Positions 1-64,000 of a stretch of 64,000 nucleotides of DNA are shown here, piece by piece. The DNA is from a virus. The translations under genes were made by a program, and so were the position numbers. Each line of letters opens with the position of its first letter. Within the stretch, counting starts at the first letter, position 1. Where the stretch lies: positions 64,001 to 128,000 of the IMG/VR virus record IMGVR_UViG_3300031963_000020. One strand, written 5' to 3'. Below the pieces are notes generated by a model. The model did no database searches and was not told the origin of the DNA. It was given only the letters and a program-made list of their open reading frames with translations.

Positions 1-211
1 AAAAGAATTAGAAAGTGCATTGTCAAGTAAAGACAACGCACTACGTATGGCATTGATACGTGGAGATAGTCTCCAAGCGGTCATCAATCTTATTCCACCA
101 GCACCAAAGAACCCAAATCGTATGTTTGGTATCAAACTCCCAAGTCGTAAGGCATCATTCGCAGTTGGATTAGCAATGGGTCTTGGAGCAGGAGTTCTCG
201 TAATCAAGTAG
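1..211 (+). CDS. 3' part of a membrane-anchored protein (starts upstream of window)
   Basis: Frame is open from the window edge (KELESALSSKDN...); C-terminal hydrophobic segment FAVGLAMGLGAGVLVIK. Confidence 0.6.
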   Translation, partial: KELESALSSKDNALRMALIRGDSLQAVINLIPPAPKNPNRMFGIKLPSRKASFAVGLAMGLGAGVLVIK

Positions 212-218
212 AGGTATT

Positions 219-1805
219 ATGAACGCAACAGCACAGCAGTTACGTGAACGTATTAAAGAAGAATATAAGAAGTGTGCAATACAGCCAGATTACTTCTTAT
301 CAAAATATTCATACATTCAACACCCGATTCGTGGTCGGGTGTTGTTTGATTTATACAAATATCAAAAAAACGCTTTATATGACTTCGAGAAAAGTGATTA
401 TAATATCGTTCTCAAAGGCCGTCAGATTGGTATTTCTACATTGGTCGCAGGATACGCTCTGTGGTTAATGTTGTTCCATAAAGATAAGAATATCCTTGTT
501 ATCGCAACTAAACAAGAAACCGCAAAGAACTTAGTTACCAAAGTTAAGTTCATGCATCAAAACCTCCCAACATGGTTACGTGGTGAAGTAGTCACGGATA
601 ATAAGCTATCACTCCAATTTTCTAACGGCTCACAGATTAAAGCGGTGGCATCATCACCAGACGCAGGACGTTCTGAAGCATTGTCTCTTCTTATTCTCGA
701 TGAAGCTGCATTCATCGATGACGCAGATATCATCTGGACGGCAGCATCATCCACATTATCAACGGGTGGTAAAGCAATATTACTTTCTACTCCAAACGGT
801 GTGGGTAACTTCTTTCACAAGATGTGGCAACAAGCGGAGGTCAAGACCAACGGATTCAATCCTATTCTATTAGATTGGCGAGTTCATCCAGAACGTGACC
901 AAGCATGGCGTGATAGACAAACGGAACTGATGGGTGAAATGCAAGCGTCACAAGAACACGATGCGTCATTTATCTTCTCTGGTAATACGGTGGTTCCGCC
1001 AGAAATTATTGAGTTTTACAAAGCATCGTTTGTTCAAGAACCAGTTACCAAAGGTGGGTTTGACGGAAACTTATGGGTATGGGAATATGCACAACCTGGT
1101 CGGTCATACATTGTCTGTGCTGACGTTGCTCGTGGAGATGGTGAGGACTATTCGGCATTTCACGTAATAGATGTAGAATCGTCTACCCAAGTAGCAGAAT
1201 ACAGAGGAAAGGTAGAAACTAAGCAGTTTGGTAATATGTTGGTATCTATCGCAACCGAATATAATGACGCACTACTCATCCCAGAAAATAGTAGTATAGG
1301 ATGGAACGCTGTGCAACAAATTATTGATCGTGGATATAAAAATCTCTTTTATATGTCCAAAGATTTACAATATGTTGACGTAGAACATCAAATGACAGGA
1401 CGATATAGAGCAGAGGAACGGCAAATGGTTCCTGGATTCACCACATCACAACGTACTCGTCCGTTAGTTATTGCACGATTAAAAGAATATATGTTAGAAA
1501 ATAGTTTTACTATTAGGTCAGCAAGAATGTGTGCTGAATTAGAAACATTTATTTGGAAGAATGGTAGACCAGAAGCATTATCTGGTTATAATGATGACTT
1601 GACAATGGCATTATGTATTGGTCTGTGGGTTCGTGATACTGCCCTCCGTTTGCGTCAGGAAGGTATAGAACTGACGAAGATGGCGTTAGACAAGGCCAAG
1701 TATAATGTGGTCGGTCACATCTACACAAACAGAGACAGAGCACAAAATCCATACGAGATGCAAGTTGGAACTGGAAAGGAAGATATTAGGTGGTTACTAG
1801 GATAA
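219..1805 (+). CDS. terL: Terminase large subunit (T4 gp17-like)
   Basis: Walker A-like LKGRQIGIST, Walker B LLILDEAAF, STPNG coupling motif, nuclease acidic motifs ADVARGDGED and NDDL; SD GAGGT upstream. Confidence 0.95.
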   Translation: MNATAQQLRERIKEEYKKCAIQPDYFLSKYSYIQHPIRGRVLFDLYKYQKNALYDFEKSDYNIVLKGRQIGISTLVAGYALWLMLFHKDKNILVIATKQETAKNLVTKVKFMHQNLPTWLRGEVVTDNKLSLQFSNGSQIKAVASSPDAGRSEALSLLILDEAAFIDDADIIWTAASSTLSTGGKAILLSTPNGVGNFFHKMWQQAEVKTNGFNPILLDWRVHPERDQAWRDRQTELMGEMQASQEHDASFIFSGNTVVPPEIIEFYKASFVQEPVTKGGFDGNLWVWEYAQPGRSYIVCADVARGDGEDYSAFHVIDVESSTQVAEYRGKVETKQFGNMLVSIATEYNDALLIPENSSIGWNAVQQIIDRGYKNLFYMSKDLQYVDVEHQMTGRYRAEERQMVPGFTTSQRTRPLVIARLKEYMLENSFTIRSARMCAELETFIWKNGRPEALSGYNDDLTMALCIGLWVRDTALRLRQEGIELTKMALDKAKYNVVGHIYTNRDRAQNPYEMQVGTGKEDIRWLLG

Positions 1806-1810
1806 TACAC

Positions 1811-1818
1811 TATTTATA
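1811..1818 (+). promoter_or_regulatory. Putative late-promoter motif TATTTATA (one of about a dozen intergenic copies)
   Basis: Exact copies at 1811, 14596, 17096, 19810, 31241, 36211, 47890; variants at 7110, 10934, 20437, 38624, 40325, 59328; all shortly upstream of gene starts. Confidence 0.65.
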
Positions 1819-1844
1819 ATGTAGTGTTTTTATTGGATTTATCT

Positions 1845-2003
1845 ATGATTAAATTAGTTGATATTTTGTTGACAGAAAAATGGACAAACAGATACAAAAA
1901 GTCCATAAATTGTAGTAATCCAAAGGGTTTCAGCCAAAAAGCACATTGCGCTGGACGTAGAAAGCGTAAACGTGGTGGGAAAACAACATCAAAACCGGTA
2001 TAA
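1845..2003 (+). CDS. Small basic protein (52 aa, below ORF-track cutoff), probable internal head protein
   Basis: Manual translation MIKLVDILLTEKWTNRYKKSINCSNPKGFSQKAHCAGRRKRK...; shares the MIxLxDIL.E N-terminus with neighbours. Confidence 0.75.
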   Translation: MIKLVDILLTEKWTNRYKKSINCSNPKGFSQKAHCAGRRKRKRGGKTTSKPV

Positions 2004-2006
2004 GAT

Positions 2007-2267
2007 ATGACCAAAGATGAACTTTTAGAAATTATTCGTGAAGAATTAGAAGCGGAATTGGCAGAACGCACCGTAGCTCGCCGTGAACCACCACGTAAAA
2101 TGGATAAGTCCCAAGTCAAAAAGCGTGATGGTATTGGCAAGAAGTTGTTAAAGAACAAGCGTTCTATCCGTTATTTTAAGGATAAGTTCGGTGATGATTG
2201 GAAATCATACCTTTGGGCAGCATCAACCAACAAGGCAATAGATAGTAAGAAAAGTAAAGGTAAGTAA
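2007..2267 (+). CDS. Hypothetical protein, probable internal head protein
   Basis: ORF in tight operon; acidic N-terminus (ELLEIIREE) and basic C-terminus. Confidence 0.7.
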   Translation: MTKDELLEIIREELEAELAERTVARREPPRKMDKSQVKKRDGIGKKLLKNKRSIRYFKDKFGDDWKSYLWAASTNKAIDSKKSKGK

Positions 2268-2268
2268 T

Positions 2269-2754
2269 ATGGAATATAAAGAATATTACACCTACATTTT
2301 TGAGGATTGCGGTTGTCTCCACGAAGCTGATTGTGGTTGTGGAGAACAAGAAGAGGGATATCCTGGATTTGGATATAAAGAAACAGAGAGTGATTTTAAA
2401 GATCCACGATTACAAAAAGCTGAAGAGATTGTAACGTTGTTAGAAAAGAACACACCAACCAGTCCTGAAAAGTGGGCACGAGCAAAAGCAGCCGCACGTG
2501 CCAAGTTCAAAGTATATCCATCAGCATACGCTAACCTTTGGGCAGCAAAGAAGTATAAGAGTATGGGTGGTGGTTGGAGAAAAACTAAGAAAGAATATCA
2601 TATACCACACAAGCGACGTGATCCAATGGGTCAAGAGGACGCAGATGTAAATAATGATGGAAAAGTAAATTTAATAGATAAAATGTTAAAAGCAAAACGT
2701 GATTTGTATAAGAGATATTTGGTGGCACAAAAGAAGGGACAAAAATCCCTCTAA
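2269..2754 (+). CDS. Hypothetical head-cluster protein
   Basis: KFKVYPSAYANLWAAKKYKSMGGGW motif resembles T4-like phage hypotheticals; DxDxNxDG Ca-binding-like loop. Confidence 0.7.
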   Translation: MEYKEYYTYIFEDCGCLHEADCGCGEQEEGYPGFGYKETESDFKDPRLQKAEEIVTLLEKNTPTSPEKWARAKAAARAKFKVYPSAYANLWAAKKYKSMGGGWRKTKKEYHIPHKRRDPMGQEDADVNNDGKVNLIDKMLKAKRDLYKRYLVAQKKGQKSL

Positions 2755-2772
2755 ACACTTTGGAGAAGTAAT

Positions 2773-3243
2773 ATGATTAGACTTATGGGATTGGTAGCTG
2801 GTATCAAGGGAATTGGTGATAAGCCAGTTGGAGCTGTAAAAGAAGCTCTTGACGCCGTTGGTAAAGAAGATGGTGATATCGATAATGATGGTGATAAAGA
2901 TTCATCAGACAAGTATTTAAAAGCTCGCCGTGATGCTATCGGTAAGTCAATGGAAAAAAAGGAAGAAATCGGACCTAAAGATGCAGTTGATTCTGGTGAA
3001 TATGATTACGAAGGTGACATGGCAAAGAATCAATTACAAACCATTATTAGAAATGCACAAATGTTGCATGATATGTTGGCAGACGACACCAACTTACCAG
3101 AATGGGTACAAAATAAAATTTCTTTAGCTAAGGAATATACTGAATCTGCTGCACAATATATTAGTAGTGAAAAGGACCAAAATGGTACAGCTGAAGTTCC
3201 TGGAGCAGCAGGTGCAGTTCCAGCACCATCGGGAACAATGTAA
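2773..3243 (+). CDS. Hypothetical head-cluster protein
   Basis: SD GGAG; DGDIDNDGDKD loop; EGDMAKNQL...LPEWVQNKISLA segment. Confidence 0.7.
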   Translation: MIRLMGLVAGIKGIGDKPVGAVKEALDAVGKEDGDIDNDGDKDSSDKYLKARRDAIGKSMEKKEEIGPKDAVDSGEYDYEGDMAKNQLQTIIRNAQMLHDMLADDTNLPEWVQNKISLAKEYTESAAQYISSEKDQNGTAEVPGAAGAVPAPSGTM

Positions 3244-3605
3244 TGGAAACTGTAGCCAAGTTTTTATCCACACTATTCAATAGTCGTGACCAAGCACATA
3301 TCTTTCATCTCCAAACATCATCGTATGCCGTTCACAAAGCATTAAACGATTATTATGATGCAGTTGTAGGGTTGGTTGATAGCTACGCAGAAACTTGCCA
3401 AGGTCGCTATGGAATTATCCGTGGTTATACTCCACAAAAACAATACTTTGAAAACGATGAAGTAATTAAGTATTTTACTGGATTATCAACCTATATTGAT
3501 AGTGTTCGTAAGGGACTACCACAAGATGGTGACCTTAATAATATTGTTGATGAAATCTCAGCGTTGGTGAATTCCACTATCTATAAGTTAAAATATTTAA
3601 AATGA
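3243..3605 (+). CDS. Ferritin/Dps-like four-helix protein (DUF5856-like)
   Basis: HIFHLQTSSYAVHKALNDYYD...DSYAE pattern resembles Dps-type ferroxidase helices. Confidence 0.6.
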   Translation: METVAKFLSTLFNSRDQAHIFHLQTSSYAVHKALNDYYDAVVGLVDSYAETCQGRYGIIRGYTPQKQYFENDEVIKYFTGLSTYIDSVRKGLPQDGDLNNIVDEISALVNSTIYKLKYLK

Positions 3606-3925
3606 TTCTTTTAACTGACCTTTTAGACGAAGTTGTAACTGAACTTGACGAAAAGTATAAAACCAAAGGTAATCTTGGTAAATGGCTTCGTCAAAAATGG
3701 GTAGATATTTCTCGCAAAGATAAAAAAGGAAAACATCCACCATGCGGTGCTTCGGCTGGTAAGAAAGAGCGAAAGGGTGGTAGTGCAAAATATCCAAAGT
3801 GTCGTCCCGCTCGTTCCGCAGCAGCGATGAGTAAAGGTGAAAAACGTTCGGCTGTAGTTAGAAAGAGAAAAGCAGGAAATCCAGGTGGAAAACCAACAAT
3901 GGTTTCTACCTTTAAAAAGAAATAA
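3602..3925 (+). CDS. Basic hypothetical protein, probable internal head protein
   Basis: MILLTDLLDE N-terminus; LGKWLRQKWVDI...PCG...YPKCRP pattern. Confidence 0.7.
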   Translation: MILLTDLLDEVVTELDEKYKTKGNLGKWLRQKWVDISRKDKKGKHPPCGASAGKKERKGGSAKYPKCRPARSAAAMSKGEKRSAVVRKRKAGNPGGKPTMVSTFKKK

Positions 3926-3947
3926 ACTCTTGACTTTGAGAGAGAAA

Positions 3948-4517
3948 ATGATTAGATTAACTGATATTCTTTGCGAAGGTTGTTGGGAAGGATATAAGCA
4001 AGTTGGTATGAAGGAAAAGAACGGTAAGATGGTTCCCAACTGCGTTCCAGTAGAAGAACTTTATCATCGTCCAGAAAGTGATGTTACATCGGATAGTGAT
4101 TTCAAGCCAGACCAAGATAATGAACGTGACCAATTCGGCTCGGAAACACACGTTTCAGGTCACGAAGATGAAATAAACGATGGTGAATACTGCACAGAAT
4201 GTCTTATTGAAGTTCTTGAAGGATTACACGAAAATCAACTCGGTGAAGCAGAATATCGTGGTCGTAAGGTTGCTCTCGGTAAGATTATGAGAGGTGATGT
4301 TAAGAAGTTTAAGGTGTTCGTCAAAGACCCAAAGAGTGGAAATATTAAGAAGGTTAATTTTGGTCATGGTGGAACTTCGGCAAAACGTCGAGGTGAAAAG
4401 ACAATGAAGATTAAAAAAAATATCCCTTCTCGTCGTAAGTCGTTCCGTGCAAGACACAATTGTGATAATCCAGGTCCAAGAACAAAAGCTCGTTACTGGG
4501 CATGTCGTACCTGGTAA
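3948..4517 (+). CDS. Hypothetical head-cluster protein (start moved to ATG 3948)
   Basis: MIRLTDILCE start; CWEGYKQVGMKEKNGKMVPNCVP and RKSFRARHNC...ARYWAC modules resemble T4-like phage hypotheticals. Confidence 0.7.
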   Translation: MIRLTDILCEGCWEGYKQVGMKEKNGKMVPNCVPVEELYHRPESDVTSDSDFKPDQDNERDQFGSETHVSGHEDEINDGEYCTECLIEVLEGLHENQLGEAEYRGRKVALGKIMRGDVKKFKVFVKDPKSGNIKKVNFGHGGTSAKRRGEKTMKIKKNIPSRRKSFRARHNCDNPGPRTKARYWACRTW

Positions 4518-4518
4518 T

Positions 4519-4839
4519 ATGAAAAAGAAAATCTCACGGGAACAATCCGACAAGATATTAGATAAAATGGGTTATAAGTTTAATCCAACAGAATTCTTTT
4601 TAGGGATGAATGTTGAGTTGGAACACCAAGATGTGACCAACGGAAACGTGGTCAAGACTGCAAAAATCGCAGCAGCACACTTGAAAGAAAACCCGAAGTA
4701 TTATTCATTATTAATGAAGTACGTAGAAAAGAAGCATGAACAACTAGTTGGACCTGGTGGGGCAATCAACGCAGCACCAAAACCACAAGATGTTAAAAAA
4801 ATGCGAACAGCATTGGATAGGGAGAAAAAGCATGATTAA
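4519..4839 (+). CDS. DUF5661-like protein (start moved to ATG 4519)
   Basis: GMNVELEH...IAAAHLKENPKYY motif. Confidence 0.6.
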   Translation: MKKKISREQSDKILDKMGYKFNPTEFFLGMNVELEHQDVTNGNVVKTAKIAAAHLKENPKYYSLLMKYVEKKHEQLVGPGGAINAAPKPQDVKKMRTALDREKKHD

Positions 4840-5182
4840 GCTCACAGATTTAATCACAGAAGCAGGTAAGGAAAACCGCATCAACTCAATGCGTTTGGTC
4901 GCATTACTTGAAAAGTTAACTCCAACCCTTAAAGAAGCTCAAGAAGAAAAGTTGGCAAAACTAACCGCAGAATTACTTGCAGGAATCACCAAGGTCAATG
5001 AAATACCATACAACTACAACACAATGTCAGAATGGCATATGACCGAATTGGCAACCGTAGTAATGCCAGCTCGTGATTTACGTGAAGCATTAAATAGTCT
5101 ATTGAAGAAACCAGCTAAGGGATTAGATACACACATCGTTGAAATGGTTATCAAGTCAATAGACGAATTGTATATCTACTAA
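4832..5182 (+). CDS. Hypothetical protein (start moved to ATG 4832)
   Basis: MIKLTDLITE N-terminus; overlaps upstream stop; GGAG upstream. Confidence 0.65.
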   Translation: MIKLTDLITEAGKENRINSMRLVALLEKLTPTLKEAQEEKLAKLTAELLAGITKVNEIPYNYNTMSEWHMTELATVVMPARDLREALNSLLKKPAKGLDTHIVEMVIKSIDELYIY

Positions 5183-5196
5183 CAAGTTGAGGGGTT

Positions 5197-7089
5197 ATGG
5201 CTGATAACAGCATATTTGGCAGACTAAAGAAATTATTTTCTACTAATACGGTAGTTCGTAATGTTGGTGGAAAAAGACTTAAAGTAGCCGACACAGATAA
5301 CATTCAATCGTTTATCAATAGACGCGGTATTGATAGATACCACCGCGTCTATTCTTCTATGACGGGTGGATATGGTTCTGCCCATGGACGATATGAAGCA
5401 GCGGCTGCGTTCCAAGGTTCCCGCTTGCAATTGTTCCGTGATTATGATATGATGGATAATGACCCCATTATTTCATCGGTGATGGACATCTATGCTGACG
5501 AATCAACCACCAAAGATGAATTTGGTAATCTCCTTACCATTCATTCGAAGAATACACAAATACAAGAAATCTTACATAACTTATTCTATGATGTATTGAA
5601 TGTGGAATTCAATATGTGGCCTTGGATTCGTAATATGGTCAAGTATGGTGATTTCTTTTTATTCCTAGACATAGACCCAGAATTTGGAATTGTAAATGTA
5701 TTACCCCTTTCTGTCTATGAAACTATTCGTATCGAAGGTCAAGACCCAGGTAATCCATTCTCAGTCAAGTTCAAGATTGAAAACGATTTCTTATCGTTAG
5801 GTAAGACTGAATTCGATAATTACGAAATAGCTCACTTCCGTCTCCTTTCGGACACCAACTTCCTTCCATATGGTAAGGCAATGGTTGAAGGTGGTCGTCG
5901 TGTGTGGAAACAACTTCAATTGATGGAAGATGCGATGTTAATTCATCGTATTATGAGAGCGGCAGATAAGCGTAAGATTTTAATTGATATCGGTAATATC
6001 CCACCAGCAGAAATCGATACGTTTATGAATCGTATTATGGATAGAATGAAGAAAACACCATTGGTAGATCCTGCAACTGGTGATTATAATCTTCGTTATA
6101 ATATGCAAAATATCACAGAAGATTTTTATCTTCCTGTTCGCGGTAAAGATTCTGGAACAGACATCCAAAACCTTCCAGGTCTACAATTTAATGCTATCGA
6201 AGATATTGAATACCTCCGTAATAAGTTAATGGCAGCATTCAAGGTACCAAAAGCATTCTTAGGATACGAAGAAGATTTAAGTGGTAAGGCAACATTGGCG
6301 GCACAAGATGTACGTTTCGCACGTACTATAGAACGTATCCAACGTATTATGGTGTCAGAACTCACCAAGATTGCAATTATCCACTTATACGTTCAAGGAT
6401 TTACTGATGAAGATTTGATAGACTTTGAATTATCGTTGACCAACCCATCAATTGTCTATGAACAAGAAAAGTTAAACTTATGGAAGGAAAAGATTGGGGT
6501 TGCAGAATCTATTATGAACAGTAAGATGTTATCACAAGAATGGATATACCATAATATTCTTGAATTATCTGATGATGAAATCGTGGAAGAACGTACTAAG
6601 ATTGCAGAAGATGTAAAACGTATGGCACAGTTAGAACAATCAGCACAACCACAACAACCAGGTGCTACAGGTGAACAACCAGCAACAGATGAAGCACCAC
6701 CAACCGAAGAAGAGGAACAACAAGTTTCTGATGTTGATAGTATTTTGGCCTCATTAGAAGATGGTGGTGAGGAAAGTGAGTTGGAAGGATACGGTGATGA
6801 AGAAGCTGAATTAGAAGAAGCTAAGATGGGCCGTCCAAAAACAGGAATGAAATTTGGTCAAGACAGTCACCCACGTGGTCGTGACCCACTCGGACACAAA
6901 GAAAATATGGGTTCGTTGACGGTCAGTAAACAACGAAATGATAAAAGAAAGTCTCCGTTGGCACTTACTAAAGAAGTTCAGGCATTAGTTGCAAACTTAA
7001 AAAAGCCAAGTAAGAAAGTCTTAATGGAAAACCAAGAACCAACTGGTTCTTTATTAGACGAAAGTAATATTTTGGACCTAGAAAACTAA
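5197..7089 (+). CDS. Portal protein (T4 gp20-like)
   Basis: LMEDAMLIHRIMRA, IDIGNIP, EDFYLPVRG, IEDIEYLRNKL and AFKVPK motifs; acidic C-terminal tail. Confidence 0.93.
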   Translation: MADNSIFGRLKKLFSTNTVVRNVGGKRLKVADTDNIQSFINRRGIDRYHRVYSSMTGGYGSAHGRYEAAAAFQGSRLQLFRDYDMMDNDPIISSVMDIYADESTTKDEFGNLLTIHSKNTQIQEILHNLFYDVLNVEFNMWPWIRNMVKYGDFFLFLDIDPEFGIVNVLPLSVYETIRIEGQDPGNPFSVKFKIENDFLSLGKTEFDNYEIAHFRLLSDTNFLPYGKAMVEGGRRVWKQLQLMEDAMLIHRIMRAADKRKILIDIGNIPPAEIDTFMNRIMDRMKKTPLVDPATGDYNLRYNMQNITEDFYLPVRGKDSGTDIQNLPGLQFNAIEDIEYLRNKLMAAFKVPKAFLGYEEDLSGKATLAAQDVRFARTIERIQRIMVSELTKIAIIHLYVQGFTDEDLIDFELSLTNPSIVYEQEKLNLWKEKIGVAESIMNSKMLSQEWIYHNILELSDDEIVEERTKIAEDVKRMAQLEQSAQPQQPGATGEQPATDEAPPTEEEEQQVSDVDSILASLEDGGEESELEGYGDEEAELEEAKMGRPKTGMKFGQDSHPRGRDPLGHKENMGSLTVSKQRNDKRKSPLALTKEVQALVANLKKPSKKVLMENQEPTGSLLDESNILDLEN

Positions 7090-7146
7090 AGTCTTATTAA
7101 TATTCGTTATATTTAATATATGACGGTATACTGTCACTAAAATGGG

Positions 7147-8031
7147 ATGTTTATGAAAGCAAACGTCAAGCATAACAAAATTCGGAATACGGGCATACTA
7201 TTTGAACTATTAGTCCGTAAAATAACCTCAGACGCATTGGAAAACCGTAGTAATGATACTGCGGTCAAACTAATGAAAGAGTATTTCAATTCTAAGACAG
7301 AACTTGGTAAAGAATTGATACTTTATCGTTCCTTCTTCAATGCACAACAACTCAGTGAAACTAAGGCATTTGAACTTATCAACGTATTGATATCACAACG
7401 TAAAAAGTTAAATGAAGTGGCATTAAACACACAAAAATACAAGTTAATTCGTGAAATTAAAAACAACTACGATTTAAAAGAATTTTTAAATGCCCGTATT
7501 CCGTCTTACAAAGTTTATGCTTCTGTATATAAGGTATTTGATGGTGCAGTAAACGAAATCCAAGACTTCAATGAAATTCAAGGTATGGTTGAAGCTAAGT
7601 TTACTATTGTTGAACATTTAAGTGGTAAGATTGTCAACAAGGAAATTAAGAAGGAAACTGCATTATTTGAAACCGTAAAGAACCAAGAAGAAGATTTACG
7701 TTTATTAACCTACAAGATTTTGATGGAAAAGTTCAATCAAAAGTATGTAGACCTTAGTGATAAGCAAAAAAACCTTCTCCGTGAATATATCTATAACGTA
7801 TCCAATTCAGCAGCTCTTCGAGCATATGCCGTAGATTTGGCAAAAGAATTGATTGCCGAAATAACAAAGAAGATAGCTAAAATTGATAATAAAGTGACTA
7901 CCATCAAGTTGTCAGAAGTTGTTTCACAATTGGAAAAGTTAAAGACAGTTCAAATGGTCAAGGAAAATCACATGACCGCGTTATTAATTGCCTTGGAAAT
8001 TACCAAGACACTAGACACTTTAAAGAGTTAA
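7147..8031 (+). CDS. Conserved hypothetical head-module protein
   Basis: Long ORF between portal and protease; KHNKIRNTGILFELL N-terminus; helical. Confidence 0.7.
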   Translation: MFMKANVKHNKIRNTGILFELLVRKITSDALENRSNDTAVKLMKEYFNSKTELGKELILYRSFFNAQQLSETKAFELINVLISQRKKLNEVALNTQKYKLIREIKNNYDLKEFLNARIPSYKVYASVYKVFDGAVNEIQDFNEIQGMVEAKFTIVEHLSGKIVNKEIKKETALFETVKNQEEDLRLLTYKILMEKFNQKYVDLSDKQKNLLREYIYNVSNSAALRAYAVDLAKELIAEITKKIAKIDNKVTTIKLSEVVSQLEKLKTVQMVKENHMTALLIALEITKTLDTLKS

Positions 8032-8034
8032 TCT

Positions 8035-8532
8035 ATGGACAAAACACAACAAATTCGTGAACGCGTCCGACAAATTATCAAGAAAAAACTTGATGAAATG
8101 ACAACGACAGCAAATGTTCCTGGATACCTAACTCCATATTCGTTTCGTGGTAATAAAGCAAAGAGTGTAGCACGTTCTAAGCATATTGCCACCGCAACCA
8201 CAGGATTTAAGTTAACTCCAAAGGGTGAAGAAGAAGCAAATCGTCCAGCCGATAAAATGGAAATTGTCACTAAGGAATTAAACGAAAACAAGTATTACGA
8301 ATATAAGAACGACACATCAAAGACACCACACAGAAAGATTGCAGAAGCTATTTCACAACTTAATAGAAATTTACAAGAAGTTGAACGTGTTATTAGAATG
8401 AATAGTCGTTTAAAGACTGAATCAGGTATCGCAAGTGAACAACTATGGAAGCGTACACAACAAGGATTATTGAAGTTGGAATCAAGACTTCTTGGACTTG
8501 CAACACGCATCCGTGAAATCCGTGGGCAATAA
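8035..8532 (+). CDS. Hypothetical protein
   Basis: ORF in operon; KKLDEMTTTANVPGY resembles a protease-processed N-terminus; coiled-coil C-terminus. Confidence 0.65.
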   Translation: MDKTQQIRERVRQIIKKKLDEMTTTANVPGYLTPYSFRGNKAKSVARSKHIATATTGFKLTPKGEEEANRPADKMEIVTKELNENKYYEYKNDTSKTPHRKIAEAISQLNRNLQEVERVIRMNSRLKTESGIASEQLWKRTQQGLLKLESRLLGLATRIREIRGQ

Positions 8533-8533
8533 T

Positions 8534-9121
8534 ATGCAAACATTACTCGTAGAATATAATGTCATTTCTTATGACACTACTTTATTAAAAGAAGCAGCAG
8601 ACATCAGTAAACCTTTGATGTTAAAAGATGTTTTACTTCAACGTGCAGAAATGAAGAACCAGAATGGTCGTGTATATCCAAAGGAAATCTTATCACGTGA
8701 AGCAATGGTATACAAGAATAACTTCGTATCACAACGCCGTGCACTTGGTGAACTCGACCATCCAGAAAGTCCTGTCGTCAACTTAAAAAACGTCTGTTGC
8801 AACGTCACCGAACTCTGGTTCGAAGGTGATGATGTCAAGGGCAATATCGAAATTTTATCTACCCCATCAGGCAATATCGTTCGTGAACTCATCAAGAACA
8901 ATATCCGATTGGGTGTTTCATCCCGTGGTATGGGTTCTGTCAAACCAATCGGTGAGAATACTGTAGAAGTTGGTGATGACTTCTCACTTATCTGCTTTGA
9001 TATTGTCAGTAATCCAAGTACTCACGGGGCATTTATCAACGAAAACAAGGGTGGTCAAATTATCACCCCCTATAGTCGTATTGATACATTGATATATGAC
9101 TTTTTAGGTGAACTAAAGTAA
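8534..9121 (+). CDS. Prohead core protease (T4 gp21-like; start moved to ATG 8534)
   Basis: NQNGRVYP, ALGELDHP, GVSSRGMGS, FDIVSNPST motifs. Confidence 0.93.
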   Translation: MQTLLVEYNVISYDTTLLKEAADISKPLMLKDVLLQRAEMKNQNGRVYPKEILSREAMVYKNNFVSQRRALGELDHPESPVVNLKNVCCNVTELWFEGDDVKGNIEILSTPSGNIVRELIKNNIRLGVSSRGMGSVKPIGENTVEVGDDFSLICFDIVSNPSTHGAFINENKGGQIITPYSRIDTLIYDFLGELK

Positions 9122-9130
9122 GGAGTTTTT

Positions 9131-9388
9131 ATGACAACATTTTTAGTAGTAGTATTCGTATTAGCAGTTGTAATTTATTTTGTTAATCGTAAGGTAATGG
9201 AAGCCCCAGCACCTTTGTTAAAGGCAACCAAGAAGGTTGAAGCAGTTGCAGTTAAGGTTGTTGATGTCAACGGTGATGGTAAGGTTGACCTCAAAGACGC
9301 AGTTGCAGCCGTTAAGGCAGTAGAAGCAACTAGTAAAAAGGTTGTTAAGAAGGCAAAAAAGATAACAACAAAGAAAAAGACCAAATAA
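9131..9388 (+). CDS. Small membrane-anchored protein with EF-hand/dockerin-like loop
   Basis: N-terminal hydrophobic helix; DVNGDGKVDLKD; Lys-rich tail; SD AGGAG. Confidence 0.65.
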   Translation: MTTFLVVVFVLAVVIYFVNRKVMEAPAPLLKATKKVEAVAVKVVDVNGDGKVDLKDAVAAVKAVEATSKKVVKKAKKITTKKKTK

Positions 9389-9394
9389 TTTTCT

Positions 9395-9763
9395 ATGCGA
9401 CTTAAAGCTTTACTAAATGAAAATATCACAAATGAATTTGTAAAGTTTGTCGCAAAAGAGCTACAACTTCAATCACTACCTGCCAATATTAAATTTGTGG
9501 GTAGTGATTATTCTAAAGAAAATTTAACCTTTGGAACCTATAATCCACAAACTGACGAAATTATTATCGTAAAAGGTAATCGTCATATTGCGGATGTATT
9601 ACGAACCTTGGCTCACGAGATGGTGCATCACAAACAACGAACCAGTAATCAAGAGTTGAATGGTGAAGATGGGTCAAACACAGAAAACGAAGCAAATGCA
9701 AAAGCAGGTGAATTAATGCGTAAGTTTAGATACTTACGACCAGAAATGTACGTGGAGAGATAA
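9395..9763 (+). CDS. Putative zincin-like metallopeptidase
   Basis: TLAHEMVH (HExxH) with downstream ENEANA. Confidence 0.65.
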   Translation: MRLKALLNENITNEFVKFVAKELQLQSLPANIKFVGSDYSKENLTFGTYNPQTDEIIIVKGNRHIADVLRTLAHEMVHHKQRTSNQELNGEDGSNTENEANAKAGELMRKFRYLRPEMYVER

Positions 9764-10246
9764 ATGCCATCAGTTAGTAAAGCACAACAAAAATTATTTG
9801 GTATTGTTAGAGCTATCCAAACTGGACGAGCAAAAGCAAGTGATTTTAGTCCAACCGCAAGAAAGTTAGCACAGACTGTGGCAAAAGGTAGTGTAGAAAA
9901 GTATGCATCTACTCCACACGATAAACTACCAAAGAAAAAGGACGAAGTTGCAGGAGCAGTCCCAATCTCCGATTTTCCAGTAGCATCTGACGATACCACA
10001 CCAACTGTATCGAATGACCCACACTTGGTCACCACTAGTGAAGATTATAGTTCTAAGCAAAGTCAAATATTGAGTATTGTAAAGGACAGAAAACCAGCAG
10101 AAGTTGGTGGTGTAATGTTAGACATTTACACCGCAGCATTATTGACTCGTGTATTACACAAGTTATCACCAGACAATAGAAAGAAGATGTTGTCCCTTCC
10201 AACCGAAAAGATGGTAGCAACTGCATATAAGTTAGTAACCCGTTAA
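9764..10246 (+). CDS. Hypothetical protein
   Basis: MPSVSKAQQKLFG N-terminal motif resembles phage head-region proteins. Confidence 0.6.
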   Translation: MPSVSKAQQKLFGIVRAIQTGRAKASDFSPTARKLAQTVAKGSVEKYASTPHDKLPKKKDEVAGAVPISDFPVASDDTTPTVSNDPHLVTTSEDYSSKQSQILSIVKDRKPAEVGGVMLDIYTAALLTRVLHKLSPDNRKKMLSLPTEKMVATAYKLVTR

Positions 10247-10247
10247 T

Positions 10248-10931
10248 ATGGGTAAAACCGCATATATTACTGATTTTGACGATACCCTAGTGCATACAGA
10301 CGCTAGGGTTATTGTTATTGACAAGGATGGAAAGAAAAAAGATATAAGTCCCGCTGATTACGTATCATACGAAAAACAGCCTGGTGATACGTTCGACTAC
10401 TCAGAGTTTGAACAATTGAAAAATCCCCGTCCTATAAAAAAATATGTCAATCTATTAAAGAAAGTCATTGATCAAAAGAAAGCAGATAAAGTAGTAGTCT
10501 TAACTGCTCGTGGTCATACTAAACCTATTGCGCAATTTTTAAAGTCACAAGGTATCACATCGGGTATCACAATTGCTGCATTAGGTGATAGCGACCCGAT
10601 GGAAAAAGCGCGATACATAGAAAAACATATTAAAAATGGATATACCAGAATAGCATTTGTTGACGATGCACCAAAGAATGTAAAAGCAGTCAAAACATTA
10701 ATGGACAAGTATCCACAAACAAAGTTGGTCGTGCAACAAGCACAAGAAAAAGATACAAAACAAGCTGGTGGAACACCAACAAAACAAACACGACTAAAAG
10801 ATTTATTAAAACATCGTATTAAAAATCCACAAACTGGCCGTGATATTTTGGTTAAGAGTGCATTGGGTTATGGAACAGATTCGGTAGTCAGAAAGACGGC
10901 GATGAATTATATCGCTAAAAATATGAAATAA
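10248..10931 (+). CDS. HAD-superfamily hydrolase
   Basis: Motif I DFDDT, motif II LTAR, Lys, motif IV FVDD. Confidence 0.75.
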   Translation: MGKTAYITDFDDTLVHTDARVIVIDKDGKKKDISPADYVSYEKQPGDTFDYSEFEQLKNPRPIKKYVNLLKKVIDQKKADKVVVLTARGHTKPIAQFLKSQGITSGITIAALGDSDPMEKARYIEKHIKNGYTRIAFVDDAPKNVKAVKTLMDKYPQTKLVVQQAQEKDTKQAGGTPTKQTRLKDLLKHRIKNPQTGRDILVKSALGYGTDSVVRKTAMNYIAKNMK

Positions 10932-10955
10932 CCTATTTATTTACAAGTTTTATTA

Positions 10956-11291
10956 ATGGAGATAGTTATGGCAACAGAAGAAACCCCAGTATCACAAGAA
11001 AGTAAGTTCCAAGAAATGTTGTTCAAGATGATGGCTCGTCGTTGGAATATCACGGGCATCGTTCTTGTCACATTTATGTTAATCGTTGCAGGCATCACTG
11101 GTGCAGTGTATATGCAAACACCAATTGACGGTGAATGGAAAGAACTTTTACTTCTTATGCTTGGTGCATTTATTGGTTCATACGGTAAGATTATTGACTA
11201 CTGGTTCTCAGATACCGATAAGGATAAGATGTTAGTACAAAAGATGGACGAAGAAGATGGTCAATCATTCTCAAATACATTAGGTGGCTAA
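10956..11291 (+). CDS. Two-TM membrane protein, possibly holin-like (start may be 10968)
   Basis: Two hydrophobic segments followed by IIDYWF and an acidic tail. Confidence 0.5.
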   Translation: MEIVMATEETPVSQESKFQEMLFKMMARRWNITGIVLVTFMLIVAGITGAVYMQTPIDGEWKELLLLMLGAFIGSYGKIIDYWFSDTDKDKMLVQKMDEEDGQSFSNTLGG

Positions 11292-11303
11292 TAAGGAGGT
11301 TGT

Positions 11304-11522
11304 ATGTATGTAGAAGTAAGAGGGGACAGTCTTGGTGATTTAGATAGAGCACTTCGACAATTCTCTAAAATGGTTAAAAAGGCAGAAATAGTAAACGAAG
11401 TGAAGCGCCGTGAGTTTTATGTCAAGAGGTCAAAGAAAAAAATCTTAAAGCAACAAGAAGCACTTCGTCGCCGTATTCGTGAAGAAAAGAAGGTAGAGAA
11501 GAAAAAGAATTCAGAATGGTAA
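11304..11522 (+). CDS. rpsU: Phage-encoded ribosomal protein bS21
   Basis: 72 aa basic protein; LDRALRQFSKMV...EVKRREFYVKRS matches the bS21 pattern; strong SD AAGGAGG. Confidence 0.85.
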   Translation: MYVEVRGDSLGDLDRALRQFSKMVKKAEIVNEVKRREFYVKRSKKKILKQQEALRRRIREEKKVEKKKNSEW

Positions 11523-11651
11523 AAAATAGTGTTTTTTGTCAAAGCACTAATATATATTATATAGATTACACCTCTTTTGGGGTGTCTATGCTTTTGTATT
11601 AATAACCGTATAATAGTTAAAATAACTATTGAAACAAACGAGAGGCATTAT

Positions 11652-12911
11652 ATGGCAGAAATTACAAACGAACTTCTAAAGCAAGCAATTGCAGATGCAG
11701 ATGCAGTCCGTGATATGGCTATCGCAAATGCAAAGATTGCATTAGAAGAAACCTTCACACCCCAAATCAAGTCCATGCTTGCAAAGCGCTTACGTGCCGA
11801 AGCAATGGAAACAGCAGAAGGTGCGGAAAAGGCAAAGGAAGAACCATTCCAAGACGCAACACACGTAACAGGTGGTGGTCCAGAAGATACTTCCGCAATC
11901 GGAACTGGTGACAACAAGGAACCATCCGATGCAGCAAACTACTCATCGGATATTGATCAAGGCGGTGAAGGTGAAACCGACTCATCAACCGATTGGTATG
12001 ATGATTGGTCAGAATCAGATTTTGACCTTGACGAAGTAATCAAGGAATTAGAAGGAGATGTAAACGCACTTTCAGAAGCTGAAGAAGAAGAACTCGACGA
12101 AGCTAAGCATGAAGGTGAAGAAGAGAAGGAAGAAATGAAGGAAGGTTATAATGAAGAAATGCATGATGATGAAGAAAAGGAAGAGGAAGAGGAAAAGGCA
12201 GACGAAGCAGCTAAGGTTGTAGACCCAACCGCAGATGCAGGCACCCCACCAGAAGCAGCTAAGAAACATTCAGATGCAATGCAAAAGAAGGGTGATGACA
12301 AGCCATCCGCTCCAGCAGTAAATCCTATGGGTAAGGCAGAAGGTGCAGAAGATGCATCAGACCCACATAAGTTCGCAATGAACCCAGCAGAACCAAAGAT
12401 GGAAATGGGTTATGGCGCAGGTGAAGGTGAAGGCGAAGAAGAACTCGATCTTGAAGCAATCCTTCGTGAATTAGAAGCCCAAGATGCTAAGGACACAGAA
12501 CAAAAGCATCAAATGGCATCTAAGATGGCAGATCTTCAAAAAGAGCTAGCAGAATATCGTAAGGTTGTAGAAGTCCTACGAGGCAAGCTTAACGAAGTAA
12601 ATCTTCTAAACGCAAAACTCCTTTATACCAACAAGATCTTCCGTAAGGAAGGTTTGACCAACGAACAAAAGGTTGCAATCCTCGAATCATTCGACAGAGC
12701 AATCAATGTACGTGAAGTCAAGATGGTATATGCAACATTAGCAGAAGCAATGACTGTAACTGCTAAGAATGCAAAGGGACGCACCGTATCAAGTAAGGTT
12801 GTTACCGAAGGTTTGGCATCAAAGCCAACCCCAAGTACAGCACCAAAGAAGGAAATTTTAGAAGAAAATACAGTCGCAAAGCGTCTACAACAACTCGCAG
12901 GCATTCTATAA
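11652..12911 (+). CDS. Prohead scaffold/core protein (start moved to ATG 11652)
   Basis: Highly acidic, coiled-coil; immediately upstream of the major capsid gene; LNEVNLLNAKLLY and RLQQLAGI segments. Confidence 0.8.
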   Translation: MAEITNELLKQAIADADAVRDMAIANAKIALEETFTPQIKSMLAKRLRAEAMETAEGAEKAKEEPFQDATHVTGGGPEDTSAIGTGDNKEPSDAANYSSDIDQGGEGETDSSTDWYDDWSESDFDLDEVIKELEGDVNALSEAEEEELDEAKHEGEEEKEEMKEGYNEEMHDDEEKEEEEEKADEAAKVVDPTADAGTPPEAAKKHSDAMQKKGDDKPSAPAVNPMGKAEGAEDASDPHKFAMNPAEPKMEMGYGAGEGEGEEELDLEAILRELEAQDAKDTEQKHQMASKMADLQKELAEYRKVVEVLRGKLNEVNLLNAKLLYTNKIFRKEGLTNEQKVAILESFDRAINVREVKMVYATLAEAMTVTAKNAKGRTVSSKVVTEGLASKPTPSTAPKKEILEENTVAKRLQQLAGIL

Positions 12912-12931
12912 CAATTTAGGAGATAAATCAT

Positions 12932-14512
12932 ATGTCAGGTGTATCAGAATTTATCAACGAAGCCGGTTCAGCACACCGCGTAGTAGTTGAACAAACCCGC
13001 CAATTGGCAGGTAAGTGGGAAAAGTCAGGCCTTCTTGAAGGCTTAACTGGTCACGAAAAGCAAGGTATGGCAGTAATGCTTGAAAACCAAGCAACACAAC
13101 TTCTTTCAGAAGCAACAACCACCAACCCAGCAGGTGCAGGTTCAGCTGGTGAAAACTGGGCAGGTGTCGCACTTCCATTAGTACGTAAGGTATTCGGTTC
13201 AATCGCAAGTAAGAACTTCGTATCAGTACAACCAATGAACTTACCAGCAGGTTTGGTATTCTTCATGGATTTCAAGTATGCAAACACAGTAAACGGTAAG
13301 ACCGCAGGTGGTTCACTCTATGGTACAACCAGTGGTTCAGGTGTTCTTCCACGTGGTGGTTTCTACGGTGCTGGTGAATACGCATACTCAGTAAATGATG
13401 CAACATTAACACTTGCACCAGCAATTGGTTCAGGTTCAGCAGTTGGTTATGGTGATGTAAACTACAACGATACATACTCATCATCATTTGCATCATTCTT
13501 CAAGTTCGTTGTTCCAGCAGTAAGTTTCTCAAACGCTGACTTCAACGCAGTTCGTTCATTCCGCGTAACAACAAACGTTGCAGGTGGTGCACTTCTTCCA
13601 GAATTCACCAAGTATGACGGAACAAACGTTACACTTATCGTAAGTGGAACATCAGCTCTTGGTTCAATGGTATCAATGTCAGCAGTTGAATACAATAAGC
13701 AACCAACAGACACCACCCGTGGTGACTTCGAAGATCGTGATAACTCAGTAACAAACTTGAACATTCCACAAATTGATTTGGAACTTCGTTCAGAAACAAT
13801 CGTAGCAAAGACCCGTAAGTTGAAGGCAGTCTGGTCACCAGAACTTGCACAAGACTTGAACGCATACCACTCAGTTGATGCAGAAGCAGAATTAACAGCA
13901 ATGTTAAGTGACTACATCTCAACTGAAATCGACCTTGAAATTCTTGATATGTTGATTGCAAACGCAACCACAACAGAATTCTGGAATGCAGAAGTTGGTA
14001 AGGTATGGAACGGTTCAGCATTCGTAGCAAGTGCAACGCTCAGTGGTCAAGCTTGGACATCAATGACTTGGTTCCAAACACTTGGTCAAAAGATGCAAAA
14101 GGTATCAAACAAGATTCACCAACTCACAATGCGTGGTGGTGCAAACTTTGCAGTATGTTCACCAACCGTTGCAACAATCTTGGAAACAATCCCAGGATTT
14201 ATGGCAGCAACAGACGGTGATAAGATGGAATTTGCAGGTGGCGTAACAAAGGTTGGTTCATTCCAAAACCGTTACACAATCTACAAGAACCCATATATGA
14301 CCGAAAACACATTGTTAATGGGCTTCCGTGGAAGTAACTTCCTCGAAACTGGTGCAGTCTACGCACCATATATCCCACTTATCATGACTCCATTGGTATA
14401 CGATCCAAACAACTTCACACCACGTAGAGGCGTAATGACCCGCTACGCGAAGAAGATCGTACGTCCAGAATTCTTCGGTAAGATCTTCATCGATGGATTA
14501 GCAACTGTCTAA
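12932..14512 (+). CDS. Major capsid protein (T4 gp23-like)
   Basis: VSVQPM, AKTRKLKAVWSPELAQDLNAYH, YAPYIPL, PRRGVMTRYA motifs. Confidence 0.96.
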   Translation: MSGVSEFINEAGSAHRVVVEQTRQLAGKWEKSGLLEGLTGHEKQGMAVMLENQATQLLSEATTTNPAGAGSAGENWAGVALPLVRKVFGSIASKNFVSVQPMNLPAGLVFFMDFKYANTVNGKTAGGSLYGTTSGSGVLPRGGFYGAGEYAYSVNDATLTLAPAIGSGSAVGYGDVNYNDTYSSSFASFFKFVVPAVSFSNADFNAVRSFRVTTNVAGGALLPEFTKYDGTNVTLIVSGTSALGSMVSMSAVEYNKQPTDTTRGDFEDRDNSVTNLNIPQIDLELRSETIVAKTRKLKAVWSPELAQDLNAYHSVDAEAELTAMLSDYISTEIDLEILDMLIANATTTEFWNAEVGKVWNGSAFVASATLSGQAWTSMTWFQTLGQKMQKVSNKIHQLTMRGGANFAVCSPTVATILETIPGFMAATDGDKMEFAGGVTKVGSFQNRYTIYKNPYMTENTLLMGFRGSNFLETGAVYAPYIPLIMTPLVYDPNNFTPRRGVMTRYAKKIVRPEFFGKIFIDGLATV

Positions 14513-14546
14513 TCTCTTGATGTAAAAGGGTAACACAATAGAAATT

Positions 14547-14578
14547 GGGGTGGCCGAAAGGTCACCCCTTTTTCTTTT
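14547..14578 (+). terminator. Rho-independent terminator after major capsid gene
   Basis: GGGGTGGCC-GAAA-GGTCACCCC hairpin followed by T-tract. Confidence 0.9.
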
Positions 14579-14633
14579 TATATAAACTAAACTACTATTT
14601 ATACTATAGAGTTTTTCCATTTATGAGATTACT

Positions 14634-15800
14634 ATGGCAATACTAAGTGATGATCCAATAGTTTACGATGGTAACCCACAAGACCCAGACGGCCTCACTC
14701 CATTTGCGTTATTTGATGATGAACCAGCATTTAGAACAGATGCCCCACGAGTAGCTGATTATGTAGCTAATCGTTTAGGATATCCTGTATTGGATGTTGA
14801 ATTAATTGACAAAATGATCTACACATGCTTCGAAGAAGCAGTCACCACATATGGTTCACAAGTTAATCAGTTTCAAGCACGTGAACATATGTTGTCATTA
14901 CAAGGATTGTCAACTGGTAGTGTTTTAACACAAAGAAATATTATTGGGTCATCTTTACCGCAAATCATTCGTTTGTCAACACAATATGGTGTAGAAGCAC
15001 AATCTGGTGGTAATGTGCAAGTAAAAAAAGGATATATTTCCGCATCTGCACTTACACAATCATATGACTTAAAAACATTGTGGGCCGATACATACGAAAG
15101 TGGGTCAGCAATAGAAATTCGTCGTATATATCACTATATGCCATCAGCAGTCGCACGTTATTATGACCCATTTGCAACCACGGGTCTTGGTCTTACAAAT
15201 TTAATGGGTGAATTTGGATTTGACGGATATTCACCACCAGTTACTTTCGTAATGATGCCAGCATACGAAGATTTACTTCGTATCCAAGCAATCGAAATAA
15301 ACGATTTAATTCGTAAAAGTCAATATTCATTTGAAGTATCAAACAACATCGTAAGATTCAGTCCGATATTTAAACAAAGTGCAACAGTTTGGTTCGATTA
15401 CGTAGTGGTTGGTGATAAAGAAGGTGCAGGTAAAACCTATAATACATCTACATCACTAGTATCGGATTATTCAAACGTTCCATATAATCATATTCCATAT
15501 TATAGTATAAACTCCATAGGTAAAAATTGGATATACCGATACACACTTGCATTAGCAAAAGAAACGCTTGGTAATGTTCGTGGTAAATATGACAATGTAC
15601 CTATTCCAGACCAAATAATTAAAATGGACGGTGACCTTCTTCGTCGTGAGGGTAAAGAAGAACGTGAACTTCTTATTAAAGAAATACGTGAAACATTGGA
15701 ACAAACCGGATTACAAGCACAAATGAAGAAGCAAGCAGAAAATGCTAAAATGATGCAAGAATTATTTGGTAAAGTCCCAACTTTAATTTATATCGGATAA
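14634..15800 (+). CDS. Neck/head-tail adaptor (T4 gp13-like)
   Basis: Position after capsid gene; RLGYPVLDVEL and WIYRYTLALAKETLG..RGKY motifs. Confidence 0.75.
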   Translation: MAILSDDPIVYDGNPQDPDGLTPFALFDDEPAFRTDAPRVADYVANRLGYPVLDVELIDKMIYTCFEEAVTTYGSQVNQFQAREHMLSLQGLSTGSVLTQRNIIGSSLPQIIRLSTQYGVEAQSGGNVQVKKGYISASALTQSYDLKTLWADTYESGSAIEIRRIYHYMPSAVARYYDPFATTGLGLTNLMGEFGFDGYSPPVTFVMMPAYEDLLRIQAIEINDLIRKSQYSFEVSNNIVRFSPIFKQSATVWFDYVVVGDKEGAGKTYNTSTSLVSDYSNVPYNHIPYYSINSIGKNWIYRYTLALAKETLGNVRGKYDNVPIPDQIIKMDGDLLRREGKEERELLIKEIRETLEQTGLQAQMKKQAENAKMMQELFGKVPTLIYIG

Positions 15801-15801
15801 T

Positions 15802-16260
15802 ATGCCACGTTTCGTATCTCAAAGAGATTTTAATTTTTTTCAACACATTAACCGTGAATTATTGGTCGATGTGGTGGACGTAGATGTAATCTTATACAAG
15901 ATTGCATTAGAAACCACTGCGATTAACATCTATGGAGAATCAACAGAAAAAGCACGTTATACTGGTGTAGAACTTAAAGCATTAGTTAAATATCCAAAAG
16001 TTCAAACTGATACAAGGGATGGGTTCGGTGTAGACGTAACACAGAATGTTGAATTTAGATTTGCGAGAAGATTGTTGGCAGAAGTAGAAACCTATCCAGA
16101 ACCAGGTGATATTGTAGAGTATAACGGACTATTCTATGAAATAGACATGACGCAAGATTCACAACTTATCGCAGGTCAACCAGAATATTCCACATCACTA
16201 CTTTGCTTAGCACATCTAACTCGTCGTAGTGGTATTCAAATTGAGGAGGCTAATACATAA
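15802..16260 (+). CDS. Head closure/neck protein (gp14-like)
   Basis: Synteny; NIYGES and YPEPGDIV..NGLFYEI beta-rich pattern. Confidence 0.65.
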   Translation: MPRFVSQRDFNFFQHINRELLVDVVDVDVILYKIALETTAINIYGESTEKARYTGVELKALVKYPKVQTDTRDGFGVDVTQNVEFRFARRLLAEVETYPEPGDIVEYNGLFYEIDMTQDSQLIAGQPEYSTSLLCLAHLTRRSGIQIEEANT

Positions 16261-17069
16261 TGGCCGACTATAGTAACAGAAAAGTAACAGATAAAGTAAA
16301 ACAAGTAGTTGATAATACAAAAACTACAGAATACCAAAATCGTGCGTATGACACAAAAACCGATGCATCGGATACACCAATCACGGTTACATTATTAACA
16401 ATTGATGAAACACTTATTAAGTATTTATCTGCAAGAATACAACCTATTTTATCACAAGATGGTAAATCGGTAAAGGTACCTATAATTTATGGTAATCCTG
16501 AACGCTGGAAAAGTGTTCAAAAAGATGGTGTTATACGTGATAAATTTAATAAGATACAACTACCAATCATTATGATACGTAGAACTGGTCTAAAGAAGAA
16601 CTTAAAACAAAACTCACCAGTTAACAAGTATTTAGAACGGGAATTTGAAACTGGATGGAACAAATATAACCCATATGATAGATTTGCCGCAGTAAATGGT
16701 ATTAAACCAGTTAAAAAGTATATTACAACAGTAACTCCTGACTATTTTGATCTTACATATGAATGTATAATCTGGACAGAATATATGGAACAGATGAACA
16801 AAGTCATTGAACAAGTGTCATTTGAGGACGATGAGTATTGGGGTGACAGAGGGCAGTACAAGTTTAGAACACGAATTGATGAGTACAAAACTGATACAAC
16901 TCTACCAAACGTACAAGATAGATTGGTCAGAACTACGTTTACATTAAATGTGTCTGCGTACCTCCTACCAGAGAGAATGGTCAATAAAACAGGTCAAATT
17001 ATGCAGACCTCTCAAGAACGATTTTCAGTTAAAAAAATCGTCACTTTTACTGAATTAGAAGAGGGTTAA
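16260..17069 (+). CDS. Tail terminator/sheath stabiliser (gp15-like)
   Basis: KVPIIYGNPERW, LPIIMI, PDYFDLTYE motifs; synteny. Confidence 0.7.
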   Translation: MADYSNRKVTDKVKQVVDNTKTTEYQNRAYDTKTDASDTPITVTLLTIDETLIKYLSARIQPILSQDGKSVKVPIIYGNPERWKSVQKDGVIRDKFNKIQLPIIMIRRTGLKKNLKQNSPVNKYLEREFETGWNKYNPYDRFAAVNGIKPVKKYITTVTPDYFDLTYECIIWTEYMEQMNKVIEQVSFEDDEYWGDRGQYKFRTRIDEYKTDTTLPNVQDRLVRTTFTLNVSAYLLPERMVNKTGQIMQTSQERFSVKKIVTFTELEEG

Positions 17070-17134
17070 AAGTCGTGTTTCACAAAAATAATCTATATTT
17101 ATAATACGAGTACAGATATACATAAGGAGGTTAT

Positions 17135-17410
17135 ATGACAGAAGTTACGAAGTTAACGGATGAAGAGTTATCATCTGTTAAAAGTTTGCGTGAAGAAATT
17201 ATTGGTTCCATTTCCACAGTGGGTCAATTAAAATTGACGCACGATTTAATGAACGAAGATTTAACATCGGTAAAATCAAAGCTTGAAGAAGAAGTAGTAA
17301 AATACAAAGCATTACTAGTTAAAGAAAAAGGATTAGTTGATGAATTGTTAAAGAAATATGGAATGGGTTCTTTGGATGTCGAAACTGGTGTATTCACCCC
17401 TGAGCAATAA
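17135..17410 (+). CDS. Hypothetical coiled-coil protein
   Basis: SD AAGGAGG; KYG.GSLDVETGVF C-terminus. Confidence 0.7.
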   Translation: MTEVTKLTDEELSSVKSLREEIIGSISTVGQLKLTHDLMNEDLTSVKSKLEEEVVKYKALLVKEKGLVDELLKKYGMGSLDVETGVFTPEQ

Positions 17411-17429
17411 GTAATATTGGAGATTCCGT

Positions 17430-19784
17430 ATGGCAGAACGCATTGTTAGTCCTGGCGTTTTCACACAAGAACGTGACCTTAGTTTTCTAGAACAAGGCGT
17501 TGGTGAAATTGCTGGTGCATTTATCGGTCCAACAGCAAAAGGACCAGCATTTATTCCAACTGTAGTTACAAGTCAACAAGACTTTGAAAACAAGTTTGGT
17601 GCACCTGATGGTAAGTCATTCTTAGGATTGACTGTAAAAAACTATCTTCGTGAATCAGGACGAGCAACTGTTGTTCGTGTTCTTGGTCTAGACGGATATA
17701 GTAATACAAGCCACACACCAGCAATTATTAAAGCAACTGGTACTAGTGGTTCGTTTGTATATGCTGTTATTCATCCTACCGTGTCCGGAAGCGACCTTAC
17801 AGCAGTAAGTGCTTCTGGAACATCAACAAACTTTGCAGTTACCGTTACAAGTTCAAATGGATCATTTACCGGCACAGGATTAACATCAACCACAGCAGCA
17901 GGTGGATATATCGGAAACTTCTTTGGATTTGGAACTACTGGTACAAAGGGTGGATACATCTATTCTATCTTCCCAGAAGCAATAGTAAGTGGTGGTGCAT
18001 CGGTAGTAATGTCAGCAGAACTTAGTGCAGACTTATTGTTCTTAACTGGCAGTACATATGGACCATACTCATTTGCAACAACTCCTTGGATTCAATCACA
18101 AACACTTGGTGGTGTTAACCAAAACTTATTTAAGGTTCATACATTAAGTGATGGCACATCAGCAAATAAGCAAGTAAAAATTAGTGTTCTTGGTCCAAAG
18201 AAAGCAATTGTATCTGGAACTTACGGAACATTCTCACTTCAAGTACGTGACTTTACAGACACAGATGCAAATCCAAGTGTACTAGAACAATATGATAATT
18301 TAACACTTGACCCATCTGACGCAAATTTCATCGCTCGTCGTATCGGTAACAGTGCACCTGTAACCGACCCAAATACTGGTGAACGTTATTTCCAAGGTGA
18401 TTTTCAAAATAACTCAGCATATGTTCGCGTTGAAATGGCAGATGGTTCGGAAAATATATCACCAGATGCATTACCATTTGGATTTGCAGCATTAAAGTCA
18501 CCAATTGGATATTCTGGTTCAGCAGTTCCAGTACCAACATACATTAGTTCAAATTGGGTATCTGGTAGTAGTCGTGGATATAGTACCACCGCAACATACA
18601 ACAGTAACGCATGTTATGGATTTGAATTCTCTGATATTCCAACTACTAATATGTCATACTTGGCACCACTTCCAAGTGGTTCAATAACTCGTGGTAGTGA
18701 CTTCAATCTTGAAAACTTAGCATCAAATGAATTATATGATGCAAACGGTACTGGATATACAGTTGCACAATATCTTGCAGGTGCAGCACCAACATTAGCA
18801 TCACTCTTGAAGTTTACAGTTCCATTCCAAGGTGGATTTGATGGTGACAATCCAGCACGTTTGATTAATATGTACGATGGTATTACATCAACAAACACAC
18901 AAGGATTTAACTTAAGTTCAGCAACAACAGCTGGTTCACGTGCATATAAGAAGGCATTAGATGCAATCAGTAATCCAGACGCATACGATATTAACTTGTT
19001 GGTACTACCTGGTGTTATCTACAACGACCACTCATACATCGCAAACTACGCATTAAGTGTTTGTGAAACACGTGGTGACTGTTTCTACATTATGGATACA
19101 GTGGGTGCAAGTGCAACAATTACAGAAGCTGTAAATACCGCAGCATTAATTGATAGTAACTACGCAGCAACATACTATCCTTGGGTAAGAGTGTTGGATA
19201 CAAACACAAATAAGTTTGCATTTGTTCCACCATCAGCGGTACTTCCAGAAGTATACGCATATAGTGATAATACAGCAGCAGAATGGTTTGCACCAGCAGG
19301 TTTAAATCGTGGTGGAATTCCAGGAGCAGCAGGTGTTAAGGTTCGTTTGGCACAAGCACAACGTGATTCACTATACGAAGGTAAGGTTAACCCAATCGCA
19401 CAATTCCCAGGACAAGGTATCTGTGTATGGGGTCAAAAGACATTACAACGTCGCTCATCAGCACTTGACCGCGTAAATGTTCGTCGTTTGTTAATCACTG
19501 TTAAGAAGTTCATCGCAAGTTCAGCACGTTTCCTCGTATTCGAACAAAATGTTGAAGCAACTCGTCGTCGTTTCCTCAACATCGTAAATCCATTCTTGGC
19601 AAACGTACAAGAACGTTCAGGTCTCTACGCATTCCGTGTTATTATGGACGAAACCAATAATACACCAGACGTAATCGACCGCAACTTATTGGTTGGTTCA
19701 TTGTATCTCCAACCAACAAAGACCGCAGAATTCATCAAGTTGGATTTCAACATCCTTCCAACTGGTGCAACATTCGCTGGTTAA
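17430..19784 (+). CDS. Tail sheath protein (gp18-like)
   Basis: SPGVFTQERD N-terminus; WFAPAGLNRG, WGQKTLQ, DRVNVRRL, FEQN motifs. Confidence 0.95.
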   Translation: MAERIVSPGVFTQERDLSFLEQGVGEIAGAFIGPTAKGPAFIPTVVTSQQDFENKFGAPDGKSFLGLTVKNYLRESGRATVVRVLGLDGYSNTSHTPAIIKATGTSGSFVYAVIHPTVSGSDLTAVSASGTSTNFAVTVTSSNGSFTGTGLTSTTAAGGYIGNFFGFGTTGTKGGYIYSIFPEAIVSGGASVVMSAELSADLLFLTGSTYGPYSFATTPWIQSQTLGGVNQNLFKVHTLSDGTSANKQVKISVLGPKKAIVSGTYGTFSLQVRDFTDTDANPSVLEQYDNLTLDPSDANFIARRIGNSAPVTDPNTGERYFQGDFQNNSAYVRVEMADGSENISPDALPFGFAALKSPIGYSGSAVPVPTYISSNWVSGSSRGYSTTATYNSNACYGFEFSDIPTTNMSYLAPLPSGSITRGSDFNLENLASNELYDANGTGYTVAQYLAGAAPTLASLLKFTVPFQGGFDGDNPARLINMYDGITSTNTQGFNLSSATTAGSRAYKKALDAISNPDAYDINLLVLPGVIYNDHSYIANYALSVCETRGDCFYIMDTVGASATITEAVNTAALIDSNYAATYYPWVRVLDTNTNKFAFVPPSAVLPEVYAYSDNTAAEWFAPAGLNRGGIPGAAGVKVRLAQAQRDSLYEGKVNPIAQFPGQGICVWGQKTLQRRSSALDRVNVRRLLITVKKFIASSARFLVFEQNVEATRRRFLNIVNPFLANVQERSGLYAFRVIMDETNNTPDVIDRNLLVGSLYLQPTKTAEFIKLDFNILPTGATFAG

Positions 19785-19839
19785 TAGGTTATATTTTTAA
19801 CTTACCGACTATTTATAGTAAATCTGTTAGGAGATACAC

Positions 19840-20334
19840 ATGGCAAACAATATCGTAGCCGAAAATGAAATTTTCTTTACGGCGTTCGAACCAAAAGTTA
19901 AAAATCGCTTTTTAATGTTAATTGAAGGCGTACCAGCTTACATCGTAAGAAAGGTCAGCCGTCCAGAAATTCGTCAAGATACCATTAAAGTTCCACACAT
20001 CAACACCGTTCGTTTTGTTAAGGGTGTGTCTGTATGGCAACCAATGACTTTGACCCTTTACGATCCTGTTGTACCATCAGGTGCACAAGCAGTAATGGAA
20101 TGGGTTCGTCTCCACCACGAATCAGTAACAGGTCGTGACGGATATGCAGAATTCTATAAGAAAGATTTGACCCTTCAAGTTCTTGGCCCAGTAGGTGATA
20201 AGGTTGAAGAATGGATTATCAAGGGTGCACAAATTACACGTGCAACATTTGGTGACCTTGAATGGGCAGATACCAGTGATAACGTAGCAATTGAATTAGA
20301 AATTCAACCAGACTACTGCGTATTGAACTACTAA
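19840..20334 (+). CDS. Tail tube protein (gp19-like)
   Basis: Follows sheath; EPKVKNRF, WQPMTLTLYDP, GDKVEEWIIKGA. Confidence 0.88.
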   Translation: MANNIVAENEIFFTAFEPKVKNRFLMLIEGVPAYIVRKVSRPEIRQDTIKVPHINTVRFVKGVSVWQPMTLTLYDPVVPSGAQAVMEWVRLHHESVTGRDGYAEFYKKDLTLQVLGPVGDKVEEWIIKGAQITRATFGDLEWADTSDNVAIELEIQPDYCVLNY

Positions 20335-20357
20335 TCCAAAAAACTCAGGATGTATTT

Positions 20358-20404
20358 ATCCCCTTCGTGATGCAGGTGTTCTATACTCACGAAGGGGATT
20401 TTTA
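20358..20404 (+). terminator. Rho-independent terminator after tube gene
   Basis: 13-bp stem ATCCCCTTCGTGA / TCACGAAGGGGAT followed by T-tract. Confidence 0.8.
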
Positions 20405-20479
20405 CTTATAAAATCTATTTGTATCAATTGAAATGATACTTATATAGAGGTAGAAATATTTTTAACTTGGGTGTGTAAT

Positions 20480-20827
20480 ATGCCACAATTAACAGAATTA
20501 CGAGTGGGTCAAGGGGAAACATTTGAAGTACTCGTAACGTTATTACAAACTGTCTCAGGCACACCATTAGATATTACACATTACAATATCACTGGTCAAG
20601 TACGTGAAAATTATACAACAGATGAAATTGCTACATCATTTAATGTAGCAAAAGTTTTACCATATACATCTGGTAGTTTACGTATTACATTAAATGAAGA
20701 TCAAACAATAAATCTTACACAACGTAGATATGTGTATGATATTTTAATTACAAGCGGTTCAGGCACCCCAGTAAATCGTCGTATTTTAGAAGGACCACTC
20801 ACCGTTCGTCCAGCTGCAACGAGATAA
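20480..20827 (+). CDS. Fibre-associated Ig-like/BppU-N-like protein
   Basis: QGETF...LDIT.Y...GQVR...YVYDI...RILEG pattern typical of proteins preceding fibre genes. Confidence 0.6.
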   Translation: MPQLTELRVGQGETFEVLVTLLQTVSGTPLDITHYNITGQVRENYTTDEIATSFNVAKVLPYTSGSLRITLNEDQTINLTQRRYVYDILITSGSGTPVNRRILEGPLTVRPAATR

Positions 20828-20830
20828 AAG

Positions 20831-23800
20831 ATGAGCTTACCAGATATTACTGTTGTTATACAAAAACCAGATGTAGTTGTCAGAAACTTAGGTGGTTCAG
20901 GATCATTTTTAAATGTCGCTGATTCCGCAGTAAGTTCTTCTTATGCATTGACTGCAAGTTATGCATTAAATGGTGGTGGTGGAGGTGGTGGTGGAGATGG
21001 TGCAACAGGTCCAACTGGTGCAACTGGTCCTCGTGGTGCAACGGGTGTTGCAGGCTCTCCAGGTGGTGCAACGGGACCAACAGGTCCATCAGGTAGTCAA
21101 GGTGCAACAGGTATTCAAGGTTTAACAGGTGCACAAGGTGCAACAGGTGTACAAGGTACCACAGGTCCTACTGGTGCGCAAGGACCAACTGGTAGCACTG
21201 GTCCACAAGGTATTCAAGGTGTCACAGGTCCAACTGGTGCAATTGGTCCACAAGGTGTAACAGGTAGTACAGGACCACAAGGTATTCAAGGTGTTACTGG
21301 ATCTACTGGTCCTATCGGTCCACAAGGTGTAACAGGTAGTACAGGACCACAAGGAATCACGGGGCCAATAGGTGCAACTGGTCCGGAAGGTCCAACAGGT
21401 GCATCTGGTCCAACTGGTAGTACAGGTCCTACGGGTATTCAAGGTATTCAAGGACCAACTGGTAGTACAGGTCCGCAAGGTGATACAGGTCCACAAGGTT
21501 CAATTGGTCCAATAGGCCCAACAGGTCCAACTGGTAGCACAGGTCCACAAGGACCACAAGGTGATATTGGTATTACTGGTGCAACAGGTATCCAAGGACC
21601 AACAGGGTCAACAGGACCGCAAGGTATCCAAGGTGTCACAGGTCCAACAGGTCCAATTGGTCCTGGATTAAATATTAGTGGTAGTTTACCAGATACGGGT
21701 AGCCTTCCTCCATCGGCGCCAACTGGTTCTGCATTTATTATTGGTCAAGATTTATGGGTATATAATGGAACTTCTTGGGTAGACGTTGGTGATATCTACG
21801 GACCATCGGGTTCTACAGGCCCAACAGGTCCACAAGGTACCACAGGTCCAACAGGCCCAATAGGTCCACAAGGTGTAACAGGCAGTACAGGCCCAACAGG
21901 ACCAGAAGGCCCAACAGGTGCATCTGGTCCATCTGGTAGTGTTGGTCCACAAGGTCCAGTCGGTCCAATAGGTCCAACAGGTCCAACTGGTAGTACAGGT
22001 CCACAAGGACCAGAAGGTAACCAAGGAGAAACAGGTCCAACAGGTGTACAAGGTGCAACAGGTATTCAAGGGCCAACTGGTAGTACAGGTCCACAAGGTA
22101 TAACAGGTCCAACAGGACCAATTGGTGTAACTGGACCAACAGGTGTTGCAGGACCAACGGGTTCAACAGGTCCAGCAGGTACTGCTGGACCAACAGGTAG
22201 CACAGGTCCAATTGGTCCAGAAGGACCAACGGGTAGTACAGGACCAACAGGTCCACAAGGTGTAACAGGTAGTACAGGTCCAGTAGGTTTACAAGGTGTT
22301 ACTGGTTCTACAGGCCCAACAGGTCCACAAGGTGTAACAGGCTCAGAAGGTGCAACTGGTCCAATTGGTGTTACTGGTGCAACTGGTGTTACAGGTTCCA
22401 CAGGTCCAACAGGTCCAGTAGGTCCAACAGGTAGCACAGGTCCAACAGGTCCACAAGGAACCACGGGTCCAACTGGTGCAACTGGTTTACCTGGTGACAT
22501 CTATTCTACAACCAGTAGCACATCACTTTCTATCGGAACTGGTTCAAAAACATTAACTATTGCAACGGGACTTGCATATAGTATTGGTCAATCTGTTATT
22601 ATCGCATTCGATAATAGTAACAAAATGGAAGGTAGTGTTACCTCATACGATAGTGGAACAGGTCAATTAGTAGCTAATATTACAACGGCTACTGGTTCGG
22701 GTACATACACAGCATGGCAAGTAAGTTTGGCAGGTGCACCAGGACCAGCAGGTGTTACAGGTCCAACTGGTCCTGCAGGTCCAATTATTGCAGGACTCGT
22801 CAGTAGTTCTGCACAATACCCAGGATGGGTCACTAGTTCCGCACAAATTGATTATAACGCAATCACTAATAAGTTGAGTGGTGTAATATCCTCCTCAACT
22901 CAGTTTAATGCATTAACTGGTACATCTGCCTCATATTCAGCTACCGCATCGTTGTCTACAGCAGTAAGTGGTGGAACAGAAGATTATATACCACTTTGGT
23001 CATCAGCAAATACACTTACACGTAGTAGATTATACCAAACTGGTTCTAGTATTATATTTGGTGGAACGACATTCTATGATGAAACCGCACCAGATATCTT
23101 TGGCTTGTACGGTGGTATAACAGACTCATTTAATTTAATCACTGCGCACGCAATAATTGACAACTACTTACAAATAAATGTTCGTAACTTAAGTACAGGT
23201 TCTTCTGCATCATCAGATATAGTTGCGGTTAAGAGACTAGGAACAGAAACATCTGGCTTCATTGATATGGGTATCAATGATGACAATTATGTTGGTACGG
23301 AAATTTATGATGTTGCGGGTGATGCATACCTTTATACAGTAGGTGGAAATTTAGTAGTAGGTTCTGCAAGTGATACAGGAAGTGTAGTATTATTTACTGG
23401 CGGTGATACTCCATCGGATAAAAAAGTAGAATTACGAGCAAATAATTTACACGACATCACTGGTAGTCTTACAGCAACACAAGGATTTACTGGTTCGTTA
23501 TCTGGTATAGCAACGACCGCATCATTTGCAACAGCAGTTAGCGGTGGAACTACAAACTATATTCCATTCTTTAATACAGCAAACACGTTATTTAGAAGTA
23601 GATTATATCAAACTGGTTCTAGTATTATATTTGGTGGAACTACATTCTTTGACGAAACCGCACCAGATATCTTTGGTTTATATGGTGGTCTAACAAATTC
23701 ATATAATTTAATCACTGCACACGCAACAATTAACAATTACTTACAAATCAATGTTCGTAACTTAAGTACAGGTTCTTCTGTATCGTCTGACATAGTTGCA

Positions 23801-26659
23801 GTAACACCATTAGGTACAGAAGATTTTGGTTACATTGATATGGGTATCAATAGTGATAACTACGTTGGTAATAGAATTTATGATTTACCAGGAGACGGTT
23901 ATCTGTATACCACAGGTAGTAATTTAGTAGTTGGTACATCAACCGCAAATAGTAACGTTACTATTTTCGCAGGTGGTGACACTTACGCCAATCGTAAGTT
24001 AACATTAAAAGCAAGTAATCAACACGAAATAACAGGTAGTGTAAATATCAGTGGTAGTATATTACCATCAAATGATTCTGTATTTGACCTAGGTTCACCA
24101 TCATTAAAGTTTAGAAGTTTATATCTTTCTGGTTCTACTTTATATCTTGGCACGCTCGCAATCTCTGATAATAATGGTACATTATCTATAACACCATCGG
24201 GGTCATCGACTCTTTCACCTGTATCTGGTGCATTTACTGGGTCGTTCCTTGGTAATTTGATCGGAAATGCTAATACAGCAACAACAGCATCGTTTGCAAC
24301 CACAGCATCATTTGCACTAAATGCACAAAACGTACCACTCGGTACAGTATCAAGTTCAGCACAATATCCTGGTTGGGTCACAAGTTCTGCGCAAATTGAT
24401 TATAATAGTATACAAAATAAGTTAAGTGGTGTAATATCTTCATCAACACAATTTAACTCATTAAGTGGTACATCAGCATCATTTGCAACAACCGCAAGTT
24501 ATGTAGCAGGTGCAGCAAGTGACTGGGCATCATTAGCAAATAAACCAGCAGATATCGTAAGTAGTTCTACCCAAGTCAAGGCGTTCTTACCTGGTGGCAC
24601 TGTAAGTGCATCGGCACAATATCCTGGTTGGGTAACCGCATCATCACAAATTGATTATAATAATATTACCAACAAATTATCTGGTGTAGTTTCCGCATCA
24701 GCACAAGTAGTACCATTACTTCCTGGTGGAACCGTTTCAAGTTCAGCACAATACCCAGGATGGGTCACTAGTTCCGCACAAATTGTGGTGCAAAATACCA
24801 CTGGTATTGGTGCGTTAGCAACAACTGGTTCAAATACATTTGTTGGTAATCAAGTAATTAGTGGTTCATTAACTACCACCGCAGATACAATGACCTTCAA
24901 TGGGTCGATGGCCGTATCGGGAACACTTTCATTAACTGGTAGTTTAAATGTATTAAACGGTGGATTTACTGGTTCATTAACGGGTAGTGCAACTACAGCA
25001 ACATCGGCGTCATTTGCAACTACCGCAAGCGCAGCAACCAGTATAACATTTATACCAGCAACGTCATCATTTGCATTAACAGCAAGTTATGTTCCTGGTG
25101 CAGCAAGTGATTGGAATTCTGTAGCAAATAAACCAGCAGATTTGGTCAGTAGTTCTACCCAAGTCAAGGCGTTCTTACCTGGTGGAACTGTTTCAAGTTC
25201 CGTACAATACCCAGGATGGGTAACCGCATCAAGTCAAATTGACTATAACTCAATTCAAAATAAGTTAAGTGATGTTGTATCAAGTAGTGCACAAGTTCAA
25301 CCACTACTTCCTAACGGAACAGTATCAAGTTCCGCACAATACCCAGGATGGGTAACCGCATCAAGTCAAATAGAATTAAATAGTATTACAGGAACCACAT
25401 TTGCAACAGCAAACTTTACTTTCCCACAAAACTTAACTGTCGCTGGAACACTTACCGCTCAAGAAATACAAACCGAATACGTAACATCATCTATTATTTA
25501 CGAATCTGGTTCAACTAAGTTCGGTGATACAGCAGACGATACACATCAATTTACAGGTTCATTAAGCGTTCTTGGAACAATTAGTGGTGGATTGGTATTA
25601 CCAGCAGGAACTGTAACAGCATCATCACAAATTGATTATAACTTAATTCAAAATAAATTAAGTGGTGTGGTAAGTAGTTCATCACAAATTCAACCACTAC
25701 TTCCAGCAGGAACAGTATCAAGTTCTGGTCAAGTAGATGTTCGTAACACAACTGGTATTTCAACACTTGCAACTACTGGTTCAAACACATTTACCGCAAC
25801 ACAAACAATAATTGGAAACGTATTCTTAAGTTCATCGTTCCCATTAGTTTATAATAACGATAACACTAACAATATGTTGTTTGGGTTCTTTGATGGTAGC
25901 TCCATTTACGGTGCATATTATCAAACATTTGGAAATAACTACACGGCACTAAATCAACGTGGTGGTGCAGAGTTTGTATATGATATTAGAAATAATAGTG
26001 GTGCAAACTTCCATATCGCATCATTTAATGGTGCAACTTGGACTGAAAAGTTTAGAGTAGATGATAACGGAGCACACGTAACTGGTTCATTGGTATCAAC
26101 TGGTGGTATTACTGGTTCATTACTTGGAACAGCAAGTTTCGCAACTACAGCTTCATTTGCATTAGCAACCGCAGGAACCGTAGAAAATGCAAATACAGCA
26201 TCATATGTAGCATATACAAATATTGATGGTAAACCAACACTAGTATCTGCATCATCACAAATAGATTACAATTCTATTACGAATAAGTTGAGTGGTGTAT
26301 ACAGTAGTTCGGCATTCGCATCACCAAACCAAGGTACTGTAAGATTAACATTAAATGGTGTTCAGTTAACTGACGTTGATTTGGGTGTACAAACATCTGA
26401 TACCCCAACATTTGCTGGAGTAAGTAGTTCAAATCATATCACTCCAACCGCAGATAATACTTATAACTTGGGTGCACCTGATAAGAGATGGGCAAACATA
26501 TACACGGGTGACTTAATATTATCTAATGAAGGTTCTTCAGGTAATACCGTAGATGGAACAACAGGTAACTGGACTATTCAAGAAGGTGAAGAACATCTAT
26601 ACATTATCAATAACAAGTCTGGTAAGAAGTTTAGATTTATGTTATCGGAGATTAACTAA
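20831..26659 (+). CDS. Long tail fibre protein with collagen-like region, duplicated beta domain and SSSAQ repeats
   Basis: Long G-X-Y (GPT/GST) tracts; tandem ~200-aa domain; [11 protein letters not shown] repeats; C-terminal WANIYTGDL...WTIQEGEE module. Confidence 0.85.
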
Positions 26660-29600
26660 TGCCAATTATAGCAGGTCAGATTACAGGTTCAGCACTTAGT
26701 GGTTCGTTAAATTATACGTTCCTATCTAATATTCCTTCTGGAATAGTATCTGGAGCTGCCCAAGTAGCCGCAAATCTACCAGCAGGGACAGTATCAAGTT
26801 CTGGTCAAGTAGATTATAACTCAATAACAAATAAACTGTCTGGTGTTGTTTCTTCGTCAACGCAAATTCAACCATTATTACCTGATGGAACAGTTAGTGC
26901 ATCAAATCAAGTAGATATTACAGCAACTACCAACTACTCGACATTTAGTTCATCGTTGGCAACAGTTGATGCAGGTCAAACCACTCGTATTGATAATCTA
27001 GCAAGTTTGACCAGTTCGTATGCAATTAACGCAACTATTCAAGGCCAACTTGCTGGAGTTGCATCAAGCAGTGCACAAGTAAAAGCATACTTACCAGCAG
27101 ACACAGTATCAAGTTCTGGTCAAGTAGATATTACCGCAACTAGTGGTTATTCAACCTTTAGTTCATCAATTGCAACCAAAAACGATACACAAGACGTATC
27201 TATCGGTGCATTAAATGCAGCAACCAGTTCATACGCAATTAACGCAACTATTCAAGGACAACTTGCTGGTGTTGTTTCTTCTTCTACACAAGTTAAACCA
27301 TTACTTCCTGGTGGAACTGTATCAAGTTCCGCACAATATCCTGGTTGGGTCACTGCGTCATCACAAATTGATGTACGTAATACTACAGGTATTGCAACAA
27401 TTGCAACTACAGGATCAAACACATTTAATGGTACTCAAACCGTTACAGGTAGTTTATTTACTAGTGGGTCAAATAGTTTAGTAGGAAGCACTACGTTATC
27501 TGGTAGTTTAGTTGTCTCTGGTGCAGCAATTACCTCGACTCCAAATATTCAAATTTACGGAGATACAGAATTTACTGGATATGCAAAGTTTAACCCAGTC
27601 ACCAGTAATATTGATACCTCAATTTCCGCATCCTACATTTATGTTAGTGGGTCAACCCAAGATTTATATTTCTCTCAAAATAGTGCTGGATATAATAACG
27701 TTACTCGTTTACGTTGGTTAGAAAGTAACCTCTACACGGGTCTATTAAAGGGTGGAATACTAACAACAACAACAGGATCTACCACGTTTAATATCAGTGC
27801 AGGTGAAGGTATTGTTGTAACTCTTAACGCATCAACAACCCAAGACCCATATCCAACAATTAAGTTGGTTCGATGGGACGCAAAAACCAACGTTCCTATT
27901 ACGTTTTCGGGTTCAGCAAAGATTACCTACGTTGGATTAGATGTTGCAGGTAATGTTATACAACAAGTTGTTCCTTGGGGTAGTACCGACATCAATCAAT
28001 TTGATACCCAAATCAATTTAGGTGTTATTTTACATTCAAGTGCATCAATATCAACAGGAGCATATAACGCTCCACAAATTTCATATGGAGCTCCGCAAAA
28101 GGCGGACGACTTCTTTAGATCATTTGGTCCACTAAAAGTTTCTGGTCACACCTTACAAGCAAGTGGTAGTAGCCCATCACTTAGTATTAAAAAGACCGCT
28201 GGTACATCATATCGTGAAGGGTCAAATTATGCAAATAATCCAAACCATCCCAACACGGTCACAGAAGAAAGTGATATTACAATATCTAAGATATATCGTT
28301 ATTATATCTCAGGATCAACTCCTGTTATTGATACGGGTGCTAGTGGATCAGGATATCCCACTCTCGATAACCAAAACCGCGTTGATACAGCAACGGGGTT
28401 ATTAACATCAATTGGTTTAAGTAATTGGTCTATTCAACGCGTATTCTGGGTTCCAGGGTCACCAACCAACGCGTTTATTGTCTATTATGGTAACACCGCA
28501 TACAGCACACTACTCAATGCAGTTAACGCAATTAATACGGAACCATTCACGGAAGCACCAGATACGGCAGCTAATGCTGTATTCATCGGATACATCGTAA
28601 TTCAAGGTGGTAGTAATCGTGACTTACTAAACGCGACGGATTGTACTATTATTCAAGCTGGATTGTTCCGTAACATTGCTGGTGTTGGATCGGGTGGAAC
28701 ACAACCAGTAGCAACCACGTTAGCAGGATTATCTGATGTCGGTATTAGTAGTCCAGCTATTGGTGACTTGTTGGTATATACTGGGGCAACGTGGAATAAT
28801 ACAAAGTCATTAAATGGTAGTTATTCACTTACTGGTAGTTTAGCAACAAATGATGGTATTACGGCAATAACAATTAATGCAACAGCAGTATCCGCATCAC
28901 TTTCTGGTAGCGGTGCTGGAGTATTTGGCGTCAACTATAATACCTTATCAAATATTCCAGCAGGTATCGTCAGTAGTTCAACACAAGTTCAACCACTACT
29001 TCCTGGAGGAACAGTAAGTAGCTCAGCACAATATCCAGGATGGGTCACGAGTTCAGCACAAATTGATATTACCGCAACAACTGGATATTCTACCTTTAGT
29101 TCATCACTAGCCACCGTAGATGCTGGCCAAACCACTCGCATCGATAACTTGGCAAGTCAAACAAGTTCCTACGCAATCAACTCAACAATACAATCGCAAC
29201 TTGCTGGTGTAGTATCAAGTTCCACACAAGTTAAACCACTTCTTCCTGATGGAACTGTTTCCTCATCAGCACAATACCCAGGATGGGTCACTGCATCATC
29301 ACAAATAGATTATAATAATATTACTAACAAGTTAAGTGGTGTTGTAAGTAGTTCTGCACAAGTAGTACCATTACTTCCTGGTGGGACAGTATCAAGTTCT
29401 GGTCAAGTTAGTTTAACTGCCACCTCAGAATACTCTACATTTAGTTCATCAATTGCAACTAAAAATGATTTGCAAGATGTTTCTATCAACGCACTGAACG
29501 CAGCAACTGGTTCATATGCAATTAACGCAACAATACAAGGACAACTTGCTGGTGTCGTATCATCGTCGGCTCAAGTTAAACCATTACTTCCTGGTGGAAC

Positions 29601-31167
29601 GGTATCATCATCTGGACAAGTAGACATCACAGCAACAACCAACTATTCAACATTTAGTTCCTCGTTGGCAACAGTTGATGCAGGACAAACTACTCGTATT
29701 GATAATCTAGCAAGTTTGACCAGTTCGTATGCAATTAACGCAACTATTCAAGGTCAACTTGCGGGAGTAGTTTCTTCTTCAACACAAGTTAAGCCACTTC
29801 TTCCTGGTGGAACAGTTAGTGCATCAAATCAAGTTGATATCACCGCAACTACGGGATACTCTACATTTAGTTCATCACTAGCAACAGTAGATGCAGGACA
29901 AACTACTCGTATTGACAACTTGGCGAGTTTGACCAGTTCGTATGCAATCAACGCAACAATACAAGGACAACTTGCTGGTGTTGTTTCTTCTTCAACACAA
30001 GTAAAACCATTACTTCCTGGTGGTACAGTAAGTGCTTCTGGTCAAGTAGACATTACAGCAACTACTGGATACTCTACATTTAGTTCATCACTAGCAACAG
30101 TAGATGCAGGACAAACTGCTCGTATTGATAATTTAGCAAGTCAAACAAGTTCCTACGCAATTAATGCAACTATTCAAGGGCAACTTGCTGGTGTTGTTTC
30201 TTCTTCAACACAAGTTAAGCCACTTCTTCCTGGTGGTACAGTAACCTCATCAGCACAATATCCTGGGTGGGTAACCGCATCAAGTCAAATTGACTATAAT
30301 AGTATTCAAAATAAGTTAAGTGGGGTAGTATCGTCATCAACACAAATTGTTCCGCTATTACCAGCAGGAACTATTAGTGCGTCATCACAAGTGGCATTAA
30401 ATGCTATTACTGGAGTTACTTTTAGTAATTCCTCATTCTATTTCCCAAATAATTTACGAGTTGAAGGAACATTAACCGCACAAGAAATTAATACAGAATA
30501 TGTTTCTTCATCGATTATTTATGAATCTGGTTCTACCAAATTTGGTGATACAGCTGACGATGTAATGAGTGTTACTGGTTCTATTCGTGTCTTGGGTGGA
30601 AATATTAGTGGGTCGTTTATTGGATTGGTTTCTTCATCGGCACAAATAGACTATAACTCTATACAAAATAAATTATCCGGTGTTGTTTCTTCATCAACAC
30701 AAGTTCAACCACTGCTTCCAGTTGGAACTGTTAGTAGTTCCGCACAATATCCAGGATGGGTAACTTCGTCAACACAAATTGTTTGGTCATCAGTAAACTA
30801 CAACGGAGGTATCGTCAGTAGTTCGGCACAAGTAAAACCATTACTTCCTGATGGAACCGTATCAAGTTCAGCACAATATCCTGGTTGGGTCACCGCATCA
30901 AGTCAGGTAACAATTACTGGTATATCAGGATTGGGTGCTAACGTAGCGACATTCTTGGGAACACCAAGTTCTGCAAATTTAGCAACAGCAGTCACAGATG
31001 AAACAGGTACGGGTGCGTTAGTATTTGCAGGAAGTCCAACATTAACTGGTACGGCTACTGCAAATAACATTGTAATGTCTGGGTCGCAATTCTCAGGAAT
31101 AGTATCAGGTAGTGGATTACAATATAGATTAGTGGTTCCAGTCGGAACTAACCAATACGCAACCTAA
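26659..31167 (+). CDS. Tail fibre-like protein with SSSAQ repeats
   Basis: Many [18 protein letters not shown] and TFSSSLATVDAGQTTRIDNL repeats around a globular domain. Confidence 0.8.
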   Translation: MPIIAGQITGSALSGSLNYTFLSNIPSGIVSGAAQVAANLPAGTVSSSGQVDYNSITNKLSGVVSSSTQIQPLLPDGTVSASNQVDITATTNYSTFSSSLATVDAGQTTRIDNLASLTSSYAINATIQGQLAGVASSSAQVKAYLPADTVSSSGQVDITATSGYSTFSSSIATKNDTQDVSIGALNAATSSYAINATIQGQLAGVVSSSTQVKPLLPGGTVSSSAQYPGWVTASSQIDVRNTTGIATIATTGSNTFNGTQTVTGSLFTSGSNSLVGSTTLSGSLVVSGAAITSTPNIQIYGDTEFTGYAKFNPVTSNIDTSISASYIYVSGSTQDLYFSQNSAGYNNVTRLRWLESNLYTGLLKGGILTTTTGSTTFNISAGEGIVVTLNASTTQDPYPTIKLVRWDAKTNVPITFSGSAKITYVGLDVAGNVIQQVVPWGSTDINQFDTQINLGVILHSSASISTGAYNAPQISYGAPQKADDFFRSFGPLKVSGHTLQASGSSPSLSIKKTAGTSYREGSNYANNPNHPNTVTEESDITISKIYRYYISGSTPVIDTGASGSGYPTLDNQNRVDTATGLLTSIGLSNWSIQRVFWVPGSPTNAFIVYYGNTAYSTLLNAVNAINTEPFTEAPDTAANAVFIGYIVIQGGSNRDLLNATDCTIIQAGLFRNIAGVGSGGTQPVATTLAGLSDVGISSPAIGDLLVYTGATWNNTKSLNGSYSLTGSLATNDGITAITINATAVSASLSGSGAGVFGVNYNTLSNIPAGIVSSSTQVQPLLPGGTVSSSAQYPGWVTSSAQIDITATTGYSTFSSSLATVDAGQTTRIDNLASQTSSYAINSTIQSQLAGVVSSSTQVKPLLPDGTVSSSAQYPGWVTASSQIDYNNITNKLSGVVSSSAQVVPLLPGGTVSSSGQVSLTATSEYSTFSSSIATKNDLQDVSINALNAATGSYAINATIQGQLAGVVSSSAQVKPLLPGGTVSSSGQVDITATTNYSTFSSSLATVDAGQTTRIDNLASLTSSYAINATIQGQLAGVVSSSTQVKPLLPGGTVSASNQVDITATTGYSTFSSSLATVDAGQTTRIDNLASLTSSYAINATIQGQLAGVVSSSTQVKPLLPGGTVSASGQVDITATTGYSTFSSSLATVDAGQTARIDNLASQTSSYAINATIQGQLAGVVSSSTQVKPLLPGGTVTSSAQYPGWVTASSQIDYNSIQNKLSGVVSSSTQIVPLLPAGTISASSQVALNAITGVTFSNSSFYFPNNLRVEGTLTAQEINTEYVSSSIIYESGSTKFGDTADDVMSVTGSIRVLGGNISGSFIGLVSSSAQIDYNSIQNKLSGVVSSSTQVQPLLPVGTVSSSAQYPGWVTSSTQIVWSSVNYNGGIVSSSAQVKPLLPDGTVSSSAQYPGWVTASSQVTITGISGLGANVATFLGTPSSANLATAVTDETGTGALVFAGSPTLTGTATANNIVMSGSQFSGIVSGSGLQYRLVVPVGTNQYAT

Positions 31168-31188
31168 TAAAAGTTGATATTTTATGGT

Positions 31189-31218
31189 AAAAAAGGCATC
31201 CAGACGGGTGCCTTTTTT
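31189..31218 (+). terminator. Rho-independent (possibly bidirectional) terminator
   Basis: A-tract, GGCATCC-AGAC-GGGTGCC hairpin, T-tract. Confidence 0.8.
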
Positions 31219-31280
31219 CGTTTATTCCGGTATAAAATGATATTTATACGGGGGTGTATACACTTTAGTTTGAGTCTAAT

Positions 31281-34200
31281 ATGAGTTTATTAAAAGTCAA
31301 TAATATCGAACTTGCTACATCTGGTAGTACTAACGTTACATTTAATGACGACGTTACATTCGGTGCCGCAGTTAATATTTCTTCGGGATCTATCACAGCA
31401 AGTTTCGCTATTGCAAACGCATCTATCGAAAAAGAAAAACTAACAAATGACGCCAGAGACTTCGTAAATATTCTTAATAAACCAGCAGGTCTTATCAGTA
31501 GTTCTGGTCAGTTCGTTAGTGCAATTTCTGGTTCCTCTTTAGAACTTGGTGGTATATTAGCAACGGGTAGTATTAGAACAACGAGTGTATTTAGTGGTAG
31601 TGGTGCACAACTATTTGGAATTCCAAACGCAGCATTAAATAATAGTTCTATTACAATCAACGGTGGTGCAGTTTCACTCGGTGGAACTAGAACGCTTACC
31701 ACAAGTGATATTACAGAAGGAACAAATCAATATTATACTGACGCACGTGTAAAATCAAAATTAGATAGTGAAACCGTAGTCAGTAGTTCTGGTCAAATTA
31801 ATTATCAAGCTGTAACGGGGCAACCTACAGTTAATACGTTTGGTGGAGATGGTAATCAATCGTTTACTATTGTAAATGGTATTTTTATTAGTGCATCTGG
31901 TGGTGCAGATGGTATTATTGTCACAAACGATTCAGGTAACCAACTATTACGTTTTAGAACTGTTGGTGGAACAGTTTCGTCCTCCGCACAAGTAACAGCA
32001 GCATTACCTGCTGGTGTAGTATCAAGTTCAACACAAGTTCAACCATTACTTCCTGGTGGAACAGTTAGTGCATCGGCACAATACCCAGGATGGGTGACCG
32101 CATCAAGTCAAATTGATTATAACTCAATTACAAACAAATTAAGTGGTGTTGTTTCTACATCAGCACAAGTTCAACCATTATTACCAGCAGATACAGTTTC
32201 CGCATCAGCACAAGTTAAAGCATTTTTACCAGATGGAACAGTAAGTGCATCGGCACAATATCCTGGATGGATTACTTCATCTACACAAGTAGTTCAATCA
32301 TTACCTGGTGGAACTGTATCGGCATCGGCACAATACCCAGGATGGGTTACCGCATCATCACAAATAATTGTACAAAACACTACTGGTATTGGAGCTATAG
32401 CAACCACTGGATCAAATACCTTTATTGGTAATCAAATTATCTCAGGTTCTACAACAATTACTGGTGACTTAACAGTACAAGGAACCTCGTCTGTTACGTA
32501 TGTTACCTCGTCGCAACTTAACGTAGGATCAAATACCATTACACTAAATACTACCGATGTACTTCGTTACGGTGGGTTAACAGTATTTGATTCTGCTTCT
32601 GCTGGACAATCTGGTTCACTTCTCTGGGACAGTGTAAATAATGTATGGTTATATGTCCACGCAGGAACCAGTAATACCAGTAGTATATTGATTACAGGTC
32701 CGGAAAATACTGGTGCGTTGGGTAGTGAACAGTTCTTAACACCTAATTTATTACCAAAGGCTGGACTAACTGGTGACCACATTGTAAATTCACAAATTAG
32801 TGATAACGGAACACAAGTGGGTATCGTTGGTGGGCTAAAAGTTACAGGATCCATCACATCGTCTCATATAGTTCCCGCAGTTACTGATACCTTTGATTTA
32901 GGTTCACCAACCTTAAAGTTTAGAGACTTGTATCTTTCTGGTTCAACGTTATATCTTGGCTCATTAGCAATTAGAGATAATGGTGGTGCGTTATCTATTG
33001 GACCATCTGGGTCAGCAATTGGAACCAATTCACCTGTATCGGGTGCATTTACAGGATCATTCCAAGGTAACGGTAGTCAATTAACTAATATCGCAAATGC
33101 AGCACTTCCTGGTGGTATAATTTCATCATCAACACAACTACCAGCAGGTACAGTATCCGCATCGTCACAATATCCTGGATGGGTCACCGCATCAAGTCAA
33201 ATTGACTACAACTCAATCACCAATAAACTTTCTGGTGTTTTTAGCAGTTCAACACAAATTGCAAATAATTTACCAGCAGGTACAGTATCAAGTTCTGGTC
33301 AAATTAATGCAGGTGCAACAGCAAACTTTGCAACTGCAGTAGCAGCACAACTTGGTACAGTACACTCTGGTAGTTTTATGAGTACCGCAACTACTAATAA
33401 CTTACCAGAAGGTGTCACTAATCTTTACTACACGGATGCACGAGTAAAAACCAAGATGAGTGGTGATGTTGTTCATTCTGGTAGTTTCCTTGGTACCGCA
33501 ACCACTGATAATTTAACACAAGGATCAACTAACAAGTATTACGCAAATTCCTTAGTATTAAGTTATATTGACTCACTTTCAGTTCTCAGTAGTTCACAAC
33601 AAGTTGTCAATAGATTACCAATTGGAACAGTATCAAGTTCAAATCAAATTTCAAACGTATTAGTTACTAGTGCAAGTTACGCAGCAACTGCAAGTTTAGC
33701 ACTTGGGGTATCTGGGTCACTTGCGGTCAGTACTGATGGATTAAATGAAGGTAGCATAAATCTTTATTACACAGATGCACGAGTTAAGACCAAGTTAAAT
33801 GCAGAAAATGTACATTCGGCAAGTTTCTTAGGAACGGCAACCACTACCAACTTAACAGAAGGTATTAACTTATATTTTACCAATCAACGTGCGAAGGATG
33901 CACTTCCTGGGGTAGTATCATCGTCAGCACAAGTACCAACACTTCTTCCTGGCGGAACGGTATCATCATCAGCACAATATCCTGGTTGGGTCACCGCATC
34001 AAGTCAAATTGACTATAACTCAATACAAAATAAATTATCTGGTGTTATATCTTCTTCTACGCAAGTCAAACCATTACTTCCTGATGGAACCGTCACATCA
34101 TCAGCACAATATCCAGGATGGGTCACTAGTTCAACACAAGTTGTCTGGTCATCGGTTAACTACAACGCGGGTATCGTCAGTAGTTCTGGTCAAGTTCAAC

Positions 34201-34637
34201 CACTATTACCTGGTGGAACAGTATCATCATCAGCACAATATCCTGGTTGGGTAACAAGTTCTGGTCAAATTGATTACAACTCAATTACTAATAAATTAAG
34301 TGGAGTTGTTTCATCATCCGCACAGACAGTTGCATTAATTGCATCACAAGATATCGCACCGGCAACAGTAAATGCAACAACGATAAACGCATCTATCGTA
34401 ACAGCATCAAACTTAACTGCAAATCAAGCAGTATTTACAAATGGTAGTGATGGATTGGTCAGTAATGCAATTACCGGAACTGGTAATGTGGTAATGAGTG
34501 CAAGTCCAACGTTAACAGGAACATTTACGGCAGATAAATCAATTATGTCTGGTTCACAATTCTCGGGAATAGTATCAGGTAGTGGATTAGAGTATAGATT
34601 GGTGGTTCCTGTTGGAACTAATCAATACGCAACTTAA
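31281..34637 (+). CDS. Tail fibre-like protein with SSSAQ and NLYYTDARV repeats
   Basis: Repeats shared with the preceding fibres; C-terminus nearly identical to that of 26659..31167. Confidence 0.8.
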   Translation: MSLLKVNNIELATSGSTNVTFNDDVTFGAAVNISSGSITASFAIANASIEKEKLTNDARDFVNILNKPAGLISSSGQFVSAISGSSLELGGILATGSIRTTSVFSGSGAQLFGIPNAALNNSSITINGGAVSLGGTRTLTTSDITEGTNQYYTDARVKSKLDSETVVSSSGQINYQAVTGQPTVNTFGGDGNQSFTIVNGIFISASGGADGIIVTNDSGNQLLRFRTVGGTVSSSAQVTAALPAGVVSSSTQVQPLLPGGTVSASAQYPGWVTASSQIDYNSITNKLSGVVSTSAQVQPLLPADTVSASAQVKAFLPDGTVSASAQYPGWITSSTQVVQSLPGGTVSASAQYPGWVTASSQIIVQNTTGIGAIATTGSNTFIGNQIISGSTTITGDLTVQGTSSVTYVTSSQLNVGSNTITLNTTDVLRYGGLTVFDSASAGQSGSLLWDSVNNVWLYVHAGTSNTSSILITGPENTGALGSEQFLTPNLLPKAGLTGDHIVNSQISDNGTQVGIVGGLKVTGSITSSHIVPAVTDTFDLGSPTLKFRDLYLSGSTLYLGSLAIRDNGGALSIGPSGSAIGTNSPVSGAFTGSFQGNGSQLTNIANAALPGGIISSSTQLPAGTVSASSQYPGWVTASSQIDYNSITNKLSGVFSSSTQIANNLPAGTVSSSGQINAGATANFATAVAAQLGTVHSGSFMSTATTNNLPEGVTNLYYTDARVKTKMSGDVVHSGSFLGTATTDNLTQGSTNKYYANSLVLSYIDSLSVLSSSQQVVNRLPIGTVSSSNQISNVLVTSASYAATASLALGVSGSLAVSTDGLNEGSINLYYTDARVKTKLNAENVHSASFLGTATTTNLTEGINLYFTNQRAKDALPGVVSSSAQVPTLLPGGTVSSSAQYPGWVTASSQIDYNSIQNKLSGVISSSTQVKPLLPDGTVTSSAQYPGWVTSSTQVVWSSVNYNAGIVSSSGQVQPLLPGGTVSSSAQYPGWVTSSGQIDYNSITNKLSGVVSSSAQTVALIASQDIAPATVNATTINASIVTASNLTANQAVFTNGSDGLVSNAITGTGNVVMSASPTLTGTFTADKSIMSGSQFSGIVSGSGLEYRLVVPVGTNQYAT

Positions 34638-34655
34638 TAAGAGGTTTTATTAAAT

Positions 34656-35510
34656 ATGGGTCTTAATGAACAAATTCTCGCTGGGGCAGCAGCACTAAAG
34701 CGTGAAAATATAATAATTCCAATAGAAACAGCAAGTGTTCAGTATACAGGGTCAATTGAAATGGGCCGTGTATTTGCTATTACTGCTGTGCAAGGTTCCA
34801 AAATCTGCCGTATAAGATTATATATGGATTCTGGTAGTCGTAATGACGGCACGGAATTAGCAAGACCATTTATTTCGCAAAGTATCCCATCGGCAATTAG
34901 TTTAATAACAGATATTAGTTTAGATAACGAATCGTTATTTCGTTTGGCTCCTCCTGTCTTTGGGGTGAACCTTGACAATCCTATTAAGAGTAGTATATAT
35001 TACACTATTGATTCCAGTTCTGGAGCAAATCTAGATGCTGGAGATAAAATAACACTTACTAGATTTTTGATGGAAGATCCTGCGGTAAGTAATTTAGTAG
35101 GAGTAGATACACACAAGACATTAATTATTAGTGCATCGGGATTAGCATCTGGTAGTCACAGAACTGGTAGTATTAGTTCACCACGAACATATCTAGCATA
35201 CGCAGTGGAACCAACAGTTGCACCTATTAGATTACGACTATACACTAGTCAAAGTTATAGAGACGATGTTGGTGAAATTTCTAGGTCATTTACAACAGAA
35301 CCATCACAGAGTAACGGACTTATCGCTGACTTTTATATGGAAGATGTTGCAAAGACACCAATGACACCTATACTCATTGGTAGAAATGATGCAGATTTAT
35401 TAAATCCAGCATTATTGTCGGCAGACCAAATAACATATTACACAATTACAAATGGATCTGGCACAGGAACTATATCTGGGTCAGTTTATATATTTTCACT
35501 AGAAGATTGA
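34656..35510 (+). CDS. Hypothetical virion protein with internal two-fold repeat
   Basis: RIRLYMDSGSRND..E.ARPF vs RLRLYTSQSYRDD..E.SRSF; both halves end in (I/T)YYTI. Confidence 0.6.
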   Translation: MGLNEQILAGAAALKRENIIIPIETASVQYTGSIEMGRVFAITAVQGSKICRIRLYMDSGSRNDGTELARPFISQSIPSAISLITDISLDNESLFRLAPPVFGVNLDNPIKSSIYYTIDSSSGANLDAGDKITLTRFLMEDPAVSNLVGVDTHKTLIISASGLASGSHRTGSISSPRTYLAYAVEPTVAPIRLRLYTSQSYRDDVGEISRSFTTEPSQSNGLIADFYMEDVAKTPMTPILIGRNDADLLNPALLSADQITYYTITNGSGTGTISGSVYIFSLED

Positions 35511-35517
35511 GGTTATT

Positions 35518-36183
35518 ATGAGTGTACAAATGTTTCGTGAGTTACAAGAACTAATCGATACGGCACAACACATAGTTATTGCTGTTATTGTGGCCGAAGG
35601 GTGTGAAAATTACAAGGGTAAATTCTTGACTGATTTGGAAAATCAAATCAAGGGTCAACAGAACCCAGTACATTTACACACCATTTGTTATCGTGAAGAA
35701 CCAATTATGTTTCCACGCCCAATGACACAAGCGGTGTATTATTTCGCACCAAAAAATTATACACCACTTTTTTATCGTCAAGGTGCAAGAGCGATGGACG
35801 CACCAATAGATATTGTAACGGCCATCAAAATGAGGCAGGGGATGTCCTATGCAGAGGCTGCATACGGTGCGGATAAGATGGAAAGTTACGAACGAACAGA
35901 AAATTTGGTAAAGAACGAAGATACATCAAAGTTTCCTTCATTGTTTCAACAAGCACGTAATTTTGCAAAAGAAATGTGGCACGCAGGTAAAAATGCAGCA
36001 GTTGGATTACCTGTATTAGTAGATGCGGATATTGCATACAATAGATTTGAAACGTGTCGTGGTTGTGAATTTTTAACACAAGATAGTTTTCGTTGTGAAA
36101 AATGTGGGTGTTTTATGAAAACAAAAACACAAATTGCAACTTCTTCATGTCCAATTGGAAAATGGCACGCTATAACGCAGTAA
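35518..36183 (+). CDS. Protein with C-terminal Cys-rich zinc-finger-like domain (DUF6171-like)
   Basis: RFETCRGC...CEKCGCFMKTK...CPIGKW. Confidence 0.6.
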   Translation: MSVQMFRELQELIDTAQHIVIAVIVAEGCENYKGKFLTDLENQIKGQQNPVHLHTICYREEPIMFPRPMTQAVYYFAPKNYTPLFYRQGARAMDAPIDIVTAIKMRQGMSYAEAAYGADKMESYERTENLVKNEDTSKFPSLFQQARNFAKEMWHAGKNAAVGLPVLVDADIAYNRFETCRGCEFLTQDSFRCEKCGCFMKTKTQIATSSCPIGKWHAITQ

Positions 36184-36228
36184 AAACAAAGTAGACAACT
36201 TGTTGGTGAATATTTATATTAGAATACT

Positions 36229-36960
36229 ATGTTAAGATTTTTTCCGTATAGAACATTTAGTTCGTCATTTGCATTCACGGGGTCCGCAGCACAAACTGCA
36301 TCATTCGTGCTGTCTGGAACCACCGCATCGTTTTCACTAACTGGTGGTGGTCCAACTGGTCCTGTTGGGCAAACGTCGGTAGTACAAGGTATTACAGGTG
36401 TATCAGGACCAACAGGTATAGGTCCAACAGGTCCACGTGGCACCACAGGTCCAACAGGCCCAAGATCAGCAACAGGTCCAACAGGACCAACTGGTATTAC
36501 AGGACCAACTGGCGCTACAGGAGCAACTGGAGCTGCATCAACTGGTCCAACAGGACCAATAGGAGTTTCAGGTAGTACAGGTCCAACAGGACCAACAGGT
36601 GCAACAGGTATTATCGGTATCACAGGTGCAACTGGTCCGACAGGAGCAACAGGTCCAAGTGGTCCAACAGGTATTCAAGGTATTGCAGGGCCGCAAGGTG
36701 TTACTGGTGCTACGGGTCCAACTGGTGCAATTGGTGTCGCAGTATCAGGTATCCAAGGTCCAACAGGTGTAACAGGGCCGTCAGGTCCATTTGGTTCTTC
36801 TGGTCCACAAGGTACAATTGGTGTTACAGGTCCAACAGGACCAACAGGTGCACAAGGAACCGCATTTACAGGGCCAACAGGTGCAACAGGTGCAACTGGT
36901 GCTACGGGTCCAACAGGAGCTGTGGGAGCTACTGGTCCAACTGGTGCGAACACACCATAA
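36229..36960 (+). CDS. Collagen-like protein 1 (FFP N-terminal motif)
   Basis: MLRFFPY...SSSFA then ~200 aa of G-X-Y. Confidence 0.85.
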
Positions 36961-36975
36961 TAGAGAGAAAGTGTT

Positions 36976-38619
36976 ATGACGTTTAAATTTTTTCCGTTCG
37001 GTGTACCAACTACTAGTTCGTTTGCAATAGGAGTCGGAGTAACAGCTACCGCATCTATTGCAATTAATAGTGGTTCTGCGTTCTCTACGGCGTCATACGC
37101 ACTGGGTGGGTCCACGGGTGCCACAGGTCCAAGTGGTCCGCAAGGAGCAACAGGTCCAACAGGTCCAACGGGTCCAACAGGCATTTCTGGATCAACTGGT
37201 GTTTTGGGTACTTCTGGTTCAACAGGACCACAAACGTCAGGGTCAACAGGTCCGACTGGACCAAGTGGTATTACTGGAGCAACAGGTCCAACAGGACCAA
37301 CTGGTATTACGGGTTCTACGGGTGTAATAGGTATTACAGGACCATCTGGTATTCGTGGTGCAACAGGTGCAACTGGAGCAACAGGTCCAACAGGCCCAAC
37401 AGGTAGTGTTGGTATAACTGCTGGTATCATAGGTGTATCAGGTGTTACAGGCCCAACTGGTTCATCTGGTCCAACTGGTGTACAAGGAAGCACGGGTCCA
37501 ACTGGTGTGGGGCCAACTGGAGCAACAGGTGCAACGGGTCCATCTGGTTCAGCAGGACCAACAGGACCAGTGGGACCAACAGGAGCAACTGGTGCAATCG
37601 GACCATCTGGATCTTCTGGTCCAAATACATTCGGAATAGTTGGTATAACTGGAGCAACTGGTCCTACTGGTGTTATCGGACCAACGGGACCACAAGGAAA
37701 CGCTGGTCGAGCTGTATTTTTCATAACAGGATCATGTAATCAAACACATTCCGATATCACCGTTCCTCACAGTGACGTTGCAGCAAGTCATACTGATATC
37801 GCAGCAGCACACACAGATACTACCATTAATGCATCACATAGTGACATTGTTACCACAACACCAGCATCACATACAGATAATACTACACCATTCGTAAATA
37901 CGACTATTAACGCATCACATAGTGACACAACAATTAATGCATCACATAGTGATATTGCGCATAGTAATATTACAATTAACGCCGCACATACTGATAATAC
38001 CACACCATTTAATAATATCGCATTTACTAATATTGCAAAATCACATACGGATATTTCACACAGCAATATATCACATACGAATATCGGAGCAGCACATACA
38101 GATAATACTACACCATTTAATAATATCGCGTTTAGTAATATTGCATTCACAAATACCACTATACCATTTAGTAACATAGGATTTAGTAATTCGTATACTC
38201 CACATTCAAACATTGCTAAAGGTGCAGTTCATAAAGACGATTACGGTCCACCAGCACATACAAATAGTACAACACCACATAGTAATATTGCATTCTCAAA
38301 CACAGGATTCTCTAACTCGTATACTCCACATACAAACGTGGGTCATACGGATATTGCGTTCTCTAATACAGGATTTAGTAATAGTTATACTCCACATACT
38401 AATATTGGTTCAGCTCACACCAACACTACAATCAACGCATCACACACAGATAATTACACGGCACATCAAAACGTAGCGCATGGAGATATACCGTTCGTGA
38501 ATAGTTATACACCGGCACAATGTTCGCAATGTCCTGGTGGAGATCCGTCTGAATGTGATTCGTTCTGTGAATGTTATCCAAACTGTGGTTGCTTCGGTAA
38601 TACGTGCATCGGTATATAA
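36976..38619 (+). CDS. Collagen-like protein 2 fused to (H/F)-x-(N/D) array and 8-Cys C-terminal domain
   Basis: MTFKFFPFG; ~200 aa G-X-Y; 38 (H/F)x(N/D) motifs; CSQC...[13 protein letters not shown]...C tail. Confidence 0.85.
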
Positions 38620-38645
38620 TAAATGTTTATAATAGGGAATAAATA

Positions 38646-39422
38646 ATGCCAGGTCCAACACATACAAATATAGGCCACTCCGATATAGCGTTTGAGAATG
38701 TCTACGCTGCGCATACTGATTTTACACAAAATCCGGCACACACTGACAATACCACACCATTTAATAATATTGCAGCAGCTCATACCAATATCGCTCATAG
38801 TAATCAGGCATTTCTTAATACTTCATTTAGTAATATAGCAAAATCACACACCAATGTATCACATACAAATATTGGGCATACAGACGGTACGGCAGCACAT
38901 ACAGACAACTATTCACCAGCATCGCATTTAGATAATACTAGTGCACACTCAAATATCGCAGCAGCTCATACAAATATTGCACATAGTAATATAGCAACAT
39001 CACACACAGATATATCTCACTCAAATATATCTCATACTAACATCGGTGCATCACACACTGACAATACCACACCATTTAACAATATTGCGTTTAGTAATAT
39101 TGGGTTCGTAAACACCACTATTCCACATACTAATATTGGTCACACTAATATAGGTGCAGCGCATTCAGATAATACAACACCAGCAGATCACAGCGATATC
39201 GCATTTAGTAATATTACGATTAACGCAAGTCACACGGATATTACAATCAACGCAAGTCACACGGATATTGCAGCATCACATACCGATACTACCATTAACG
39301 CATCACACACGAATATAGTAAGTACCACTCCAGCTTCACATACCGACAGTACAACACCATTTACAAATAGTACTACACCACACTCAAATGTTGCGGCCGC
39401 TCACAGTAACGCATTCCTATAA
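38646..39422 (+). CDS. (H/F)-x-(N/D) repeat protein, mirror partner of 36976..38619
   Basis: 38 motifs; spacing is the reverse of the upstream array at 34/37 intervals. Confidence 0.85.
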   Translation: MPGPTHTNIGHSDIAFENVYAAHTDFTQNPAHTDNTTPFNNIAAAHTNIAHSNQAFLNTSFSNIAKSHTNVSHTNIGHTDGTAAHTDNYSPASHLDNTSAHSNIAAAHTNIAHSNIATSHTDISHSNISHTNIGASHTDNTTPFNNIAFSNIGFVNTTIPHTNIGHTNIGAAHSDNTTPADHSDIAFSNITINASHTDITINASHTDIAASHTDTTINASHTNIVSTTPASHTDSTTPFTNSTTPHSNVAAAHSNAFL

Positions 39423-39428
39423 TACACT

Positions 39429-40292
39429 ATGTCGCAATTTTTTCCACTAGGTACACCAACAACTGCAAGTACAGCACTTATCAGTAGTTTAGCATTTACC
39501 GCAACGTATGCTGTGAATGTGAATGTGTTGACAGCATCATATGGTCCTGGACCAACTGGACCACAAGGTGATAAAGGACCAACAGGACCACAAGGTGCAA
39601 CTGGATTGGCAGGGTCAGGTTCTACAGGACCAACGGGCGCAACAGGTCCAACTGGGCTAACTAGTTCAGGTCCAACAGGTCCAACAGGACCGCAAGGTGT
39701 AATCGGTATTACTGGTATTACAGGCCCAACAGGTGTCACAGGTTCTACAGGCCCAACAGGTCCAATAGGAATTACTGGTGTAATTGGTGTTACAGGTATT
39801 TCTGGTGTAACTGGTATTGCTTCATTTACTTCGGGTTCCACAGGCGCTACTGGGCCAACTGGAGCAACAGGTGCTACTGGTGTGGTGGGTATTACTGGTG
39901 CAACTGGTATTATTGGAATCACAGGACCAACAGGATTGACTAATTTGGTGGGCATTACAGGTCCAACAGGTCCAATAGGATTACCAACCACGGGTTCTAC
40001 AGGTCCAAGTGGTCCACAAGGAGCAACTGGTGTTGTAGGTACTGGTGGTGTTTCTGCAGGAGCGGCGGCATCTGGAGTCATCGGTATTACGGGTATTACT
40101 GGTGTACAAGGTACCACAGGACCGCAAGGAAGTCGTGGTGTGGACGCCGAATGTCCAGCAGGATTTGTAACCTGTACGGAAGGGGCTCCGTCATCGGGGT
40201 CAAATACATATACAAACCCAAATAGTAGTATATATTCTGTGGTTTGTGCCGCAAGACCAGTAGGTTGTTTAGGAACATTTACGTGTGTATAA
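39429..40292 (+). CDS. Collagen-like protein 3 with Cys-containing C-terminal domain
   Basis: MSQFFPLG; ~200 aa G-X-Y; CPAGFVTC...C...C...C. Confidence 0.85.
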
Positions 40293-40364
40293 CGTTATTT
40301 TATAAGTAAAGGTATGGAAAATACTACTTATATAGAGGTAGACGTTATGTGGAGAGTTTAATAT

Positions 40365-41558
40365 ATGGCTAAAGCACCTGGTAGTATTTGGGTAGATGGT
40401 GAAACCTTTAGATTTATTGACGCAACTGGAAACGAGTACTATTACACTGGTACTGCGGGGTCTAGTCCTGCGGGAGCTAAGGCTGGTTCAATTTGGGTAG
40501 ACGGAAATGATTTTCATTATATTTCTGCTACTGGTGTTGACCGTACAATTGCATACACCGATTTGGGTGTAGCAGCGGGATCAAAACCAGGTTCAGTATG
40601 GGTGCAAACCACATTCTGGCAATGGATATCATCGGCAGGAAACGCTCGTCGTGGTCACACCGACGTAACAGCAGCACACACCGACAATACCACCCCAGCA
40701 TCTCACACAGATATTGCATTCGTTAATACTACAATTAACGCGGCACACACAGATACTACAATCAACGCAAGCCATACAGATATAGCAAAAGCACACACGG
40801 ATAACACAACACCAAATAGTCACACGGACAACACTACTCCGTTCAATAATATTGCGTTCGTTAATACTACAATCAATGCCGCTCACACGGATAATACAAC
40901 GAACGCAAGCCATACAGATATAGCAAAAGCACACACGGATAACACAACACCAAATAGTCATACTAACAGCTATACTCCACATAGTAATGTCGCACACACC
41001 AATATTGGTGCAGCGCACACGGACAACACTACTCCGTTTAATAATATCGCATTCACTAACACCTATATTGGTAACAGTCACACCAACAGTTATACTCCAC
41101 ACAGTAATGTCGCACACACCAATATTGGTGCAGCGCACACGGACAACACTACTCCGTTTAATAATATAGCATTTACCAATTCATATACAGGTAATAATCA
41201 CACTAACAATTACACACCACACACCAATATCGGTCACAGTAATATCGGTCATACTAATATCGGATTTAGTAACATAGCATTTAGTAATATTGGATTTACC
41301 AATACAACTATCAATGCATCACACACAAATATCAGTCATAGTAATATTGGTGTATCGCATACAAATATCGGTCATAGTAATGTTGGATTTAGTAATTCGT
41401 ATACTGGACACACAAACATTGCACATAGTAATATAGGCGTATCGCATACAAATATTGGACATAGTAATGTTGGATTTAGTAATTCGTATACAGGATTTGT
41501 AAATTCTTACACACCACAAAATCACACAAATTCGTATCAGGGTGGTCCTTCAGCCTAA
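40365..41558 (+). CDS. Protein with three GS(I/V)WV repeats and a 44-motif (H/F)-x-(N/D) array
   Basis: KAPGSIWVDG, KAGSIWVDG, KPGSVWVQ; array from 40656; SD GGAG. Confidence 0.85.
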   Translation: MAKAPGSIWVDGETFRFIDATGNEYYYTGTAGSSPAGAKAGSIWVDGNDFHYISATGVDRTIAYTDLGVAAGSKPGSVWVQTTFWQWISSAGNARRGHTDVTAAHTDNTTPASHTDIAFVNTTINAAHTDTTINASHTDIAKAHTDNTTPNSHTDNTTPFNNIAFVNTTINAAHTDNTTNASHTDIAKAHTDNTTPNSHTNSYTPHSNVAHTNIGAAHTDNTTPFNNIAFTNTYIGNSHTNSYTPHSNVAHTNIGAAHTDNTTPFNNIAFTNSYTGNNHTNNYTPHTNIGHSNIGHTNIGFSNIAFSNIGFTNTTINASHTNISHSNIGVSHTNIGHSNVGFSNSYTGHTNIAHSNIGVSHTNIGHSNVGFSNSYTGFVNSYTPQNHTNSYQGGPSA

Positions 41559-41578
41559 TGCATGAAAAGGAATAATAT

Positions 41579-42484
41579 ATGAATCATAGTAATTCGACAA
41601 CACCAGCATCACATACGAACATCGGTGCATCACATACTAATATCGGGTTTAGTAATGTGGGGTTTAGTAATAGTTATACTCCATTTTCAAATGTTGGGTT
41701 CGGTAATGTCAATGCATCACATACTGATATTGGATTTAGTAATGTGGGATTTGCAAATTCTTACACACCATTTAGTAATGTAGGGTTTTCCAATAGTTAC
41801 ACACCAAATTCACACACTAATATTGCACACAGCAATATTGGTCATAGTAATATTGGATTTAATAATATTGCGTTTAGTAATATCGCATTTGGTAATATTG
41901 CAAGAACACATACCGATAACACTACAAATGCAAGTCATACCAACATTGGTCATACAAATATTGGTGCTGCACACACGAATAACACCACACCATTTAATAA
42001 TATAGCGTTTAGTAATATTGCGAAGGCACACACAGATAACACTACAAATGCAAGTCATACCAATATCGCGCATACAAATATTGGTGCTGCACATACGGAT
42101 AACACCACACCATTTAATAATATAGCGTTTAGTAATATTGCGAAGGCACATACGGACAATACTACAATTGCCTCACACACGGACAATTACACTCCGCATA
42201 CAAACACTACAATTAATGCGGCACATACCGACAATACAACACCAGCATCACATACGGATATCGCACATACTAATATTGCTGCAGCACATACGGACAATAC
42301 TACTAACGCAGCCCATACGGACAATTACACCCCGCATACAAACACTACAATTAATGCCGCACACACGGATACCACAATCAACGCAAGTCATACCGACATT
42401 GCGCACACTAATACAACAATTAATGCTGCACACACGGATAACACCACACCACATAGCGACCAACCAGTATTTGTTGGTCCATAA
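41579..42484 (+). CDS. (H/F)-x-(N/D) repeat protein, exact mirror partner of 40365..41558
   Basis: 44 motifs; 43/43 spacings are the reverse of the upstream array; SD AAGGA. Confidence 0.85.
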   Translation: MNHSNSTTPASHTNIGASHTNIGFSNVGFSNSYTPFSNVGFGNVNASHTDIGFSNVGFANSYTPFSNVGFSNSYTPNSHTNIAHSNIGHSNIGFNNIAFSNIAFGNIARTHTDNTTNASHTNIGHTNIGAAHTNNTTPFNNIAFSNIAKAHTDNTTNASHTNIAHTNIGAAHTDNTTPFNNIAFSNIAKAHTDNTTIASHTDNYTPHTNTTINAAHTDNTTPASHTDIAHTNIAAAHTDNTTNAAHTDNYTPHTNTTINAAHTDTTINASHTDIAHTNTTINAAHTDNTTPHSDQPVFVGP

Positions 42485-42491
42485 TTAGGGC

Positions 42492-42520
42492 TTGACAAGT
42501 GGTGTGCGGTGTTGTATATT
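42492..42520 (+). promoter_or_regulatory. Sigma70-type promoter for the radical SAM operon
   Basis: TTGACA-17 bp-TATATT, 29 nt before the ATG; SD GAGG. Confidence 0.75.
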
Positions 42521-42549
42521 ATAAAATGATTTATTAATCACGAGGTTAT

Positions 42550-43869
42550 ATGACTATTGAATTAGAACCAGTTGGTGTAGTATGTAATTTAAGTTGCCCG
42601 TATTGTTACGAACATCCCATGCGAGATGCGGGTAATTTCCGACATAAAACATATTCCGTTGAAAAAATGTTAGAAGGTCTTGCCAAAGAAGGTGGTAATT
42701 TTACCCTCTTTGGTGGTGAACCATTATTAACTGATATTGACGATTTAGAAACTATTTTTAAGTGGGGGTTTGACCGATATGGATTTAATGGTATTCAAAC
42801 AAATGGTGTTTTAATTACTGACCGCCACATAGAAATGTTTAAGAAGTACAGAGTTCACGTCGGAATATCACTTGATGGTCCTGACGAAATGAACGACACG
42901 CGTTGGGCAGGGTCATTAGAAAAGACCAGAGAGGCTACCCGCAAGTCATTTGAAGCTATTAAAAAGTGTCTTGACAACAAGCTCTCACTTGGTTTAATTA
43001 TTACTATCCATAAGAAGAACGGATTACCAAAATATCGTGAACGTTTCAAGGCATGGATTAAAGAACTTCAGTCGTGGGGTGTTGATGGAGCAAGACTTCA
43101 TCCACTAGAGATTGACCATAGTTCTGTTGGTGAAACATTAGCTCTTACACCAGAACAAAATATTGAGTTCCTATTAGATATGTGGGACTTTGAAATCAGT
43201 GAACTAAATGTTCCTGGTAAGAAATCATTTCAGTTTGATATCTTCCGTGACGTAGAATATATGTTGCGTGCAGACGATGCAAACGCAACCTGTACATTTA
43301 TGACTTGTGACCCATATACCACGCATGCGGTGCAAGGTATTGACTCGCAAGGTAATAAAGCAAACTGCGGTCGTGGTAACAAAGAAGGTATTAACTGGAT
43401 TAAAGCCGATGTTGACGGATTTGAACGTCAGATGGCACTATATAATACACCACAAGAACATGGTGGATGTCAGGGGTGCCGATTCTTTATTATGTGTAAG
43501 TCACACTGCCCAGGTACAGGTGCAGATATGGACTGGAGAAATAGAACGGATACCTGTATGAATTGGAAGGTAGCGTTTAGTATCTATGAACGAATGATGG
43601 TTGAACGTGGTGAGATGCCATTATCTCTAGACCCAAAATTAAAGAGATATGAAGATATTTTGATGTATGGTTATAGTAGAGGTGCAGAACTTAGATTAGA
43701 ACACATTAAAAAGTATCTTGACCCAAATATTGGATTTGATATTGAAAGATACATCCAATCATATTTGATGAACCAAGCTATGGGTGGACACAAGCCACAC
43801 GCAGACCATACAGATGAAACAGGAAGATACGCATTAGAGTTTAAAGAGAAGTACGGATATTTACCTTAA
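42550..43869 (+). CDS. Radical SAM enzyme with SPASM-type domain (putative peptide/protein maturase)
   Basis: CNLSCPYC (CxxxCxxC), FGGEPLL, QTNG, ISLDG; C-terminal CTFMTC, NCGR, CQGCRFFIMCKSHC...C auxiliary-cluster cysteines. Confidence 0.92.
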   Translation: MTIELEPVGVVCNLSCPYCYEHPMRDAGNFRHKTYSVEKMLEGLAKEGGNFTLFGGEPLLTDIDDLETIFKWGFDRYGFNGIQTNGVLITDRHIEMFKKYRVHVGISLDGPDEMNDTRWAGSLEKTREATRKSFEAIKKCLDNKLSLGLIITIHKKNGLPKYRERFKAWIKELQSWGVDGARLHPLEIDHSSVGETLALTPEQNIEFLLDMWDFEISELNVPGKKSFQFDIFRDVEYMLRADDANATCTFMTCDPYTTHAVQGIDSQGNKANCGRGNKEGINWIKADVDGFERQMALYNTPQEHGGCQGCRFFIMCKSHCPGTGADMDWRNRTDTCMNWKVAFSIYERMMVERGEMPLSLDPKLKRYEDILMYGYSRGAELRLEHIKKYLDPNIGFDIERYIQSYLMNQAMGGHKPHADHTDETGRYALEFKEKYGYLP

Positions 43870-43887
43870 TATAAAGAGGATACGTAG

Positions 43888-44286
43888 ATGATACCAGGAT
43901 TACACGCAGACCACGTTGACACATCGGGTGCATATGGTCAAAAATTTGAAGTCGTAAAAGACTTGTTAGAAAAAGGAATGTTGAAAGAAATTCCAGAAGA
44001 ATTCCGTGATAAAGGAAATACTTCCGAAGAAGTTCCGGTTATTACTAATTCACAAACAGTTGTTGGTAATCAGCAATCGGGATGGGATATGTCTCGTGAC
44101 CATGCCGACCACGTTGACGAAACTGGTCGTTATGCACAATCGTATATGGAACGATTTGGTTCGGATTCCTTAAATAATAACGAAATTTCACAAGGAACTA
44201 CAGAACAACAGCAAGATACTGGTAATTCTTGGAAGTCTTTCTTGAAGAAGATTATTGCAGAAGAAAAGAGTAAGTTGAAGGTTTAA
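43888..44286 (+). CDS. HADHxD-repeat accessory protein
   Basis: HADHVDTSGAYG and HADHVDETGRYA, matching the radical SAM C-terminal HADHTDETGRYA. Confidence 0.75.
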   Translation: MIPGLHADHVDTSGAYGQKFEVVKDLLEKGMLKEIPEEFRDKGNTSEEVPVITNSQTVVGNQQSGWDMSRDHADHVDETGRYAQSYMERFGSDSLNNNEISQGTTEQQQDTGNSWKSFLKKIIAEEKSKLKV

Positions 44287-44305
44287 TTTAAACAACGAAG
44301 GGGTT

Positions 44306-45787
44306 ATGCAAAGAATAAAGCATGTCTTGCCTGATTGGACTCGGGTGCAGTGGACTTCTATAGAAAATAGAAACAAATACGAACCTATCATTGCGTCTAT
44401 CAATAACGCATGGAAACAGATTGAACGTATGTCGGTTGTTCACGATATTCGTCCATCTTCACTAGATATATTATCACCAGAAGAACTCATAAATTTAACT
44501 GCGGAATACGAAAAACATGGAGTACTCGTAGTTCCTATTGGTAAAGAAGGAAAAGCAGGAACTTACTCGTCTACAAGTACACCATATAATGGTGGTGATT
44601 ACAATATTCGTGTTGTATTCACAAAGTCTGAAGCTATAGCAGATGAATGGTTTAATATCTGGCAAGCAGAACCCCGCATTCGTGACCGTGAGGCTGGTCG
44701 TTTACTTGGGTATCCTACCTGCTGCACCAATCATTTTATGAAGTATTGGGTAGACCAGGAATTTGTTGATACTACGTGGACGATGGCAGCGGAAAATATG
44801 CAGTTAAATGATGACGATGAAACGCATCGTACTATTCATATTAAGGCAGATACTCCACCTGAAGCAAACATAATGTGGCGTTGGCAAGGTGTACGATTGG
44901 TATCACATCTTCCGTGTTCGTTTGATTGCAAGGCAACAGAAGAACTTGGTATGAAGATGGCAGAACTTGGTCGTACACTTGGGTTTGAAAAAGAAGTAAA
45001 TTGGATATATGAATTACTTTCGTGGCCTGTTGAATGGTCAGCACTGCATGGTATCGCAGAAATCCGTACACCAATCAACAAGATTTCATCCAGAACTGAT
45101 ATGACCCCGTGGAAGTATGTGGTACAGAAGCATGCACACGAATATCCTATTGATGGTATGTCTGGTATAACGTATCCGTATAATCAAAAGAAAATTAAAG
45201 TCAAACCCGTCACAAAAACTATCTCGTTCGCTAAATCTCTTGAAGATACTTCCGTATGGGAAGAAAACGGATTTAGTAATAAGGAAGCTATGGATCACTT
45301 CCACCAAGTTATCATTGACGCAATCGGGGATATGAAATATATTCCTGGTGGTAATGTCCTCGACCTCGGTTGTGGAAATGGTGTCTTGTTAGGTCGTGTA
45401 GTTGGAGACAGATTTGATCTCATCCCACACGGTGTTGAAGCAGACCGTCAACGTTGTATGTCCGCAGCAACTACCATCCATTGGGGTGTCTTTACAATGG
45501 GTAGCATCTTTGACCTTAATACGTGGAAGGAAGATACATATAGTTTGGTACTTTTGATGCCAGGCAGACTTCTTGAAACCACACGTGTAGTATCAGAACA
45601 AGTGCGTAAGCAACTCTATGACAAGACAGACCTTGTTCTTATCAACCTAACTTGTGATTGGACACAACAATATGGCTCGATTGAGAATATTATGAAGGTC
45701 ACAGGTCTTGACCAAGAATGGGAACCAGCAGGTAAGTTAATCCATCGTCAAGATGATATGGCACAACTTTTCAAGCGTAAGGTGTAA
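44306..45787 (+). CDS. Cys-motif domain (DUF483-like) fused to class I SAM-dependent methyltransferase
   Basis: RLLGYPTCC and SHLPCSFDC motifs; VLDLGCGNG motif I followed by GVE. Confidence 0.7.
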   Translation: MQRIKHVLPDWTRVQWTSIENRNKYEPIIASINNAWKQIERMSVVHDIRPSSLDILSPEELINLTAEYEKHGVLVVPIGKEGKAGTYSSTSTPYNGGDYNIRVVFTKSEAIADEWFNIWQAEPRIRDREAGRLLGYPTCCTNHFMKYWVDQEFVDTTWTMAAENMQLNDDDETHRTIHIKADTPPEANIMWRWQGVRLVSHLPCSFDCKATEELGMKMAELGRTLGFEKEVNWIYELLSWPVEWSALHGIAEIRTPINKISSRTDMTPWKYVVQKHAHEYPIDGMSGITYPYNQKKIKVKPVTKTISFAKSLEDTSVWEENGFSNKEAMDHFHQVIIDAIGDMKYIPGGNVLDLGCGNGVLLGRVVGDRFDLIPHGVEADRQRCMSAATTIHWGVFTMGSIFDLNTWKEDTYSLVLLMPGRLLETTRVVSEQVRKQLYDKTDLVLINLTCDWTQQYGSIENIMKVTGLDQEWEPAGKLIHRQDDMAQLFKRKV

Positions 45788-45788
45788 T

Positions 45789-46019
45789 ATGACAGAAGAA
45801 ATCAAAGAAGCACCAGTTCCAATAGCAATTCGTCAATTAGTTGATTTACATAACACCCGTATCCGTGAATACCAACAACGTTCATTACAAGAACTTCAAG
45901 ATGCAAACATTGAACTAATGTTAATGATGGGTTTAAGCCCACAAGACGGATGGCGATTAGATATGGAAACAATGAAATACATTAAAGTTCCAACAGATGG
46001 AAATACACAAGTCGGCTGA
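45789..46019 (+). CDS. Small hypothetical protein (start moved to ATG 45789)
   Basis: Closely coupled to flanking genes; helical. Confidence 0.6.
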   Translation: MTEEIKEAPVPIAIRQLVDLHNTRIREYQQRSLQELQDANIELMLMMGLSPQDGWRLDMETMKYIKVPTDGNTQVG

Positions 46020-47889
46020 ACACGTAATATTTACGTGGGGTAGGTTCAAAGGGCACTCCTTAGCACACGTTGCAAGGAGTGTTCCTTCGTATTTGGAATG
46101 GATGTCTGGTCAAGATGGTTTACCTGAGCAATGGAGAATTGCAGCAGCAAAAACCTTGATGAACGAAGATATTAGTGAACTTGACCTTCCCAGAACGAAC
46201 AATCCAACTATCTCATATAAAGATTTACCCAAGCAATCAAGTGATAAGGTAGAGGTGTTATTAGTTGATAATAAAACCGCTGCAATCATTATGCCATACG
46301 ACAAAGTGATGTTGGCAAAGTTTAAGTATGAAATTGATGGTCGCAAATGGAACAACGATGAGAAGCATTGGGAGTTTCCAGTTGTGCATCTTCCAAAACT
46401 ATTTACGATATTCACCAATATTAAGTGTGATAAGAAAGTATTAGATAAAGTTGAGGAACTTAAATCTCGTAGACAAGACCTCGACGAAATCCGTAGTCAA
46501 GAAGATACAGACTTCCAAATCAAGGGGATGCAACTCAATCTGTATCCATATCAGAAAGTTGGTGTACAGTTCGTGGATAGAGCAGGTGGTCGTTGTTTGA
46601 TTGCAGACGCACCTGGCTTGGGTAAGACGGCACAAGCGATTGGATATGCACAACATCACAATCTCAAAACACTTATTGTCTGTCCATTATCTGTTGTAGT
46701 CAACTGGCAACGTGAAATCAAAAAGTTTACTGGTAAGAAATCTACCATTTGGGATAGTAAACATTATTACGGAGAGTTGGATAATCAGTTCCACATCGTG
46801 CATTATGATGCGGTGGCTAAGATTAGTAAATCACTTCGTGAACAAAAGTTTGACCTCTTGGTGTGTGATGAAGCAACTTACTTAAAGAATAGACAAACCA
46901 TCAGAGCAAAAAGTATCTTGGGGTCGTGGAAAGAAAGACGAAAGTATCCTGGGATTAAAACCAAGTATTCTATCTTCTTAACGGGAACACCAGTAATGTC
47001 TCGTCCAATCGAAGCATTTAGTTTATTAAACTTTTTAGATAAAGAACGATTTAATAACTTTTACCATTTCGTCGAACGCTATGGTGGATGGAAAGGTGAT
47101 GCTCCACGAAATCTCCAAGACTTGCATGACCGTACAAAAGATTTGGTCATCCGTAGAAAGAAAAGTGAGGTGCTTACAGAACTCCCACCAAAGCAACGAA
47201 ATGACCTGTATGTAGAACTTACCAAAGAAGAAAAAAAGGAATATCAAGAACTACTCAAAGAAGTCTTTGGTAAATGGAAAATGGACGGTAAACCCTCGGT
47301 CACCCATATGCCAAAACTCCAAGCATTCCTTATCCAAAAGAAAATGCCACGATTAATGGAAATGATTGACGAGTTCTTGGATAACGACAGGTCAATCTTG
47401 ATATTCAGTAACTATCTTGGCCCCCTTCGTTTCCTGACGGAACATTATGGGGACAAAGCCGCCCTCTTGACGGGTGATATGAACAGAGATAAACGGCAGG
47501 AAAGTATTGATAGATTAACCAGCGGAAAAGCTAAAATCGGATGTTTTAGTCTCTTGGCGGCGGGTATGGGTATCGACGGATTACAGAAAGTCATAGATAC
47601 CGTAGTATTTCTCAACTGTGATTGGGTTCCTGCAAACCACGAACAAGCAGAGGACAGAACCCATCGTATCGGTCAAACCTCCCAAGTCCAAGCCTATTAT
47701 ATGTTATGCGAGGACACCATAGACGAATATATGCGGGACATTCTCAAAGAGAAACAACAGGTCGCAGACCTTATTGTGGACGGAGCATTGGTCACTCCTG
47801 ATAGTAATAAATCATTTTTTAAGGAATTTGTCCGCAGAATTAGTTCGGTATATAATACCCATTTTACCGATGAAAATATAGAAGATTGA
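45997..47889 (+). CDS. SNF2-family helicase/annealing ATPase (HARP/SMARCAL1-like)
   Basis: ADAPGLGKT, DEA, LTGTP, IRRKK, QAEDRTHRIGQ; N-terminal FTWGRFKG...YLEW module. Confidence 0.88.
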   Translation: MEIHKSAEHVIFTWGRFKGHSLAHVARSVPSYLEWMSGQDGLPEQWRIAAAKTLMNEDISELDLPRTNNPTISYKDLPKQSSDKVEVLLVDNKTAAIIMPYDKVMLAKFKYEIDGRKWNNDEKHWEFPVVHLPKLFTIFTNIKCDKKVLDKVEELKSRRQDLDEIRSQEDTDFQIKGMQLNLYPYQKVGVQFVDRAGGRCLIADAPGLGKTAQAIGYAQHHNLKTLIVCPLSVVVNWQREIKKFTGKKSTIWDSKHYYGELDNQFHIVHYDAVAKISKSLREQKFDLLVCDEATYLKNRQTIRAKSILGSWKERRKYPGIKTKYSIFLTGTPVMSRPIEAFSLLNFLDKERFNNFYHFVERYGGWKGDAPRNLQDLHDRTKDLVIRRKKSEVLTELPPKQRNDLYVELTKEEKKEYQELLKEVFGKWKMDGKPSVTHMPKLQAFLIQKKMPRLMEMIDEFLDNDRSILIFSNYLGPLRFLTEHYGDKAALLTGDMNRDKRQESIDRLTSGKAKIGCFSLLAAGMGIDGLQKVIDTVVFLNCDWVPANHEQAEDRTHRIGQTSQVQAYYMLCEDTIDEYMRDILKEKQQVADLIVDGALVTPDSNKSFFKEFVRRISSVYNTHFTDENIED

Positions 47890-47928
47890 TATTTATATAC
47901 AAGTATTTACAACCCAAGGAGTTATTTT

Positions 47929-48672
47929 ATGTCAAATGTTTCATTCCCTACCGAAGTAATCGATTTACCAAGTAAGGGTAAGTTTTATCCAGAAGGTAGT
48001 CCACTCAGTAGTGGTCAAATAGAATTAAAATATATGACTGCAAAAGAAGAGGATATTTTAACTTCACAAAACCTCATTCAAAAGGGTGTTGTATTAGATA
48101 AGTTAATCGATAGTCTTATTGTTACAAAAGGTGTACACGGTGAAGATTTACTTTTGGGTGATATTAACGCGGTAATGGTAGCAAGTCGTATTATGGGATA
48201 TGGAAAAGATTATCCAGTTACAGCAACATGTCCATCATGTTCAAATAGAGAAGAGTTGGATATAGACTTATCACAATTAGAAACAAAAGAAGTATCGGAA
48301 CGTAATTTGTCAGTAACATTACCAGCTAGTAAGAAAACTATTAAAGTAAGATTACTTACCCGTAAGATTGAAAAAGAAATTCAAAAAGAATTGGACGCTA
48401 TGAAAAAAATAAAGTCCAATATAGATCCAGAAGTATCAACCAGACTACGTTATATTATTGCCGAAGTGGATGGGGCATCTGACCAAAAAACTATTCGTGA
48501 AACGGTAGAAAACATGTTGGTTGCAGATACACGAGCACTTCGTGAATTCTACAAGTCGGTGACACCAGACGTAAAGTTTGAAGTATCACATACTTGCGAA
48601 AGTTGTAATCACGAAAGTACACTACCAATCACAATCGGCACGGACTTTTTTTGGCCTGACGCAAGAATATAG
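47929..48672 (+). CDS. Tail assembly chaperone/baseplate hub assembly protein (gp26-like)
   Basis: IDLPSKGKFY, YMTAKEEDIL, two CxxC, ends DFFWP; directly upstream of tape measure. Confidence 0.75.
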   Translation: MSNVSFPTEVIDLPSKGKFYPEGSPLSSGQIELKYMTAKEEDILTSQNLIQKGVVLDKLIDSLIVTKGVHGEDLLLGDINAVMVASRIMGYGKDYPVTATCPSCSNREELDIDLSQLETKEVSERNLSVTLPASKKTIKVRLLTRKIEKEIQKELDAMKKIKSNIDPEVSTRLRYIIAEVDGASDQKTIRETVENMLVADTRALREFYKSVTPDVKFEVSHTCESCNHESTLPITIGTDFFWPDARI

Positions 48673-48853
48673 GTTGAACATGCACAAGGTCATCTTTTCT
48701 ATGGTGTATCATGGAAAAGGTGGATTTACCTTTCAAGATTTATATAATATGCCAGTGTTCTTGCGCGGCTTCTATTTGAAGGAAATGAATGACGCAGTAG
48801 AAAAAGCAAATGAAGAAATAGAAAAGGCTACGAAACGATCACCTCGTAAATGA
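48647..48853 (+). CDS. Downstream chaperone segment, probably reached by frameshift (alternative start ATG 48680)
   Basis: +1 frame FFGLTQEYR...YHGKGGFTFQDLYNMPVFLRGFY overlaps a T7 run at 48646-48652. Confidence 0.6.
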   Translation, partial: FFGLTQEYRLNMHKVIFSMVYHGKGGFTFQDLYNMPVFLRGFYLKEMNDAVEKANEEIEKATKRSPRK

Positions 48854-48861
48854 GATAATAG

Positions 48862-51399
48862 ATGGCTGTAGATCCTAATATGGAAAAAGCAAGTCTAGCA
48901 GCGGATGGACTTACTTCTGAATTAAATAATGTGGCTAGCGAAGCAAAAAAGTTTGCTACCACTATGAATGCCATAAACGAAAAAATAAAAAAGACTGCAA
49001 ATTTAACACAGGAAGAACTTGAAGCTGCTGGTAATGATATAGGTAGAATGCGAAGAGATGCAGCAACACTTGGTCAAGCTTTTAAACGAGGAACGGTTCT
49101 TCTCAATGGTTTATTTGATGGTATAAAAGTTACTGACCAAACTGCAATAGCATTATTTAATAAAAATGCAATAAGAGTTGGTTCTAATTTTAATACATTC
49201 GCTGCAAGATTACAAAGTATGCAAAATACTTTGGCAAATACTACTAATGAATTTAATAACGTTAGAAAGGGAATGGGTACTGTAGGGACGGCATTCCTTT
49301 ATACTAGAACTGCGTTGTTTAGTGTAGGACAAGCATTTACACAATTACGGACAGCAGTTTTTGGATTACAAAAACAAGTAGGTACAACATTTGGGTCCGC
49401 TTTAAATGTTGGTGTAGGTGCATTTACTAACCAAATTACTTCATTTTTTTCTGGTGGTCCACCACTAACCTTTCAAGAAAGTGTTGATGCGATAAATGCA
49501 TTTCAAAGAGAATTTGGTGGTATATTAACAAGAGGTGAAGCTCAAAAGATAGCACAAGCTTCCAAAGCATTAGGTATAAGTTCCGCTACTTTCTTACAAG
49601 CACAACGTTCATTTTTAGTAGTTGGTGGGGAAGCAACCAAAAATACATTTATTGGGCAATTTAGAGCAGCAGGTTTAACGGCAGCAAACGCACTAGAATT
49701 CGCAGCAAAAAATGCAAATTTAGTTGCAATAGCTGGTACCAAGTATGCAGCAGCTCTAGCACAGGCAGCAGCAAACGCACAACGTATTGGTGTTGGATTG
49801 GATAGAACCGAAGCATTAGCTGACGGTATAGTTGGTAATTTTGAAGGAGCACTAGAACGGTTCTCTGAACTTCGAGCAATGGGTGTTGAAGTTGATTTTA
49901 ATAGACTAGCTGCTGTTGCTGGAACAGGTACACCACAAGAAGTATTATCTGAATTACAAAGTCAACTTGGTGGAAACCAACAGTTATTAGCAGAATTACA
50001 ACGTAATCGTTTCTTAAAAGTTGCACTGGAACAAGATTTAGGTCTTAATGTTGCAGAAATCACAAGATTGGCTGCTGGTGGTGGTGCTGTGGCAACAGAG
50101 CAAACGCAAGAAGAAAAAGATAGAACTACACGAGATAAAATATTAGAACGTGTAGGAACCGTTGCAAACTTTTTAGCAGCACTGATTGCAGTAATACCAG
50201 CTCAAACAGTAGCTACTGCACTTAATACGAAAGCTTTATTGGCTAAAAAAGTCTTGGGGGTAGCTGAAAAACCACAAATAGCAGCAACTACAGCACCAAC
50301 ATCATTACCTAGACAACAAGAACGATTAGCATTACCAGCACCTAAATCAGACAGAACTTTTTATCAAGGTGGACAAACACCACCAATACCAGGAAGACCT
50401 GGTATACCTGCCGGTAGAGTACCACCTGCGACGACATCTGGTGTACGTGGATTATTACCAGCATCAACAACAGCAGTGGCTGGACAGACACAACAACAAT
50501 TACAAAATCAACTTAGTGTTAGACTGGCGGAAACAACTAGAATTGCCGCCAATTTACAATCACAAGGATTGAGTACAGCCGCCGCAGCGCAAAAAGCATT
50601 AGCAATACAAGCAAGTCAACCAGGTACAGTTGCATTAGCAGCTAGCATGAGACAATCGAACCCAGATATGCCAGCATCACAAGCGTTGGCACTTGCTCGG
50701 GGACAATCTGCAATACCAACGCAACAAATAGCGACTACATCAACACAAATGACACGAGCAGTTGCAGCACCAACAGTAGCGGCTGGAGGTGGAATGTTTG
50801 GTAATGCTATGGCAGGTGCCGGCGGTGGAGCAGCGGTTACAGGAGCTGGTGTACTTGGAGGTGCTGTTGCAGGTATAAGTGAATTCCAACAAACAAAAAG
50901 TATTAAACGAGCAATCGCAGCAACACTGATTGGAATAGTCACATCGGTATTGGCAACACTATTAATTGGAATGATACCAGGTGCACAATTGGTAGCTCCA
51001 ATAGTTGGTGGTATGATAGGTAGTGCAGTTACTCCGATGTTAACAAGTTTCTTTATGGGTTCTGCAAAGGCGGCCGGTGGATTAATTACAGGTCCAGGTA
51101 CCGCAACAAGTGATAATATATTGACACCAACATCACCAGGTGAATACGTGGTGAATGCAAAGGCAACTAAGGCATACGGTGCCGATATGTTGGATAATAT
51201 TAACAAAGGAACATTCACACCAACACAAACACCATCGGTTAACAATGTGGTTAATGTCAATATGGATAAGATGGAAGCTAAATTAGACAAGTTAGCAGCG
51301 GCATTCTCAAATATGAAGATTGATATGGACGGAAATACAGTTGGACGGGTTTCATTAAACGCACGGTCACCACTTGACCGTCTAGCTGTGGTGGGTTAA
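48862..51399 (+). CDS. Tape measure protein
   Basis: Ala-rich helical; hydrophobic Gly-rich segment; C-terminal AGGLITGPGTATSDNI...GEYVVNA motif. Confidence 0.85.
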   Translation: MAVDPNMEKASLAADGLTSELNNVASEAKKFATTMNAINEKIKKTANLTQEELEAAGNDIGRMRRDAATLGQAFKRGTVLLNGLFDGIKVTDQTAIALFNKNAIRVGSNFNTFAARLQSMQNTLANTTNEFNNVRKGMGTVGTAFLYTRTALFSVGQAFTQLRTAVFGLQKQVGTTFGSALNVGVGAFTNQITSFFSGGPPLTFQESVDAINAFQREFGGILTRGEAQKIAQASKALGISSATFLQAQRSFLVVGGEATKNTFIGQFRAAGLTAANALEFAAKNANLVAIAGTKYAAALAQAAANAQRIGVGLDRTEALADGIVGNFEGALERFSELRAMGVEVDFNRLAAVAGTGTPQEVLSELQSQLGGNQQLLAELQRNRFLKVALEQDLGLNVAEITRLAAGGGAVATEQTQEEKDRTTRDKILERVGTVANFLAALIAVIPAQTVATALNTKALLAKKVLGVAEKPQIAATTAPTSLPRQQERLALPAPKSDRTFYQGGQTPPIPGRPGIPAGRVPPATTSGVRGLLPASTTAVAGQTQQQLQNQLSVRLAETTRIAANLQSQGLSTAAAAQKALAIQASQPGTVALAASMRQSNPDMPASQALALARGQSAIPTQQIATTSTQMTRAVAAPTVAAGGGMFGNAMAGAGGGAAVTGAGVLGGAVAGISEFQQTKSIKRAIAATLIGIVTSVLATLLIGMIPGAQLVAPIVGGMIGSAVTPMLTSFFMGSAKAAGGLITGPGTATSDNILTPTSPGEYVVNAKATKAYGADMLDNINKGTFTPTQTPSVNNVVNVNMDKMEAKLDKLAAAFSNMKIDMDGNTVGRVSLNARSPLDRLAVVG

Positions 51400-51402
51400 T
51401 AT

Positions 51403-53511
51403 ATGGCAAAGATATTTAGTACTATCGCTAAAACCACAAAAACTTTATCCGAAAGATACGCGGACTCCGTTGTGAATAATGAATTTACAACATTTAAGTC
51501 ATTACGTGGTACAGTAAGTGGAGATTTAGTACCTTCACGATTATTGATTACGAATCGTCCGAAAAAGGTATACGACGATTATACAGATCCTAGATTAACA
51601 TCTATTCCGTTAGTCAAAGAGTATCAAGAAAGTCAATTGATAACAAAAGCATTGATAACTAGATCTAGACGTACTGCATTCTACGAAGCGTTCAGAAGTA
51701 CAAGTTCAAATCAAACAGCTACGAACCCAGCAAGAAATGATACTCTTGTAGAAATTAAACCGTACTCCCAGAACGGTGAAAATGAAACATACGTAATAGA
51801 CACCAGTAGAATGTTGCAAAATTCACAATCATTACCACTGGTATCCGGTCCACGTGATATTCAGAGAATGAACAGATACTTCAGAACATCAGATGGTCAA
51901 AATTTTAAGGTATTTCAACAATTACTGCAAGCAGGTAATACCTTCGGTCAGTCTCGGTCATACAACCCAGCATCAGTAGAAAATATGGTGCTGAATTACA
52001 ATAATGCAAATCTACTAAACCCACTAAATCGTGTATCACGATTGATAGAGGGAACAGCAATACGAGATAGTAGATTACAAGGTAGATTACAAAAGGAAAC
52101 TGTAATTAATGTACAAACAAAATTACCATTAAAGTTCGTTGGTGGATCACAACCATCGCAACAAAGTGGATTTACTGGAGCATTAAATAGTGCGTTTGGT
52201 GCATATGTTCAAAATAGAATTAATCAAGTTAATTTCAATATTGGTGGTCGTACATTTAATGTTGGTCAAGTAGGAAACGCATTAAACGCACTCACTACAG
52301 CACAACAAGCACTTGGTGCAGCATTCAGTATAAATGATGCAACTCTAGTAAAAGACCAAACAGCATATGATGCACTGTATTTAAATAATTTATGGCCATT
52401 AATGAAGGAAAACGATGGTACAGTTAAAAATTTTCAAGGACCACAAGGTTCACGACAAGCATATCTTGATAGAGCAAGAGCAGCAGTACAAAAAACAAAC
52501 TTTACAAGTATCAATAGCGGTCTAGGAAATGCATTAAAAGATTATCCAACTGATGACTATAGAAGTTCTGCGGACTACACAGAAACATTACGTTCTGTTA
52601 GTAGAGGGACGCCACGTGGAAGTAATCTTACAAGTGCAAGATATACAAAAGACGTATTCAATTTAATTGATGACAAACGTATAACAAAACTTTCTGATTT
52701 ACAAACTGCTGGTGATCCATCAACAGAAAAAGATTATGTTATGTTTAAAATTGCAGTACCAGGTGTACCAGAATTAGCAAATGGAATAAAGTTCAGAGCA
52801 TTTATTAGTGATTTGAATCACAACGCACGTGGTCAATACGAAGAAGTTAAGTATGTCGGCAGACCAGAAAGATTTATAACGTATAAGGGTATGAACAGAA
52901 ATGCGACATTCTCTATGTATCTTGTCGCATTTAGTGAAGCAGAATTAAATGGTATATGGGCTAGAGCAGATATGTTAAATAAGTTAGTGTTTCCTATAAA
53001 AGATGCTGGTGGATTTATGGTAGCACCACTAGTAAAACTAACAATTGGAAACGTATTTGTAGACCAACCAGGATATGTAGAAAACGTTGATATGAAGTTG
53101 ACCGACATTCCATGGGATATTGACCAAGAACTTCCTATGGCAATCCAGTTGACTATGGCATTCAACGTAATAGAAAATTCATTTATTACACAACAAGCTA
53201 ACAGTGCAGAACTATTCAACTACGCTGCATTGAACGCATTACAACGTGCAAATCCACAAAACGGAACGGGTGTACAATCGGCACAACAAGCTGGTGGTGC
53301 GGTAGCACAAGCAACGCAGCCAGCAGGAGTGGGTACAGGAATATCACAAGTAGACACTACTAGTAGAATACGAGCAGATGAAATAAGATACAACCCCAAC
53401 TATTCTGAGCAAGTGACATCTACAAATCCATTATTGGAATACCAACAAAGAATTCAAAGACAATTACGAGTACCACGCATTGGTTCGACAACCTCAACAG
53501 CTGGACGATAA
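51403..53511 (+). CDS. Baseplate/tail-tube initiator-like protein
   Basis: Synteny after tape measure; tube-like C-terminal domain FRAFIS...YVGRPE..ITYKG..R. Confidence 0.55.
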   Translation: MAKIFSTIAKTTKTLSERYADSVVNNEFTTFKSLRGTVSGDLVPSRLLITNRPKKVYDDYTDPRLTSIPLVKEYQESQLITKALITRSRRTAFYEAFRSTSSNQTATNPARNDTLVEIKPYSQNGENETYVIDTSRMLQNSQSLPLVSGPRDIQRMNRYFRTSDGQNFKVFQQLLQAGNTFGQSRSYNPASVENMVLNYNNANLLNPLNRVSRLIEGTAIRDSRLQGRLQKETVINVQTKLPLKFVGGSQPSQQSGFTGALNSAFGAYVQNRINQVNFNIGGRTFNVGQVGNALNALTTAQQALGAAFSINDATLVKDQTAYDALYLNNLWPLMKENDGTVKNFQGPQGSRQAYLDRARAAVQKTNFTSINSGLGNALKDYPTDDYRSSADYTETLRSVSRGTPRGSNLTSARYTKDVFNLIDDKRITKLSDLQTAGDPSTEKDYVMFKIAVPGVPELANGIKFRAFISDLNHNARGQYEEVKYVGRPERFITYKGMNRNATFSMYLVAFSEAELNGIWARADMLNKLVFPIKDAGGFMVAPLVKLTIGNVFVDQPGYVENVDMKLTDIPWDIDQELPMAIQLTMAFNVIENSFITQQANSAELFNYAALNALQRANPQNGTGVQSAQQAGGAVAQATQPAGVGTGISQVDTTSRIRADEIRYNPNYSEQVTSTNPLLEYQQRIQRQLRVPRIGSTTSTAGR

Positions 53512-53514
53512 CAT

Positions 53515-53787
53515 ATGATATTCAGATATCTAGAAGATTTTGAAGTATTAACAACCCGAGATGGTAGAAGATATTACCAAACTGGGATTACAAATATTAT
53601 ACCACCTGATATTTTTGAATATACGATAATCGCACAAGATGGAGATCGTCTTGACACACTAGCAGCACGTTATTACGGGGACGCTTCAAAATGGTGGATT
53701 ATCGCAAAAGCGAACAACTTAGTTAACGGTACGTTTTTCTTAAAGGGTGGAACACAATTAGTTATACCATCAGCAGGTCTACAATAA
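53515..53787 (+). CDS. LysM/Tail-X-like baseplate protein
   Basis: DGDRLDTLAARYYGDASKWWIIAKAN...LVIP. Confidence 0.8.
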   Translation: MIFRYLEDFEVLTTRDGRRYYQTGITNIIPPDIFEYTIIAQDGDRLDTLAARYYGDASKWWIIAKANNLVNGTFFLKGGTQLVIPSAGLQ

Positions 53788-53790
53788 TCT

Positions 53791-56346
53791 ATGGCACTAA
53801 ACCCAGTAGAAACATTAAATGTATTTGACAAAGACTTACGAACAGAATTAAGAAATCGTTCGTTTAGTAAAAATTTGGTGCGTATTAGAACACCATTTTT
53901 ACGGTTCACCACTGCTACCGATATGTCAAACATTGATAATGCTGGGTCATTGGGACCAACATTTGGTGCATATAAGGATTGTAGATTTTTTACTTTAGGA
54001 TTGCATGGATGGGATAATAAAAATTATTCTGCAGCAGATTTATATGGCACACAATCTGACAAAGGATTGATTATCGGTACAACATATAAACAGTCTGATA
54101 CTGGTGGTGAACAACGATTGATGTATACCCAAACCACCAAAGACACAGCAGCACAAAATTTTCCACCACCAGGTATAACAAGTGCGACTGTAGAACGTTT
54201 GCGCAATGGAAACGTATTAAAATTTACTCTTGAAATTCAATGTTATACCCAAGAGCAGTTGGAAATTTTAGACGCTGTGTGTTTTATTCCCGGAATGACT
54301 TCTATATTGGAATGGGGAACTATACATTCTACTACAGATACAGTAGAAGAACTAACTACTCTGGATTTCAAAAGAACCGGAGTAGAAACCGATATAAGGT
54401 TAGCGATTGCCGATTCAAGACAAAGCTTTATAGACAAGTGGTGTAAACCAAATAAGTTTAATTATGATTTTGCCGTAGCAAATATTGCAAATGTAAAAAC
54501 AAGTTTACAAAATGATGTCTACAAAATCACCGTGGTAGCATACGGTAGAGCAGATAATTTATTGTACATCTCTGCGTATTCAACATCAAATCCACTTGAC
54601 CCAAATCAAGTTAACGCCGATCAAGCGGTAGTCAAGTCTGTATCAGAATATTTTAGAATAAATGGTCCGTTCTCTACATACTTGAAAGACAACGTTAATA
54701 ATACGGCTGGAAACATAATACGATTTTATGACCCCATAGACAGAGCAGCACAACCAGGAACAGATGTTCCATCGTCTGCTGATTCTGGGACTACTAACGA
54801 TTTGGGATTGGAAGATTCGTATTTTATAAGTTTTGGACACTTTGTAGACGAAATTTTGAATAGACAGGTTGTGTCTATTATTAACTCTGCTACAAATGGT
54901 GAAGCACAACTATCTAATTTGGTATCTCCACTAATTGATGGAACTGATGTTATCGTTGTTGGATTTAATGAATATCTACGGTCAACAAATCCAGAAACAA
55001 TGATTATCTTCAACGAAGCTGCTATAGCTAAAGCAAATAGAAGAACTACAAATGAAGCACAGCAATCTGGACTTATCAATCAATTACAAAGAAGTGATGG
55101 TAATGGTTCGTGGAGTTATAATAACAGAACTCTTGTTGGAGATACAAGTTTACTTGGAGCAGGTGGTGCAGCTGGTAATGCAGAACGTGAGGGAACTTAT
55201 AGCGCGTTACAAAGTAGAAAATTTGGATCAAACGTAATTACGGAAAGTGGTATAACTTCACTAGCGACGGGTGTATGGTTGAATAGTAAAGGAATACAAT
55301 CAGTGTTTTTGAACGCAAGAACTATTATGGAAGGACTAGAAGCACTCCTTCGTAATATCAACGCAGCAACAGAAAATTACTGGGATTTGAAGTTATTTTA
55401 TGATGACGACAGACAACAATTTCGTATCTTGGATGATAACGCAAGAACAATAGCTATTAATTCAGAAGATAAAATCTATGAGTTCAATAAAAAATTATTA
55501 AGCACAGATGTAGTAAATGACAAAGGACAACCAGACATTTTGGGTCCTGATGTGTTGGATATACAGGTAAGTACCGATTATCCAAAAATGTTGTTCTCGC
55601 AATTAGCGGTGTCGGGAATCAACGGTGGTAATTTAATAACTGCTCCTGAACGTAGAGATGCAGACTTTGTAAACAATAAAGGACTCACCGATATATTTGC
55701 TAGAACGAATAAACCACAATCTGGTGTCGAAACTAGCACACCACCAGCATATCCTCCTGGGGGATTGAGTACAACAGATATAGCGAAAACTTTATCTGGT
55801 CAATTATTAGGAGATGCGAGTGGAACAGAAAATATATCTGGCTTACTTGCACCATTTAGTGTTGCTGGAGCACAGGGTGTACCACCACAAGTTGCACAAT
55901 TTATTACAACAATATTCAATAATAGACAATTTTTAACAGTACAGCAAGCTAGAGCTTATCGTTCTACATTTGAACGATTTAGAAGAGATTCTTTAATAAC
56001 CGAGGCACAAGCAGCAGCTATAACCGCACTATTCGCTTACAGAACAAAAGCATTGATTGAACGTGAAAAAAATAGAGAAAAAGCTGAGTGGGGTTCAAGT
56101 TTTTATGCATGGAATCGTGATTATGCAGATGCAAGAATAGCTGCTCGTGCACGTATTATAGTAGAAAATAAAATTGAAGAATCAAAACAATATTTTAGAA
56201 ATAAAATTGATGCTATAACCAAAACACAAAGAGAAGCGGTTGCGGCAGCTCAACAACAAATAGATGCGCAAAAACCACAACCAGAAATAGTAGGAGTACC
56301 AGGAAGAACAGGTCCAGGTGCCATAGCTGCACGAGGGGGACTGTAA
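53791..56346 (+). CDS. Baseplate hub protein, N-terminal part
   Basis: Synteny; PPPGITS...IQCYTQEQLE...PGMTSILEWG. Confidence 0.55.
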   Translation: MALNPVETLNVFDKDLRTELRNRSFSKNLVRIRTPFLRFTTATDMSNIDNAGSLGPTFGAYKDCRFFTLGLHGWDNKNYSAADLYGTQSDKGLIIGTTYKQSDTGGEQRLMYTQTTKDTAAQNFPPPGITSATVERLRNGNVLKFTLEIQCYTQEQLEILDAVCFIPGMTSILEWGTIHSTTDTVEELTTLDFKRTGVETDIRLAIADSRQSFIDKWCKPNKFNYDFAVANIANVKTSLQNDVYKITVVAYGRADNLLYISAYSTSNPLDPNQVNADQAVVKSVSEYFRINGPFSTYLKDNVNNTAGNIIRFYDPIDRAAQPGTDVPSSADSGTTNDLGLEDSYFISFGHFVDEILNRQVVSIINSATNGEAQLSNLVSPLIDGTDVIVVGFNEYLRSTNPETMIIFNEAAIAKANRRTTNEAQQSGLINQLQRSDGNGSWSYNNRTLVGDTSLLGAGGAAGNAEREGTYSALQSRKFGSNVITESGITSLATGVWLNSKGIQSVFLNARTIMEGLEALLRNINAATENYWDLKLFYDDDRQQFRILDDNARTIAINSEDKIYEFNKKLLSTDVVNDKGQPDILGPDVLDIQVSTDYPKMLFSQLAVSGINGGNLITAPERRDADFVNNKGLTDIFARTNKPQSGVETSTPPAYPPGGLSTTDIAKTLSGQLLGDASGTENISGLLAPFSVAGAQGVPPQVAQFITTIFNNRQFLTVQQARAYRSTFERFRRDSLITEAQAAAITALFAYRTKALIEREKNREKAEWGSSFYAWNRDYADARIAARARIIVENKIEESKQYFRNKIDAITKTQREAVAAAQQQIDAQKPQPEIVGVPGRTGPGAIAARGGL

Positions 56347-56347
56347 T

Positions 56348-57565
56348 ATGGCAGATGCAGACAAGAAAATAGTAAAAGTACTTAAGGTAGGCGTTGGATA
56401 TAACATCGTGCAGTACGATGATAACACAACTGCACGGCGTACAGGTACGTTTGCCGCAAGAAATAATAATCCTGGTAATTTAGAAAATGGGTCTTTTGCT
56501 AGAAGTATGGGGGCATTAGATTTAAGTCAAGCCGAAATAGATAGAACTGGACAACAACCCCCACCAGGTGGAAATCCACCTGAACGATTTGCTATTTTTC
56601 CTACTTATGCGATGGGTCGTGAAGCAAAAAGAAAATTGCTATTTGAAGGGTCAAGATATAAAGATAAGACCATTAGTGTTGCATTGAGCACATACGCACC
56701 ACCCAGTGAAAATAATACACAAAATTACATTAATACAGTAGTAAGAGCTTTAAACCCAGCAACACCAGCAATTACCCAAGATACACTAATGAATACGTTG
56801 ACCGAACAACAACGTATAAGATTTATTGATGCCGTGGAAGCGGTTGAAGGTGGTAGACGAGGACCAACGGGGTCAACACCAACAGCATATACACCTGGAG
56901 CTAGTACACCGTTTAATCCAGATGCAGCTATAGATTCATATATGCTAAAAACATATACACAACCATTGAAACAAGAATTTTCAAGAGACACCGATGTTGT
57001 AAAATTAGCAGACGATGTACGGGGTGGTAATACATTTGTTAGTTTTGATAAAAAACCATATAGAGATTGGTTAAAAAATACAAACAAACTATATAGCGAT
57101 TCACAGTTAGATGGAGAATTGGCTCTTCTTAATCTTGCGGCGGAAGCAAATCTGTCTCTTCAAGCGGAAGCAAAGTCTAATTTAGCAAAGGTAGATAATT
57201 TAATACCAGCAGAAGCAGCATTTTTAATACAACGAAACTTGTTTGAATTACAACCAGACCTTATGAGACAACAAATGTCTGCAAACGCTGGGTCTGGAAA
57301 TAGAGAGGTAGATTATTCACACGCGTGGAGAGCACCAGGTAAATTGGCAATCACAGCCGATATTACGATACCTGGTGCATCTGGGTTCCGTATTGGACAA
57401 ATATTCTGGGTTGGTAGAACATATGAGCATTACAAAAAGTTTGGTGCATTCCAACTATTCGGACTAACAGAAAATATTACTATTGGAAGAGGATGGAACA
57501 CAACAATTCATTCTAGGTTCAATGCGATGCCAACAGGTAAAGTTAAAAATTTAAAATCGGAATAA
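56348..57565 (+). CDS. Lysozyme-like domain fused to hub C-terminal segment
   Basis: RNNNPGNL...FAIFPT...G...YAPPSENNT; C-terminal ADITIPGASGFRIGQIF...WNTTI. Confidence 0.6.
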   Translation: MADADKKIVKVLKVGVGYNIVQYDDNTTARRTGTFAARNNNPGNLENGSFARSMGALDLSQAEIDRTGQQPPPGGNPPERFAIFPTYAMGREAKRKLLFEGSRYKDKTISVALSTYAPPSENNTQNYINTVVRALNPATPAITQDTLMNTLTEQQRIRFIDAVEAVEGGRRGPTGSTPTAYTPGASTPFNPDAAIDSYMLKTYTQPLKQEFSRDTDVVKLADDVRGGNTFVSFDKKPYRDWLKNTNKLYSDSQLDGELALLNLAAEANLSLQAEAKSNLAKVDNLIPAEAAFLIQRNLFELQPDLMRQQMSANAGSGNREVDYSHAWRAPGKLAITADITIPGASGFRIGQIFWVGRTYEHYKKFGAFQLFGLTENITIGRGWNTTIHSRFNAMPTGKVKNLKSE

Positions 57566-57568
57566 TAC

Positions 57569-57985
57569 ATGTTAACAAATATACCTCGTCCACTATTTGA
57601 GATTTTGGGAGATACAAATACCAAAAATAAATTGTCTTTGACAATTACAAATGTCTCACCAAGTATTACTGATGAAGATATACGAAGAAAAGTGAAGTCT
57701 CGTTATTTTGCGAAATATACATCGCAAAGATATGGTACCGTGTTTGAAATAACTGGTGGTATGTATTCCAATATACTTAATAACCCATTATTTAGAAAAA
57801 CTAAAATAGATTGGATAATATGCGGTAAACTTGAAGATACCATCTTGACATTACCAAGTGGTGATAATATATTAATCAAGGGAGTGATTAGCCAAAACAA
57901 GGCACTACTTGGACTAGCAGAAGAAGAACTTCCAGGTATTACTAATCATTTACGAAACTATATGGAATTCTATTCGGGGGAATAA
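57569..57985 (+). CDS. Hypothetical protein
   Basis: ORF coupled to neighbours. Confidence 0.6.
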   Translation: MLTNIPRPLFEILGDTNTKNKLSLTITNVSPSITDEDIRRKVKSRYFAKYTSQRYGTVFEITGGMYSNILNNPLFRKTKIDWIICGKLEDTILTLPSGDNILIKGVISQNKALLGLAEEELPGITNHLRNYMEFYSGE

Positions 57986-59307
57986 TGGTTGTACAATCGG
58001 TTCTGGACTTACAAAAACTACAGAAGCGAATAGATACCGAGGTGTCGTATATGGCACCTATCCTCGTTGACCAGCACTCGCATCCTGCGGTCAATCAAGT
58101 GTCCTCTTTACATATTGCGTTTAACGACGGGGAATACTTCTGCGTTCCCTTTAATCATCCCGATGGTATCCCTCTATCGGTCGAACTTAAAGACGCATTT
58201 AAGATTGTTACCCTATACAAACGAGAAATCCTTCATGCGTTCCCAAGTGTTCCACACGAACGGGTGCATGATGTTGCGACTATTCTCCACTTATCCAGTA
58301 ATAGTATTCCAGAAATTCGTGAATACTATACTCCGAATATCCAACGAACATTACAGCAGTTTCAGTTTAAGAACCTGCATCTCAGTATCCCGTTGACGAT
58401 GTGGATGGAATATGGACACAACCTACTTCGTTTCATCCACGAATCATACAAGAAGCATACAACACCAGATGGGTATGAGTTTGTCAATAATACAATCATT
58501 CCAACGTTGACCACGATTGAGAAGTCGGGGCTATGTATTGACCAGAATATCTTGACAGAACACTTTGGGTCAGACATAAAAAAATATATAACTAATAATA
58601 CAATATATTCAGAATATAATCCATATACTGCTACAGGTCGTCCAAGCAACAAGTATGGTGGTATCAATTTTGCTGCACTAAATAAATCGGATGGAACTCG
58701 TGGAGCATTTACCAGTAGATATGGGGACGATGGACTTCTCATCCAGTTTGACTACGAAGCGTTCCACTTACGTCTGGTTGGGGCACAAATGGGATATGAC
58801 CTTCCAAATAGTTCTGTCCATACCTTTCTCGCTCAGCAGTATTATGGTAAAGAGGAGGTCAATCCTGAGGAATATGAGGCGTCAAAAGCAAGAACATTTG
58901 CATTGATGTATGGAATGACCGAAGAGTTCGGTAATGTTGATTTCTTCCATAAGGTTAGAAAGTATAGTGAACTGATATGGGAAATCTATAGAAGCTCTGG
59001 ATATGTAAAGACCAAAACGGGTAAGAAACTGGTGGTCGAAGAACCATCGCAGAATAAAGTGTTTAACTATTCTGTACAATGGTTGGAAACAGAATCAGCA
59101 CTCACTAATGTCGCAAAGGTGTGTGAGTTATTAAAGGGACGATTGACGAAACCTATTCTCTACACTTATGACGCATTACTCTTAGATTTACACAGGTCGG
59201 AAGCAGCAATGCTCCCAGCAATCAAGAGTTTGTTAGAGGGAGAAATGTATCCAACTAGAATGTATAAGGGTAAAAATTACAATGAACTTTTGAAGGTAGA
59301 AATATAA
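57985..59307 (+). CDS. Compact family A DNA polymerase-like protein
   Basis: TATGRPS, motif A DYEAFHLRL, motif B KARTFALMYG, FNYSVQ, motif C YTYDALL. Confidence 0.75.
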   Translation: MVVQSVLDLQKLQKRIDTEVSYMAPILVDQHSHPAVNQVSSLHIAFNDGEYFCVPFNHPDGIPLSVELKDAFKIVTLYKREILHAFPSVPHERVHDVATILHLSSNSIPEIREYYTPNIQRTLQQFQFKNLHLSIPLTMWMEYGHNLLRFIHESYKKHTTPDGYEFVNNTIIPTLTTIEKSGLCIDQNILTEHFGSDIKKYITNNTIYSEYNPYTATGRPSNKYGGINFAALNKSDGTRGAFTSRYGDDGLLIQFDYEAFHLRLVGAQMGYDLPNSSVHTFLAQQYYGKEEVNPEEYEASKARTFALMYGMTEEFGNVDFFHKVRKYSELIWEIYRSSGYVKTKTGKKLVVEEPSQNKVFNYSVQWLETESALTNVAKVCELLKGRLTKPILYTYDALLLDLHRSEAAMLPAIKSLLEGEMYPTRMYKGKNYNELLKVEI

Positions 59308-59379
59308 GGTTTGACCTTACATAATAATATTTATTAGGAGTAAAAAAGCAGGAAGTTTTACCCTAATGAGTTTATTATT

Positions 59380-59787
59380 ATGAAACCAGAAACACAGTTA
59401 CTTTGTACTTTCTGTGCAAAAAAGGATATTGAATCCACCATAGAACAAATCAAGAAAATCTACACACTCGCATTTAATTCGGTTTATGTGTTGGATAATG
59501 TGAATGATGAGAATCAAGCAATCTTGACGTATAATATCGATTTATCGAAACCAGTTCTTGGTGAAGCACCAGAATCTACAATTTCAGTACATAGAAAGAA
59601 GCAAACAAACACTATCTACACAATCAATGCTATTAATAAGTTGATTGAAGAAAAGAATGGTGGTGTATTAGATAAGACCTATAAGATTGATTGGACTGAA
59701 TTACAAAATACTGTTTTAGTCACCGCATACGGTCGCCTTAAAAAAGTAAATACTAAAATATCAAATATTATTAATATTCAAAACTAA
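59380..59787 (+). CDS. Conserved hypothetical protein
   Basis: TQLLCTF, HRKKQTNTIYTINAIN. Confidence 0.65.
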   Translation: MKPETQLLCTFCAKKDIESTIEQIKKIYTLAFNSVYVLDNVNDENQAILTYNIDLSKPVLGEAPESTISVHRKKQTNTIYTINAINKLIEEKNGGVLDKTYKIDWTELQNTVLVTAYGRLKKVNTKISNIINIQN

Positions 59788-59790
59788 GGC

Positions 59791-59819
59791 TTGACAAACA
59801 CAACTGACCTCATTATCAT
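59791..59819 (+). promoter_or_regulatory. Sigma70-type promoter for the ssb/recA operon
   Basis: TTGACA-17 bp-TATCAT; SD AAGGAG before ATG 59872. Confidence 0.75.
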
Positions 59820-59871
59820 ACGTGGTGAGGTGTATTAAACACTCAACTCTAAACACTAAGGAGAAAATTGT

Positions 59872-60690
59872 ATGGCACTAGATTTTAATGCCCTAAAGGC
59901 AAAGCTCAACACATTCACAAAGCAAAGTGACCGAAGTGAGTCGCTTTGGAAGCCCACCGAAGGTAAGACAACCATCCGTATTGTCCCGTGGGCAAAGAAC
60001 CGCGAGAACCCTTTCATTGAACTCTATTTCCACTATATCGGAAATAAGACTTACATCTCGCCTCTTTCATTTGGTCGCCGCGACCCTATCGCGGAATTCG
60101 CAGACAAGTTAGTTGAAGATGCACGCCGTGAAGGTCGTGAAGCGGAGAAGGCTGCCTGGAAGCAGGCTAACGCTTTCCGTCCGAAGCTTCGTACCTATGT
60201 TCCTATCATCGTTCGTGGTGAAGAGGACAAGGGTGTTCGTTTCTTCTCATTCGGTAAGACGGTCTATCAGGACCTCCTTTCCTACATCGCTGATCCTGAC
60301 TACGGTGATATTACTGATCCGAAGGTTGGTCGTGATGTTGTGGTCGAATATATCCCACAAGAGAAGTCCGACACGAACTTTGCCAAGACCTCAGTAAAGG
60401 TTAAGCCGAATCAGACCCCTGTGGTCGGTGATGTTGATGTTGCTAAGAAGCTTCTCTCGGAACAGCCCGATATCTTTGCACTCTACAAGGAACCTTCCTA
60501 TGAAGAGTTGATGGTTGTTCTCCAGAAGTATCTTGACCCAGATGGTTCGACTCCCACCCCCGCTCCTGCAAAGGGTAATTCTGAGGTCAAGAGTGTGACC
60601 GCCGAAGTCCTTGACGTTAAGACGGAGATTTCTGAGTCGGCACAAGTCAAGAACGCTCTTGATGAGTTCGATAAGCTATTCGACAATTAA
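59872..60690 (+). CDS. Single-stranded DNA-binding protein (T4 gp32-like)
   Basis: WKPTEGKTTIRIVP, FGKTVYQ, DITDP..GRD; acidic end DEFDKLFDN. Confidence 0.85.
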   Translation: MALDFNALKAKLNTFTKQSDRSESLWKPTEGKTTIRIVPWAKNRENPFIELYFHYIGNKTYISPLSFGRRDPIAEFADKLVEDARREGREAEKAAWKQANAFRPKLRTYVPIIVRGEEDKGVRFFSFGKTVYQDLLSYIADPDYGDITDPKVGRDVVVEYIPQEKSDTNFAKTSVKVKPNQTPVVGDVDVAKKLLSEQPDIFALYKEPSYEELMVVLQKYLDPDGSTPTPAPAKGNSEVKSVTAEVLDVKTEISESAQVKNALDEFDKLFDN

Positions 60691-60703
60691 TCGGTAATCA
60701 ACT

Positions 60704-61870
60704 ATGGCTACCGAAAAGAAAACTAAGAAACCAATTCCTGCGGCAGACCGTGACGAGTTGGCACAAGTCATCGCAGACTCACTTAACAAATTAAACAAAG
60801 ACTCTGACCAGATTGCATATTTCCTTGATGGTAAGGAAGATACTCCAACGGATTTCACCGATTTTATTTCGACTGGTGCAACAATGTTGGATATCGCAAT
60901 CAGTAATCGTCCCCACGGTGGTATCGCTGTGGGCCGTATCACTGAACTTACTGGATTGGAAGGTTCTGGTAAATCGTTGGTCGGTGCACAACTTATCGCT
61001 AATACACAGAAACGTGGTGGTGTGGCAGTATTGATTGATACTGAAACCGCAGTTAATCCAGAGTTCTTTAAGGCTGTAGGTATTGATATGAACAAGTTAG
61101 TATATGTTCATCTTTCTACGGTTGAAGATATCTTCGATGCAATCACCAATATCATTGAAAAGGTCAGAGCTGGCAAGGACAAAGATAAGTTGGTCACGAT
61201 TATCGTTGACTCCGTTGCCGCAGCTTCTACTAAGAAGGAAATGGAAGCCGACTTCGGTAAGGACGGATACGCTACTGACAAGGCAATCATTATCAGTAAG
61301 GCAATGCGAAAGATTACCGGCCTCCTCGGTCGTGAACGTATCGCATTAGTATTCACCAACCAACTCCGTCAGAAGATGAACGCTCCTGCGTTCTCTGACC
61401 CGTGGACTACCTCCGGTGGTAAGGCTATCGCATTCCACGCATCAACTCGTATTCGTTTGTCCTTAATTGGTAAAATCCAAGACGGAAACAAGAATGTTGT
61501 TGGTGTGAATGTCAAGGCGGTTGTGGTTAAGAATCGTCTTGGTCCTCCACATCGTGTGGCAGAATTCGACATCTACTTTGACCGTGGTATTGATGATTAT
61601 GGTAGTTGGTTGGATGTCTTGAAGGAAAACAACTTGGTCAAGCAATCTGGTGCATGGTATACTATGATTGATGAAACTACTGGTGAAGAAGTTAAGTTCC
61701 AATCAAAGGACTTCCCGAAGTTCTTAGACTCGAACATCACCCGTAAGGAAGAAATCTATAGTAAGATTTGTGATACACTCATTATGAAGTATCGTAGTGA
61801 GTATAATCCAGACGCTATGACACTTGATACTGGTGAAGAAGATAGTAAACAACTTTTACTGGACGAATAA
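60704..61870 (+). CDS. recA: RecA/UvsX recombinase
   Basis: GRITELTGLEGSGKS, IDTE, IVDSVAA, FTNQLR, SGGKAIAFHAS, KNR. Confidence 0.93.
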   Translation: MATEKKTKKPIPAADRDELAQVIADSLNKLNKDSDQIAYFLDGKEDTPTDFTDFISTGATMLDIAISNRPHGGIAVGRITELTGLEGSGKSLVGAQLIANTQKRGGVAVLIDTETAVNPEFFKAVGIDMNKLVYVHLSTVEDIFDAITNIIEKVRAGKDKDKLVTIIVDSVAAASTKKEMEADFGKDGYATDKAIIISKAMRKITGLLGRERIALVFTNQLRQKMNAPAFSDPWTTSGGKAIAFHASTRIRLSLIGKIQDGNKNVVGVNVKAVVVKNRLGPPHRVAEFDIYFDRGIDDYGSWLDVLKENNLVKQSGAWYTMIDETTGEEVKFQSKDFPKFLDSNITRKEEIYSKICDTLIMKYRSEYNPDAMTLDTGEEDSKQLLLDE

Positions 61871-61871
61871 T

Positions 61872-62198
61872 ATGTTAGAAGAATTCATTGAGGTTGCATT
61901 AGAAGCATTTACTAATGCAAACGGAAATGTTGATAAGTTTGAACTACAACTTCGTAGAAAATTGATGGTATATAACACTACTGTCGCAACACAGCAATCT
62001 GTTGTGAATACTACAATTCCTCCAATTCCACTAAATCAAGTTGAAAAAGCTATAACTAACATAAGTGAAAATGATCCTATTTTTGCCGAACTTGAAAACA
62101 TAGATGTTAATACTATGACTGATGAAGATGTATTAGCATTGGCTCGTCGTATGGGAATAATGGAAAACGTAGCTGAGCAATCAGAAGAAAATGAGTGA
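61872..62198 (+). CDS. Hypothetical protein (start moved to ATG 61872)
   Basis: ORF coupled to neighbours. Confidence 0.6.
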   Translation: MLEEFIEVALEAFTNANGNVDKFELQLRRKLMVYNTTVATQQSVVNTTIPPIPLNQVEKAITNISENDPIFAELENIDVNTMTDEDVLALARRMGIMENVAEQSEENE

Positions 62199-63261
62199 TT
62201 TACAGAAAGTTTTTGAATCAATGAAGTTTGATGTCAGTAAGGAGGACACGAAGTATAATAGTCGTGTCCTCTTTATTGACGCACTCAATACGTTCTTACG
62301 TAGTTATGCAGCAATTCCAACACTTGATGATAATGGTAATCATATTGGTGGTATGTCTGGATTTCTGAAAAGTGTTGGGTCTGTTGTTCGTGATTTCAAA
62401 CCTTCTCGTGTTGTGATTGTATTTGACGGAAAGGGTGGGTCACAGCGTAGACGTAAAATCTATTCAGACTATAAATCAAATCGTAAGCCGCCGACTCGGT
62501 TAAATCGTCAGTACGATATGACAACCGAAGAGCAAGAAACAGAAAATATGAAGTATCAGTTGGTGACACTTATTGAGATGTTAGAGTGTCTCCCTGTTAC
62601 GATTTTCACAATGGATAATATTGAAGCAGACGATGTGATTGCATATGCATCGGAACTGATCACCGCACAAGGTGGAGAATCTATCATCTATTCTACAGAT
62701 AAAGATTTCTTGCAAATGGTGACGGAAACTACAAAGGTCTACAATCCCGTCAAGAAGAAAACATTTGATGTGCAGACGATTATAGAAACCTATGGGGTGC
62801 ATCCTGATAACTTTGTATATTATCGGGCACTACTTGGTGATAAGAGTGATAATATTGATGGTATCCGTGGGGCTGGTGAAAAGACGGTATTAAAGTTATT
62901 TCCAGAACTTGTAGATAATACAAATACAGTTGACTATAATTTCATCGAACAAAAGTATACAGATGTAAAGAAGAAACCGAAATTAATTGAGAATATTTTA
63001 AGTAATAAAGATATAGTAGAAAGAAATATGCAACTCATGCAGTTACGAGATGTTAATATTTCAACAGATGCAAAAATGAAAATAGTTCATAAATTAGACA
63101 TTGTTAAGACGGATTTACGCAAGATGGACTTGACAAAGTTGATGATTCGTAGTAAAGTTATATCTAACTTTCCGACTTACGATATGTGGCTTGCGTCCAC
63201 ATTTGTTCCACTAACGAGGTTCTCTAATGGTTCCGATAGTATCAGCACCACAAAATTATGA
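62191..63261 (+). CDS. 5'-3' exonuclease / RNase H (T4 rnh-like, FEN family)
   Basis: FIDALN, VFDG, YKSNR, EADDVIA, STDKDFLQ, LLGDKSDNIDGIRGAGEKT. Confidence 0.92.
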   Translation: MSDLQKVFESMKFDVSKEDTKYNSRVLFIDALNTFLRSYAAIPTLDDNGNHIGGMSGFLKSVGSVVRDFKPSRVVIVFDGKGGSQRRRKIYSDYKSNRKPPTRLNRQYDMTTEEQETENMKYQLVTLIEMLECLPVTIFTMDNIEADDVIAYASELITAQGGESIIYSTDKDFLQMVTETTKVYNPVKKKTFDVQTIIETYGVHPDNFVYYRALLGDKSDNIDGIRGAGEKTVLKLFPELVDNTNTVDYNFIEQKYTDVKKKPKLIENILSNKDIVERNMQLMQLRDVNISTDAKMKIVHKLDIVKTDLRKMDLTKLMIRSKVISNFPTYDMWLASTFVPLTRFSNGSDSISTTKL

Positions 63262-64000
63262 TACGAATGTAGATAATCTATCGAAGTATGGTATTGAGTT
63301 TCAAACAAAAGTATTATCGTCGATAATCTCTGCACCAGATTTTTTGGAGCAGTCGTTTGATGTTATCAATCCATACTTCTTTGATAGTGATTCTGGTAGA
63401 TGGATTGCGAAGAAAGCTCTATCCTTTTATAACGAATATCGCACACTACCAACACTTGAATATTTCAAGATTGAATTATCACAAGAAACCGACGATTCAC
63501 TTCGTGCGGGAACTATTGAATTGCTTCGTAAGGTGGTCACGAAGGTCACCGATACGGATGCAGAATATGTTCGTGATAAGTTTCTTGACTTTGCTCGTAA
63601 TCAGTCATTAAAGTCGGCAATCATTAAATCGGTTGATTTACTACAGAGTGGTGATTACGATAAGATTAAGACGGTTGTTGACCACGCACTTCGTAGTGGA
63701 CAACCAAAGGAAATCGGTCTAAACTGGTCGGAAGATGTCGAGGCACGATTGGCTCGTATTTCTCGTGATACGGTTCCGACTGGTTGGGATGTAATTGATG
63801 CAATTACTGGTGGTGGATTGGGTGGTGGTGAACTTGGTGTCATCGCAGCTCCGTCTGGTATCGGTAAGAGTTGGGCATTGTCTACGATTGGTGCAAACGC
63901 ACTACGTAAGGGAAAGCGAGTGGTACATTACACTCTTGAACTTAACGAAAACTATGTTGGTATTCGGTATGATACTATCTTTACTGGTATTGAACCTGGA
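63227..64000 (+). CDS. DnaB/gp41-like replicative helicase (runs off window)
   Basis: Manual translation: ...VPTGWDVIDAITGGGLGGGELGVIAAPSGIGKS...HYTLEL; SD GAGG. Confidence 0.88.
   Translation, partial: MVPIVSAPQNYDTNVDNLSKYGIEFQTKVLSSIISAPDFLEQSFDVINPYFFDSDSGRWIAKKALSFYNEYRTLPTLEYFKIELSQETDDSLRAGTIELLRKVVTKVTDTDAEYVRDKFLDFARNQSLKSAIIKSVDLLQSGDYDKIKTVVDHALRSGQPKEIGLNWSEDVEARLARISRDTVPTGWDVIDAITGGGLGGGELGVIAAPSGIGKSWALSTIGANALRKGKRVVHYTLELNENYVGIRYDTIFTGIEPG

Follow-up and report, generated by a model that had tools for sequence, protein, structure and literature searches.

A viral sequence of 64,000 nucleotides (IMG/VR record IMGVR_UViG_3300031963_000020, positions 64,001–128,000), which we refer to as the window and whose positions are used as coordinates throughout, contains two adjoining genes that encode long arrays of short aromatic motifs with spacings that follow one another in reverse order. 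The question raised by this locus is whether the two arrays are parts of a single structure, and what the matching of their spacings serves. The observations described below point to a previously undescribed type of protein fibre, in which two strands run antiparallel and in register, encoded beside a radical SAM maturase. Literature searches on tail fibres in connection with cyclophanes or radical SAM, on HxD repeats, and on triceptides in connection with cyanophages gave no published description of this array system.

Structure of the Proteins Encoded by Genes A and B

Gene A (36976..38619; all genes and gene parts of the window described here are on the plus strand) encodes a protein of 547 aa in which, based upon the list of open reading frames and the Pfam and PHROG matches, an N-terminal FFPxGxPTT anchor is followed by a collagen stalk, an outgoing array and a Cys-rich tip. 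The anchor is common to both collagen paralogues; it is the N-terminal motif of collagen paralogue 1 (36229..36960; open reading frame list and PHROG), and paralogue 3 (39429..40292; open reading frame list and Pfam) carries a Cys-containing C-terminal tail. The stalk of gene A, which had been claimed to be collagen, consists of GXY repeats (aa ~45–255) and is matched by the Pfam Collagen model (PF01391) from aa 45–98 and beyond; the score of 83.6 bits (E = 8e-24) is well above the gathering cut-off, which is 27.2. The protein also matches PHROG families of collagen-type tail fibres, and the genomic setting of the arrays is a myovirus structural module.

The motifs were counted with the regular expression [HF]x[DN] on the translated genes. 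The outgoing strand of gene A (37747..38502, aa 258–509) contains 38 [H/F]-x-[D/N] motifs in units of 5, 7, 9 or 11 residues, and gene B (38646..39422; 258 aa), which we designate the return strand, also contains 38, the numbers given in the preliminary description. The two strands are ~250 residues each, and all 76 of their array motifs (76/76) are of the aromatic-X-X3 type found in triceptide substrates. The C-terminal end of gene B, HSNA[F/Y]L, is conserved. In gene A the array is followed by a Cys-rich C-terminal tail (38515..38619). A linker of similar kind occupies the same position, between the outgoing and return arrays, in two orthologues in which A and B are fused (L007, 4859–6481; L009, 5510–7081). 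This tail probably forms the distal tip. The same expression detects one additional, stray FGN within it.

Downstream of this pair is a sister pair, consisting of gene C (40365..41558), an outgoing strand with an N-terminal three-repeat domain followed by 44 motifs, and gene D (41579..42484), a return strand with 44 motifs and a C-terminus (HSDQPVxVG) that is a family-wide motif.

Mirrored Spacing of the Motifs

The intervals between successive motifs of gene A are 7,7,7,9,11,7,9,9,5,9,7,5,7,5,5,7,7,5,5,7,5,7,9,9,7,5,5,7,5,5,5,7,7,9,7,5,5, and every spacing in the A/B pair is odd. When the list for gene B is reversed, it is identical to that of gene A at 34 of the 37 intervals, the exceptions being a 9,11 versus 11,9 swap and a single 9 versus 7, exactly as had been reported. 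The local alignment of A with reversed B has a score of 65, in comparison to 28.8 ± 3.4 (maximum 44) for shuffled lists, none of which reached this value in 2000 trials (z ~10); the forward comparison of A with unreversed B scored 29. When the two strands were slid rigidly against each other at the residue level, 22 motifs coincided at shift 0 and 15 at shift 2, which indicates one 2-residue bulge in the pair. The register offsets were always even and the total length was kept. For the sister pair, all 43 intervals (43/43) are mirrored and all 44 motifs (44/44) coincide upon rigid sliding. As had been noted earlier, the A/B pattern differs from that of the C/D pair: alignments of non-cognate strands have scores expected by chance (A–D 33, C–B 37), and in rigid sliding such pairs coincide at no more than 14 motifs.

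A DNA palindrome as the origin of the mirror is ruled out, as no inverted repeats were found in the region 37747–39422. That A is linked to B, or C to D, by read-through during translation was judged unlikely, because the reading frames differ and every gene starts with an ATG of its own behind a short AT-rich spacer.

Mirrored Arrays in Related Loci and the Significance of Matched Spacing

The preliminary description had proposed that the mirror is a general rule, and this is strongly supported by our results. Every related locus that is sufficiently sampled has a mirror beside the homologous radical SAM gene, and mirrors are also present in Thermus phages. The numbers of mirrored intervals are 45/45 in L005, 42/42 in L006, 37/37 and 18/18 in L007 and 31/33 in L009; single-chain palindromes are seen in L011 (101/101) and L012 (39/39). 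The phiLo_137 protein of a Thermus phage has a mirror with z = 13.9, and Cumys_13 is likewise mirrored. The patterns differ between loci and their changes are compensated between partners: within a locus the partners differ by 1–4 edits, and orthologues from different loci by 8–21. In the relatives the first position of the motif may also be Y or W, besides H and F.

The two strands occur both in trans and in cis. In many relatives, cultured Thermus phages included, they are present in one chain as a hairpin, and the split has occurred independently in L014 and in L005/L006, where B spans the nick between A1 and A2. The two orthologues in which a Cys-rich linker fuses A to B suggest that the A/B pair is an out-and-back fibre in split form. 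Among 50,697 phage records, no matches were found by megablast of a 10 kb region or by tblastn of gene B, and a homologue search with gene B retrieved three proteins; at least two, P0151 and P0004, are fragments of the A type and have the Cys-rich tail at their end. All scores of an Atlas feature search with gene B were below 0.9.

Based upon these observations, we consider it reasonably probable that a single virion fibre, running out and back, has A and B as its two halves, paired in register, and that its motifs are matured by the adjacent radical SAM enzyme. A related proposal, made in the preliminary description, is that the spacing acts as a barcode by which each strand finds only its own partner. 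The part of this claim which stands is that cognate strands coincide at 37–44 rungs, far more than the ≤14 of non-cognate pairs or shifted registers, and that the genome contains two trans pairs with unrelated patterns; the data are thus consistent with a role in partner choice. However, irregular matched spacing is also kept in relatives where both strands are in one chain and no partner has to be sought (the fused A/B of L007, P0002, P0023 and P0102). Because these hairpins retain it, matched spacing would first of all be a structural or register requirement of an antiparallel duplex, and discrimination between partners in the split forms is plausibly a by-product. That irregular spacing evolved chiefly for recognition of the cognate partner among co-expressed strands is accordingly a possibility that we regard with some doubt. 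The hairpin of L011 is largely periodic; as it belongs to a different clade, it does not provide a clean test of the barcode.

Complementarity of Facing Positions

The statement that all 22 Phe motifs of the A/B pair (13 + 9) face His holds, with no F–F rungs observed (hypergeometric P = 0.0125). In addition, no two Pro-bearing linkers of this pair lie opposite one another (P = 0.002), and Asp is over-represented in motifs whose His faces another His (Fisher P = 0.002). The same rules are seen when loci are pooled, where the counts overstate independence because the loci are phylogenetically related: F–F accounts for 2 of 314 rungs, Pro/no-Pro pairs number 77 versus a single Pro/Pro among 7-residue units, 124 of 131 His–His rungs have at least one Asp, and 149 of 181 Phe/His rungs are Asn/Asn. 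A cross-link within each motif alone leaves this dependence of Asp or Asn on the facing residue unexplained, and the dependence suggests cross-strand electrostatics or metal binding.

The latter leads to a rival explanation, in which the strands do pair but the His and Asp residues of both hold metal in a 2-His-1-carboxylate-like manner, with Phe/His rungs as spacers and the radical SAM enzyme doing something else or modifying a subset of motifs. The distribution of Asp among the rungs described above speaks for such a ladder, the Thermus versions are nearly pure HxD, and phage fibres with His-coordinated iron exist, viz. gp37 of phage T4. However, the majority of the clade's rungs have Phe and Asn and are incapable of binding metal, the feature common to the first positions is an aromatic ring (H, F, Y, W) and not a metal ligand, the HxH motifs of T4 gp37 show no mirror, and the tight linkage to the radical SAM gene is left without explanation. 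We thus consider a metal ladder rather unlikely.

A second rival holds that the strands do not pair: each array would fold alone, e.g., into a beta-solenoid of the pentapeptide kind, and repeat evolution would have given rise to the mirror as a by-product. Weak pentapeptide matches are in fact obtained with Pfam, and A and B share DNA blocks in forward orientation. However, the matches are below the gathering scores for both B (18.7 versus 38 bits) and C (19.7 versus 26.4 bits), and a coil with a regular repeat of 5 residues does not accommodate units of 7, 9 and 11. Further, duplication or inversion of DNA cannot create a mirror at the protein level, the mirror has been kept through the 8–21 compensated changes between loci, and the Phe/His and Pro/no-Pro complementarity accompanies it; arrays that fold alone are thus highly improbable.

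The Radical SAM Enzyme and Its Neighbouring Genes

The gene following the arrays (42550..43869) encodes a radical SAM/SPASM enzyme. It is matched by PF04055 (58.3 bits versus 29.5) and contains the CxxxCxxC motif, as CNLSCPYC, at aa 12–19. The C-terminal auxiliary-cluster motif CxxCx5CxxxC was matched by a regular expression in this enzyme as well as in every homologue that was examined; among the Pfam matches of the enzyme at E ≤ 0.01, the SPASM model did not appear. Its C-terminal HADHTD tail (~43798–43815) resembles the putative substrate, and a HxD tail is kept as far as the Thermus phages. The neighbours of this enzyme among NCBIfam families are anSME, DynA, YhhB and AmcB, and its relatives in the PDB are anSME and ChlB. 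Only its N-terminal core aligns to the curated families, and it does not reach the cut-off of any of them, those of the cyclophane synthases included (score/cut-off: YhhB 65/445, AmcB 58/425, GrrM/OscB 48/310, FxsB 45/370, XyeB 38/450); for these two reasons the enzyme may instead catalyse a different radical SAM reaction, e.g., an epimerisation or an oxidation. PADLOC gave generic viperin-like radical SAM matches only.

Two further genes follow. The first (43888..44286) encodes a small protein of 132 aa, which is found in every close-clade locus; it contains the motif HADHVD..G.Y twice, and its C-terminal helix is conserved. The second (44306..45787) encodes a DUF483 domain that contains the motif GYPxCC and is fused to a region resembling class I SAM methyltransferases; a search of the PDB gave no solved relatives of this DUF483 protein, and a DUF483 homologue also comes after the radical SAM gene in the Thermus phages. 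The radical SAM gene adjoins arrays in all loci that were fetched via the enzyme, and loci fetched via the array protein also have it beside the arrays in 3 of 3 contigs. The aromatic-x-Asn/Asp grammar beside a SPASM radical SAM gene (PMC11002830) could also mean that the arrays are precursors cleaved to small, non-structural cyclophane peptides, but the collagen stalk, the conserved anchor domains, the location at the end of the tail-fibre genes, the lack of any protease or exporter among the genes examined (34656–47889) and a mirrored spacing that would be without purpose make this very improbable.

Proposed Structure of the Fibre

In the out-and-back fibre that we favour, the collagen stalk of A would bear the 38 outgoing aromatic-x-Asn/Asp units up to the Cys-rich tip, from which B would return antiparallel in residue register, its HSNA[F/Y]L end being placed at the junction of stalk and array. 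Each unit of A would face a unit of B of equal length, in a geometry that may resemble a beta-ribbon, and the pairing would be complementary beyond length, with Phe opposite His, Pro-ending linkers opposite Ile/Ala linkers, and His–His rungs with Asp. The aperiodic series of unit lengths would permit just one register; where the strands are split, it would additionally disfavour the wrong partner. The radical SAM/SPASM enzyme, with the DUF483-methyltransferase and the small HxDHxD protein as helpers, would most likely modify the motifs post-translationally. Our best guess is a C–C bond of the triceptide type between the aromatic ring and the C-beta of Asn/Asp; such a bond may stiffen or lock the ladder. 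The domain types and the position of the genes suggest that the fibre is incorporated into the virion.

Structure prediction was of limited help. An AF2 model made with an alignment has high confidence for the N-terminal domain, a pLDDT of ~89 for a short strand at the extreme C-terminus and of ~50 for the array; the confident C-terminal strand would fit a returning chain. The single-chain hairpin of L012 (9079–9939) had a pLDDT of 40 when modelled from a single sequence, and a complex prediction for A (250–547) with B, based upon small alignments, gave an ipSAE of 0.00 and an uncertain fold of the partner, values that speak neither for nor against pairing. Foldseek found no matches to the P0002 model in the PDB at E ≤ 0.001. 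For the three-repeat N-terminal domain, a VIA wide search gave beta-prism II lectins (LlpA, Marasmius lectin, curculin) as a weak lead, with a best Z of 3.8.

A more speculative extension, which we put forward as tentative and on balance doubtful, is that of a sequence-programmed protein duplex. Antiparallel strands would hybridise by a code of unit length, Phe/His and Pro/Ile-Ala linkers, in cis or in trans and perhaps also at three-strand junctions (cf. L005/L006), and would then be stapled covalently by the radical SAM enzyme to give phage fibres of adjustable length. If true, protein strands would here pair in a manner analogous to those of nucleic acids.

Comparison with Known Systems

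Among the links known from triceptides are those of Trp or Phe with the C-beta of Asn/Asp, of Tyr with Asp, and of the C2 of His with a C-beta; the enzyme HtkB accepts a His-to-Phe swap (PMC11002830, PMC11499958). The triceptide systems (XncB, OscB, YxdB, HaaB, YhhB, HtkB, ChlB) share with the present one aromatic-x-X3 motifs and a SPASM radical SAM enzyme, and the grammar of the array motifs would be suited to their cyclophane chemistry. However, triceptide substrates are short leader-core peptides, whereas those predicted here are virion-type chains of 250–870 residues with 38–102 motifs, the candidates in the window (258–547 aa) having collagen or anchor domains in place of a short precursor with a leader. 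The partner proteins here are a DUF483-methyltransferase and a HxDHxD protein, and the mirrored two-strand architecture has no counterpart among triceptides.

In the antiphage system HXS, the radical SAM enzymes HxsB/HxsC mature HxsA, a protein in which His-x-Ser is repeated five times; the system functions in bacterial defence, and its features include a peptidoglycan-binding domain, export to the periplasm and a modification of +8 Da (PMC13128918). The likeness lies in a radical SAM enzyme that matures a protein, rather than a small peptide, with tandem His-x-small-polar repeats, such maturation being predicted here. The present system differs in being phage-encoded, in having tens of motifs in mirrored pairs and in motifs that end in D/N and not S. 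PADLOC gave no HXS match, its 2023 library possibly predating the system, and no Hxs family was among the NCBIfam matches listed or came near its cut-off.

A further related system is the rSAM module of the Thermus phages Cumys, phiMa and phiLo, whose function was left open, with DNA modification suggested, and in whose description the repeats and mirror are absent (PMC11437467). In tblastn searches against these phages the radical SAM enzyme shows 45–51% identity and DUF483 29–32%, which identifies them as true homologues. The third gene of the module, Cumys_13, has the same three-repeat N-terminal domain as here and, after it, 57 HxD motifs whose spacing is nearly palindromic, so that in both cases radical SAM and DUF483 homologues lie beside an Hx[D/N] array protein. 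The Thermus forms differ in being single-chain hairpins with units of 3–7 residues and almost without Phe.

Among structural precedents, Bartual and colleagues are said to have described in 2010 that the T4 gp37 long-tail-fibre needle is an out-and-back chain with HxH motifs that bind iron. It resembles the present system in that the chain of a phage fibre runs to the tip and back with His-x-His-type motifs along it. As a mirrored precedent it was ruled out, since its seven HxH motifs have the unmirrored spacing 32,14,37,14,9,9. The motifs here are Hx[D/N] or FxN and not HxH, gp37 has no radical SAM partner, and homology to it was not found, an Atlas gp37_trimer lead (0.81) being within noise. 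The antiparallel coiled-coil arms of SMC/Rad50, in which discontinuities of one arm are matched at mirrored positions of the other, are similar in consisting of two long antiparallel arms of one assembly. They are alpha-helical heptad coils, whereas the proposed fibre would be non-helical, rich in His/Phe/Asn/Asp, Pro-containing, formed in cis or trans, and served by a dedicated maturase.

Implications

If the strands pair as their covariation implies, they would represent a principle of protein assembly not described before, in which register and partner are readable as a one-dimensional code and connectivity at the tip is dispensable. This would also be the first instance in which a RiPP-type radical SAM maturase acts on structural proteins of the virion, at tens to a hundred sites per chain. 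As the number of matched units would set the length of the fibre, the arrays may provide a designable scaffold. A function is thereby offered for the rSAM module of Thermus phages and for viral DUF483 proteins, and the cultured phages Cumys, phiMa and phiLo provide material in which it can be directly tested.

Mirrored Motif Spacing in Genes A and B

Gene A (36976–38619, forward strand; collagen GXY match of 83.6 bits in Pfam), the outgoing strand of the first pair, encodes a collagen GXY region followed by 38 [H/F]-x-[D/N] motifs (aa 258–509) and a Cys-rich tail, whereas 38 such motifs make up nearly the whole length of its return strand, gene B (38646–39422, forward strand). The recount of 38 motifs in each agrees with the preliminary description, as does the comparison of their spacings: the list for A equals the reversed list for B at 34/37 intervals, the exceptions being 9,11 vs. 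11,9 and 9 vs. 7. The local alignment of A with reversed B scored 65, and none of 2000 shuffles (28.8 ± 3.4) reached this value. Chance-level scores were obtained in the same local spacing alignment when A and B were compared in the forward direction, when each strand was compared with its own reverse, and for non-cognate combinations with the sister pair, C (40365–41558) and D (41579–42484), both also on the forward strand.

The register was also examined by rigid residue-by-residue sliding of the strands. For C/D, all 44 of 44 motifs coincided in a single register, the next best register giving 17. For A/B, shift 0 brought 22 motifs into coincidence and shift 2 another 15, equivalent to a single 2-residue bulge in A close to [13 protein letters not shown]. 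At most 14 motifs coincided in non-cognate pairs, so that the distinctness of the A/B and C/D patterns, noted previously, is borne out by both methods. The claim that Phe motifs face His also held, as Phe was never opposite Phe in either A/B (P = 0.0125) or C/D (P = 0.0013). An inverted DNA repeat was looked for in the A/B region and none was found; hence, the mirror exists only at the protein level. The A/B mirror is thus confirmed, and it is extended by the observations described below.

Complementarity across the Rungs

The residues facing each other across the mirror also follow rules. When the rungs (two motifs facing across the mirror) from nine pairs were pooled, 131 were H/H, 181 F/H, and only two F/F. 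The H/H rungs nearly always contained Asp (HD/HD 71, HD/HN 53, HN/HN 7), whereas those of the F/H type were mostly FN/HN (149 vs. 32). In A/B alone, Asp accompanied His in 23/32 cases where His was opposite His and in 6/22 where it was opposite Phe (Fisher P = 0.002). In the 7-residue units, a Pro-ending linker (xxTP) was opposite an Ile/Ala-type linker 77 times, with neither linker containing Pro 15 times and both only once; the 15 seven-residue rungs of A/B, with Pro in nine A and five B linkers, showed zero coincidence (P = 0.002). With the strands in symmetric register, Ile at position 4 of the unit is opposite the partner's Gly/Ala or Pro, and partner offsets are always even, with the register restored or held constant. 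This Ile placement and the even offsets would suit a beta-ribbon-like duplex whose facing residues lie on a shared face.

Conservation of the Mirror in Related Loci

Based upon the radical SAM protein encoded near these genes, 22 viral contigs were retrieved, and in nearly all of those having enough flanking sequence the arrays adjoin this enzyme. Every pair obeys the mirror with a pattern of its own (45/45 in locus L005, 42/42 in L006, 37/37 in L007, and 31/33 in L009), in accordance with the earlier suggestion that the rule is general. Within a locus, the outgoing and reversed return patterns are 1–4 edits apart, whereas orthologous patterns differ between loci by 8–21 edits, and outgoing and return patterns paired across loci by 10–21; therefore, spacing changes have been compensated many times. 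An exhaustive HMMER search with C identified 286 clusters, many of them single-chain hairpins with palindromic spacing ending in H.DQPV..G. The most conserved part of this family is the N-terminus of C (40365–40650), which contains three GS[IV]W[IV]xG...Y[IL]D repeats.

The rule extends to cultured Thermus phages. Homologs of the radical SAM enzyme (45–51% identity) and of DUF483 occur in Cumys, phiMa, and phiLo, and the HxD-array proteins adjoining these genes are also mirrored in their spacing. The protein phiLo_137 contains 81 motifs (mirror z = 13.9), and Cumys_13 has a near-palindromic spacing with blocks of equal summed length. In a distant locus whose radical SAM protein is 41% identical (L025, 9941–14854), two radical SAM and two DUF483-like genes precede a 20-motif hairpin.

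Hairpin and Split Forms

Loci L011 and L012 have both arrays in one chain, whose spacing is exactly palindromic (101/101 and 39/39, respectively) about a longer central unit. The A and B ortholog in L007 and L009 is likewise a single chain, in which collagen, an outgoing array, a Cys-rich linker and a return array follow one another (the return array being 18/18 mirrored in L007); like B, this chain has HSNA[F/Y]L at its end. From this layout, the Cys-rich tail of A would be the distal tip and B the returning strand.

In L014, a C-type hairpin is independently split into two genes (709–1305 and 1373–1933; 11/12 mirrored). Its return-strand gene bears an N-terminal Cys-rich domain, so that the tip knob would be on the opposite partner from that in A/B. 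In the close relatives L005 and L006, it is the outgoing strand that is cut, again independently: a TAA followed by a new ATG separates A1 (3965–5086 and 4231–5361, respectively) from A2 (5090–5839 and 5365–6036), with B spanning both. At this nick, the A1 tail (8,7,9) and the A2 head (9,7,7,9) lack a partner on B and are, over this short stretch, roughly mutual mirror images; a three-strand junction at this site is hinted at.

The genes A and B also share DNA blocks in the forward orientation, one of 124 nt with 77% identity (37783–37906 vs. 39252–39375) and another of 218 nt with 73% identity (38014–38231 vs. 38973–39190). As the spacing of the 218-nt block (7,5,5,7,7,5,5,7) is nearly self-palindromic, its forward copy still meets the mirror. 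The 124-nt block includes 9,11, and its forward copy yields exactly the 9,11 vs. 11,9 swap, which occurs in L005 and L006 as well. It is plausible that DNA blocks pass between partner genes and that selection on the register would then act upon them.

The Adjacent Radical SAM Module

The window comes from a viral record of 148 kb and spans the structural module of a myovirus: portal, major head protein (~52% identity to its counterparts in Flavobacterium phage immuto and Microcystis phage Mel-JY01), tail sheath, and then three giant fibre-like proteins. In a 1118-aa fibre-like protein (31281–34637), a ~40-residue repeat ([25 protein letters not shown]...[12 protein letters not shown]) recurs many times. 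Directly upstream of the collagen and array genes is a 221-aa protein (35518–36183) with a Cys-rich DUF6171 domain at its C-terminus. Downstream of the giant fibres, a collagen paralogue (36229–36960) precedes A and B, another (39429–40292) separates them from C and D, and these are followed by the radical SAM enzyme (42550–43869), a 132-aa protein (43888–44286) and a DUF483-methyltransferase fusion (44306–45787), all on the forward strand. An N-terminal FFPxGxPTT is common to the three collagen paralogues (36229–36960, 36976–37740, and 39429–40292). Long PVG-rich ORFs on the reverse strand (36675–37724, 36219–36623, and 39401–40117) are very unlikely to be genes; they merely shadow the GXY codons of the collagen genes.

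A CxxxCxxC motif is present in the radical SAM protein, as is a SPASM-type CxxCx5CxxxC, which all homologs examined share. The nearest curated families of this protein are anSME, DynA and the cyclophane synthases YhhB, AmcB, GrrM/OscB, FxsB, and XyeB, with scores all far under the cut-offs and alignments covering only the N-terminal core; among PDB entries anSME ranked best, followed by the triceptide synthase ChlB. In a reverse linkage test, three contigs were retrieved via array proteins; all three contained a CxxxCxxC gene immediately downstream of the array and one a DUF483-like gene. Known triceptide cross-links run from Trp or Phe to the C-beta of Asn/Asp, from Tyr to Asp, and from His C2 to the C-beta of the i+2 residue, and the chemistry tolerates His-to-Phe exchange (PMC11002830; PMC11499958). 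The array motifs share the triceptide grammar, with H, F, Y, or W at position 1, a variable position 2, and D or N at position 3. Radical SAM maturation of repeat-bearing proteins, beyond short peptides, is known from the HXS defence system (PMC13128918), and the rSAM module was noted in Thermus phages with its function left open (PMC11437467).

HADHTD occurs at the C-terminus of the radical SAM protein (43795–43869) and HADHVD twice in the downstream 132-aa protein. The Thermus phage enzymes likewise end in HxD-rich tails, this substrate-like HxDHxD tail, noted also at the radical SAM C-termini of L001 and L002, being kept from the present clade to these phages. It could serve in self-modification, as a pseudo-substrate, or in docking.

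Structure and Interpretation

A model of a 199-aa hairpin relative was built with a 46-sequence alignment, the single-sequence model being useless. Its N-terminal three-repeat domain (pLDDT above 90) was confidently predicted, as was a short strand (pLDDT ~89) at the very end of the chain, with the array region at pLDDT ~50; in this model, the C-terminal strand would fit a chain end coming back to its start. Fold searches detected only a weak similarity to beta-prism II lectins (Z 3.8, N-terminal three-repeat domain in the model of the single-chain hairpin P0002). Our search of the literature found no description of a mirrored two-strand architecture. The nearest analogies, T4 gp37 and SMC coiled-coil arms, both differ from A/B in motif and fold, and in gp37, unlike A/B, the motif spacing is not mirrored.

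The preliminary description viewed the spacing as a barcode by which each strand finds only its own partner. Such a role is plausible in split forms, given the few coincident motifs in non-cognate pairs, but the structural need for register comes first, since patterns of this kind persist in the cis hairpins. The best reading of A/B is an out-and-back fibre of two register-coded strands, here in its trans form and mounted on a collagen stalk; the neighboring radical SAM system is probably responsible for its maturation.

Follow-up and report, generated by a model that had tools for sequence, protein, structure and literature searches.

A radical SAM/SPASM enzyme gene beside antiparallel aromatic-x-Asp/Asn arrays in candidate phage fibre proteins

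What is a radical SAM enzyme doing directly behind a row of phage genes whose products are crowded with His-x-Asp and Phe-x-Asn motifs, and does it modify them? The question is raised by positions 36976-45787 of the window, a 64,000-nt stretch of the virus record IMGVR_UViG_3300031963_000020 (positions 64,001 to 128,000). A megablast search with this 8.8-kb stretch against the phage collection gave no match. The locus contains the following genes.

36976..38619, + strand: g1, a fibre protein with a collagen-like N-terminal half, a 38-motif H/F-x-N/D array and a Cys-rich C-terminal tip
38646..39422, + strand: g2, an array-only protein with 38 motifs, whose antiparallel register partner is the array of g1
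39429..40292, + strand: g3, a fibre protein between the array pairs, collagen-like, with Cys in its small C-terminal domain
40365..41558, + strand: g4, a conserved N-domain of ~97 aa with three GS-x-W-V repeats, then an array of 44 motifs
41579..42484, + strand: g5, a 44-motif array with a C-terminal HSDQPVFVGP conserved in the family, the antiparallel partner of g4
42550..43869, + strand: radical SAM/SPASM enzyme of 439 aa with the C-terminal tail HADHTDETGRY
43888..44286, + strand: g7, 132 aa, in which the enzyme-tail motif occurs twice, as HADHVDTSGAYG and HADHVDETGRYA
44306..45787, + strand: g8, with a DUF483-like N-domain (GYPxCC ... HLPCSFxC) and, fused to it, a class I SAM methyltransferase

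Motif arrays and their antiparallel register

Counting of [HF]-x-[ND] motifs in the translated ORFs gave 39 (36976-38619), 38 (38646-39422), 45 (40365-41558) and 44 (41579-42484). Two of these do not belong to an array, FGN in the Cys-rich end of g1 and FID in the N-domain of g4, and the arrays themselves hold 38+38+44+44 = 164 motifs, the figure given by an earlier sequence-only reading of this DNA; its further statement that the Phe motifs are always F-x-N holds for all Phe motifs within the arrays. Every His residue of g1, g2 and g5, and 31 of the 32 in g4, belongs to an H-x-D/N motif. Where 38-44 motifs are observed, shuffles that preserve the composition of each protein yielded 7-10 (at most 19), a 4-5-fold enrichment. 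No other ORF of the complete 148-kb virus record attains the density of these four, 0.07-0.15 motifs per residue, which lies about 10-20-fold above the background of 0.007. The spacings between array motifs are a mixture of 5, 7 and 9. A pentapeptide-repeat β-helix, suggested by the H-T-N-I-G units, was rejected, since the profiles score below their cut-offs (Pentapeptide_4, 18.7 versus 38; Pentapeptide_2, 19.7 versus 26.4) and the spacing is not a constant five.

The order of these spacings is mirrored between neighbouring genes. The spacings of g4, read from the N- to the C-terminus, equal those of g5 read from the C- to the N-terminus at 43 of 43 intervals, whereas forward reading gives agreement at only 18 of 42; those of g1 mirror g2 in the same way at 34 of 37. 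Single-chain relatives, in which the HSDQPVFVGP-type C-terminal end of g5 recurs, have palindromic spacings (101/101 and 39/39), and in the related locus L005 the equivalents of g1 and g2 form one chain of 537 aa with a spacing palindrome of 36/38. The mirrored spacings of neighbours, together with the single-chain palindromes, suggest that the arrays are register-matched antiparallel hairpins, which would here be split into gene pairs. Facing motifs also co-vary across the strands: a rung with Phe on both sides occurs once in 245, and F-x-N stands opposite H-x-N 121 times and opposite H-x-D just 20 times. A DNA inverted repeat as the source of the mirror was rejected, since both genes lie on the same strand, the mirror exists at the protein level only and the reverse complement of His, Thr and Asp codons would not encode the motif. 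An erroneous split of one gene into g4 and g5 was likewise discarded, as the split is kept in four related loci (L003, L004, L005 and L007). Complex prediction for g4 residues 1-240 and g5 residues 148-301, both supplied as alignments, returned 'no answer' with a score of 0.01 and speaks neither for nor against the pairing.

An out-and-back course is known from the needle of the T4 long tail fibre, gp37, in which the chain runs to the tip and back and His-x-His sites bind iron. Both fibres would carry regularly spaced His motifs on an out-and-back shaft, the hairpin here being deduced from palindromic spacing; the present motif differs in being H-x-D/N, with a His that can be replaced by Phe, Tyr or Trp. 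We know of no radical SAM enzyme associated with gp37.

A location of the array proteins in the virion is partly supported by synteny and by collagen and tail-fibre profile matches. Both g1 and g3 have the G-x-y repeats, profile matches and tail-module position of collagen-like tail-fibre proteins: PF01391 scores 83.6 bits for g1 (Collagen, E 8e-24) and 84.7 bits for g3, PHROG tail-fibre families also match, and downstream of the locus come genes for the baseplate hub and the tape measure. The tip of g1 has nine Cys among its final 32 residues. As g3 has neither a His residue nor a motif, it is not considered a candidate substrate but an adjoining member of the fibre module. The N-domain of g4 belongs to a family of 495 cluster representatives, the recovery of which required an exhaustive profile search, a word-based protein search having found one relative only.

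The radical SAM/SPASM enzyme and its partner

The enzyme belongs to the radical SAM superfamily (PF04055, E 1.4e-15, 58.3 bits versus a cut-off of 29.5). Its cluster motif CNLSCPYC (CX3CX2C) occupies residues 12-19, with C12, C16 and C19 invariant in 36 homologues, and since this motif already begins at residue 12 there is no N-terminal RRE-like domain. The SPASM cysteines, C248, C253, C273, C307-x2-C310-x5-C316-x3-C320 and C336, are invariant in the same homologues apart from the nearly invariant C320; the set includes CX2CX5CX3C and agrees with the seven or eight C-terminal Cys expected of SPASM enzymes, for two auxiliary 4Fe-4S clusters, and the model superposes on anSME including the C-terminal domain, although Pfam SPASM is not among the matches listed for the enzyme (Fer4_12 only). 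The Pfam match and the full Cys set thus bear out the description of the gene as a radical SAM enzyme with SPASM-type cysteines following four array genes. The model has a pLDDT of 84, with lower values of 52-70 in the C-terminal tail. Its best solved folds are anSME (TM 0.59/0.70), followed by ChlB and then the sactisynthase CteB, ChlB being a three-residue cyclophane synthase (PMC12912966). By sequence, anSME is again the best solved relative (E 3.5e-10, residues 3-320).

Placement by HMM against cyclophane synthases and anSME, proposed in the sequence-only reading, was divided in outcome. The aromatic cross-linkers DynA, YhhB and AmcB account for three of the four top NCBIfam matches, but the enzyme falls under every curated cut-off (YhhB 65/445, XyeB 37.8/450, GrrM/OscB 48/310, FxsB 45.1/370, AmcB 58.2/425), and the matches to cyclophane families are confined to the radical SAM core, at about residues 11-157. 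The closest fold, anSME, is not matched at family level either (TIGR03942, 71.8 versus a cut-off of 349.45), and neither a sulfatase gene nor a sulfatase motif was seen at the locus.

The N-domain of g8 passes DUF483 (PF04467) narrowly over residues 123-217, with 27 bits versus a cut-off of 25, and PF04467 is also carried by its Atlas feature neighbours. C139 and C208 are invariant, and C140, H201 and C204 nearly so. The C-domain, with the SAM loop VLDLGCGNG, is a class I SAM-dependent methyltransferase; its model aligns with NodS (VIA-align, Z 14.3, rmsd 3.3 over 160 residues) and with many other methyltransferases. All Foldseek and VIA-align matches to the g8 model fall on this methyltransferase, and none on the DUF483-like domain.

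Co-occurrence of enzyme and arrays

A search with the enzyme retrieved 22 viral loci, and arrays were present in 18 of the 18 with enough flank (our own tally), down to an enzyme identity of 41%. When the search was based instead on the g4 N-domain, the enzyme was found in 24 of 24 array-bearing viral loci with flank, versus none of ten N-domain loci without an array. Homologues of g8 adjoin the enzyme in nearly all loci. The set of gene families is identical to that of the 'rSAM module' of the Thermus phages Cumys and phiMa, described as a radical SAM enzyme, a DUF483 protein and a third protein (Viruses 2024, PMC11437467). The third protein was called unknown in that paper, which favours DNA modification, does not mention repeats and yields no text match for 'histidine'; the present analysis shows this protein to be a fibre protein with a GSxW domain and an H-x-D array. 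In Cumys, 54 of 54 His residues of gp13 lie within H-x-D/N motifs, and the gene stands directly upstream of the radical SAM gene gp12 and the DUF483 gene gp11; in phage phiLo, 104 motifs are found in gp136 and 75 in gp137, near gp142 and gp141. The counterparts in Cumys, phiMa and phiLo share 45-52% identity with the enzyme.

Among 12 bacterial loci sampled, eight have a clear H-x-D carrier and three more a weak or variant one (H-x-K motifs in L083, about two motifs in L079 and L086); at the remaining locus, L088, no carrier was found. Some bacterial carriers bear twin-arginine signals. An NCBIfam scan of the bacterial H-x-D peptides and Cumys gp13 matched no family. On the viral side, one array protein (P0212) has no radical SAM Pfam match within about 7 kb on its 15-kb contig. 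With P0212 and L088 as the exceptions, the co-occurrence that had been put forward as a check across phage genomes was upheld, and on these genomic comparisons, together with the H-x-D repeats in the tails of most enzyme homologues, an enzyme-array link across very divergent phages and bacteria appears well supported. It suggests that the enzyme acts on the arrays.

Across the family, position 1 of the motif is H, Y, F or W (2202, 352, 166 and 65 occurrences), position 3 is D or N (2371 and 414) and position 2 is variable (S, T, G, A, D, N, V, Q). A T4-like phage keeps the enzyme with an almost pure F-x-N/D array, and the H-x-K locus L083 keeps it too; Phe and Lys in the motifs exclude metal binding as the sole reading and are both compatible with the Omega1-X2-X3 rule of triceptides. 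Links from His-C2 to X3-C-beta have been published for HAA, HNR, HTK and HAS (PMC11499958; PMC12912966).

Candidate chemistry of the arrays

Starting from the observed arrays, antiparallel register, enzyme class and conserved co-occurrence, we see close to an even chance that the locus is a phage maturation cassette in which a motif-recognising radical SAM enzyme installs triceptide-type cyclophanes on fibre arrays. The substrates would be long Omega-x-(D/N) arrays, in which Omega is His or Phe in this phage and can be Tyr or Trp as well elsewhere in the family; each array would fold back, or pair with the product of the neighbouring gene, into a register-matched antiparallel ladder, carried by a collagen stalk in g1/g2 and by the three-repeat GSxW domain in g4/g5. 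Partnered by the DUF483-like/methyltransferase protein g8, and within this clade also by the small HADHxD protein g7, the enzyme would read the motif itself, without a leader peptide, and make many modifications per chain. The 5'-deoxyadenosyl radical would take a C-beta hydrogen from the third residue (Asp/Asn), and this C-beta would form a C-C bond with the aromatic ring two residues upstream. The product would be a triceptide-type three-residue cyclophane in about 160 copies over four proteins, giving rigid, heat- and protease-resistant fibres. A triceptide-like crosslink is our best guess at the bond, made by analogy.

The triceptide synthases (XyeB, GrrM/OscB, FxsB, YhhB, HaaB, HtkB, ChlB, MicB) resemble the present enzyme in being radical SAM/SPASM proteins that act on tandem aromatic-x-X3 substrates, and ChlB is its second-best solved fold. 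Their known substrates are short, leader-bearing precursors with 1-3 to a few motifs that are released by proteolysis, whereas the chains considered here are fibre proteins of 250-870 aa that carry 38-104 motifs each and lack an evident leader, with mainly Asp/Asn at X3, an obligatory DUF483-like partner and family HMM scores far below the cut-offs. The proposal that the enzyme is a triceptide maturase therefore stands in part: the enzyme-array link and the Omega1-X2-X3 grammar agree with it, with 164 array motifs in four genes adjoining the enzyme gene as in a triceptide system, but the enzyme is below all curated cyclophane-synthase cut-offs. With anSME it shares the lack of an RRE domain, the full SPASM domain and a folded or large protein target instead of a RiPP; anSME, in contrast, oxidises one Cys or Ser in C/S-x-P/A-x-R, a motif absent here.

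The same enzyme may act on the same arrays by another chemistry, such as crosslinking of facing motifs across the strands, C-alpha epimerisation, β-oxidation or hydroxylation of Asp/Asn, or carbon addition, and g8 might methylate the product; we regard this as rather doubtful, yet it shares the enzyme-array link and has several points in its favour. An intra-motif ring alone leaves the rung co-variation unexplained, which counts against a cyclophane-only reading, and the retention of at least one His per rung suggests chemistry or packing that spans both strands. Both the closest fold and the best full-length HMM match are anSME, which oxidises rather than cross-links, and several lineages have a fused or neighbouring methyltransferase. 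In the HXS anti-phage system, the His-x-Ser repeat protein HxsA is matured by the radical SAM enzymes HxsB/HxsC and by HxsD (PMC13128918). This only studied radical SAM-matured H-x-S repeat protein gains 8 Da, not the -2 Da of a crosslink (PMC13128918). The two systems are alike in a His-x-small-residue repeat protein that is modified by radical SAM chemistry and is itself the end product; HXS differs in its five repeats, its bacterial defence role and its two radical SAM enzymes, and the present enzyme scores 28.3 versus 370 for HxsB (TIGR03978) and 15.1 versus 267.9 for HxsC (TIGR03977). In favour of triceptide-type cyclophanes, position 2 is too variable to be a target, and the conserved pairing of an aromatic position 1 with a C-beta-H2 position 3 matches triceptide grammar exactly; the short carriers of bacteria, which have 7-13 motifs, need not form ladders.

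A reading of the arrays as ladders that bind metal or are hydrogen-bonded and carry no modification, with the radical SAM/DUF483 pair directed at DNA, a nucleotide or a cofactor, seems unlikely. Most of the family is nearly pure His-x-Asp, classical metal ligands; a hairpin with a tip domain resembles the T4 needle; and twin-arginine signals are typical of folded or cofactor-loaded export. According to the Cumys authors, homologous pairs also lie near cyanobacterial deazapurine DNA-modification genes (PMC11437467), but in L079, the one cyanobacterial locus covered, a small protein ending in DHVDFHVDF adjoins the enzyme. Such ladders would not account for the tracking of arrays by the enzyme, for its persistence beside Phe-x-Asn-rich or His-x-Lys arrays, or for the tandem H-x-D repeats that terminate most enzyme homologues. 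These tails raise the further idea that g7 or the tail itself is the real substrate, yielding a small RiPP-like product, with the fibre arrays as bystanders sharing the motif. HADHxDxxGxY is common to g7 and the tail, and bacterial H-x-D peptides of 77-136 aa are encoded immediately upstream of the enzyme, as classical precursors are; but g7 is restricted to a close clade (enzyme 74-100% identical), far narrower than the enzyme-array pairing, and many enzymes with neither tail nor g7 still accompany arrays, which makes this idea very improbable.

Returning to modification of the arrays, we tentatively, and at somewhat short of an even chance, extend it to a widespread pair of an anSME-like radical SAM enzyme and a DUF483-like protein that would modify Omega-x-D/N ladders covalently at tens to hundreds of sites, giving enzymatically stapled, register-coded phage fibres and acting likewise on bacterial secreted H-x-D proteins or short peptides. 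Literature searches on radical SAM enzymes with tail fibres or virion crosslinks gave no account of the system other than PMC11437467. As the cultured, non-pathogenic Thermus phages Cumys, phiMa and phiLo carry the same module, it is directly testable.

In conclusion, an enzyme, a helper and arrays that travel together point to a hitherto undescribed modification of virion proteins by an enzyme. Should the arrays be its substrates, this would explain a conserved phage module whose present annotation is either unknown or a guess at DNA modification, define a new substrate family (495 cluster representatives for the N-domain alone) and make a leader-independent, highly processive cross-linking enzyme available for protein engineering. 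It would be the first case of virus structural proteins matured by RiPP-type radical SAM chemistry, which would then extend past small secreted natural products; viruses would be building structural fibres with such chemistry at very high site density, as a new virion material.

Gene order and motif arrays in the window

The window, positions 64001-128000 of a 148 kb virus record with a CheckV-estimated completeness of 72%, contains four array genes (g1, g2, g4 and g5), which encode dense runs of Ω-x-(D/N) motifs where Ω is His or Phe, and in relatives also Tyr or Trp. All eight open reading frames of the region from g1 to g8 translate cleanly, and these genes, like the others discussed here, lie on the + strand.

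Genes of the region and its surroundings
20831-26659, + strand, very large collagen-like tail-fibre protein, 1942 aa
26659-31167, + strand, very large collagen-like/tail-fibre protein, 1502 aa
31281-34637, + strand, very large collagen-like/tail-fibre protein, 1118 aa
36229-36960, + strand, collagen-like protein, 243 aa, upstream of g1
from 36976, + strand, g1: collagen-like half, then array, then Cys-rich end
from 38646, + strand, g2: nothing but array
from 39429, + strand, g3: collagen-like, with zero His
from 40365, + strand, g4: three GS-x-W-V repeats in an N-domain of about 97 aa, followed by array
from 41579, + strand, g5: array with the C-terminus HSDQPVFVGP
from 42550, + strand, radical SAM enzyme, translated open reading frame
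from 43888, + strand, g7: 132 aa
from 44306, + strand, g8: DUF483-like domain and methyltransferase
45997-47889, + strand, helicase (PHROG DNA helicase, E 1e-111), after the proposed maturation cassette and before the genes for baseplate hub and tape measure

Since giant fibre proteins are found upstream, and a baseplate hub and a tape-measure-like protein follow the helicase 3' of the cassette, the stretch belongs to the tail and fibre module. Fibre-like genes take up about 25 kb of the phage genome. The helicase is oddly placed inside a tail module, and this placement is kept in three related loci (L007, L009 and L012). The long open reading frames on the opposite (-) strand that overlap the collagen and array genes (36675-37724, 39401-40117, 40629-41138 and 41810-42151) are most likely artefacts of the repetitive codon composition rather than genes.

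The [HF]-x-[ND] motif occurs 39, 38, 45 and 44 times in g1, g2, g4 and g5, respectively. Two of these motifs lie outside the arrays, and once they are removed the 38+38+44+44 = 164 array motifs claimed in the sequence-only reading are reproduced exactly; its statement that Phe motifs are always F-x-N is true of all array Phe motifs. Every His of g1, g2 and g5 lies inside a motif, as do 31 of the 32 in g4, and shuffles of the same composition gave 7–10 motifs with a maximum of 19. The density in the array genes is 0.07–0.15 motifs per residue versus 0.007 elsewhere in the whole virus record, in which no other open reading frame of comparable density was found.

The enzyme and its carriers in viral and bacterial loci

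The enzyme matches Pfam Radical_SAM (E 1.4e-15), and the SPASM-type cysteines previously ascribed to it were borne out, with CX3CX2C at residues 12–19 and eight more conserved Cys including CX2CX5CX3C. Its top PDB sequence match is the anaerobic sulfatase-maturating enzyme anSME (E 3.5e-10, residues 3–320), which is also the nearest fold to its AlphaFold2 model (pLDDT 84, pTM 0.83; TM 0.59/0.70), followed by ChlB, which is treated as a three-residue cyclophane-forming enzyme (PMC12912966), and then by the sactisynthase CteB. None of the NCBIfam families was matched near its cut-off: the top four (anSME, 72 bits; DynA, 69; YhhB, 65; AmcB, 58) were all far under theirs, and HxsB and HxsC gave 28 and 15 bits. 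The enzyme is thus described as an uncurated family inside the SPASM group, without an N-terminal peptide-recognition domain. The N-terminal domain of g8 lies just over the cut-off of Pfam DUF483 (27 versus 25 bits); the Cys and His of its GYPxCC and HxPCSxxC vary little or not at all. The C-terminal domain is a class I methyltransferase by structure comparison (Z 14).

Most homologues of the enzyme close with H-x-D units in tandem (HGDHTD, PHGDHYD and similar), as at 43780-43869 of the window, L053:11136-12806, L055:7260-9203 and L064:2921-4942. In some homologues this tail is longer than 200 residues, and it is often absent where the accompanying array is short or rich in Phe; it might serve as a pseudo-substrate, as a docking strand or as a metal site.

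A search of viral contigs with the enzyme gave 22 loci (41–89% identity), and by our tally arrays were found in all 18 with enough upstream sequence; in the other four (L015, L016, L019 and L024) the contig ends where the array gene is expected. Divergent loci have a single carrier of 195–228 aa with the GSxW N-domain, 12–17 motifs and, in most, a C-terminal end of the HSDQP-x-FVG type, with a g8 homologue present. In one of the loci, L023, both the enzyme and the DUF483 protein are present as two paralogues. Two paralogous enzymes stand beside arrays mixing His with Tyr or Phe in L023/L061, L053, L055 and L064, and such paralogues may split the work by aromatic residue.

An exhaustive profile search with the N-domain yielded 495 cluster representatives. 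In the best 150 of these, position 1 of the motif is H 2202, Y 352, F 166 and W 65 times and position 3 is D 2371 and N 414 times, with a recurrent C-terminal H-x-D-x-P-x-x-[VI]-G. The enzyme was present in 24 of 24 viral loci found by the N-domain that had an array and flank, most of which also had a DUF483-like gene, and neither gene was found in any of the 10 N-domain loci without an array. The GSxW domain also ends other, array-free phage proteins (...GNERYxEG) in L057, L059, L060, L066, L067, L072, L073, L075 and L076, where no enzyme was found.

Enzyme and motif carriers also occur together in cultured phages and in a prophage. In Thermus phage Cumys, baseplate and tail-collar-fibre genes precede gp13, which has the N-domain, 54 His that all lie in H-x-D/N and the end HADQPVRG, and the radical SAM protein gp12 and DUF483 protein gp11 come directly after. 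The Cumys paper describes a three-gene 'rSAM module' conserved in phages and prophages, suggests DNA modification and makes no mention of histidine or repeats (PMC11437467). Phage phiLo has gp136 (104 motifs) and gp137 (75 motifs) near gp142 and gp141, in a Limnochordales prophage an H/Y-x-D carrier of 178 aa is followed by the enzyme, a DUF483 gene and a methyltransferase encoded on its own, and a 345-aa carrier of a T4-like phage consists nearly throughout of P-F-x-N/D units.

Bacterial genomes contain 12 loci with true enzyme homologues (39–50% identity), all 12 with a DUF483-like gene adjacent or fused to the enzyme (one protein in L077 and L080). The pair adjoins peptides of 77–136 aa with 7–13 H-x-D motifs or H-x-D proteins that bear a twin-arginine or lipoprotein signal (L077:9486-9749, L080:9719-9952, L081:9353-9673, L078:9556-9966, L087:12829-13302, L082:7908-8579 and L084:9106-9558), and the family is therefore not phage-specific; an N-domain array pair is also among the carriers. 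In Fulvivirga marina, a 1044-aa protein (L083:6841-9975) directly upstream of an enzyme homologue of 42% identity ends in LPHLKHIKAPHIKHIKAPHIKHVKLPHVKVF, in which about seven H-x-K replace H-x-D. In two of the 12 loci the motif occurs only about twice, and in one no motif carrier was found. A thirteenth, from Mucilaginibacter (L027), was looked up separately and has six H-x-D motifs ending a 1034-aa protein.

Mirrored register of the arrays

Successive array motifs are separated by 5, 7 or 9 residues. The spacings of g4 read from N to C agree with those of g5 read from C to N at 43 of 43 positions, versus 18 of 42 in the forward reading; g1 and g2 are mirrored at 34 of 37, and gene pairs of L003, L004, L005 and L007 are likewise mirrored. 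Within single chains the spacing is palindromic: 101/101 in the 869-aa protein of L009 (2680-5289), 39/39 in the collagen-array protein of L010 (6510-8186) and 36/38 in L005 (4871-6484), the equivalent of g1 and g2 in one chain. The same ladder is thus split in some phages, as in the mirrored gene pairs of the window (40365-42484 and 36976-39422), and fused into one palindromic chain in related ones. This interchange is a natural experiment, which argues that the two halves pair antiparallel. DNA duplication was ruled out as the source of the mirror, which is present at the protein level only. From these spacings we infer that the arrays fold as register-matched antiparallel ladders, either as hairpins or as two-gene pairs.

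In the rungs, formed by two facing motifs, Phe stands opposite His, with Phe–Phe in one of 245; the probability of zero Phe–Phe rungs by chance is 0.0001–0.013 per pair. The motif opposite F-x-N is H-x-N in 121 cases and H-x-D in 20, and that opposite H-x-D is another H-x-D in 56 and H-x-N in 40. Cys-rich segments (8–9 Cys per about 32 residues; 38520-38619 of the window, L012:1391-1936 and L003:5102-5842) lie where the hairpin turns or, in gene pairs, at the free chain ends (the C-terminal end of g1, or the N-terminal end of the partner chain), and may be disulfide-knotted receptor-binding tips.

Proposed role of the enzyme

An enzyme–substrate relation between the enzyme and the Ω-x-(D/N/K) carriers is the most economical reading, because the enzyme, its DUF483-like partner and the carriers are tightly coupled across lineages, and, summed over all chemistries, we regard it as probable. 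Cyclophane formation on the arrays, to which we would give somewhat less than an even chance, is suggested by analogy with triceptides (three-residue cyclophane peptides), which the arrays resemble in their grammar of an aromatic residue, any residue and a residue with a β-methylene, and in which His-C2 to Cβ links are known (PMC11499958; PMC12912966). Several points count against a firm assignment of the chemistry: the enzyme falls outside every curated cyclophane family, the closest relative of solved structure is an oxidase, co-variation across the rungs hints at a role of both strands, and the sole studied radical SAM-matured H-x-S protein shows +8 Da (PMC13128918). A different chemistry on the same arrays would be rather unlikely.

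That the ladder is left unmodified and the enzyme acts on another target seems a little less likely still. A purely metal-binding ladder is disfavoured by the Phe and Lys variants, since those loci keep the enzyme. The g7 protein holds two copies of the enzyme tail motif HADHxDxxGxY, and a small product derived from g7 or from the enzyme tail is conceivable but highly improbable.

Literature searches found no description of phage structural proteins being modified by a radical SAM enzyme. Both the class of the enzyme and the chemistry proposed for it are of already known kinds. The link between enzyme and array, the register of the hairpins, the exchange of one aromatic residue for another, the tails of the enzymes and the bacterial versions with peptides or secreted proteins appear to be new.

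Follow-up and report, generated by a model that had tools for sequence, protein, structure and literature searches.

A window of 64,000 nucleotides of viral DNA (positions 64,001 to 128,000 of IMG/VR record IMGVR_UViG_3300031963_000020) contains two adjacent genes, here termed D (40365..41558, + strand) and E (41579..42484, + strand), and raises the question of why two separate proteins should be built on one irregular rhythm of short motifs, running forwards in the first and backwards in the second. The analysis described here points to an answer in which D and E would together form a long hairpin of a phage fibre, D as the outgoing arm and E as the returning one, with the gene split at the distal turn; a second pair of genes, A and B, would do likewise. 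Reading the sequences together with those of their relatives, we put the probability of this at roughly three in four.

Mirror spacing of adjacent motif arrays

A scripted recount placed 44 [HF]-x-[ND] motifs in D (397 aa; residues 98-387, encoded within 40656..41558, + strand, which ends in a short Gly-Gly-Pro tail) and 44 in E (301 aa; residues 3-292), with the 43 intervals of each protein measuring only 5, 7 or 9 residues. When the interval list of E is reversed it equals that of D at 43/43 positions, so that the number of motifs and the reversed spacing claimed in a first-pass annotation of this DNA are both reproduced by script. Unreversed, the two lists agree at 9/43 intervals, as does D with its own reverse, and the best of 200,000 shuffled arrays reached 30/43. 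The composition of the intervals (17 fives, 15 sevens and 11 nines) permits 3.3e18 orders, and the exact order would thus be expected by chance at about 3e-19. Internal duplications also occur in opposite order, being 138, 120 and 87 nt in D and 87, 120 and 138 nt in E. A stray FID at residue 17 of D lies inside the N-terminal domain and outside the array.

A mirror produced by chance, or left unselected as a by-product of tandem duplication among paralogous low-complexity genes, could appeal to the same-sense modules that D and E have in common and to the tandem duplications present in both. Against this stand the exact order itself, the direct (unreversed) alignment of split pairs, which is no better than shuffles, and the recurrence of the mirror in fused palindromes and in nine differently patterned pairs (described below). 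The 43/43 mirror, the scores of arrays with their own partners and the fused orthologues effectively refute such an origin.

Complementarity of facing motifs

In the mirror register each motif of D faces one motif of E, forming what is here called a rung. All 28 Phe motifs (13 + 15) lie opposite His and none lies opposite Phe, as had been claimed from the first reading. The significance given by a full shuffle for this exclusion (p ~0.0013) is inflated, as it is for the Asp/Asn rule described below, by composition gradients along the fibre, and rung-shift controls were therefore used instead; these agree, in that the number of Phe:Phe rungs climbs to 2-10 when one array is displaced by 1-4 rungs against the other. 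Among the split pairs, neither the Phe:Phe exclusion nor the Asp/Asn rule is as sharp at shifts of 1-4 rungs as it is at shift 0, and overall a single rung in 354 is Phe:Phe. According to the Asp/Asn rule, a His opposite His is mostly found in H-x-D and a His opposite Phe mostly in H-x-N; His:His rungs nearly always have at least one Asp, and Phe:His rungs have Asn. About 40% of the rungs in this locus contain just one His and lack Asp.

The segments between motifs follow a comparable pattern. In each of the 15 four-residue linker pairs of D/E, a linker of the N/S-x-T-P or x-Y-T-G type lies opposite one of the I/V-x-x-A/S type, confirming an earlier remark that the linkers are complementary, and the three closest D/E pairs show this class complementarity in 15/15, 14/15 and 14/14 cases. 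At the middle motif position (X2), T is found opposite T and S opposite S, and the mutual information of facing motifs peaks at shift 0, where the X2-X2 value is 0.33 bits as compared with <=0.18 elsewhere. Phe:Phe avoidance, linker-class matching and X2 matching hold in the mirror register only.

Since residues co-vary rung by rung at shift 0 only, facing motifs would be expected to lie in close proximity, and D and E very probably pair in register and antiparallel. X2-X2 is the strongest coupling, which suggests a dyad-symmetric rung in which H-x-D lies over D-x-H in the manner of an antiparallel ladder. On the other hand, interval parity differs between family members (6/7 or 3/4/5 where the present arrays have 5/7/9), which speaks against a single geometry of the simple, regular beta-ladder kind. 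Arms without mutual contact might also be mirrored, if a symmetric scaffold, itself a third component, carried them in opposing directions, or if the order were that in which a processive enzyme reads them, and the low confidence with which the arrays are predicted (see below) would be compatible with this. We regard it as quite improbable, however, because the co-variation is confined to shift 0, because only a short turn or small tip domain separates the arms in fused forms, and because no scaffold gene of matching periodicity was found in the 148-kb genome.

Split and fused forms of a proposed fibre hairpin

Genes A (36976..38619, + strand) and B (38646..39422, + strand) repeat this arrangement with 38 motifs each. 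A comprises an N-terminal attachment segment, a collagen region at aa 45-245 (Pfam Collagen 8e-24), a putative outgoing arm at aa 258-509 and a Cys-rich tip in its last ~38 aa; B would be the returning arm of this second fibre. Position by position they are mirrored at 34/37 intervals, the mismatches being one swap (9,11 vs 11,9) and one 9 vs 7, and Phe:Phe pairs number zero. None of the four arrays of the window (A, B, D and E) is palindromic in itself. E and B each have an AGGA-like ribosome site and an ATG of their own, and the D/E and A/B splits are therefore not frameshift artefacts. Between the two pairs lies C (39429..40292, + strand), a collagen-like protein (Pfam Collagen 4e-24) with an A-type N-terminal segment and a Cys-rich C-terminus, in which a motif scan found no [HF]-x-[ND]; it is possibly a stalk for D/E. 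The collagen region of A implies a trimer. The N-terminal domain of D (40365..40655, + strand), proposed as the proximal anchor of the D/E fibre, consists of three ~30-aa G-S-x-W-x-x-G...Y-I-D repeats and is conserved in 286 proteins (phmmer), and the most conserved part of E is its C-terminal tail, H-S-D-Q-P-V-F-V-G-P. All of these genes lie within a myovirus tail-fibre block, flanked by collagen-like fibre genes on one side and the tape-measure gene on the other, and we infer a fibre role for the array proteins. Related loci appear to keep the order A(B)-C-D(E), as judged by the spacing of array ORFs. A megablast search of the 10-kb region against phage genomes gave no match, and the window has no tRNA genes.

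Seven further split pairs were found in related viral contigs, with spacings that differ from one pair to the next, each mirrored with its own partner only. Over the nine pairs now known from the window and these contigs, an array scores 23-45.5 against the one it is paired with, compared with 2-29 against all others, implying that many interval changes were matched in the partner gene. Length and spacing of homologous pairs thus change together, the opposite of the independent variation that the first-pass annotation had named as counting against its proposal. Homologues with both halves in one palindromic ORF, for which it had recommended a search, were also found. Among single-ORF relatives, L009:2680-5289 (101/101) and L010:6510-8186 (39/39) are self-palindromic, as are L010:9076-9942 and, in part, the proteins of Thermus phages, and a further score recorded for the fused single-ORF palindromes is 53/56. 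L005:4871-6484 and L007:5522-7084 are fused A+B orthologues in which a collagen stalk, an out arm, a Cys-rich tip and a return arm follow one another, closed by the same C-terminus as B (H-S-N-A-F-L); in the former the arms mirror each other 18/18. As relatives have both arms in one palindromic ORF, A/B and D/E of the window are best viewed as fissions of hairpin genes. The earlier proposal that D and E are the outgoing and returning strands of a split hairpin fibre draws support from these fused ORFs, from partner co-variation and from complementarity in the mirror register. In distant members of the family the motif is mostly Y-x-D or W-x-D/N, its aromatic residue being Tyr or Trp and not His or Phe. 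In distant, short members palindromy is statistical only (26 of 67 arrays at p<=0.05).

Structure prediction resolved the ends of these proteins more clearly than the arrays. AF2 with an alignment modelled the D-type N-terminal domain of a homologue, P0009, at pLDDT >90, and in the model of a fused homologue the tail equivalent to that of E formed a strand (pLDDT 83) whereas the array remained at ~50-58; the fused homologue L010:9076-9942, modelled without an alignment, gave pLDDT 41. Co-folding of D residues 1-170 with E residues 222-301, with alignments for each, gave ipSAE values of 0.17 and 0.19 (mark, 0.32), which speak neither for nor against binding. The P0009 model retrieved nothing from the PDB with Foldseek at E<=0.001 and only TM scores <=0.26 from the ESM Atlas, while the best VIA-align match, a weak one (Z 3.9), was LLPA (3m7h), a beta-prism II lectin-like bacteriocin. 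Neither D nor the 869-aa fused form had a meaningful match among PDB sequences, and no chain scored at E<=0.1. Assignment of the arrays as pentapeptide repeat proteins was considered and rejected (Pentapeptide_2 19.7 bits vs a Pfam gathering threshold of 26.4, Pentapeptide_4 18.7 vs 38), their period varying between 5, 7 and 9.

In the hairpin that we favour, the outgoing arm would be anchored proximally by the three-repeat N-terminal domain (D) or by a collagen stalk (A), and the returning arm would run antiparallel, motif opposite motif, until its conserved tail finished beside the anchor. The earlier estimate of roughly 95 nm for such an arm supposes a backbone that is extended throughout. 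Register and choice of partner would be set by a code of several layers: equal motif intervals on both arms; at least one His per rung, with Phe opposite His only; Asp in most His motifs of His:His rungs and Asn in most of those opposite Phe; T-T-P type linkers opposite I-x-x-A type linkers; and an identical X2 across the rung (T/T, S/S). Heterospecific coiled coils, which are alpha-helical, have a fixed 7-residue period and obey pairing rules at the a/d and e/g positions, offer a comparison, in that a small set of residue classes, arranged in repeats, encodes partner, register and orientation. The arrays would differ in being non-helical, in pairing over ~290 residues and in varying the 5/7/9 period as a barcode. 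Should the pairing prove real, it would represent protein-protein recognition whose register, orientation and partner are readable from sequence, with two genes changing in step much like the paired bases of an RNA stem. Recognition of this kind is seldom met in proteins and would be attractive for the design of long, addressable protein rods; close relatives in fused and split forms provide natural controls.

The out-and-back layout has a counterpart in the distal fibre of phage T4, where the needle of the long tail fibre protein gp37 (D10-D11) carries its chain out to the tip and back, bringing N- and C-termini together (PMC9603124), and where regularly spaced His motifs line the rod and bind seven irons (PMC6957217). 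For the present proteins this layout is inferred from palindromic homologues and mirrored split pairs, and the receptor-binding tip at the turn of gp37 is paralleled by the Cys-rich domain at the turn of fused A+B orthologues. The PDB search detected no sequence similarity between gp37 and the arrays (no chain E<=0.1). They differ further in that gp37 forms each hairpin from one chain, over ~20 nm and with a trimer core, as compared with ~290 residues per arm and two genes here, and in that its iron-binding motifs are H-x-H, as compared with aromatic-x-Asp/Asn motifs, a Phe/His and linker code, and an attached radical SAM (rSAM) gene.

The radical SAM/DUF483 module

Directly downstream of E lies a gene for a radical SAM/SPASM enzyme (42550..43869, + strand; Pfam Radical_SAM 1.4e-15), presumed to be the maturase of the arrays. 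Its translation contains C-N-L-S-C-P-Y-C (CxxxCxxC) and a SPASM-type C-x2-C-x5-C-x3-C, and its C-terminal tail has an H-A-D-H-T-D module. The best NCBIfam matches include anSME and the aromatic cross-linking maturases DynA, YhhB, AmcB, GrrM/OscB, FxsB and XyeB, all below cut-off (in bits, YhhB 65/445, AmcB 58/425, GrrM/OscB 48/310, FxsB 45/370 and XyeB 38/450), and the PDB gives anSME (4k37) first, followed by the triceptide synthase ChlB (9gm3). Judged by these comparisons, the enzyme is a member of a separate rSAM/SPASM clade. It is preceded by four array ORFs with 164 [HF]-x-[ND] motifs and followed by a fusion of DUF483 with a SAM-methyltransferase-like region (44306..45787, + strand; Pfam DUF483 27 bits vs a cut-off of 25, MetW/MTS weak). 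Genes for such an enzyme always neighbour an array gene. The array gene stands upstream of it in Thermus phages, most of 22 viral contigs and three distant metagenomic members, usually with a DUF483 gene as the third member, and DUF483 comes after the rSAM gene in metagenomic loci as well as in the phages of Thermus. The module of the window is of this array-rSAM-DUF483 type, with its array protein split such that the triple G-S-x-W N-domain is on D and the x-D-Q-P-V-x-V-G-P tail on E. The first-pass annotation of D/E drew no connection between the motifs and this enzyme; such a link probably belongs to the mechanism.

The Thermus phages Cumys and phiMa have the same three genes in an 'rSAM module', with enzymes 45-52% identical to that of the window, and Cumys_13 has an N-domain and C-terminal tail as in the window arrays; their array proteins differ in being single chains of period 3-6 residues that are only partly palindromic. 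The available part of the preprint on this module describes proteins of unknown function, offers DNA modification as a guess and makes no mention of an H-x-D array or palindromy (10.1101/2024.08.14.607894). Searches of the literature on phage cyclophanes, DUF483 and Thermus phage radical SAM enzymes turned up no account of such arrays or their mirror spacing.

An adjacent rSAM enzyme and the occurrence of Tyr and Trp variants fit three-residue cyclophane (triceptide-like) stapling. Known triceptide systems (XyeB/XncB, GrrM/OscB, FxsB, YhhB, HaaB, HtkB, ChlB) likewise combine an aromatic-X2-X3 grammar, a C-beta-linked X3, repeated motifs and an adjacent rSAM/SPASM enzyme, and HtkB takes both H-T-K and F-T-K (PMC11499958). 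The present system departs from them in an enzyme far below all family cut-offs and best matched by anSME, in an X3 that is Asp or Asn only, in a DUF483-methyltransferase partner in place of a protease or exporter, and in large proteins of virion type without a leader, where those systems have a short leader precursor and a released product. The aromatic-x-Asp/Asn motifs would most likely be substrates of the rSAM/SPASM enzyme and its partner. From gene order and motif grammar, action of the enzyme on the arrays appears probable, and the analogy with triceptides makes a cyclophane of that type a tentative choice of product. In this favoured chemistry the aromatic ring would be joined to the Asp/Asn C-beta, turning each motif into a rigid bead. 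Taken together, we tentatively envisage a protein 'duplex', in which two chains could pair antiparallel over ~290 residues through the code of intervals, His/Phe, linkers and X2, with a cyclophane at each rung made by the rSAM enzyme, compensatory evolution like that of an RNA stem, and distinct A/B and D/E barcodes preventing mispairing. The widespread, uncharacterised array-rSAM-DUF483 phage module would thereby gain a concrete substrate and purpose, the maturation of virion fibres and not DNA modification, and RiPP-type radical chemistry would be extended to virus structural proteins, as a first case on a virion structural protein.

Two other readings of this module deserve comment. The first retains paired arms, perhaps as a trimer of hairpins, and has metal ions, coordinated by His and Asp, hold the rungs together, with the rSAM enzyme doing another job such as the DNA modification suggested in the preprint. 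It gains from the gp37 precedent, in both its returning chain and its His-bound irons, from the fusion of A to a collagen trimer, and from the resemblance of Asp at His:His rungs and Asn at Phe:His rungs to a charge-balanced ligand set. We think it unlikely nonetheless, given the many rungs with one His and no Asp, the distant Y-x-D and W-x-D/N motifs (poor metal ligands and good cyclophane substrates), the persistence of array-rSAM adjacency in very distant members, the H-x-D modules in the enzyme's own tail, and the difference of the gp37 motif (H-x-H, not H-x-D/N), with no sequence similarity to any solved chain. The second reading would have the arrays serve as non-structural multi-core RiPP precursors, cut to release many small cyclophane peptides; many aromatic-X2-X3 repeats do lie beside an rSAM/SPASM gene, and known triceptide families include multi-motif His precursors. 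Released peptides, however, have no need of mirror spacing or cross-chain complementarity, and A, B, D and E are proteins of 258-547 aa, structural in type and without a leader peptide, in which the arrays are joined to parts such as a collagen stalk, a folded N-domain or Cys-rich tips, and their genes lie in a tail-fibre block; the annotated genes of the module include no protease or exporter, and this reading is very improbable. One further gene of the fibre-maturation module we favour, between those of the enzyme and the DUF483 fusion, encodes a small protein (43888..44286, + strand) that matched no family in Pfam or NCBIfam; it has two H-A-D-H-V-D-x-x-G-x-Y modules like that of the rSAM tail and is conserved in L003-L010.

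Mirrored spacing in two pairs of adjacent genes

Two neighbouring ORFs, D (40365..41558) and E (41579..42484), each encode 44 [HF]-x-[ND] motifs, located by script in the translated products at residues 98-387 and 3-292, respectively. Successive motifs are separated by 5, 7 or 9 residues, and the reversed interval list of E reproduces that of D at 43/43 positions (9/43 unreversed). Neither array is palindromic on its own, and 200,000 shuffles produced at most 30 matches, while the composition of 17 fives, 15 sevens and 11 nines allows 3.3e18 distinct orders. With motif i of D set opposite motif 45-i of E, each Phe motif faces His (28/28), and the four-residue linkers place a polar T-T-P or Y-T-P/G type opposite an I/V-x-x-A/S type in 15/15 pairs. 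The scripted recount thereby reproduces the three observations of the first-pass annotation, namely the exact mirror image, the confinement of Phe to positions facing His, and the complementarity of the 7-residue linkers. Tandem duplications of 138, 120 and 87 nt in D have counterparts of the same lengths in reverse order in E (87, 120 and 138 nt), and are matched length changes. The matched 120-nt duplications contain a same-sense module of ~20 residues common to both proteins (40956-41223 and 41873-42171; aromatics H,H,H,F,F, intervals 5,7,7,5), which is self-complementary when its copies lie antiparallel, as is a palindromic DNA site.

A second pair, A (36976..38619) and B (38646..39422), has 38 motifs in each member, mirrored at 34/37 intervals in an order unlike that of D/E, and zero rungs (a motif plus the one facing it on the other arm) of the Phe:Phe type. 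B and E each possess their own ribosome-binding site and ATG.

Split pairs and fused single ORFs among relatives

Homologues of the radical SAM/SPASM enzyme (rSAM) encoded 3' of E occur in the Thermus phages phiLo, Cumys and phiMa (45-52% identity) and on 22 IMG/VR contigs, and in most viral contigs array ORFs lie upstream of this gene, either as split pairs or as single ORFs. Seven split pairs (contigs L003, L004, L005, L007 and L012) have spacings unlike those in the window, and in each the two members mirror one another (45/46, 42/43, 37/38, 31/32, 11/12, 26/28 and 25/27 intervals). Alignment scores far exceeded unreversed and shuffled comparisons, except for the short 12-interval pair of L012, and in every split pair the own partner scored above any non-partner. 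Single ORFs are palindromic within themselves, at 101/101 intervals in L009:2680-5289 (869 aa), 39/39 in L010:6510-8186, 53/56 in L009:1-1785 and 21/24 in L010:9076-9942. The Thermus array proteins are partly so, a 6-residue interval often standing opposite 3+3; in Cumys the gene 5' of rSAM encodes a single protein comprising a D-type N-domain, a run of H-x-D motifs and an E-type C-terminal tail (…D-Q-P-V…). Two phages with an rSAM 82-85% identical to that of the window carry A and B in one chain (L005:4871-6484 and L007:5522-7084), ordered as collagen, outgoing arm, Cys-rich tip and return arm, and ending H-S-N-A-Y/F-L, as B does; the arms of L005:4871-6484 match at 18/18 intervals. In L012, a tip-like Cys-rich domain forms the N-terminus of the returning protein.

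Because the Cys-rich tip is found at the turn (L005, L007) or opens the returning protein (L012), the distal ends of both arms coincide, and A/B and D/E are very probably gene fissions at the hairpin turn. The first-pass annotation had proposed that D and E are the outgoing and returning strands of a split hairpin fibre, and its interpretation is supported, since the relatives that it suggested seeking, with both halves in one palindromic ORF, were found. Judged from these sequences, it is very likely that two separate fibre proteins pair antiparallel and in register through a co-evolving code. Literature searches found no paper on the mirror code of this family or on a hairpin divided between two genes.

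Among 1.84 billion representative proteins, phmmer identified 286 relatives of D, most of 200-260 aa (N-domain, array, tail), whose arrays are enriched for palindromy (26/67 at p<=0.05 vs ~3 expected).

Facing motifs and probable fibre architecture

Motif i was compared with its mirror partner in six split pairs and four fused proteins, giving 206 His:His, 147 Phe:His and 1 Phe:Phe rungs. His opposite His is mostly part of H-x-D; His opposite Phe belongs to H-x-N in ~83%. As composition changes along the fibre, the control was to slide the partner by 1-4 rungs instead of full shuffling. In split pairs, the Phe:Phe exclusion and the Asp/Asn rule were both sharpest at shift 0, and mutual information between facing motif positions was also highest there: 0.33 bits for the second residues, X2-X2 (<=0.18 at other shifts; T:T 96, S:S 48), 0.14 for the aromatics (<=0.04) and 0.16 for the third residues, X3-X3 (<=0.13). 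Complementary linker classes faced each other 15/15, 14/15 and 14/14 times in the closest three D/E pairs, and 12/15 times in A/B. Motif polarity (aromatic first) is the same on both arms, from which we infer a dyad-symmetric rung, H-x-D over D-x-H, with X2 opposite X2. Interval parity varies within the family (5/7/9 in the window, 6/7 in L009, 3-5 elsewhere), which argues against one rigid beta-ladder and favours rungs that are structured locally, with linkers of matched length between them.

The N-domain of D (40365-40655) consists of three ~30-residue repeats (G-S-I-W-V-D-G...Y-I-D) that match no Pfam family, and fold searches returned nothing beyond a weak resemblance to beta-prism II (LLPA-like, Z 3.9). 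AF2 prediction for the fused homologue P0009 (36-sequence alignment) gave pLDDT >90 for this domain, 83 for the C-terminal tail, modelled as a strand, and only ~50-58 for the array. A PDB sequence search found no solved chain resembling the arrays.

The four array genes lie within the fibre block of a 148,340-bp phage genome (38.9% GC) that encodes a T4-type major head protein (52% identical to its counterparts in Flavobacterium phage immuto and Microcystis phage Mel-JY01), a tail sheath, a tape-measure protein and a 1,942-aa collagen-like tail fibre (20831-26659). A 243-aa collagen-like ORF (36229-36960) lies in the same block, and collagen repeats occur in at least five proteins of this phage. 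A starts with a collagen triple-helix region (Pfam 8e-24), which implies three chains and so makes an A3B3 stoichiometry plausible. Small Cys-rich domains end A (38500-38616) and the collagen-like, motif-free C (39429..40292; domain at 40140-40289), and recur at the N-terminus of the L012 returning-arm protein (L012:1391-1620) and at the turn of fused orthologues (middle of L005:4871-6484). They match no family, mark the distal fibre ends, and are candidate receptor-binding tips. Structurally, the T4 gp37 needle comes closest: each of its chains goes out to the tip and then returns (PMC9603124), and the rod is lined by seven His-bound irons (PMC6957217). It differs from the arrays in motif, in length, in split state and in its association with an enzyme; homology was not detected.

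The radical SAM module

Directly downstream of the arrays lie genes for rSAM (42550..43869), for a small protein that bears two H-A-D-H-x-D modules (43888..44286) and for a DUF483-methyltransferase fusion (44306..45787). The SPASM cysteine pattern of rSAM is canonical. Its top NCBIfam matches, all far under cut-off, are anSME followed by the aromatic cross-linking maturases DynA, YhhB, AmcB, GrrM/OscB, FxsB and XyeB, and in the PDB its top match is anSME, followed by the triceptide synthase ChlB. The nearest chemical analogue is the triceptide system, defined by a link from aromatic to C-beta on aromatic-X2-X3 motifs, in which HtkB acts on H-T-K and F-T-K alike (PMC11499958). Membership in that system fails on family scores and precursor type.

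The main array aromatic is Tyr (P0076) or Trp (P0123) in some D relatives. Use of any aromatic with Asp/Asn fits triceptide chemistry better than metal binding, although the enrichment of Asp in His:His rungs leaves room for a metal role. A Radical_SAM gene follows the array gene in three distant members, including these two; a DUF483 gene comes next on 2/3 of their contigs, and the third contig stops within the next gene, which bears no annotation. Stapling of the rungs by rSAM is a plausible extension of the paired-fibre reading.

The rSAM tail (43798-43869) ends H-A-D-H-T-D-E-T-G-R-Y, with two more copies of the module in the next ORF. L003-L010 keep the H-A-D-H-x-D module, and the C-terminal tails of the Thermus phage enzymes are likewise rich in H-x-D. 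Possible roles for the module are a docking strand that resembles the substrate or a self-substrate, and one could speculate that such modules dock onto an unpaired arm. A distinct rSAM branch (L015-L022; 52-55% identical) has neither this tail nor the downstream DUF483 gene; L017, L018 and L020-L022 encode a short array protein (~195-220 aa) upstream of rSAM, and L015, L016 and L019 gave no array ORF at the cut-off used. The Thermus 'rSAM module' was noted in a preprint, which offered DNA modification as a guess and, in passages on that module, leaves the arrays unmentioned (10.1101/2024.08.14.607894). A G-Y-P-x-C-C motif is conserved in the DUF483 domain, and the domain fused to the latter is a weak SAM-methyltransferase match; the DUF483 protein stands alone in Cumys, and L023 has two tandem DUF483-like genes. 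In the window, L005, L007 and L009, the module is followed by a SNF2-family helicase gene (45997-47889 in the window), with which the replication block probably begins.

Follow-up and report, generated by a model that had tools for sequence, protein, structure and literature searches.

Two adjacent viral genes, gA and gB, carry tandem duplications of equal length at mirrored positions, within proteins whose repeats follow a single spacing code read in opposite directions, and this arrangement persists through many length changes in relatives. The genes lie in the window, the 64,000-nucleotide stretch of DNA analysed here (positions 64,001 to 128,000 of IMG/VR record IMGVR_UViG_3300031963_000020). 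The structure of their product we infer from sequence: gA and gB probably specify a fibre of two antiparallel chains in register, which grows longer through matched duplications. The features of the region are as follows, where rungs are the facing pairs of repeat triplets in the proposed ladder.

36976..39422, + strand: second, independent mirror pair, g1 + g2 (mirrored triplet spacing)
36976-38619, + strand: g1, with collagen stalk, 38 triplets and Cys-rich end
38646-39422, + strand: g2, with 38 triplets
40365..41558, + strand: gA, putative outgoing arm gene, 397 aa (ORF, translation, motif tiling)
40711..40986, + strand: gA 138-nt tandem duplication, 46 aa x 2 (TRF 40711-40960, 91% matches; repeat family D10)
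40959..41198, + strand: gA 120-nt tandem duplication (TRF period 120; rung 14 to rung 26)
41321..41495, + strand: gA 87-nt tandem duplication, 29 aa x 2 (TRF, 88% matches)
41579..42484, + strand: gB, putative returning arm gene, 301 aa (ORF, translation, motif tiling)
41626..41787, + strand: gB 87-nt tandem duplication (TRF, 80% matches; mirror partner of gA 41321-41495)
41909..42148, + strand: gB 120-nt tandem duplication (in-frame copy alignment, mirrored arm coordinates; rung 26 back to rung 14)
42120..42395, + strand: gB 138-nt tandem duplication (TRF 42133-42413; repeat family D11; mirror partner of gA 40711-40986)
42550..43869, + strand: radical SAM/SPASM enzyme, rSAM (Pfam PF04055; CX3CX2C and CX2CX5CX3C motifs)
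43888..44286, + strand: 132-aa protein with two HADHVD-x-x-G-x-Y motifs, resembling the rSAM tail; conserved in the relative L010
44306..45787, + strand: DUF483 domain fused to a class I SAM methyltransferase (Pfam; phmmer over loci)

The gA protein opens with three GS[IV]WV-type beta repeats, a domain whose family comprises 338 clusters, followed by 44 [H/F]-x-[N/D] triplets at residues 98-389. Downstream, gB has its own AAAGGA ribosome-binding site and ATG start, and its C-terminus, HSDQPVFVGP, resembles that of single-chain homologs, the one in L010 terminating in HSDQPVLVGA. Further fibre proteins are encoded close to g1/g2 and gA/gB. Comparison of 40365-45787 with phage records by blastn gave no match, and a word-based homolog search with gA returned only seven weak matches because its sequence is low in complexity.

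The repeat regions of gA and gB are each tiled by 44 such triplets, 5, 7 or 9 residues apart (17, 15 and 11 of the 43 spacings in gB, respectively). The gA spacing series is identical to the reversed gB series at 43/43 positions, compared with only 9/43 in direct order, and since the maximum in 200,000 shuffles was 29, chance is excluded as the source of the mirrored position. All 44 His and Phe residues of the gA repeats stand at the first triplet position, as do 164/167 in the repeat regions of g1, g2, gA and gB, which together hold 164 triplets. All triplets that begin with Phe end in Asn and none in Asp; H-x-D triplets gather at the arm ends far from the gA/gB junction and F-x-N triplets near it. 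The residues themselves are complementary across the mirror. Pooled rungs number 445 for HH, 292 for HF, 277 for FH and only 9 for FF, where about 84 FF are expected from the pooled counts, and four-residue xxTP linkers lie opposite I[AG]xA in 110/141 cases and opposite another xxTP in none; in one case, between the window and L026, an F-H rung has undergone a double switch to H-F. The second pair in the same phage, g1/g2, has a different code (mirrored 34/37, direct 14/37, with no F-F rung) that does not match that of gA/gB (19/37 and 18/37). Two-residue register slips are tolerated in g1/g2 and in the relative L007, which counts against a strict register.

The original prediction of a tandem 40-codon duplication in each gene was confirmed by copy identities and by TRF. 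The gA copies (40959-41078 and 41079-41198) differ at 14/120 nt (88.3% identity), with 37/40 aa identical and 9 synonymous versus 3 non-synonymous codon changes, and the gB copies (41909-42028 and 42029-42148) at 8/120 nt (93.3% identity), with 38/40 aa identical; changes between duplicate copies are mainly synonymous. At period 120, TRF delimits 40956-41223 in gA (2.2 copies) and 41873-42171 in gB (2.5 copies). The opposite positions in an antiparallel register claimed for the two blocks proved to be exact, as both duplications occupy the identical ladder interval, rung 14 to rung 26, and their unit lengths mirror each other (7-5-7-7-5-9 in gA, 9-5-7-7-5-7 in gB). The blocks had also been described as different; they are not unrelated, sharing the core HTNIGAA-HT[DN] together with ten further residues, and about 62% nucleotide identity in direct orientation (repeat family D6). 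The duplication attributed to both partner genes is not the only one: there are three matched pairs, whose periods run 138, 120, 87 nt along gA and 87, 120, 138 nt along gB. In arm coordinates the 138-, 120- and 87-nt repeats lie at 56-305, 301-568 and 666-840 in gA and, mirrored, at 48-328, 290-588 and 674-835 in gB. In-frame copy identity is 85.5% in gA versus 77.5% in gB for the 138-nt pair, and 88.5% (28/29 aa identical) versus 74.7% for the 87-nt pair, values that differ between arms, so that the paired duplications need not have been simultaneous. Inverted repeats between gA and gB at the DNA level are short chance pairs only, and the mirror therefore exists at the protein level only.

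According to our model, gA and gB would form the two arms of one tail fibre, antiparallel and in register, with each gA triplet facing one gB triplet as a rung and with inter-rung linkers of equal length in both chains. Such a fibre could lengthen only by adding one ladder interval to both arms, and the cheapest route would be a duplication, within each gene, of that gene's half of an interval already present, since copies made in this way would be complementary from the start. The 120-nt duplications, spanning rung 14 to rung 26, would be such a pair, adding 40 residues per arm, and the 138-nt and 87-nt duplications would be two more. Direct physical pairing of the gA and gB chains is, in our judgement, highly likely, and it is probable that unmatched intermediates are removed by selection.

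That fibre length evolves by paired expansions under selection for register had been proposed together with a comparison of repeat counts across relatives. In 14 distinct gA/gB-type pairs, whose rSAM neighbour is 73-99% identical, the two arms covary: spans range from 244 to 327 residues and are exactly equal in 10/14 (r = 0.97), whereas 1,000,000 permutations gave a mean of 0.9 and a maximum of 8 exact matches. The differences in arm length in L029, L031 and L032 are confined to the tip, where pairing of the chains is not required, and internal discordance among the 14 pairs takes the form of small slips in register between arms of equal span (L007, 31/33 rungs). The counter-example named in advance, a block gained in one gene with no match in the other, was looked for in the 14 pairs and found in none. 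At 12 loci TRF identified DNA tandem repeats whose period is common to both arms and whose coordinates are mirrored, with periods that differ between loci, and the 40-residue block is present in equal numbers per arm, 2/2 in the window, L026 and L029 and 1/1 in L004 and L025. The 14 pairs, the 12 loci and the equal block counts all support paired expansion under selection for register. Within genomes, block copy identities covary between arms (88/93, 88/92 and 82/84), and among the 120-nt copies of the window, L026, L029, L004 and L025 within-genome paralogs are closest, with some orthology signal left; this similarity could reflect gene conversion instead of recent duplication, which 120 nt cannot separate.

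The relatives are mosaics with common proximal and different distal rungs, their fibre genes are about 79% identical at the nucleotide level where the rSAM gene is 94% identical, and the two arms are inherited as one contiguous cassette. Part of the between-locus covariation may therefore represent shared descent or cassette exchange instead of paired events that recurred independently. If adjacent arms were inherited and exchanged as out-and-back cassettes, their equal lengths might even reflect common origin and linkage in place of selection for register: both the mosaic rungs and the lower identity of the fibre genes fit frequent exchange, and nested exchange around the gA/gB junction would keep the arms matched automatically. 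A tandem duplication, however, is a local event within one gene, and since the copies in gA and gB are about 90% alike within a gene and about 62% alike between genes, two events at a distance of about 1 kb are needed for every matched pair; these may have been independent, or the pair may have been partly homogenised later. Against linkage there are also the 12 loci at which matched repeat pairs differ in period and the finding that an internal, block-scale unmatched state occurs in none of the 14 pairs; residue-level complementarity it leaves unexplained. We consider it unlikely that linkage accounts for the matched lengths.

The original prediction that the gA and gB products pair physically is supported by this complementarity across the mirror and by relatives that carry both arms in one self-mirrored hairpin gene, palindromic around a long central spacing. 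Self-mirroring reaches 102/102 in L009, 40/40 and 24/25 in L010, 28/37 in L054 and 30/34 at a locus, probably a prophage, in a Chengkuizengella genome, and the turn between the arms is only 11-13 residues. Among distant members of the N-terminal-domain family compared at a rigid offset, 9/69 lie above all shuffles, in a test that has little power with 3-6-residue spacings and a loose motif; perfect palindromes in this family include P0009, P0083 and P0121. An AF2 model of the single-chain homolog L010:9076-9939 (7-sequence alignment) resolves the N-terminal beta repeats only, the repeat part having a pLDDT of 30-46, and PDB sequence searches gave no match at E <= 1 and no solved relative.

Both arms might instead be aligned by a third component, for example a ruler or core protein or the collagen stalk, such that the mirror reflects a shared template, and g1 does bear a collagen stalk in a region where other fibre proteins are encoded. 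In the single-chain homologs, however, the arms fold around their short turn with nothing between them, the three-gene module of the Thermus phage Cumys contains just one triplet-repeat gene, and the rules by which F faces H and Pro-type faces Ala-type linkers tie the arms to each other. A shared template is accordingly very unlikely. Less probable again is that the arms fold independently, for example as beta-solenoids, and that the mirror is a compositional gradient from an Asp-rich base to a Phe/Asn-rich tip at equal virion distances. The clustering of H-x-D far from the junction and of F-x-N close to it would suit such a gradient, as would weak, sub-threshold Pfam pentapeptide matches, but a gradient needs neither the irregular 43-step identity of 5, 7 and 9 nor the exclusion of F-F and Pro-Pro, and the spacing lacks a fixed pentapeptide period. 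Assignment of the arms to the pentapeptide repeat proteins (Pfam Pentapeptide clan) was rejected in view of the mixture of 5, 7 and 9 in place of a strict five-residue period, the matches falling below gathering threshold (18.7 and 19.7 bits versus cut-offs of 38 and 26.4). Finally, although this DNA is repetitive and repeats may be collapsed during metagenome assembly, an explanation by assembly error or by chance resemblance within low-complexity repeats is scarcely credible and is refuted by the shuffles (0/200,000 reach the observed match), by arm-span matching in relatives and by mirrored TRF repeats; the same mirror rule recurs across dozens of contigs that were assembled independently and in the genomes of cultured Thermus phages, and assembly errors would give mismatched, not matched, arms.

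Known systems share parts of this design. Like gA/gB, the receptor-binding needle of the T4 gp37 type, at the tip of the long tail fibre, belongs to a phage tail fibre, and its chain runs out to the tip and back with pairing of antiparallel strands. The collagen stalk of g1 implies a trimer, a likeness to trimeric gp37, and out-and-back antiparallel pairing is implied here by the mirror code and the self-mirrored homologs (AF2 gives pLDDT <50 on the repeats of a single-chain homolog). The antiparallel coiled-coil arms of SMC/Rad50 must likewise match in length, so that length changes occur in both segments, but these are alpha-helical heptad coiled coils within one chain, without an irregular spacing code, a two-gene split or a maturase. 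In gp37, His residues occur at intervals on the axis, and the trimeric needle coordinates seven iron atoms along its length (PMC6957217). Whereas gp37 is one chain with H-x-H sites, the gA/gB arms carry [H/F]-x-[N/D] triplets, are often split between two genes and comprise 250-380 residues, and their register consists of irregular 5/7/9 spacing with F/H and Pro/Ala complementarity, always with an rSAM gene adjacent. The repeat regions of g1, g2, gA and gB lack H-x-H altogether, and gA and gB match none of the PHROG and Pfam tail-fibre tip families and have no sequence relation to gp37.

The enzymes encoded next to the arms suggest modification of the triplets. The radical SAM enzyme has a SPASM auxiliary-cluster domain (Cys motifs, PF04055), the cysteines of CX3CX2C (C12/C16/C19) and CX2CX5CX3C (C307-C320) being the same in each of 9 homologs, and its C-terminal tail is HADHTD. 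In the listed loci (5 genome, viral and 44 metagenome) it adjoins triplet-repeat genes, and the rSAM and DUF483 genes keep their synteny with such genes even where rSAM identity falls to about 30%. The DUF483-methyltransferase accompanies rSAM in nearly every locus with that region covered; it has invariant C139, C140 and C208 and near-invariant H201 and C204. Its AF2 model (pLDDT 82) has a C-terminal domain that matches methyltransferases (Z 13), and among the fold-search matches listed all fall on the methyltransferase domain (residues 313-493); an Atlas search returned other DUF483 clusters only. From this gene neighbourhood it seems fairly likely that the two enzymes modify the triplets post-translationally. 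By analogy with gp37, His/Asp rungs may, alternatively or additionally, bind metal.

Aromatic-x-x triplets beside a SPASM radical SAM enzyme are also found in the triceptide systems (XncB, OscB, YxdB, HaaB, YhhB, HtkB), in which three-residue cross-links join Phe-C4 to Asn-C-beta, Trp to Asn/Asp, Tyr to Asp, and His-C2 to the C-beta of Ala, Arg or Lys; the same sources list no cross-link from His to Asn or Asp (PMC11002830; PMC11499958). A comparable aromatic-to-C-beta cyclophane is a possibility that we would put at somewhat less than even for the triplets. Triceptides are short leader-core peptides, whereas the candidate substrates here are proteins of a tail-fibre module with 258-547 residues and 38-44 motifs each, and the rSAM, unlike triceptide enzymes, has no N-terminal extension before CX3CX2C. 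It could not be placed in a named maturase family: NCBIfam scores of 38-72 bits are all below cut-offs of 310-450, with a sulfatase maturase highest at 72 bits, followed by YhhB 65 (cut-off 445), AmcB 58 (425), GrrM/OscB 48 (310) and XyeB 38 (450). If the triplets are modified, RiPP-type radical SAM chemistry would reach beyond small peptides, to about 160 sites in proteins of the virion.

More tentatively, the fibre may be a protein analogue of base-paired nucleic acid, in which a single antiparallel register would be set by rung spacing (5, 7, 9), by Phe opposite His and by Pro-type opposite Ala-type linkers, with rungs stapled by the radical SAM enzyme or by metal. Matched duplications would then extend it in steps of about 30-46 residues, making appendage length a rapidly evolvable, heritable trait. 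If the chains pair as the code implies, proteins would have a new means of choosing partner and register, one that could be programmed for length and whose specificity would suffice to separate two fibre types in one virion. The matched duplications would be the evolutionary footprint of the register constraint, like compensatory changes in RNA helices, and they make pairing directly testable. In the literature on radical SAM enzymes, cyclophanes and triceptides, DUF483 and phage tail fibres we found no description of this two-chain register design.

The model would also account for a three-gene module found in freshwater myoviruses, in Thermus phages and at bacterial genome loci that probably represent prophages. 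The ‘rSAM module’ of the Thermus phages Cumys and phiMa comprises the same three genes, one for rSAM, one for a DUF483 protein and one for a protein of H-x-D repeats that has the same N-terminal triple repeat. The sole paper that we found on it describes the third gene as of unknown function and suggests a role in DNA modification, with no mention of triplets, mirror symmetry or a link to tail fibres (bioRxiv 10.1101/2024.08.14.607894). The Thermus phage rSAM is 45-51% identical to that of the window, and the DUF483 proteins match at E 1e-37 to 1e-42. These phages have both arms in a single gene, with triplets almost exclusively of the His type; in Cumys_13 the N-terminal repeats, triplets and C-terminal motif are all shared.

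The source IMG/VR virus record is 148 kb long and the window covers part of it, with every window gene on the + strand. These genes include those for a terminase, portal, major head protein, tail sheath and large collagen-like fibre proteins, which identifies the window as a myovirus structural region. Two adjacent genes, gA and gB, terminate the fibre module and are followed by a radical SAM/SPASM (rSAM) gene, a 132-aa gene and a DUF483-methyltransferase gene:

40365-41558, + strand: gA, the outgoing arm, 397 aa
40365-40655, + strand: gA N-terminal domain, three tandem ~35-residue repeats, GS[IV]WV-x-G...F-x-[FY]I...G
41579-42484, + strand: gB, the returning arm, 301 aa, starting 20 nt 3' of gA, with an AAAGGA ribosome-binding site and an ATG of its own
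42550-43869, + strand: rSAM gene, downstream of gB

Each repeat of the N-terminal domain has three short strands in an AF2 model. The family of this domain comprises 338 clusters at 50% identity among 1.84 billion proteins, and in most members H-x-D-type triplets come next. Elsewhere in the window, 20831-26659 encodes a 1942-aa protein with very long collagen-like Gly-x-Thr repeats and strong tail-fibre PHROG matches; 3' of it are ORFs of 1502 and 1118 aa, the former with no family match.

Beyond the N-terminal domain of gA, both arms are tiled without remainder by [H/F]-x-[N/D] triplets, 44 in each, that start 5, 7 or 9 residues apart. The His and Phe residues of the repeat regions occupy the first triplet position (44/44 in gA, 44/45 in gB), Phe triplets are always F-x-Asn, and these regions hold no H-x-H. 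The gA spacing series is identical to the reversed gB series at 43 of 43 positions, against 9/43 in direct order and a best mirrored match of 29 in 200,000 shuffles. We infer that the arms are structured in this antiparallel register, each gA triplet facing one of gB as a rung. A second pair upstream, g1/g2, is mirrored at 34/37 spacings with a series of its own that matches neither gA nor gB. This pair (37747-39410) contains a local exception in which g1 spacings of 9 then 11 stand opposite 11 then 9 in g2, offsetting one rung by 2 residues. The identical slip recurs in three related loci (L029, L003 and L004), and it therefore looks built-in rather than an error. A literature search brought up nothing that describes a mirror-coded fibre, and PDB sequence searches returned no solved structure related to the fibre genes.

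The 40-codon tandem duplications that the original prediction placed in each gene are confirmed (gA 40959-41198, gB 41909-42148), and this observation was extended. Both were recovered independently by TRF and a repeat finder; the copies differ at 14/120 nt and 3/40 aa in gA and at 8/120 nt and 2/40 aa in gB, the changed codons being mostly synonymous. The two genes had been thought to duplicate different blocks, but these share a common core with ~62% nt identity in direct orientation. Their opposite placement proved exact, both duplicated blocks running from rung 14 to rung 26. The unit series is 7-5-7-7-5-9 twice in gA and 9-5-7-7-5-7 twice in gB, and in the mirrored register gA copy 1 lies opposite gB copy 2 and gA copy 2 opposite gB copy 1. 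The same two programs give duplication periods, in order, of 138, 120 and 87 nt in gA and 87, 120 and 138 nt in gB, at these positions:

Tandem duplications, in nt from the junction-distal end
gA: 56-305, 301-568, 666-840
gB: 48-328, 290-588, 674-835

Paired expansion that preserves the antiparallel register, as originally proposed, is supported by covariation among relatives, a comparison that the original prediction had put forward as its possible refutation. With the rSAM protein as query, viral and metagenome contigs yielded 66 loci, 14 of them with distinct, complete gA/gB-type pairs, whose arms span 244-327 residues and carry 33-47 motifs. Spans are exactly equal in 10 of the 14 pairs (r = 0.97), compared with a mean of 0.9 and a maximum of 8 exact matches in one million permutations. 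The span differences in L029, L031 and L032 consist of one or two additional units at the junction-adjacent tip end, and the arms of L005 differ by 1 residue, again at the tip end; in L007 the spans are equal, with a small internal slip that leaves 31/33 rungs coinciding. No internal block-scale gain by one arm was seen in the 14 pairs. When TRF was run on each arm separately, 12 loci had tandem repeats of equal period at mirrored coordinates in both arms, for example:

Periods matched between arms (TRF)
L025: 138, 51 nt
L026: 138, 120, 51 nt
L027: 69, 138, 45, 66 nt
L030: 132, 57 nt
L037: 123, 54, 69 nt
L031: 48, 69, 57 nt

The 40-residue block itself is present in two copies per arm in the window, L026 and L029 and in one per arm in L004 and L025, while in both arms of L003 three 21-residue units substitute for it.

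The facing residues are also complementary. Phe-Phe rungs number 0 in both window pairs (hypergeometric probabilities 0.0013 and 0.013), and pooled counts across related loci are 445 HH, 292 HF, 277 FH and 9 FF. The window and L026 differ by a swap of one rung from F-H to H-F, both sides being altered. Four-residue linkers are of two kinds, xxTP and I[AG]xA, which face one another in 110/141 cases, Pro-type never facing Pro-type; in each copy of the duplicated blocks all linker pairs conform. Where the arms are separate chains, the F/H code may be a means of ensuring hetero-pairing.

The rSAM protein has both a CX3CX2C motif and the complete set of SPASM cysteines, invariant among homologs. 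At every informative locus, down to ~30% identity, it and the DUF483 protein are encoded beside triplet-repeat genes. The one paper found that touches the three-gene module names it 'rSAM module', describes a protein in it as of unknown function, and offers DNA modification as a guess (bioRxiv 10.1101/2024.08.14.607894). Triceptide enzymes join an aromatic residue to the C-beta two positions on; among the known cross-links are Phe-Asn and those of His with Ala, Arg or Lys (PMC11499958, PMC11002830). By analogy, triceptide-type cross-linking of the triplets is tentatively our best chemical lead. Metal rungs, instead of or besides such cross-links, would fit the distribution of Asp, at least one being present in 15/16 H-H rungs versus 3/28 F-H rungs; these Asp-bearing H-H rungs, read here from sequence, recall the T4 gp37 needle with its irons coordinated by His (PMC6957217).

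As to the enzymes themselves, the rSAM protein reaches no named family's cut-off, falling far short of each, and its scores against cyclophane-forming maturases do not exceed that against the sulfatase maturase. Within 43783-44136, its C-terminus reads HADHTDETGRYA, and HADHVDTSGAYG and HADHVDETGRYA lie in the 132-aa protein that follows; all three are back-to-back H-x-D triplets resembling the proposed substrate and are conserved in L010. Thermus phage rSAM proteins have tails rich in H-x-D. The DUF483 domain (gene 44306-45787) has an invariant LLG-x-P-x-CC and C208 and near-invariant H201 and C204, a pattern suggestive of a metal or Fe-S site. The window protein joins this domain to a class I methyltransferase; in Thermus phages and some others the domain stands alone.

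Because copies are ~90% alike within each gene and the gA and gB blocks ~62%, each matched pair requires two local events ~1 kb apart. Duplication of one ladder interval in both genes would make the new rungs complementary at once, which would explain why the route recurs. Copy identities of the 40-residue block covary within genomes (gA/gB: window 88/93, L029 88/92, L026 82/84), which would fit paired timing; gene conversion between copies, over 120 nt, is the other candidate source of this covariation. Copies of the 87-nt and 138-nt pairs look older in gB than in gA and so make no case for simultaneous duplication. The arms evolve fast, and the divergence step from L026 is sharp: ~79% nt identity across them (40365-42484), against 94% for the rSAM gene and 93-94% for the rSAM, small ORF and DUF483-methyltransferase stretch (42550-45787). 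On this comparison the fibre arms are a hypervariable cassette. The relatives are mosaics, and since the arms are encoded out-then-back, matching survives any exchange nested around the junction. Such exchange explains some of the between-locus covariation but not the internal tandem duplications.

In other relatives a single gene encodes both arms, its spacing series palindromic around one long central spacing:

L009, single-gene form: 102/102 motif positions mirrored
L010, single-gene forms: 40/40 and 24/25 mirrored
L054, single-gene form: 28/37 mirrored

Self-mirrored single genes also occur in Thermus phages Cumys and phiLo and at a Chengkuizengella genome locus that is probably a prophage. 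The single-chain L010 protein begins with the gA-type triple repeat and ends in HSDQPVLVGA (HSDQPVFVGP in gB), and gA plus gB are thus the split form of a hairpin. Alignment of both arms on a third component is less probable, since this equivalence favours arms paired directly back-to-back.

Single-chain hairpins (L009, L010, L039, L060) have 0-5 Phe, their triplets being almost entirely His-type; split forms (window, L003-L005, L025-L036) have long complementary Phe runs opposite His. The arm-A gene of L005, L031 and L032 ends in a Cys-rich knob, as does window g1 (38500-38619), and a ~430-nt gap precedes the second arm gene:

L005: inter-arm region, 8666-9058
L031: inter-arm region, 5513-5946
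L032: inter-arm region, 3692-4125

The L005 gap holds an additional gene of ~130 aa without triplets, whose product is a candidate tip or receptor-binding component. In bacterial genomes and a single nanohaloarchaeal one, probably within prophages, full-length orthologs of rSAM are present (32-48% identity; L077, Paenibacillus aurantiacus; L079, Chengkuizengella axinellae; L078, L080, L081, L082). In L079 two self-mirrored triplet proteins lie immediately upstream of rSAM, and L077 has triplet spacings of 8 residues.
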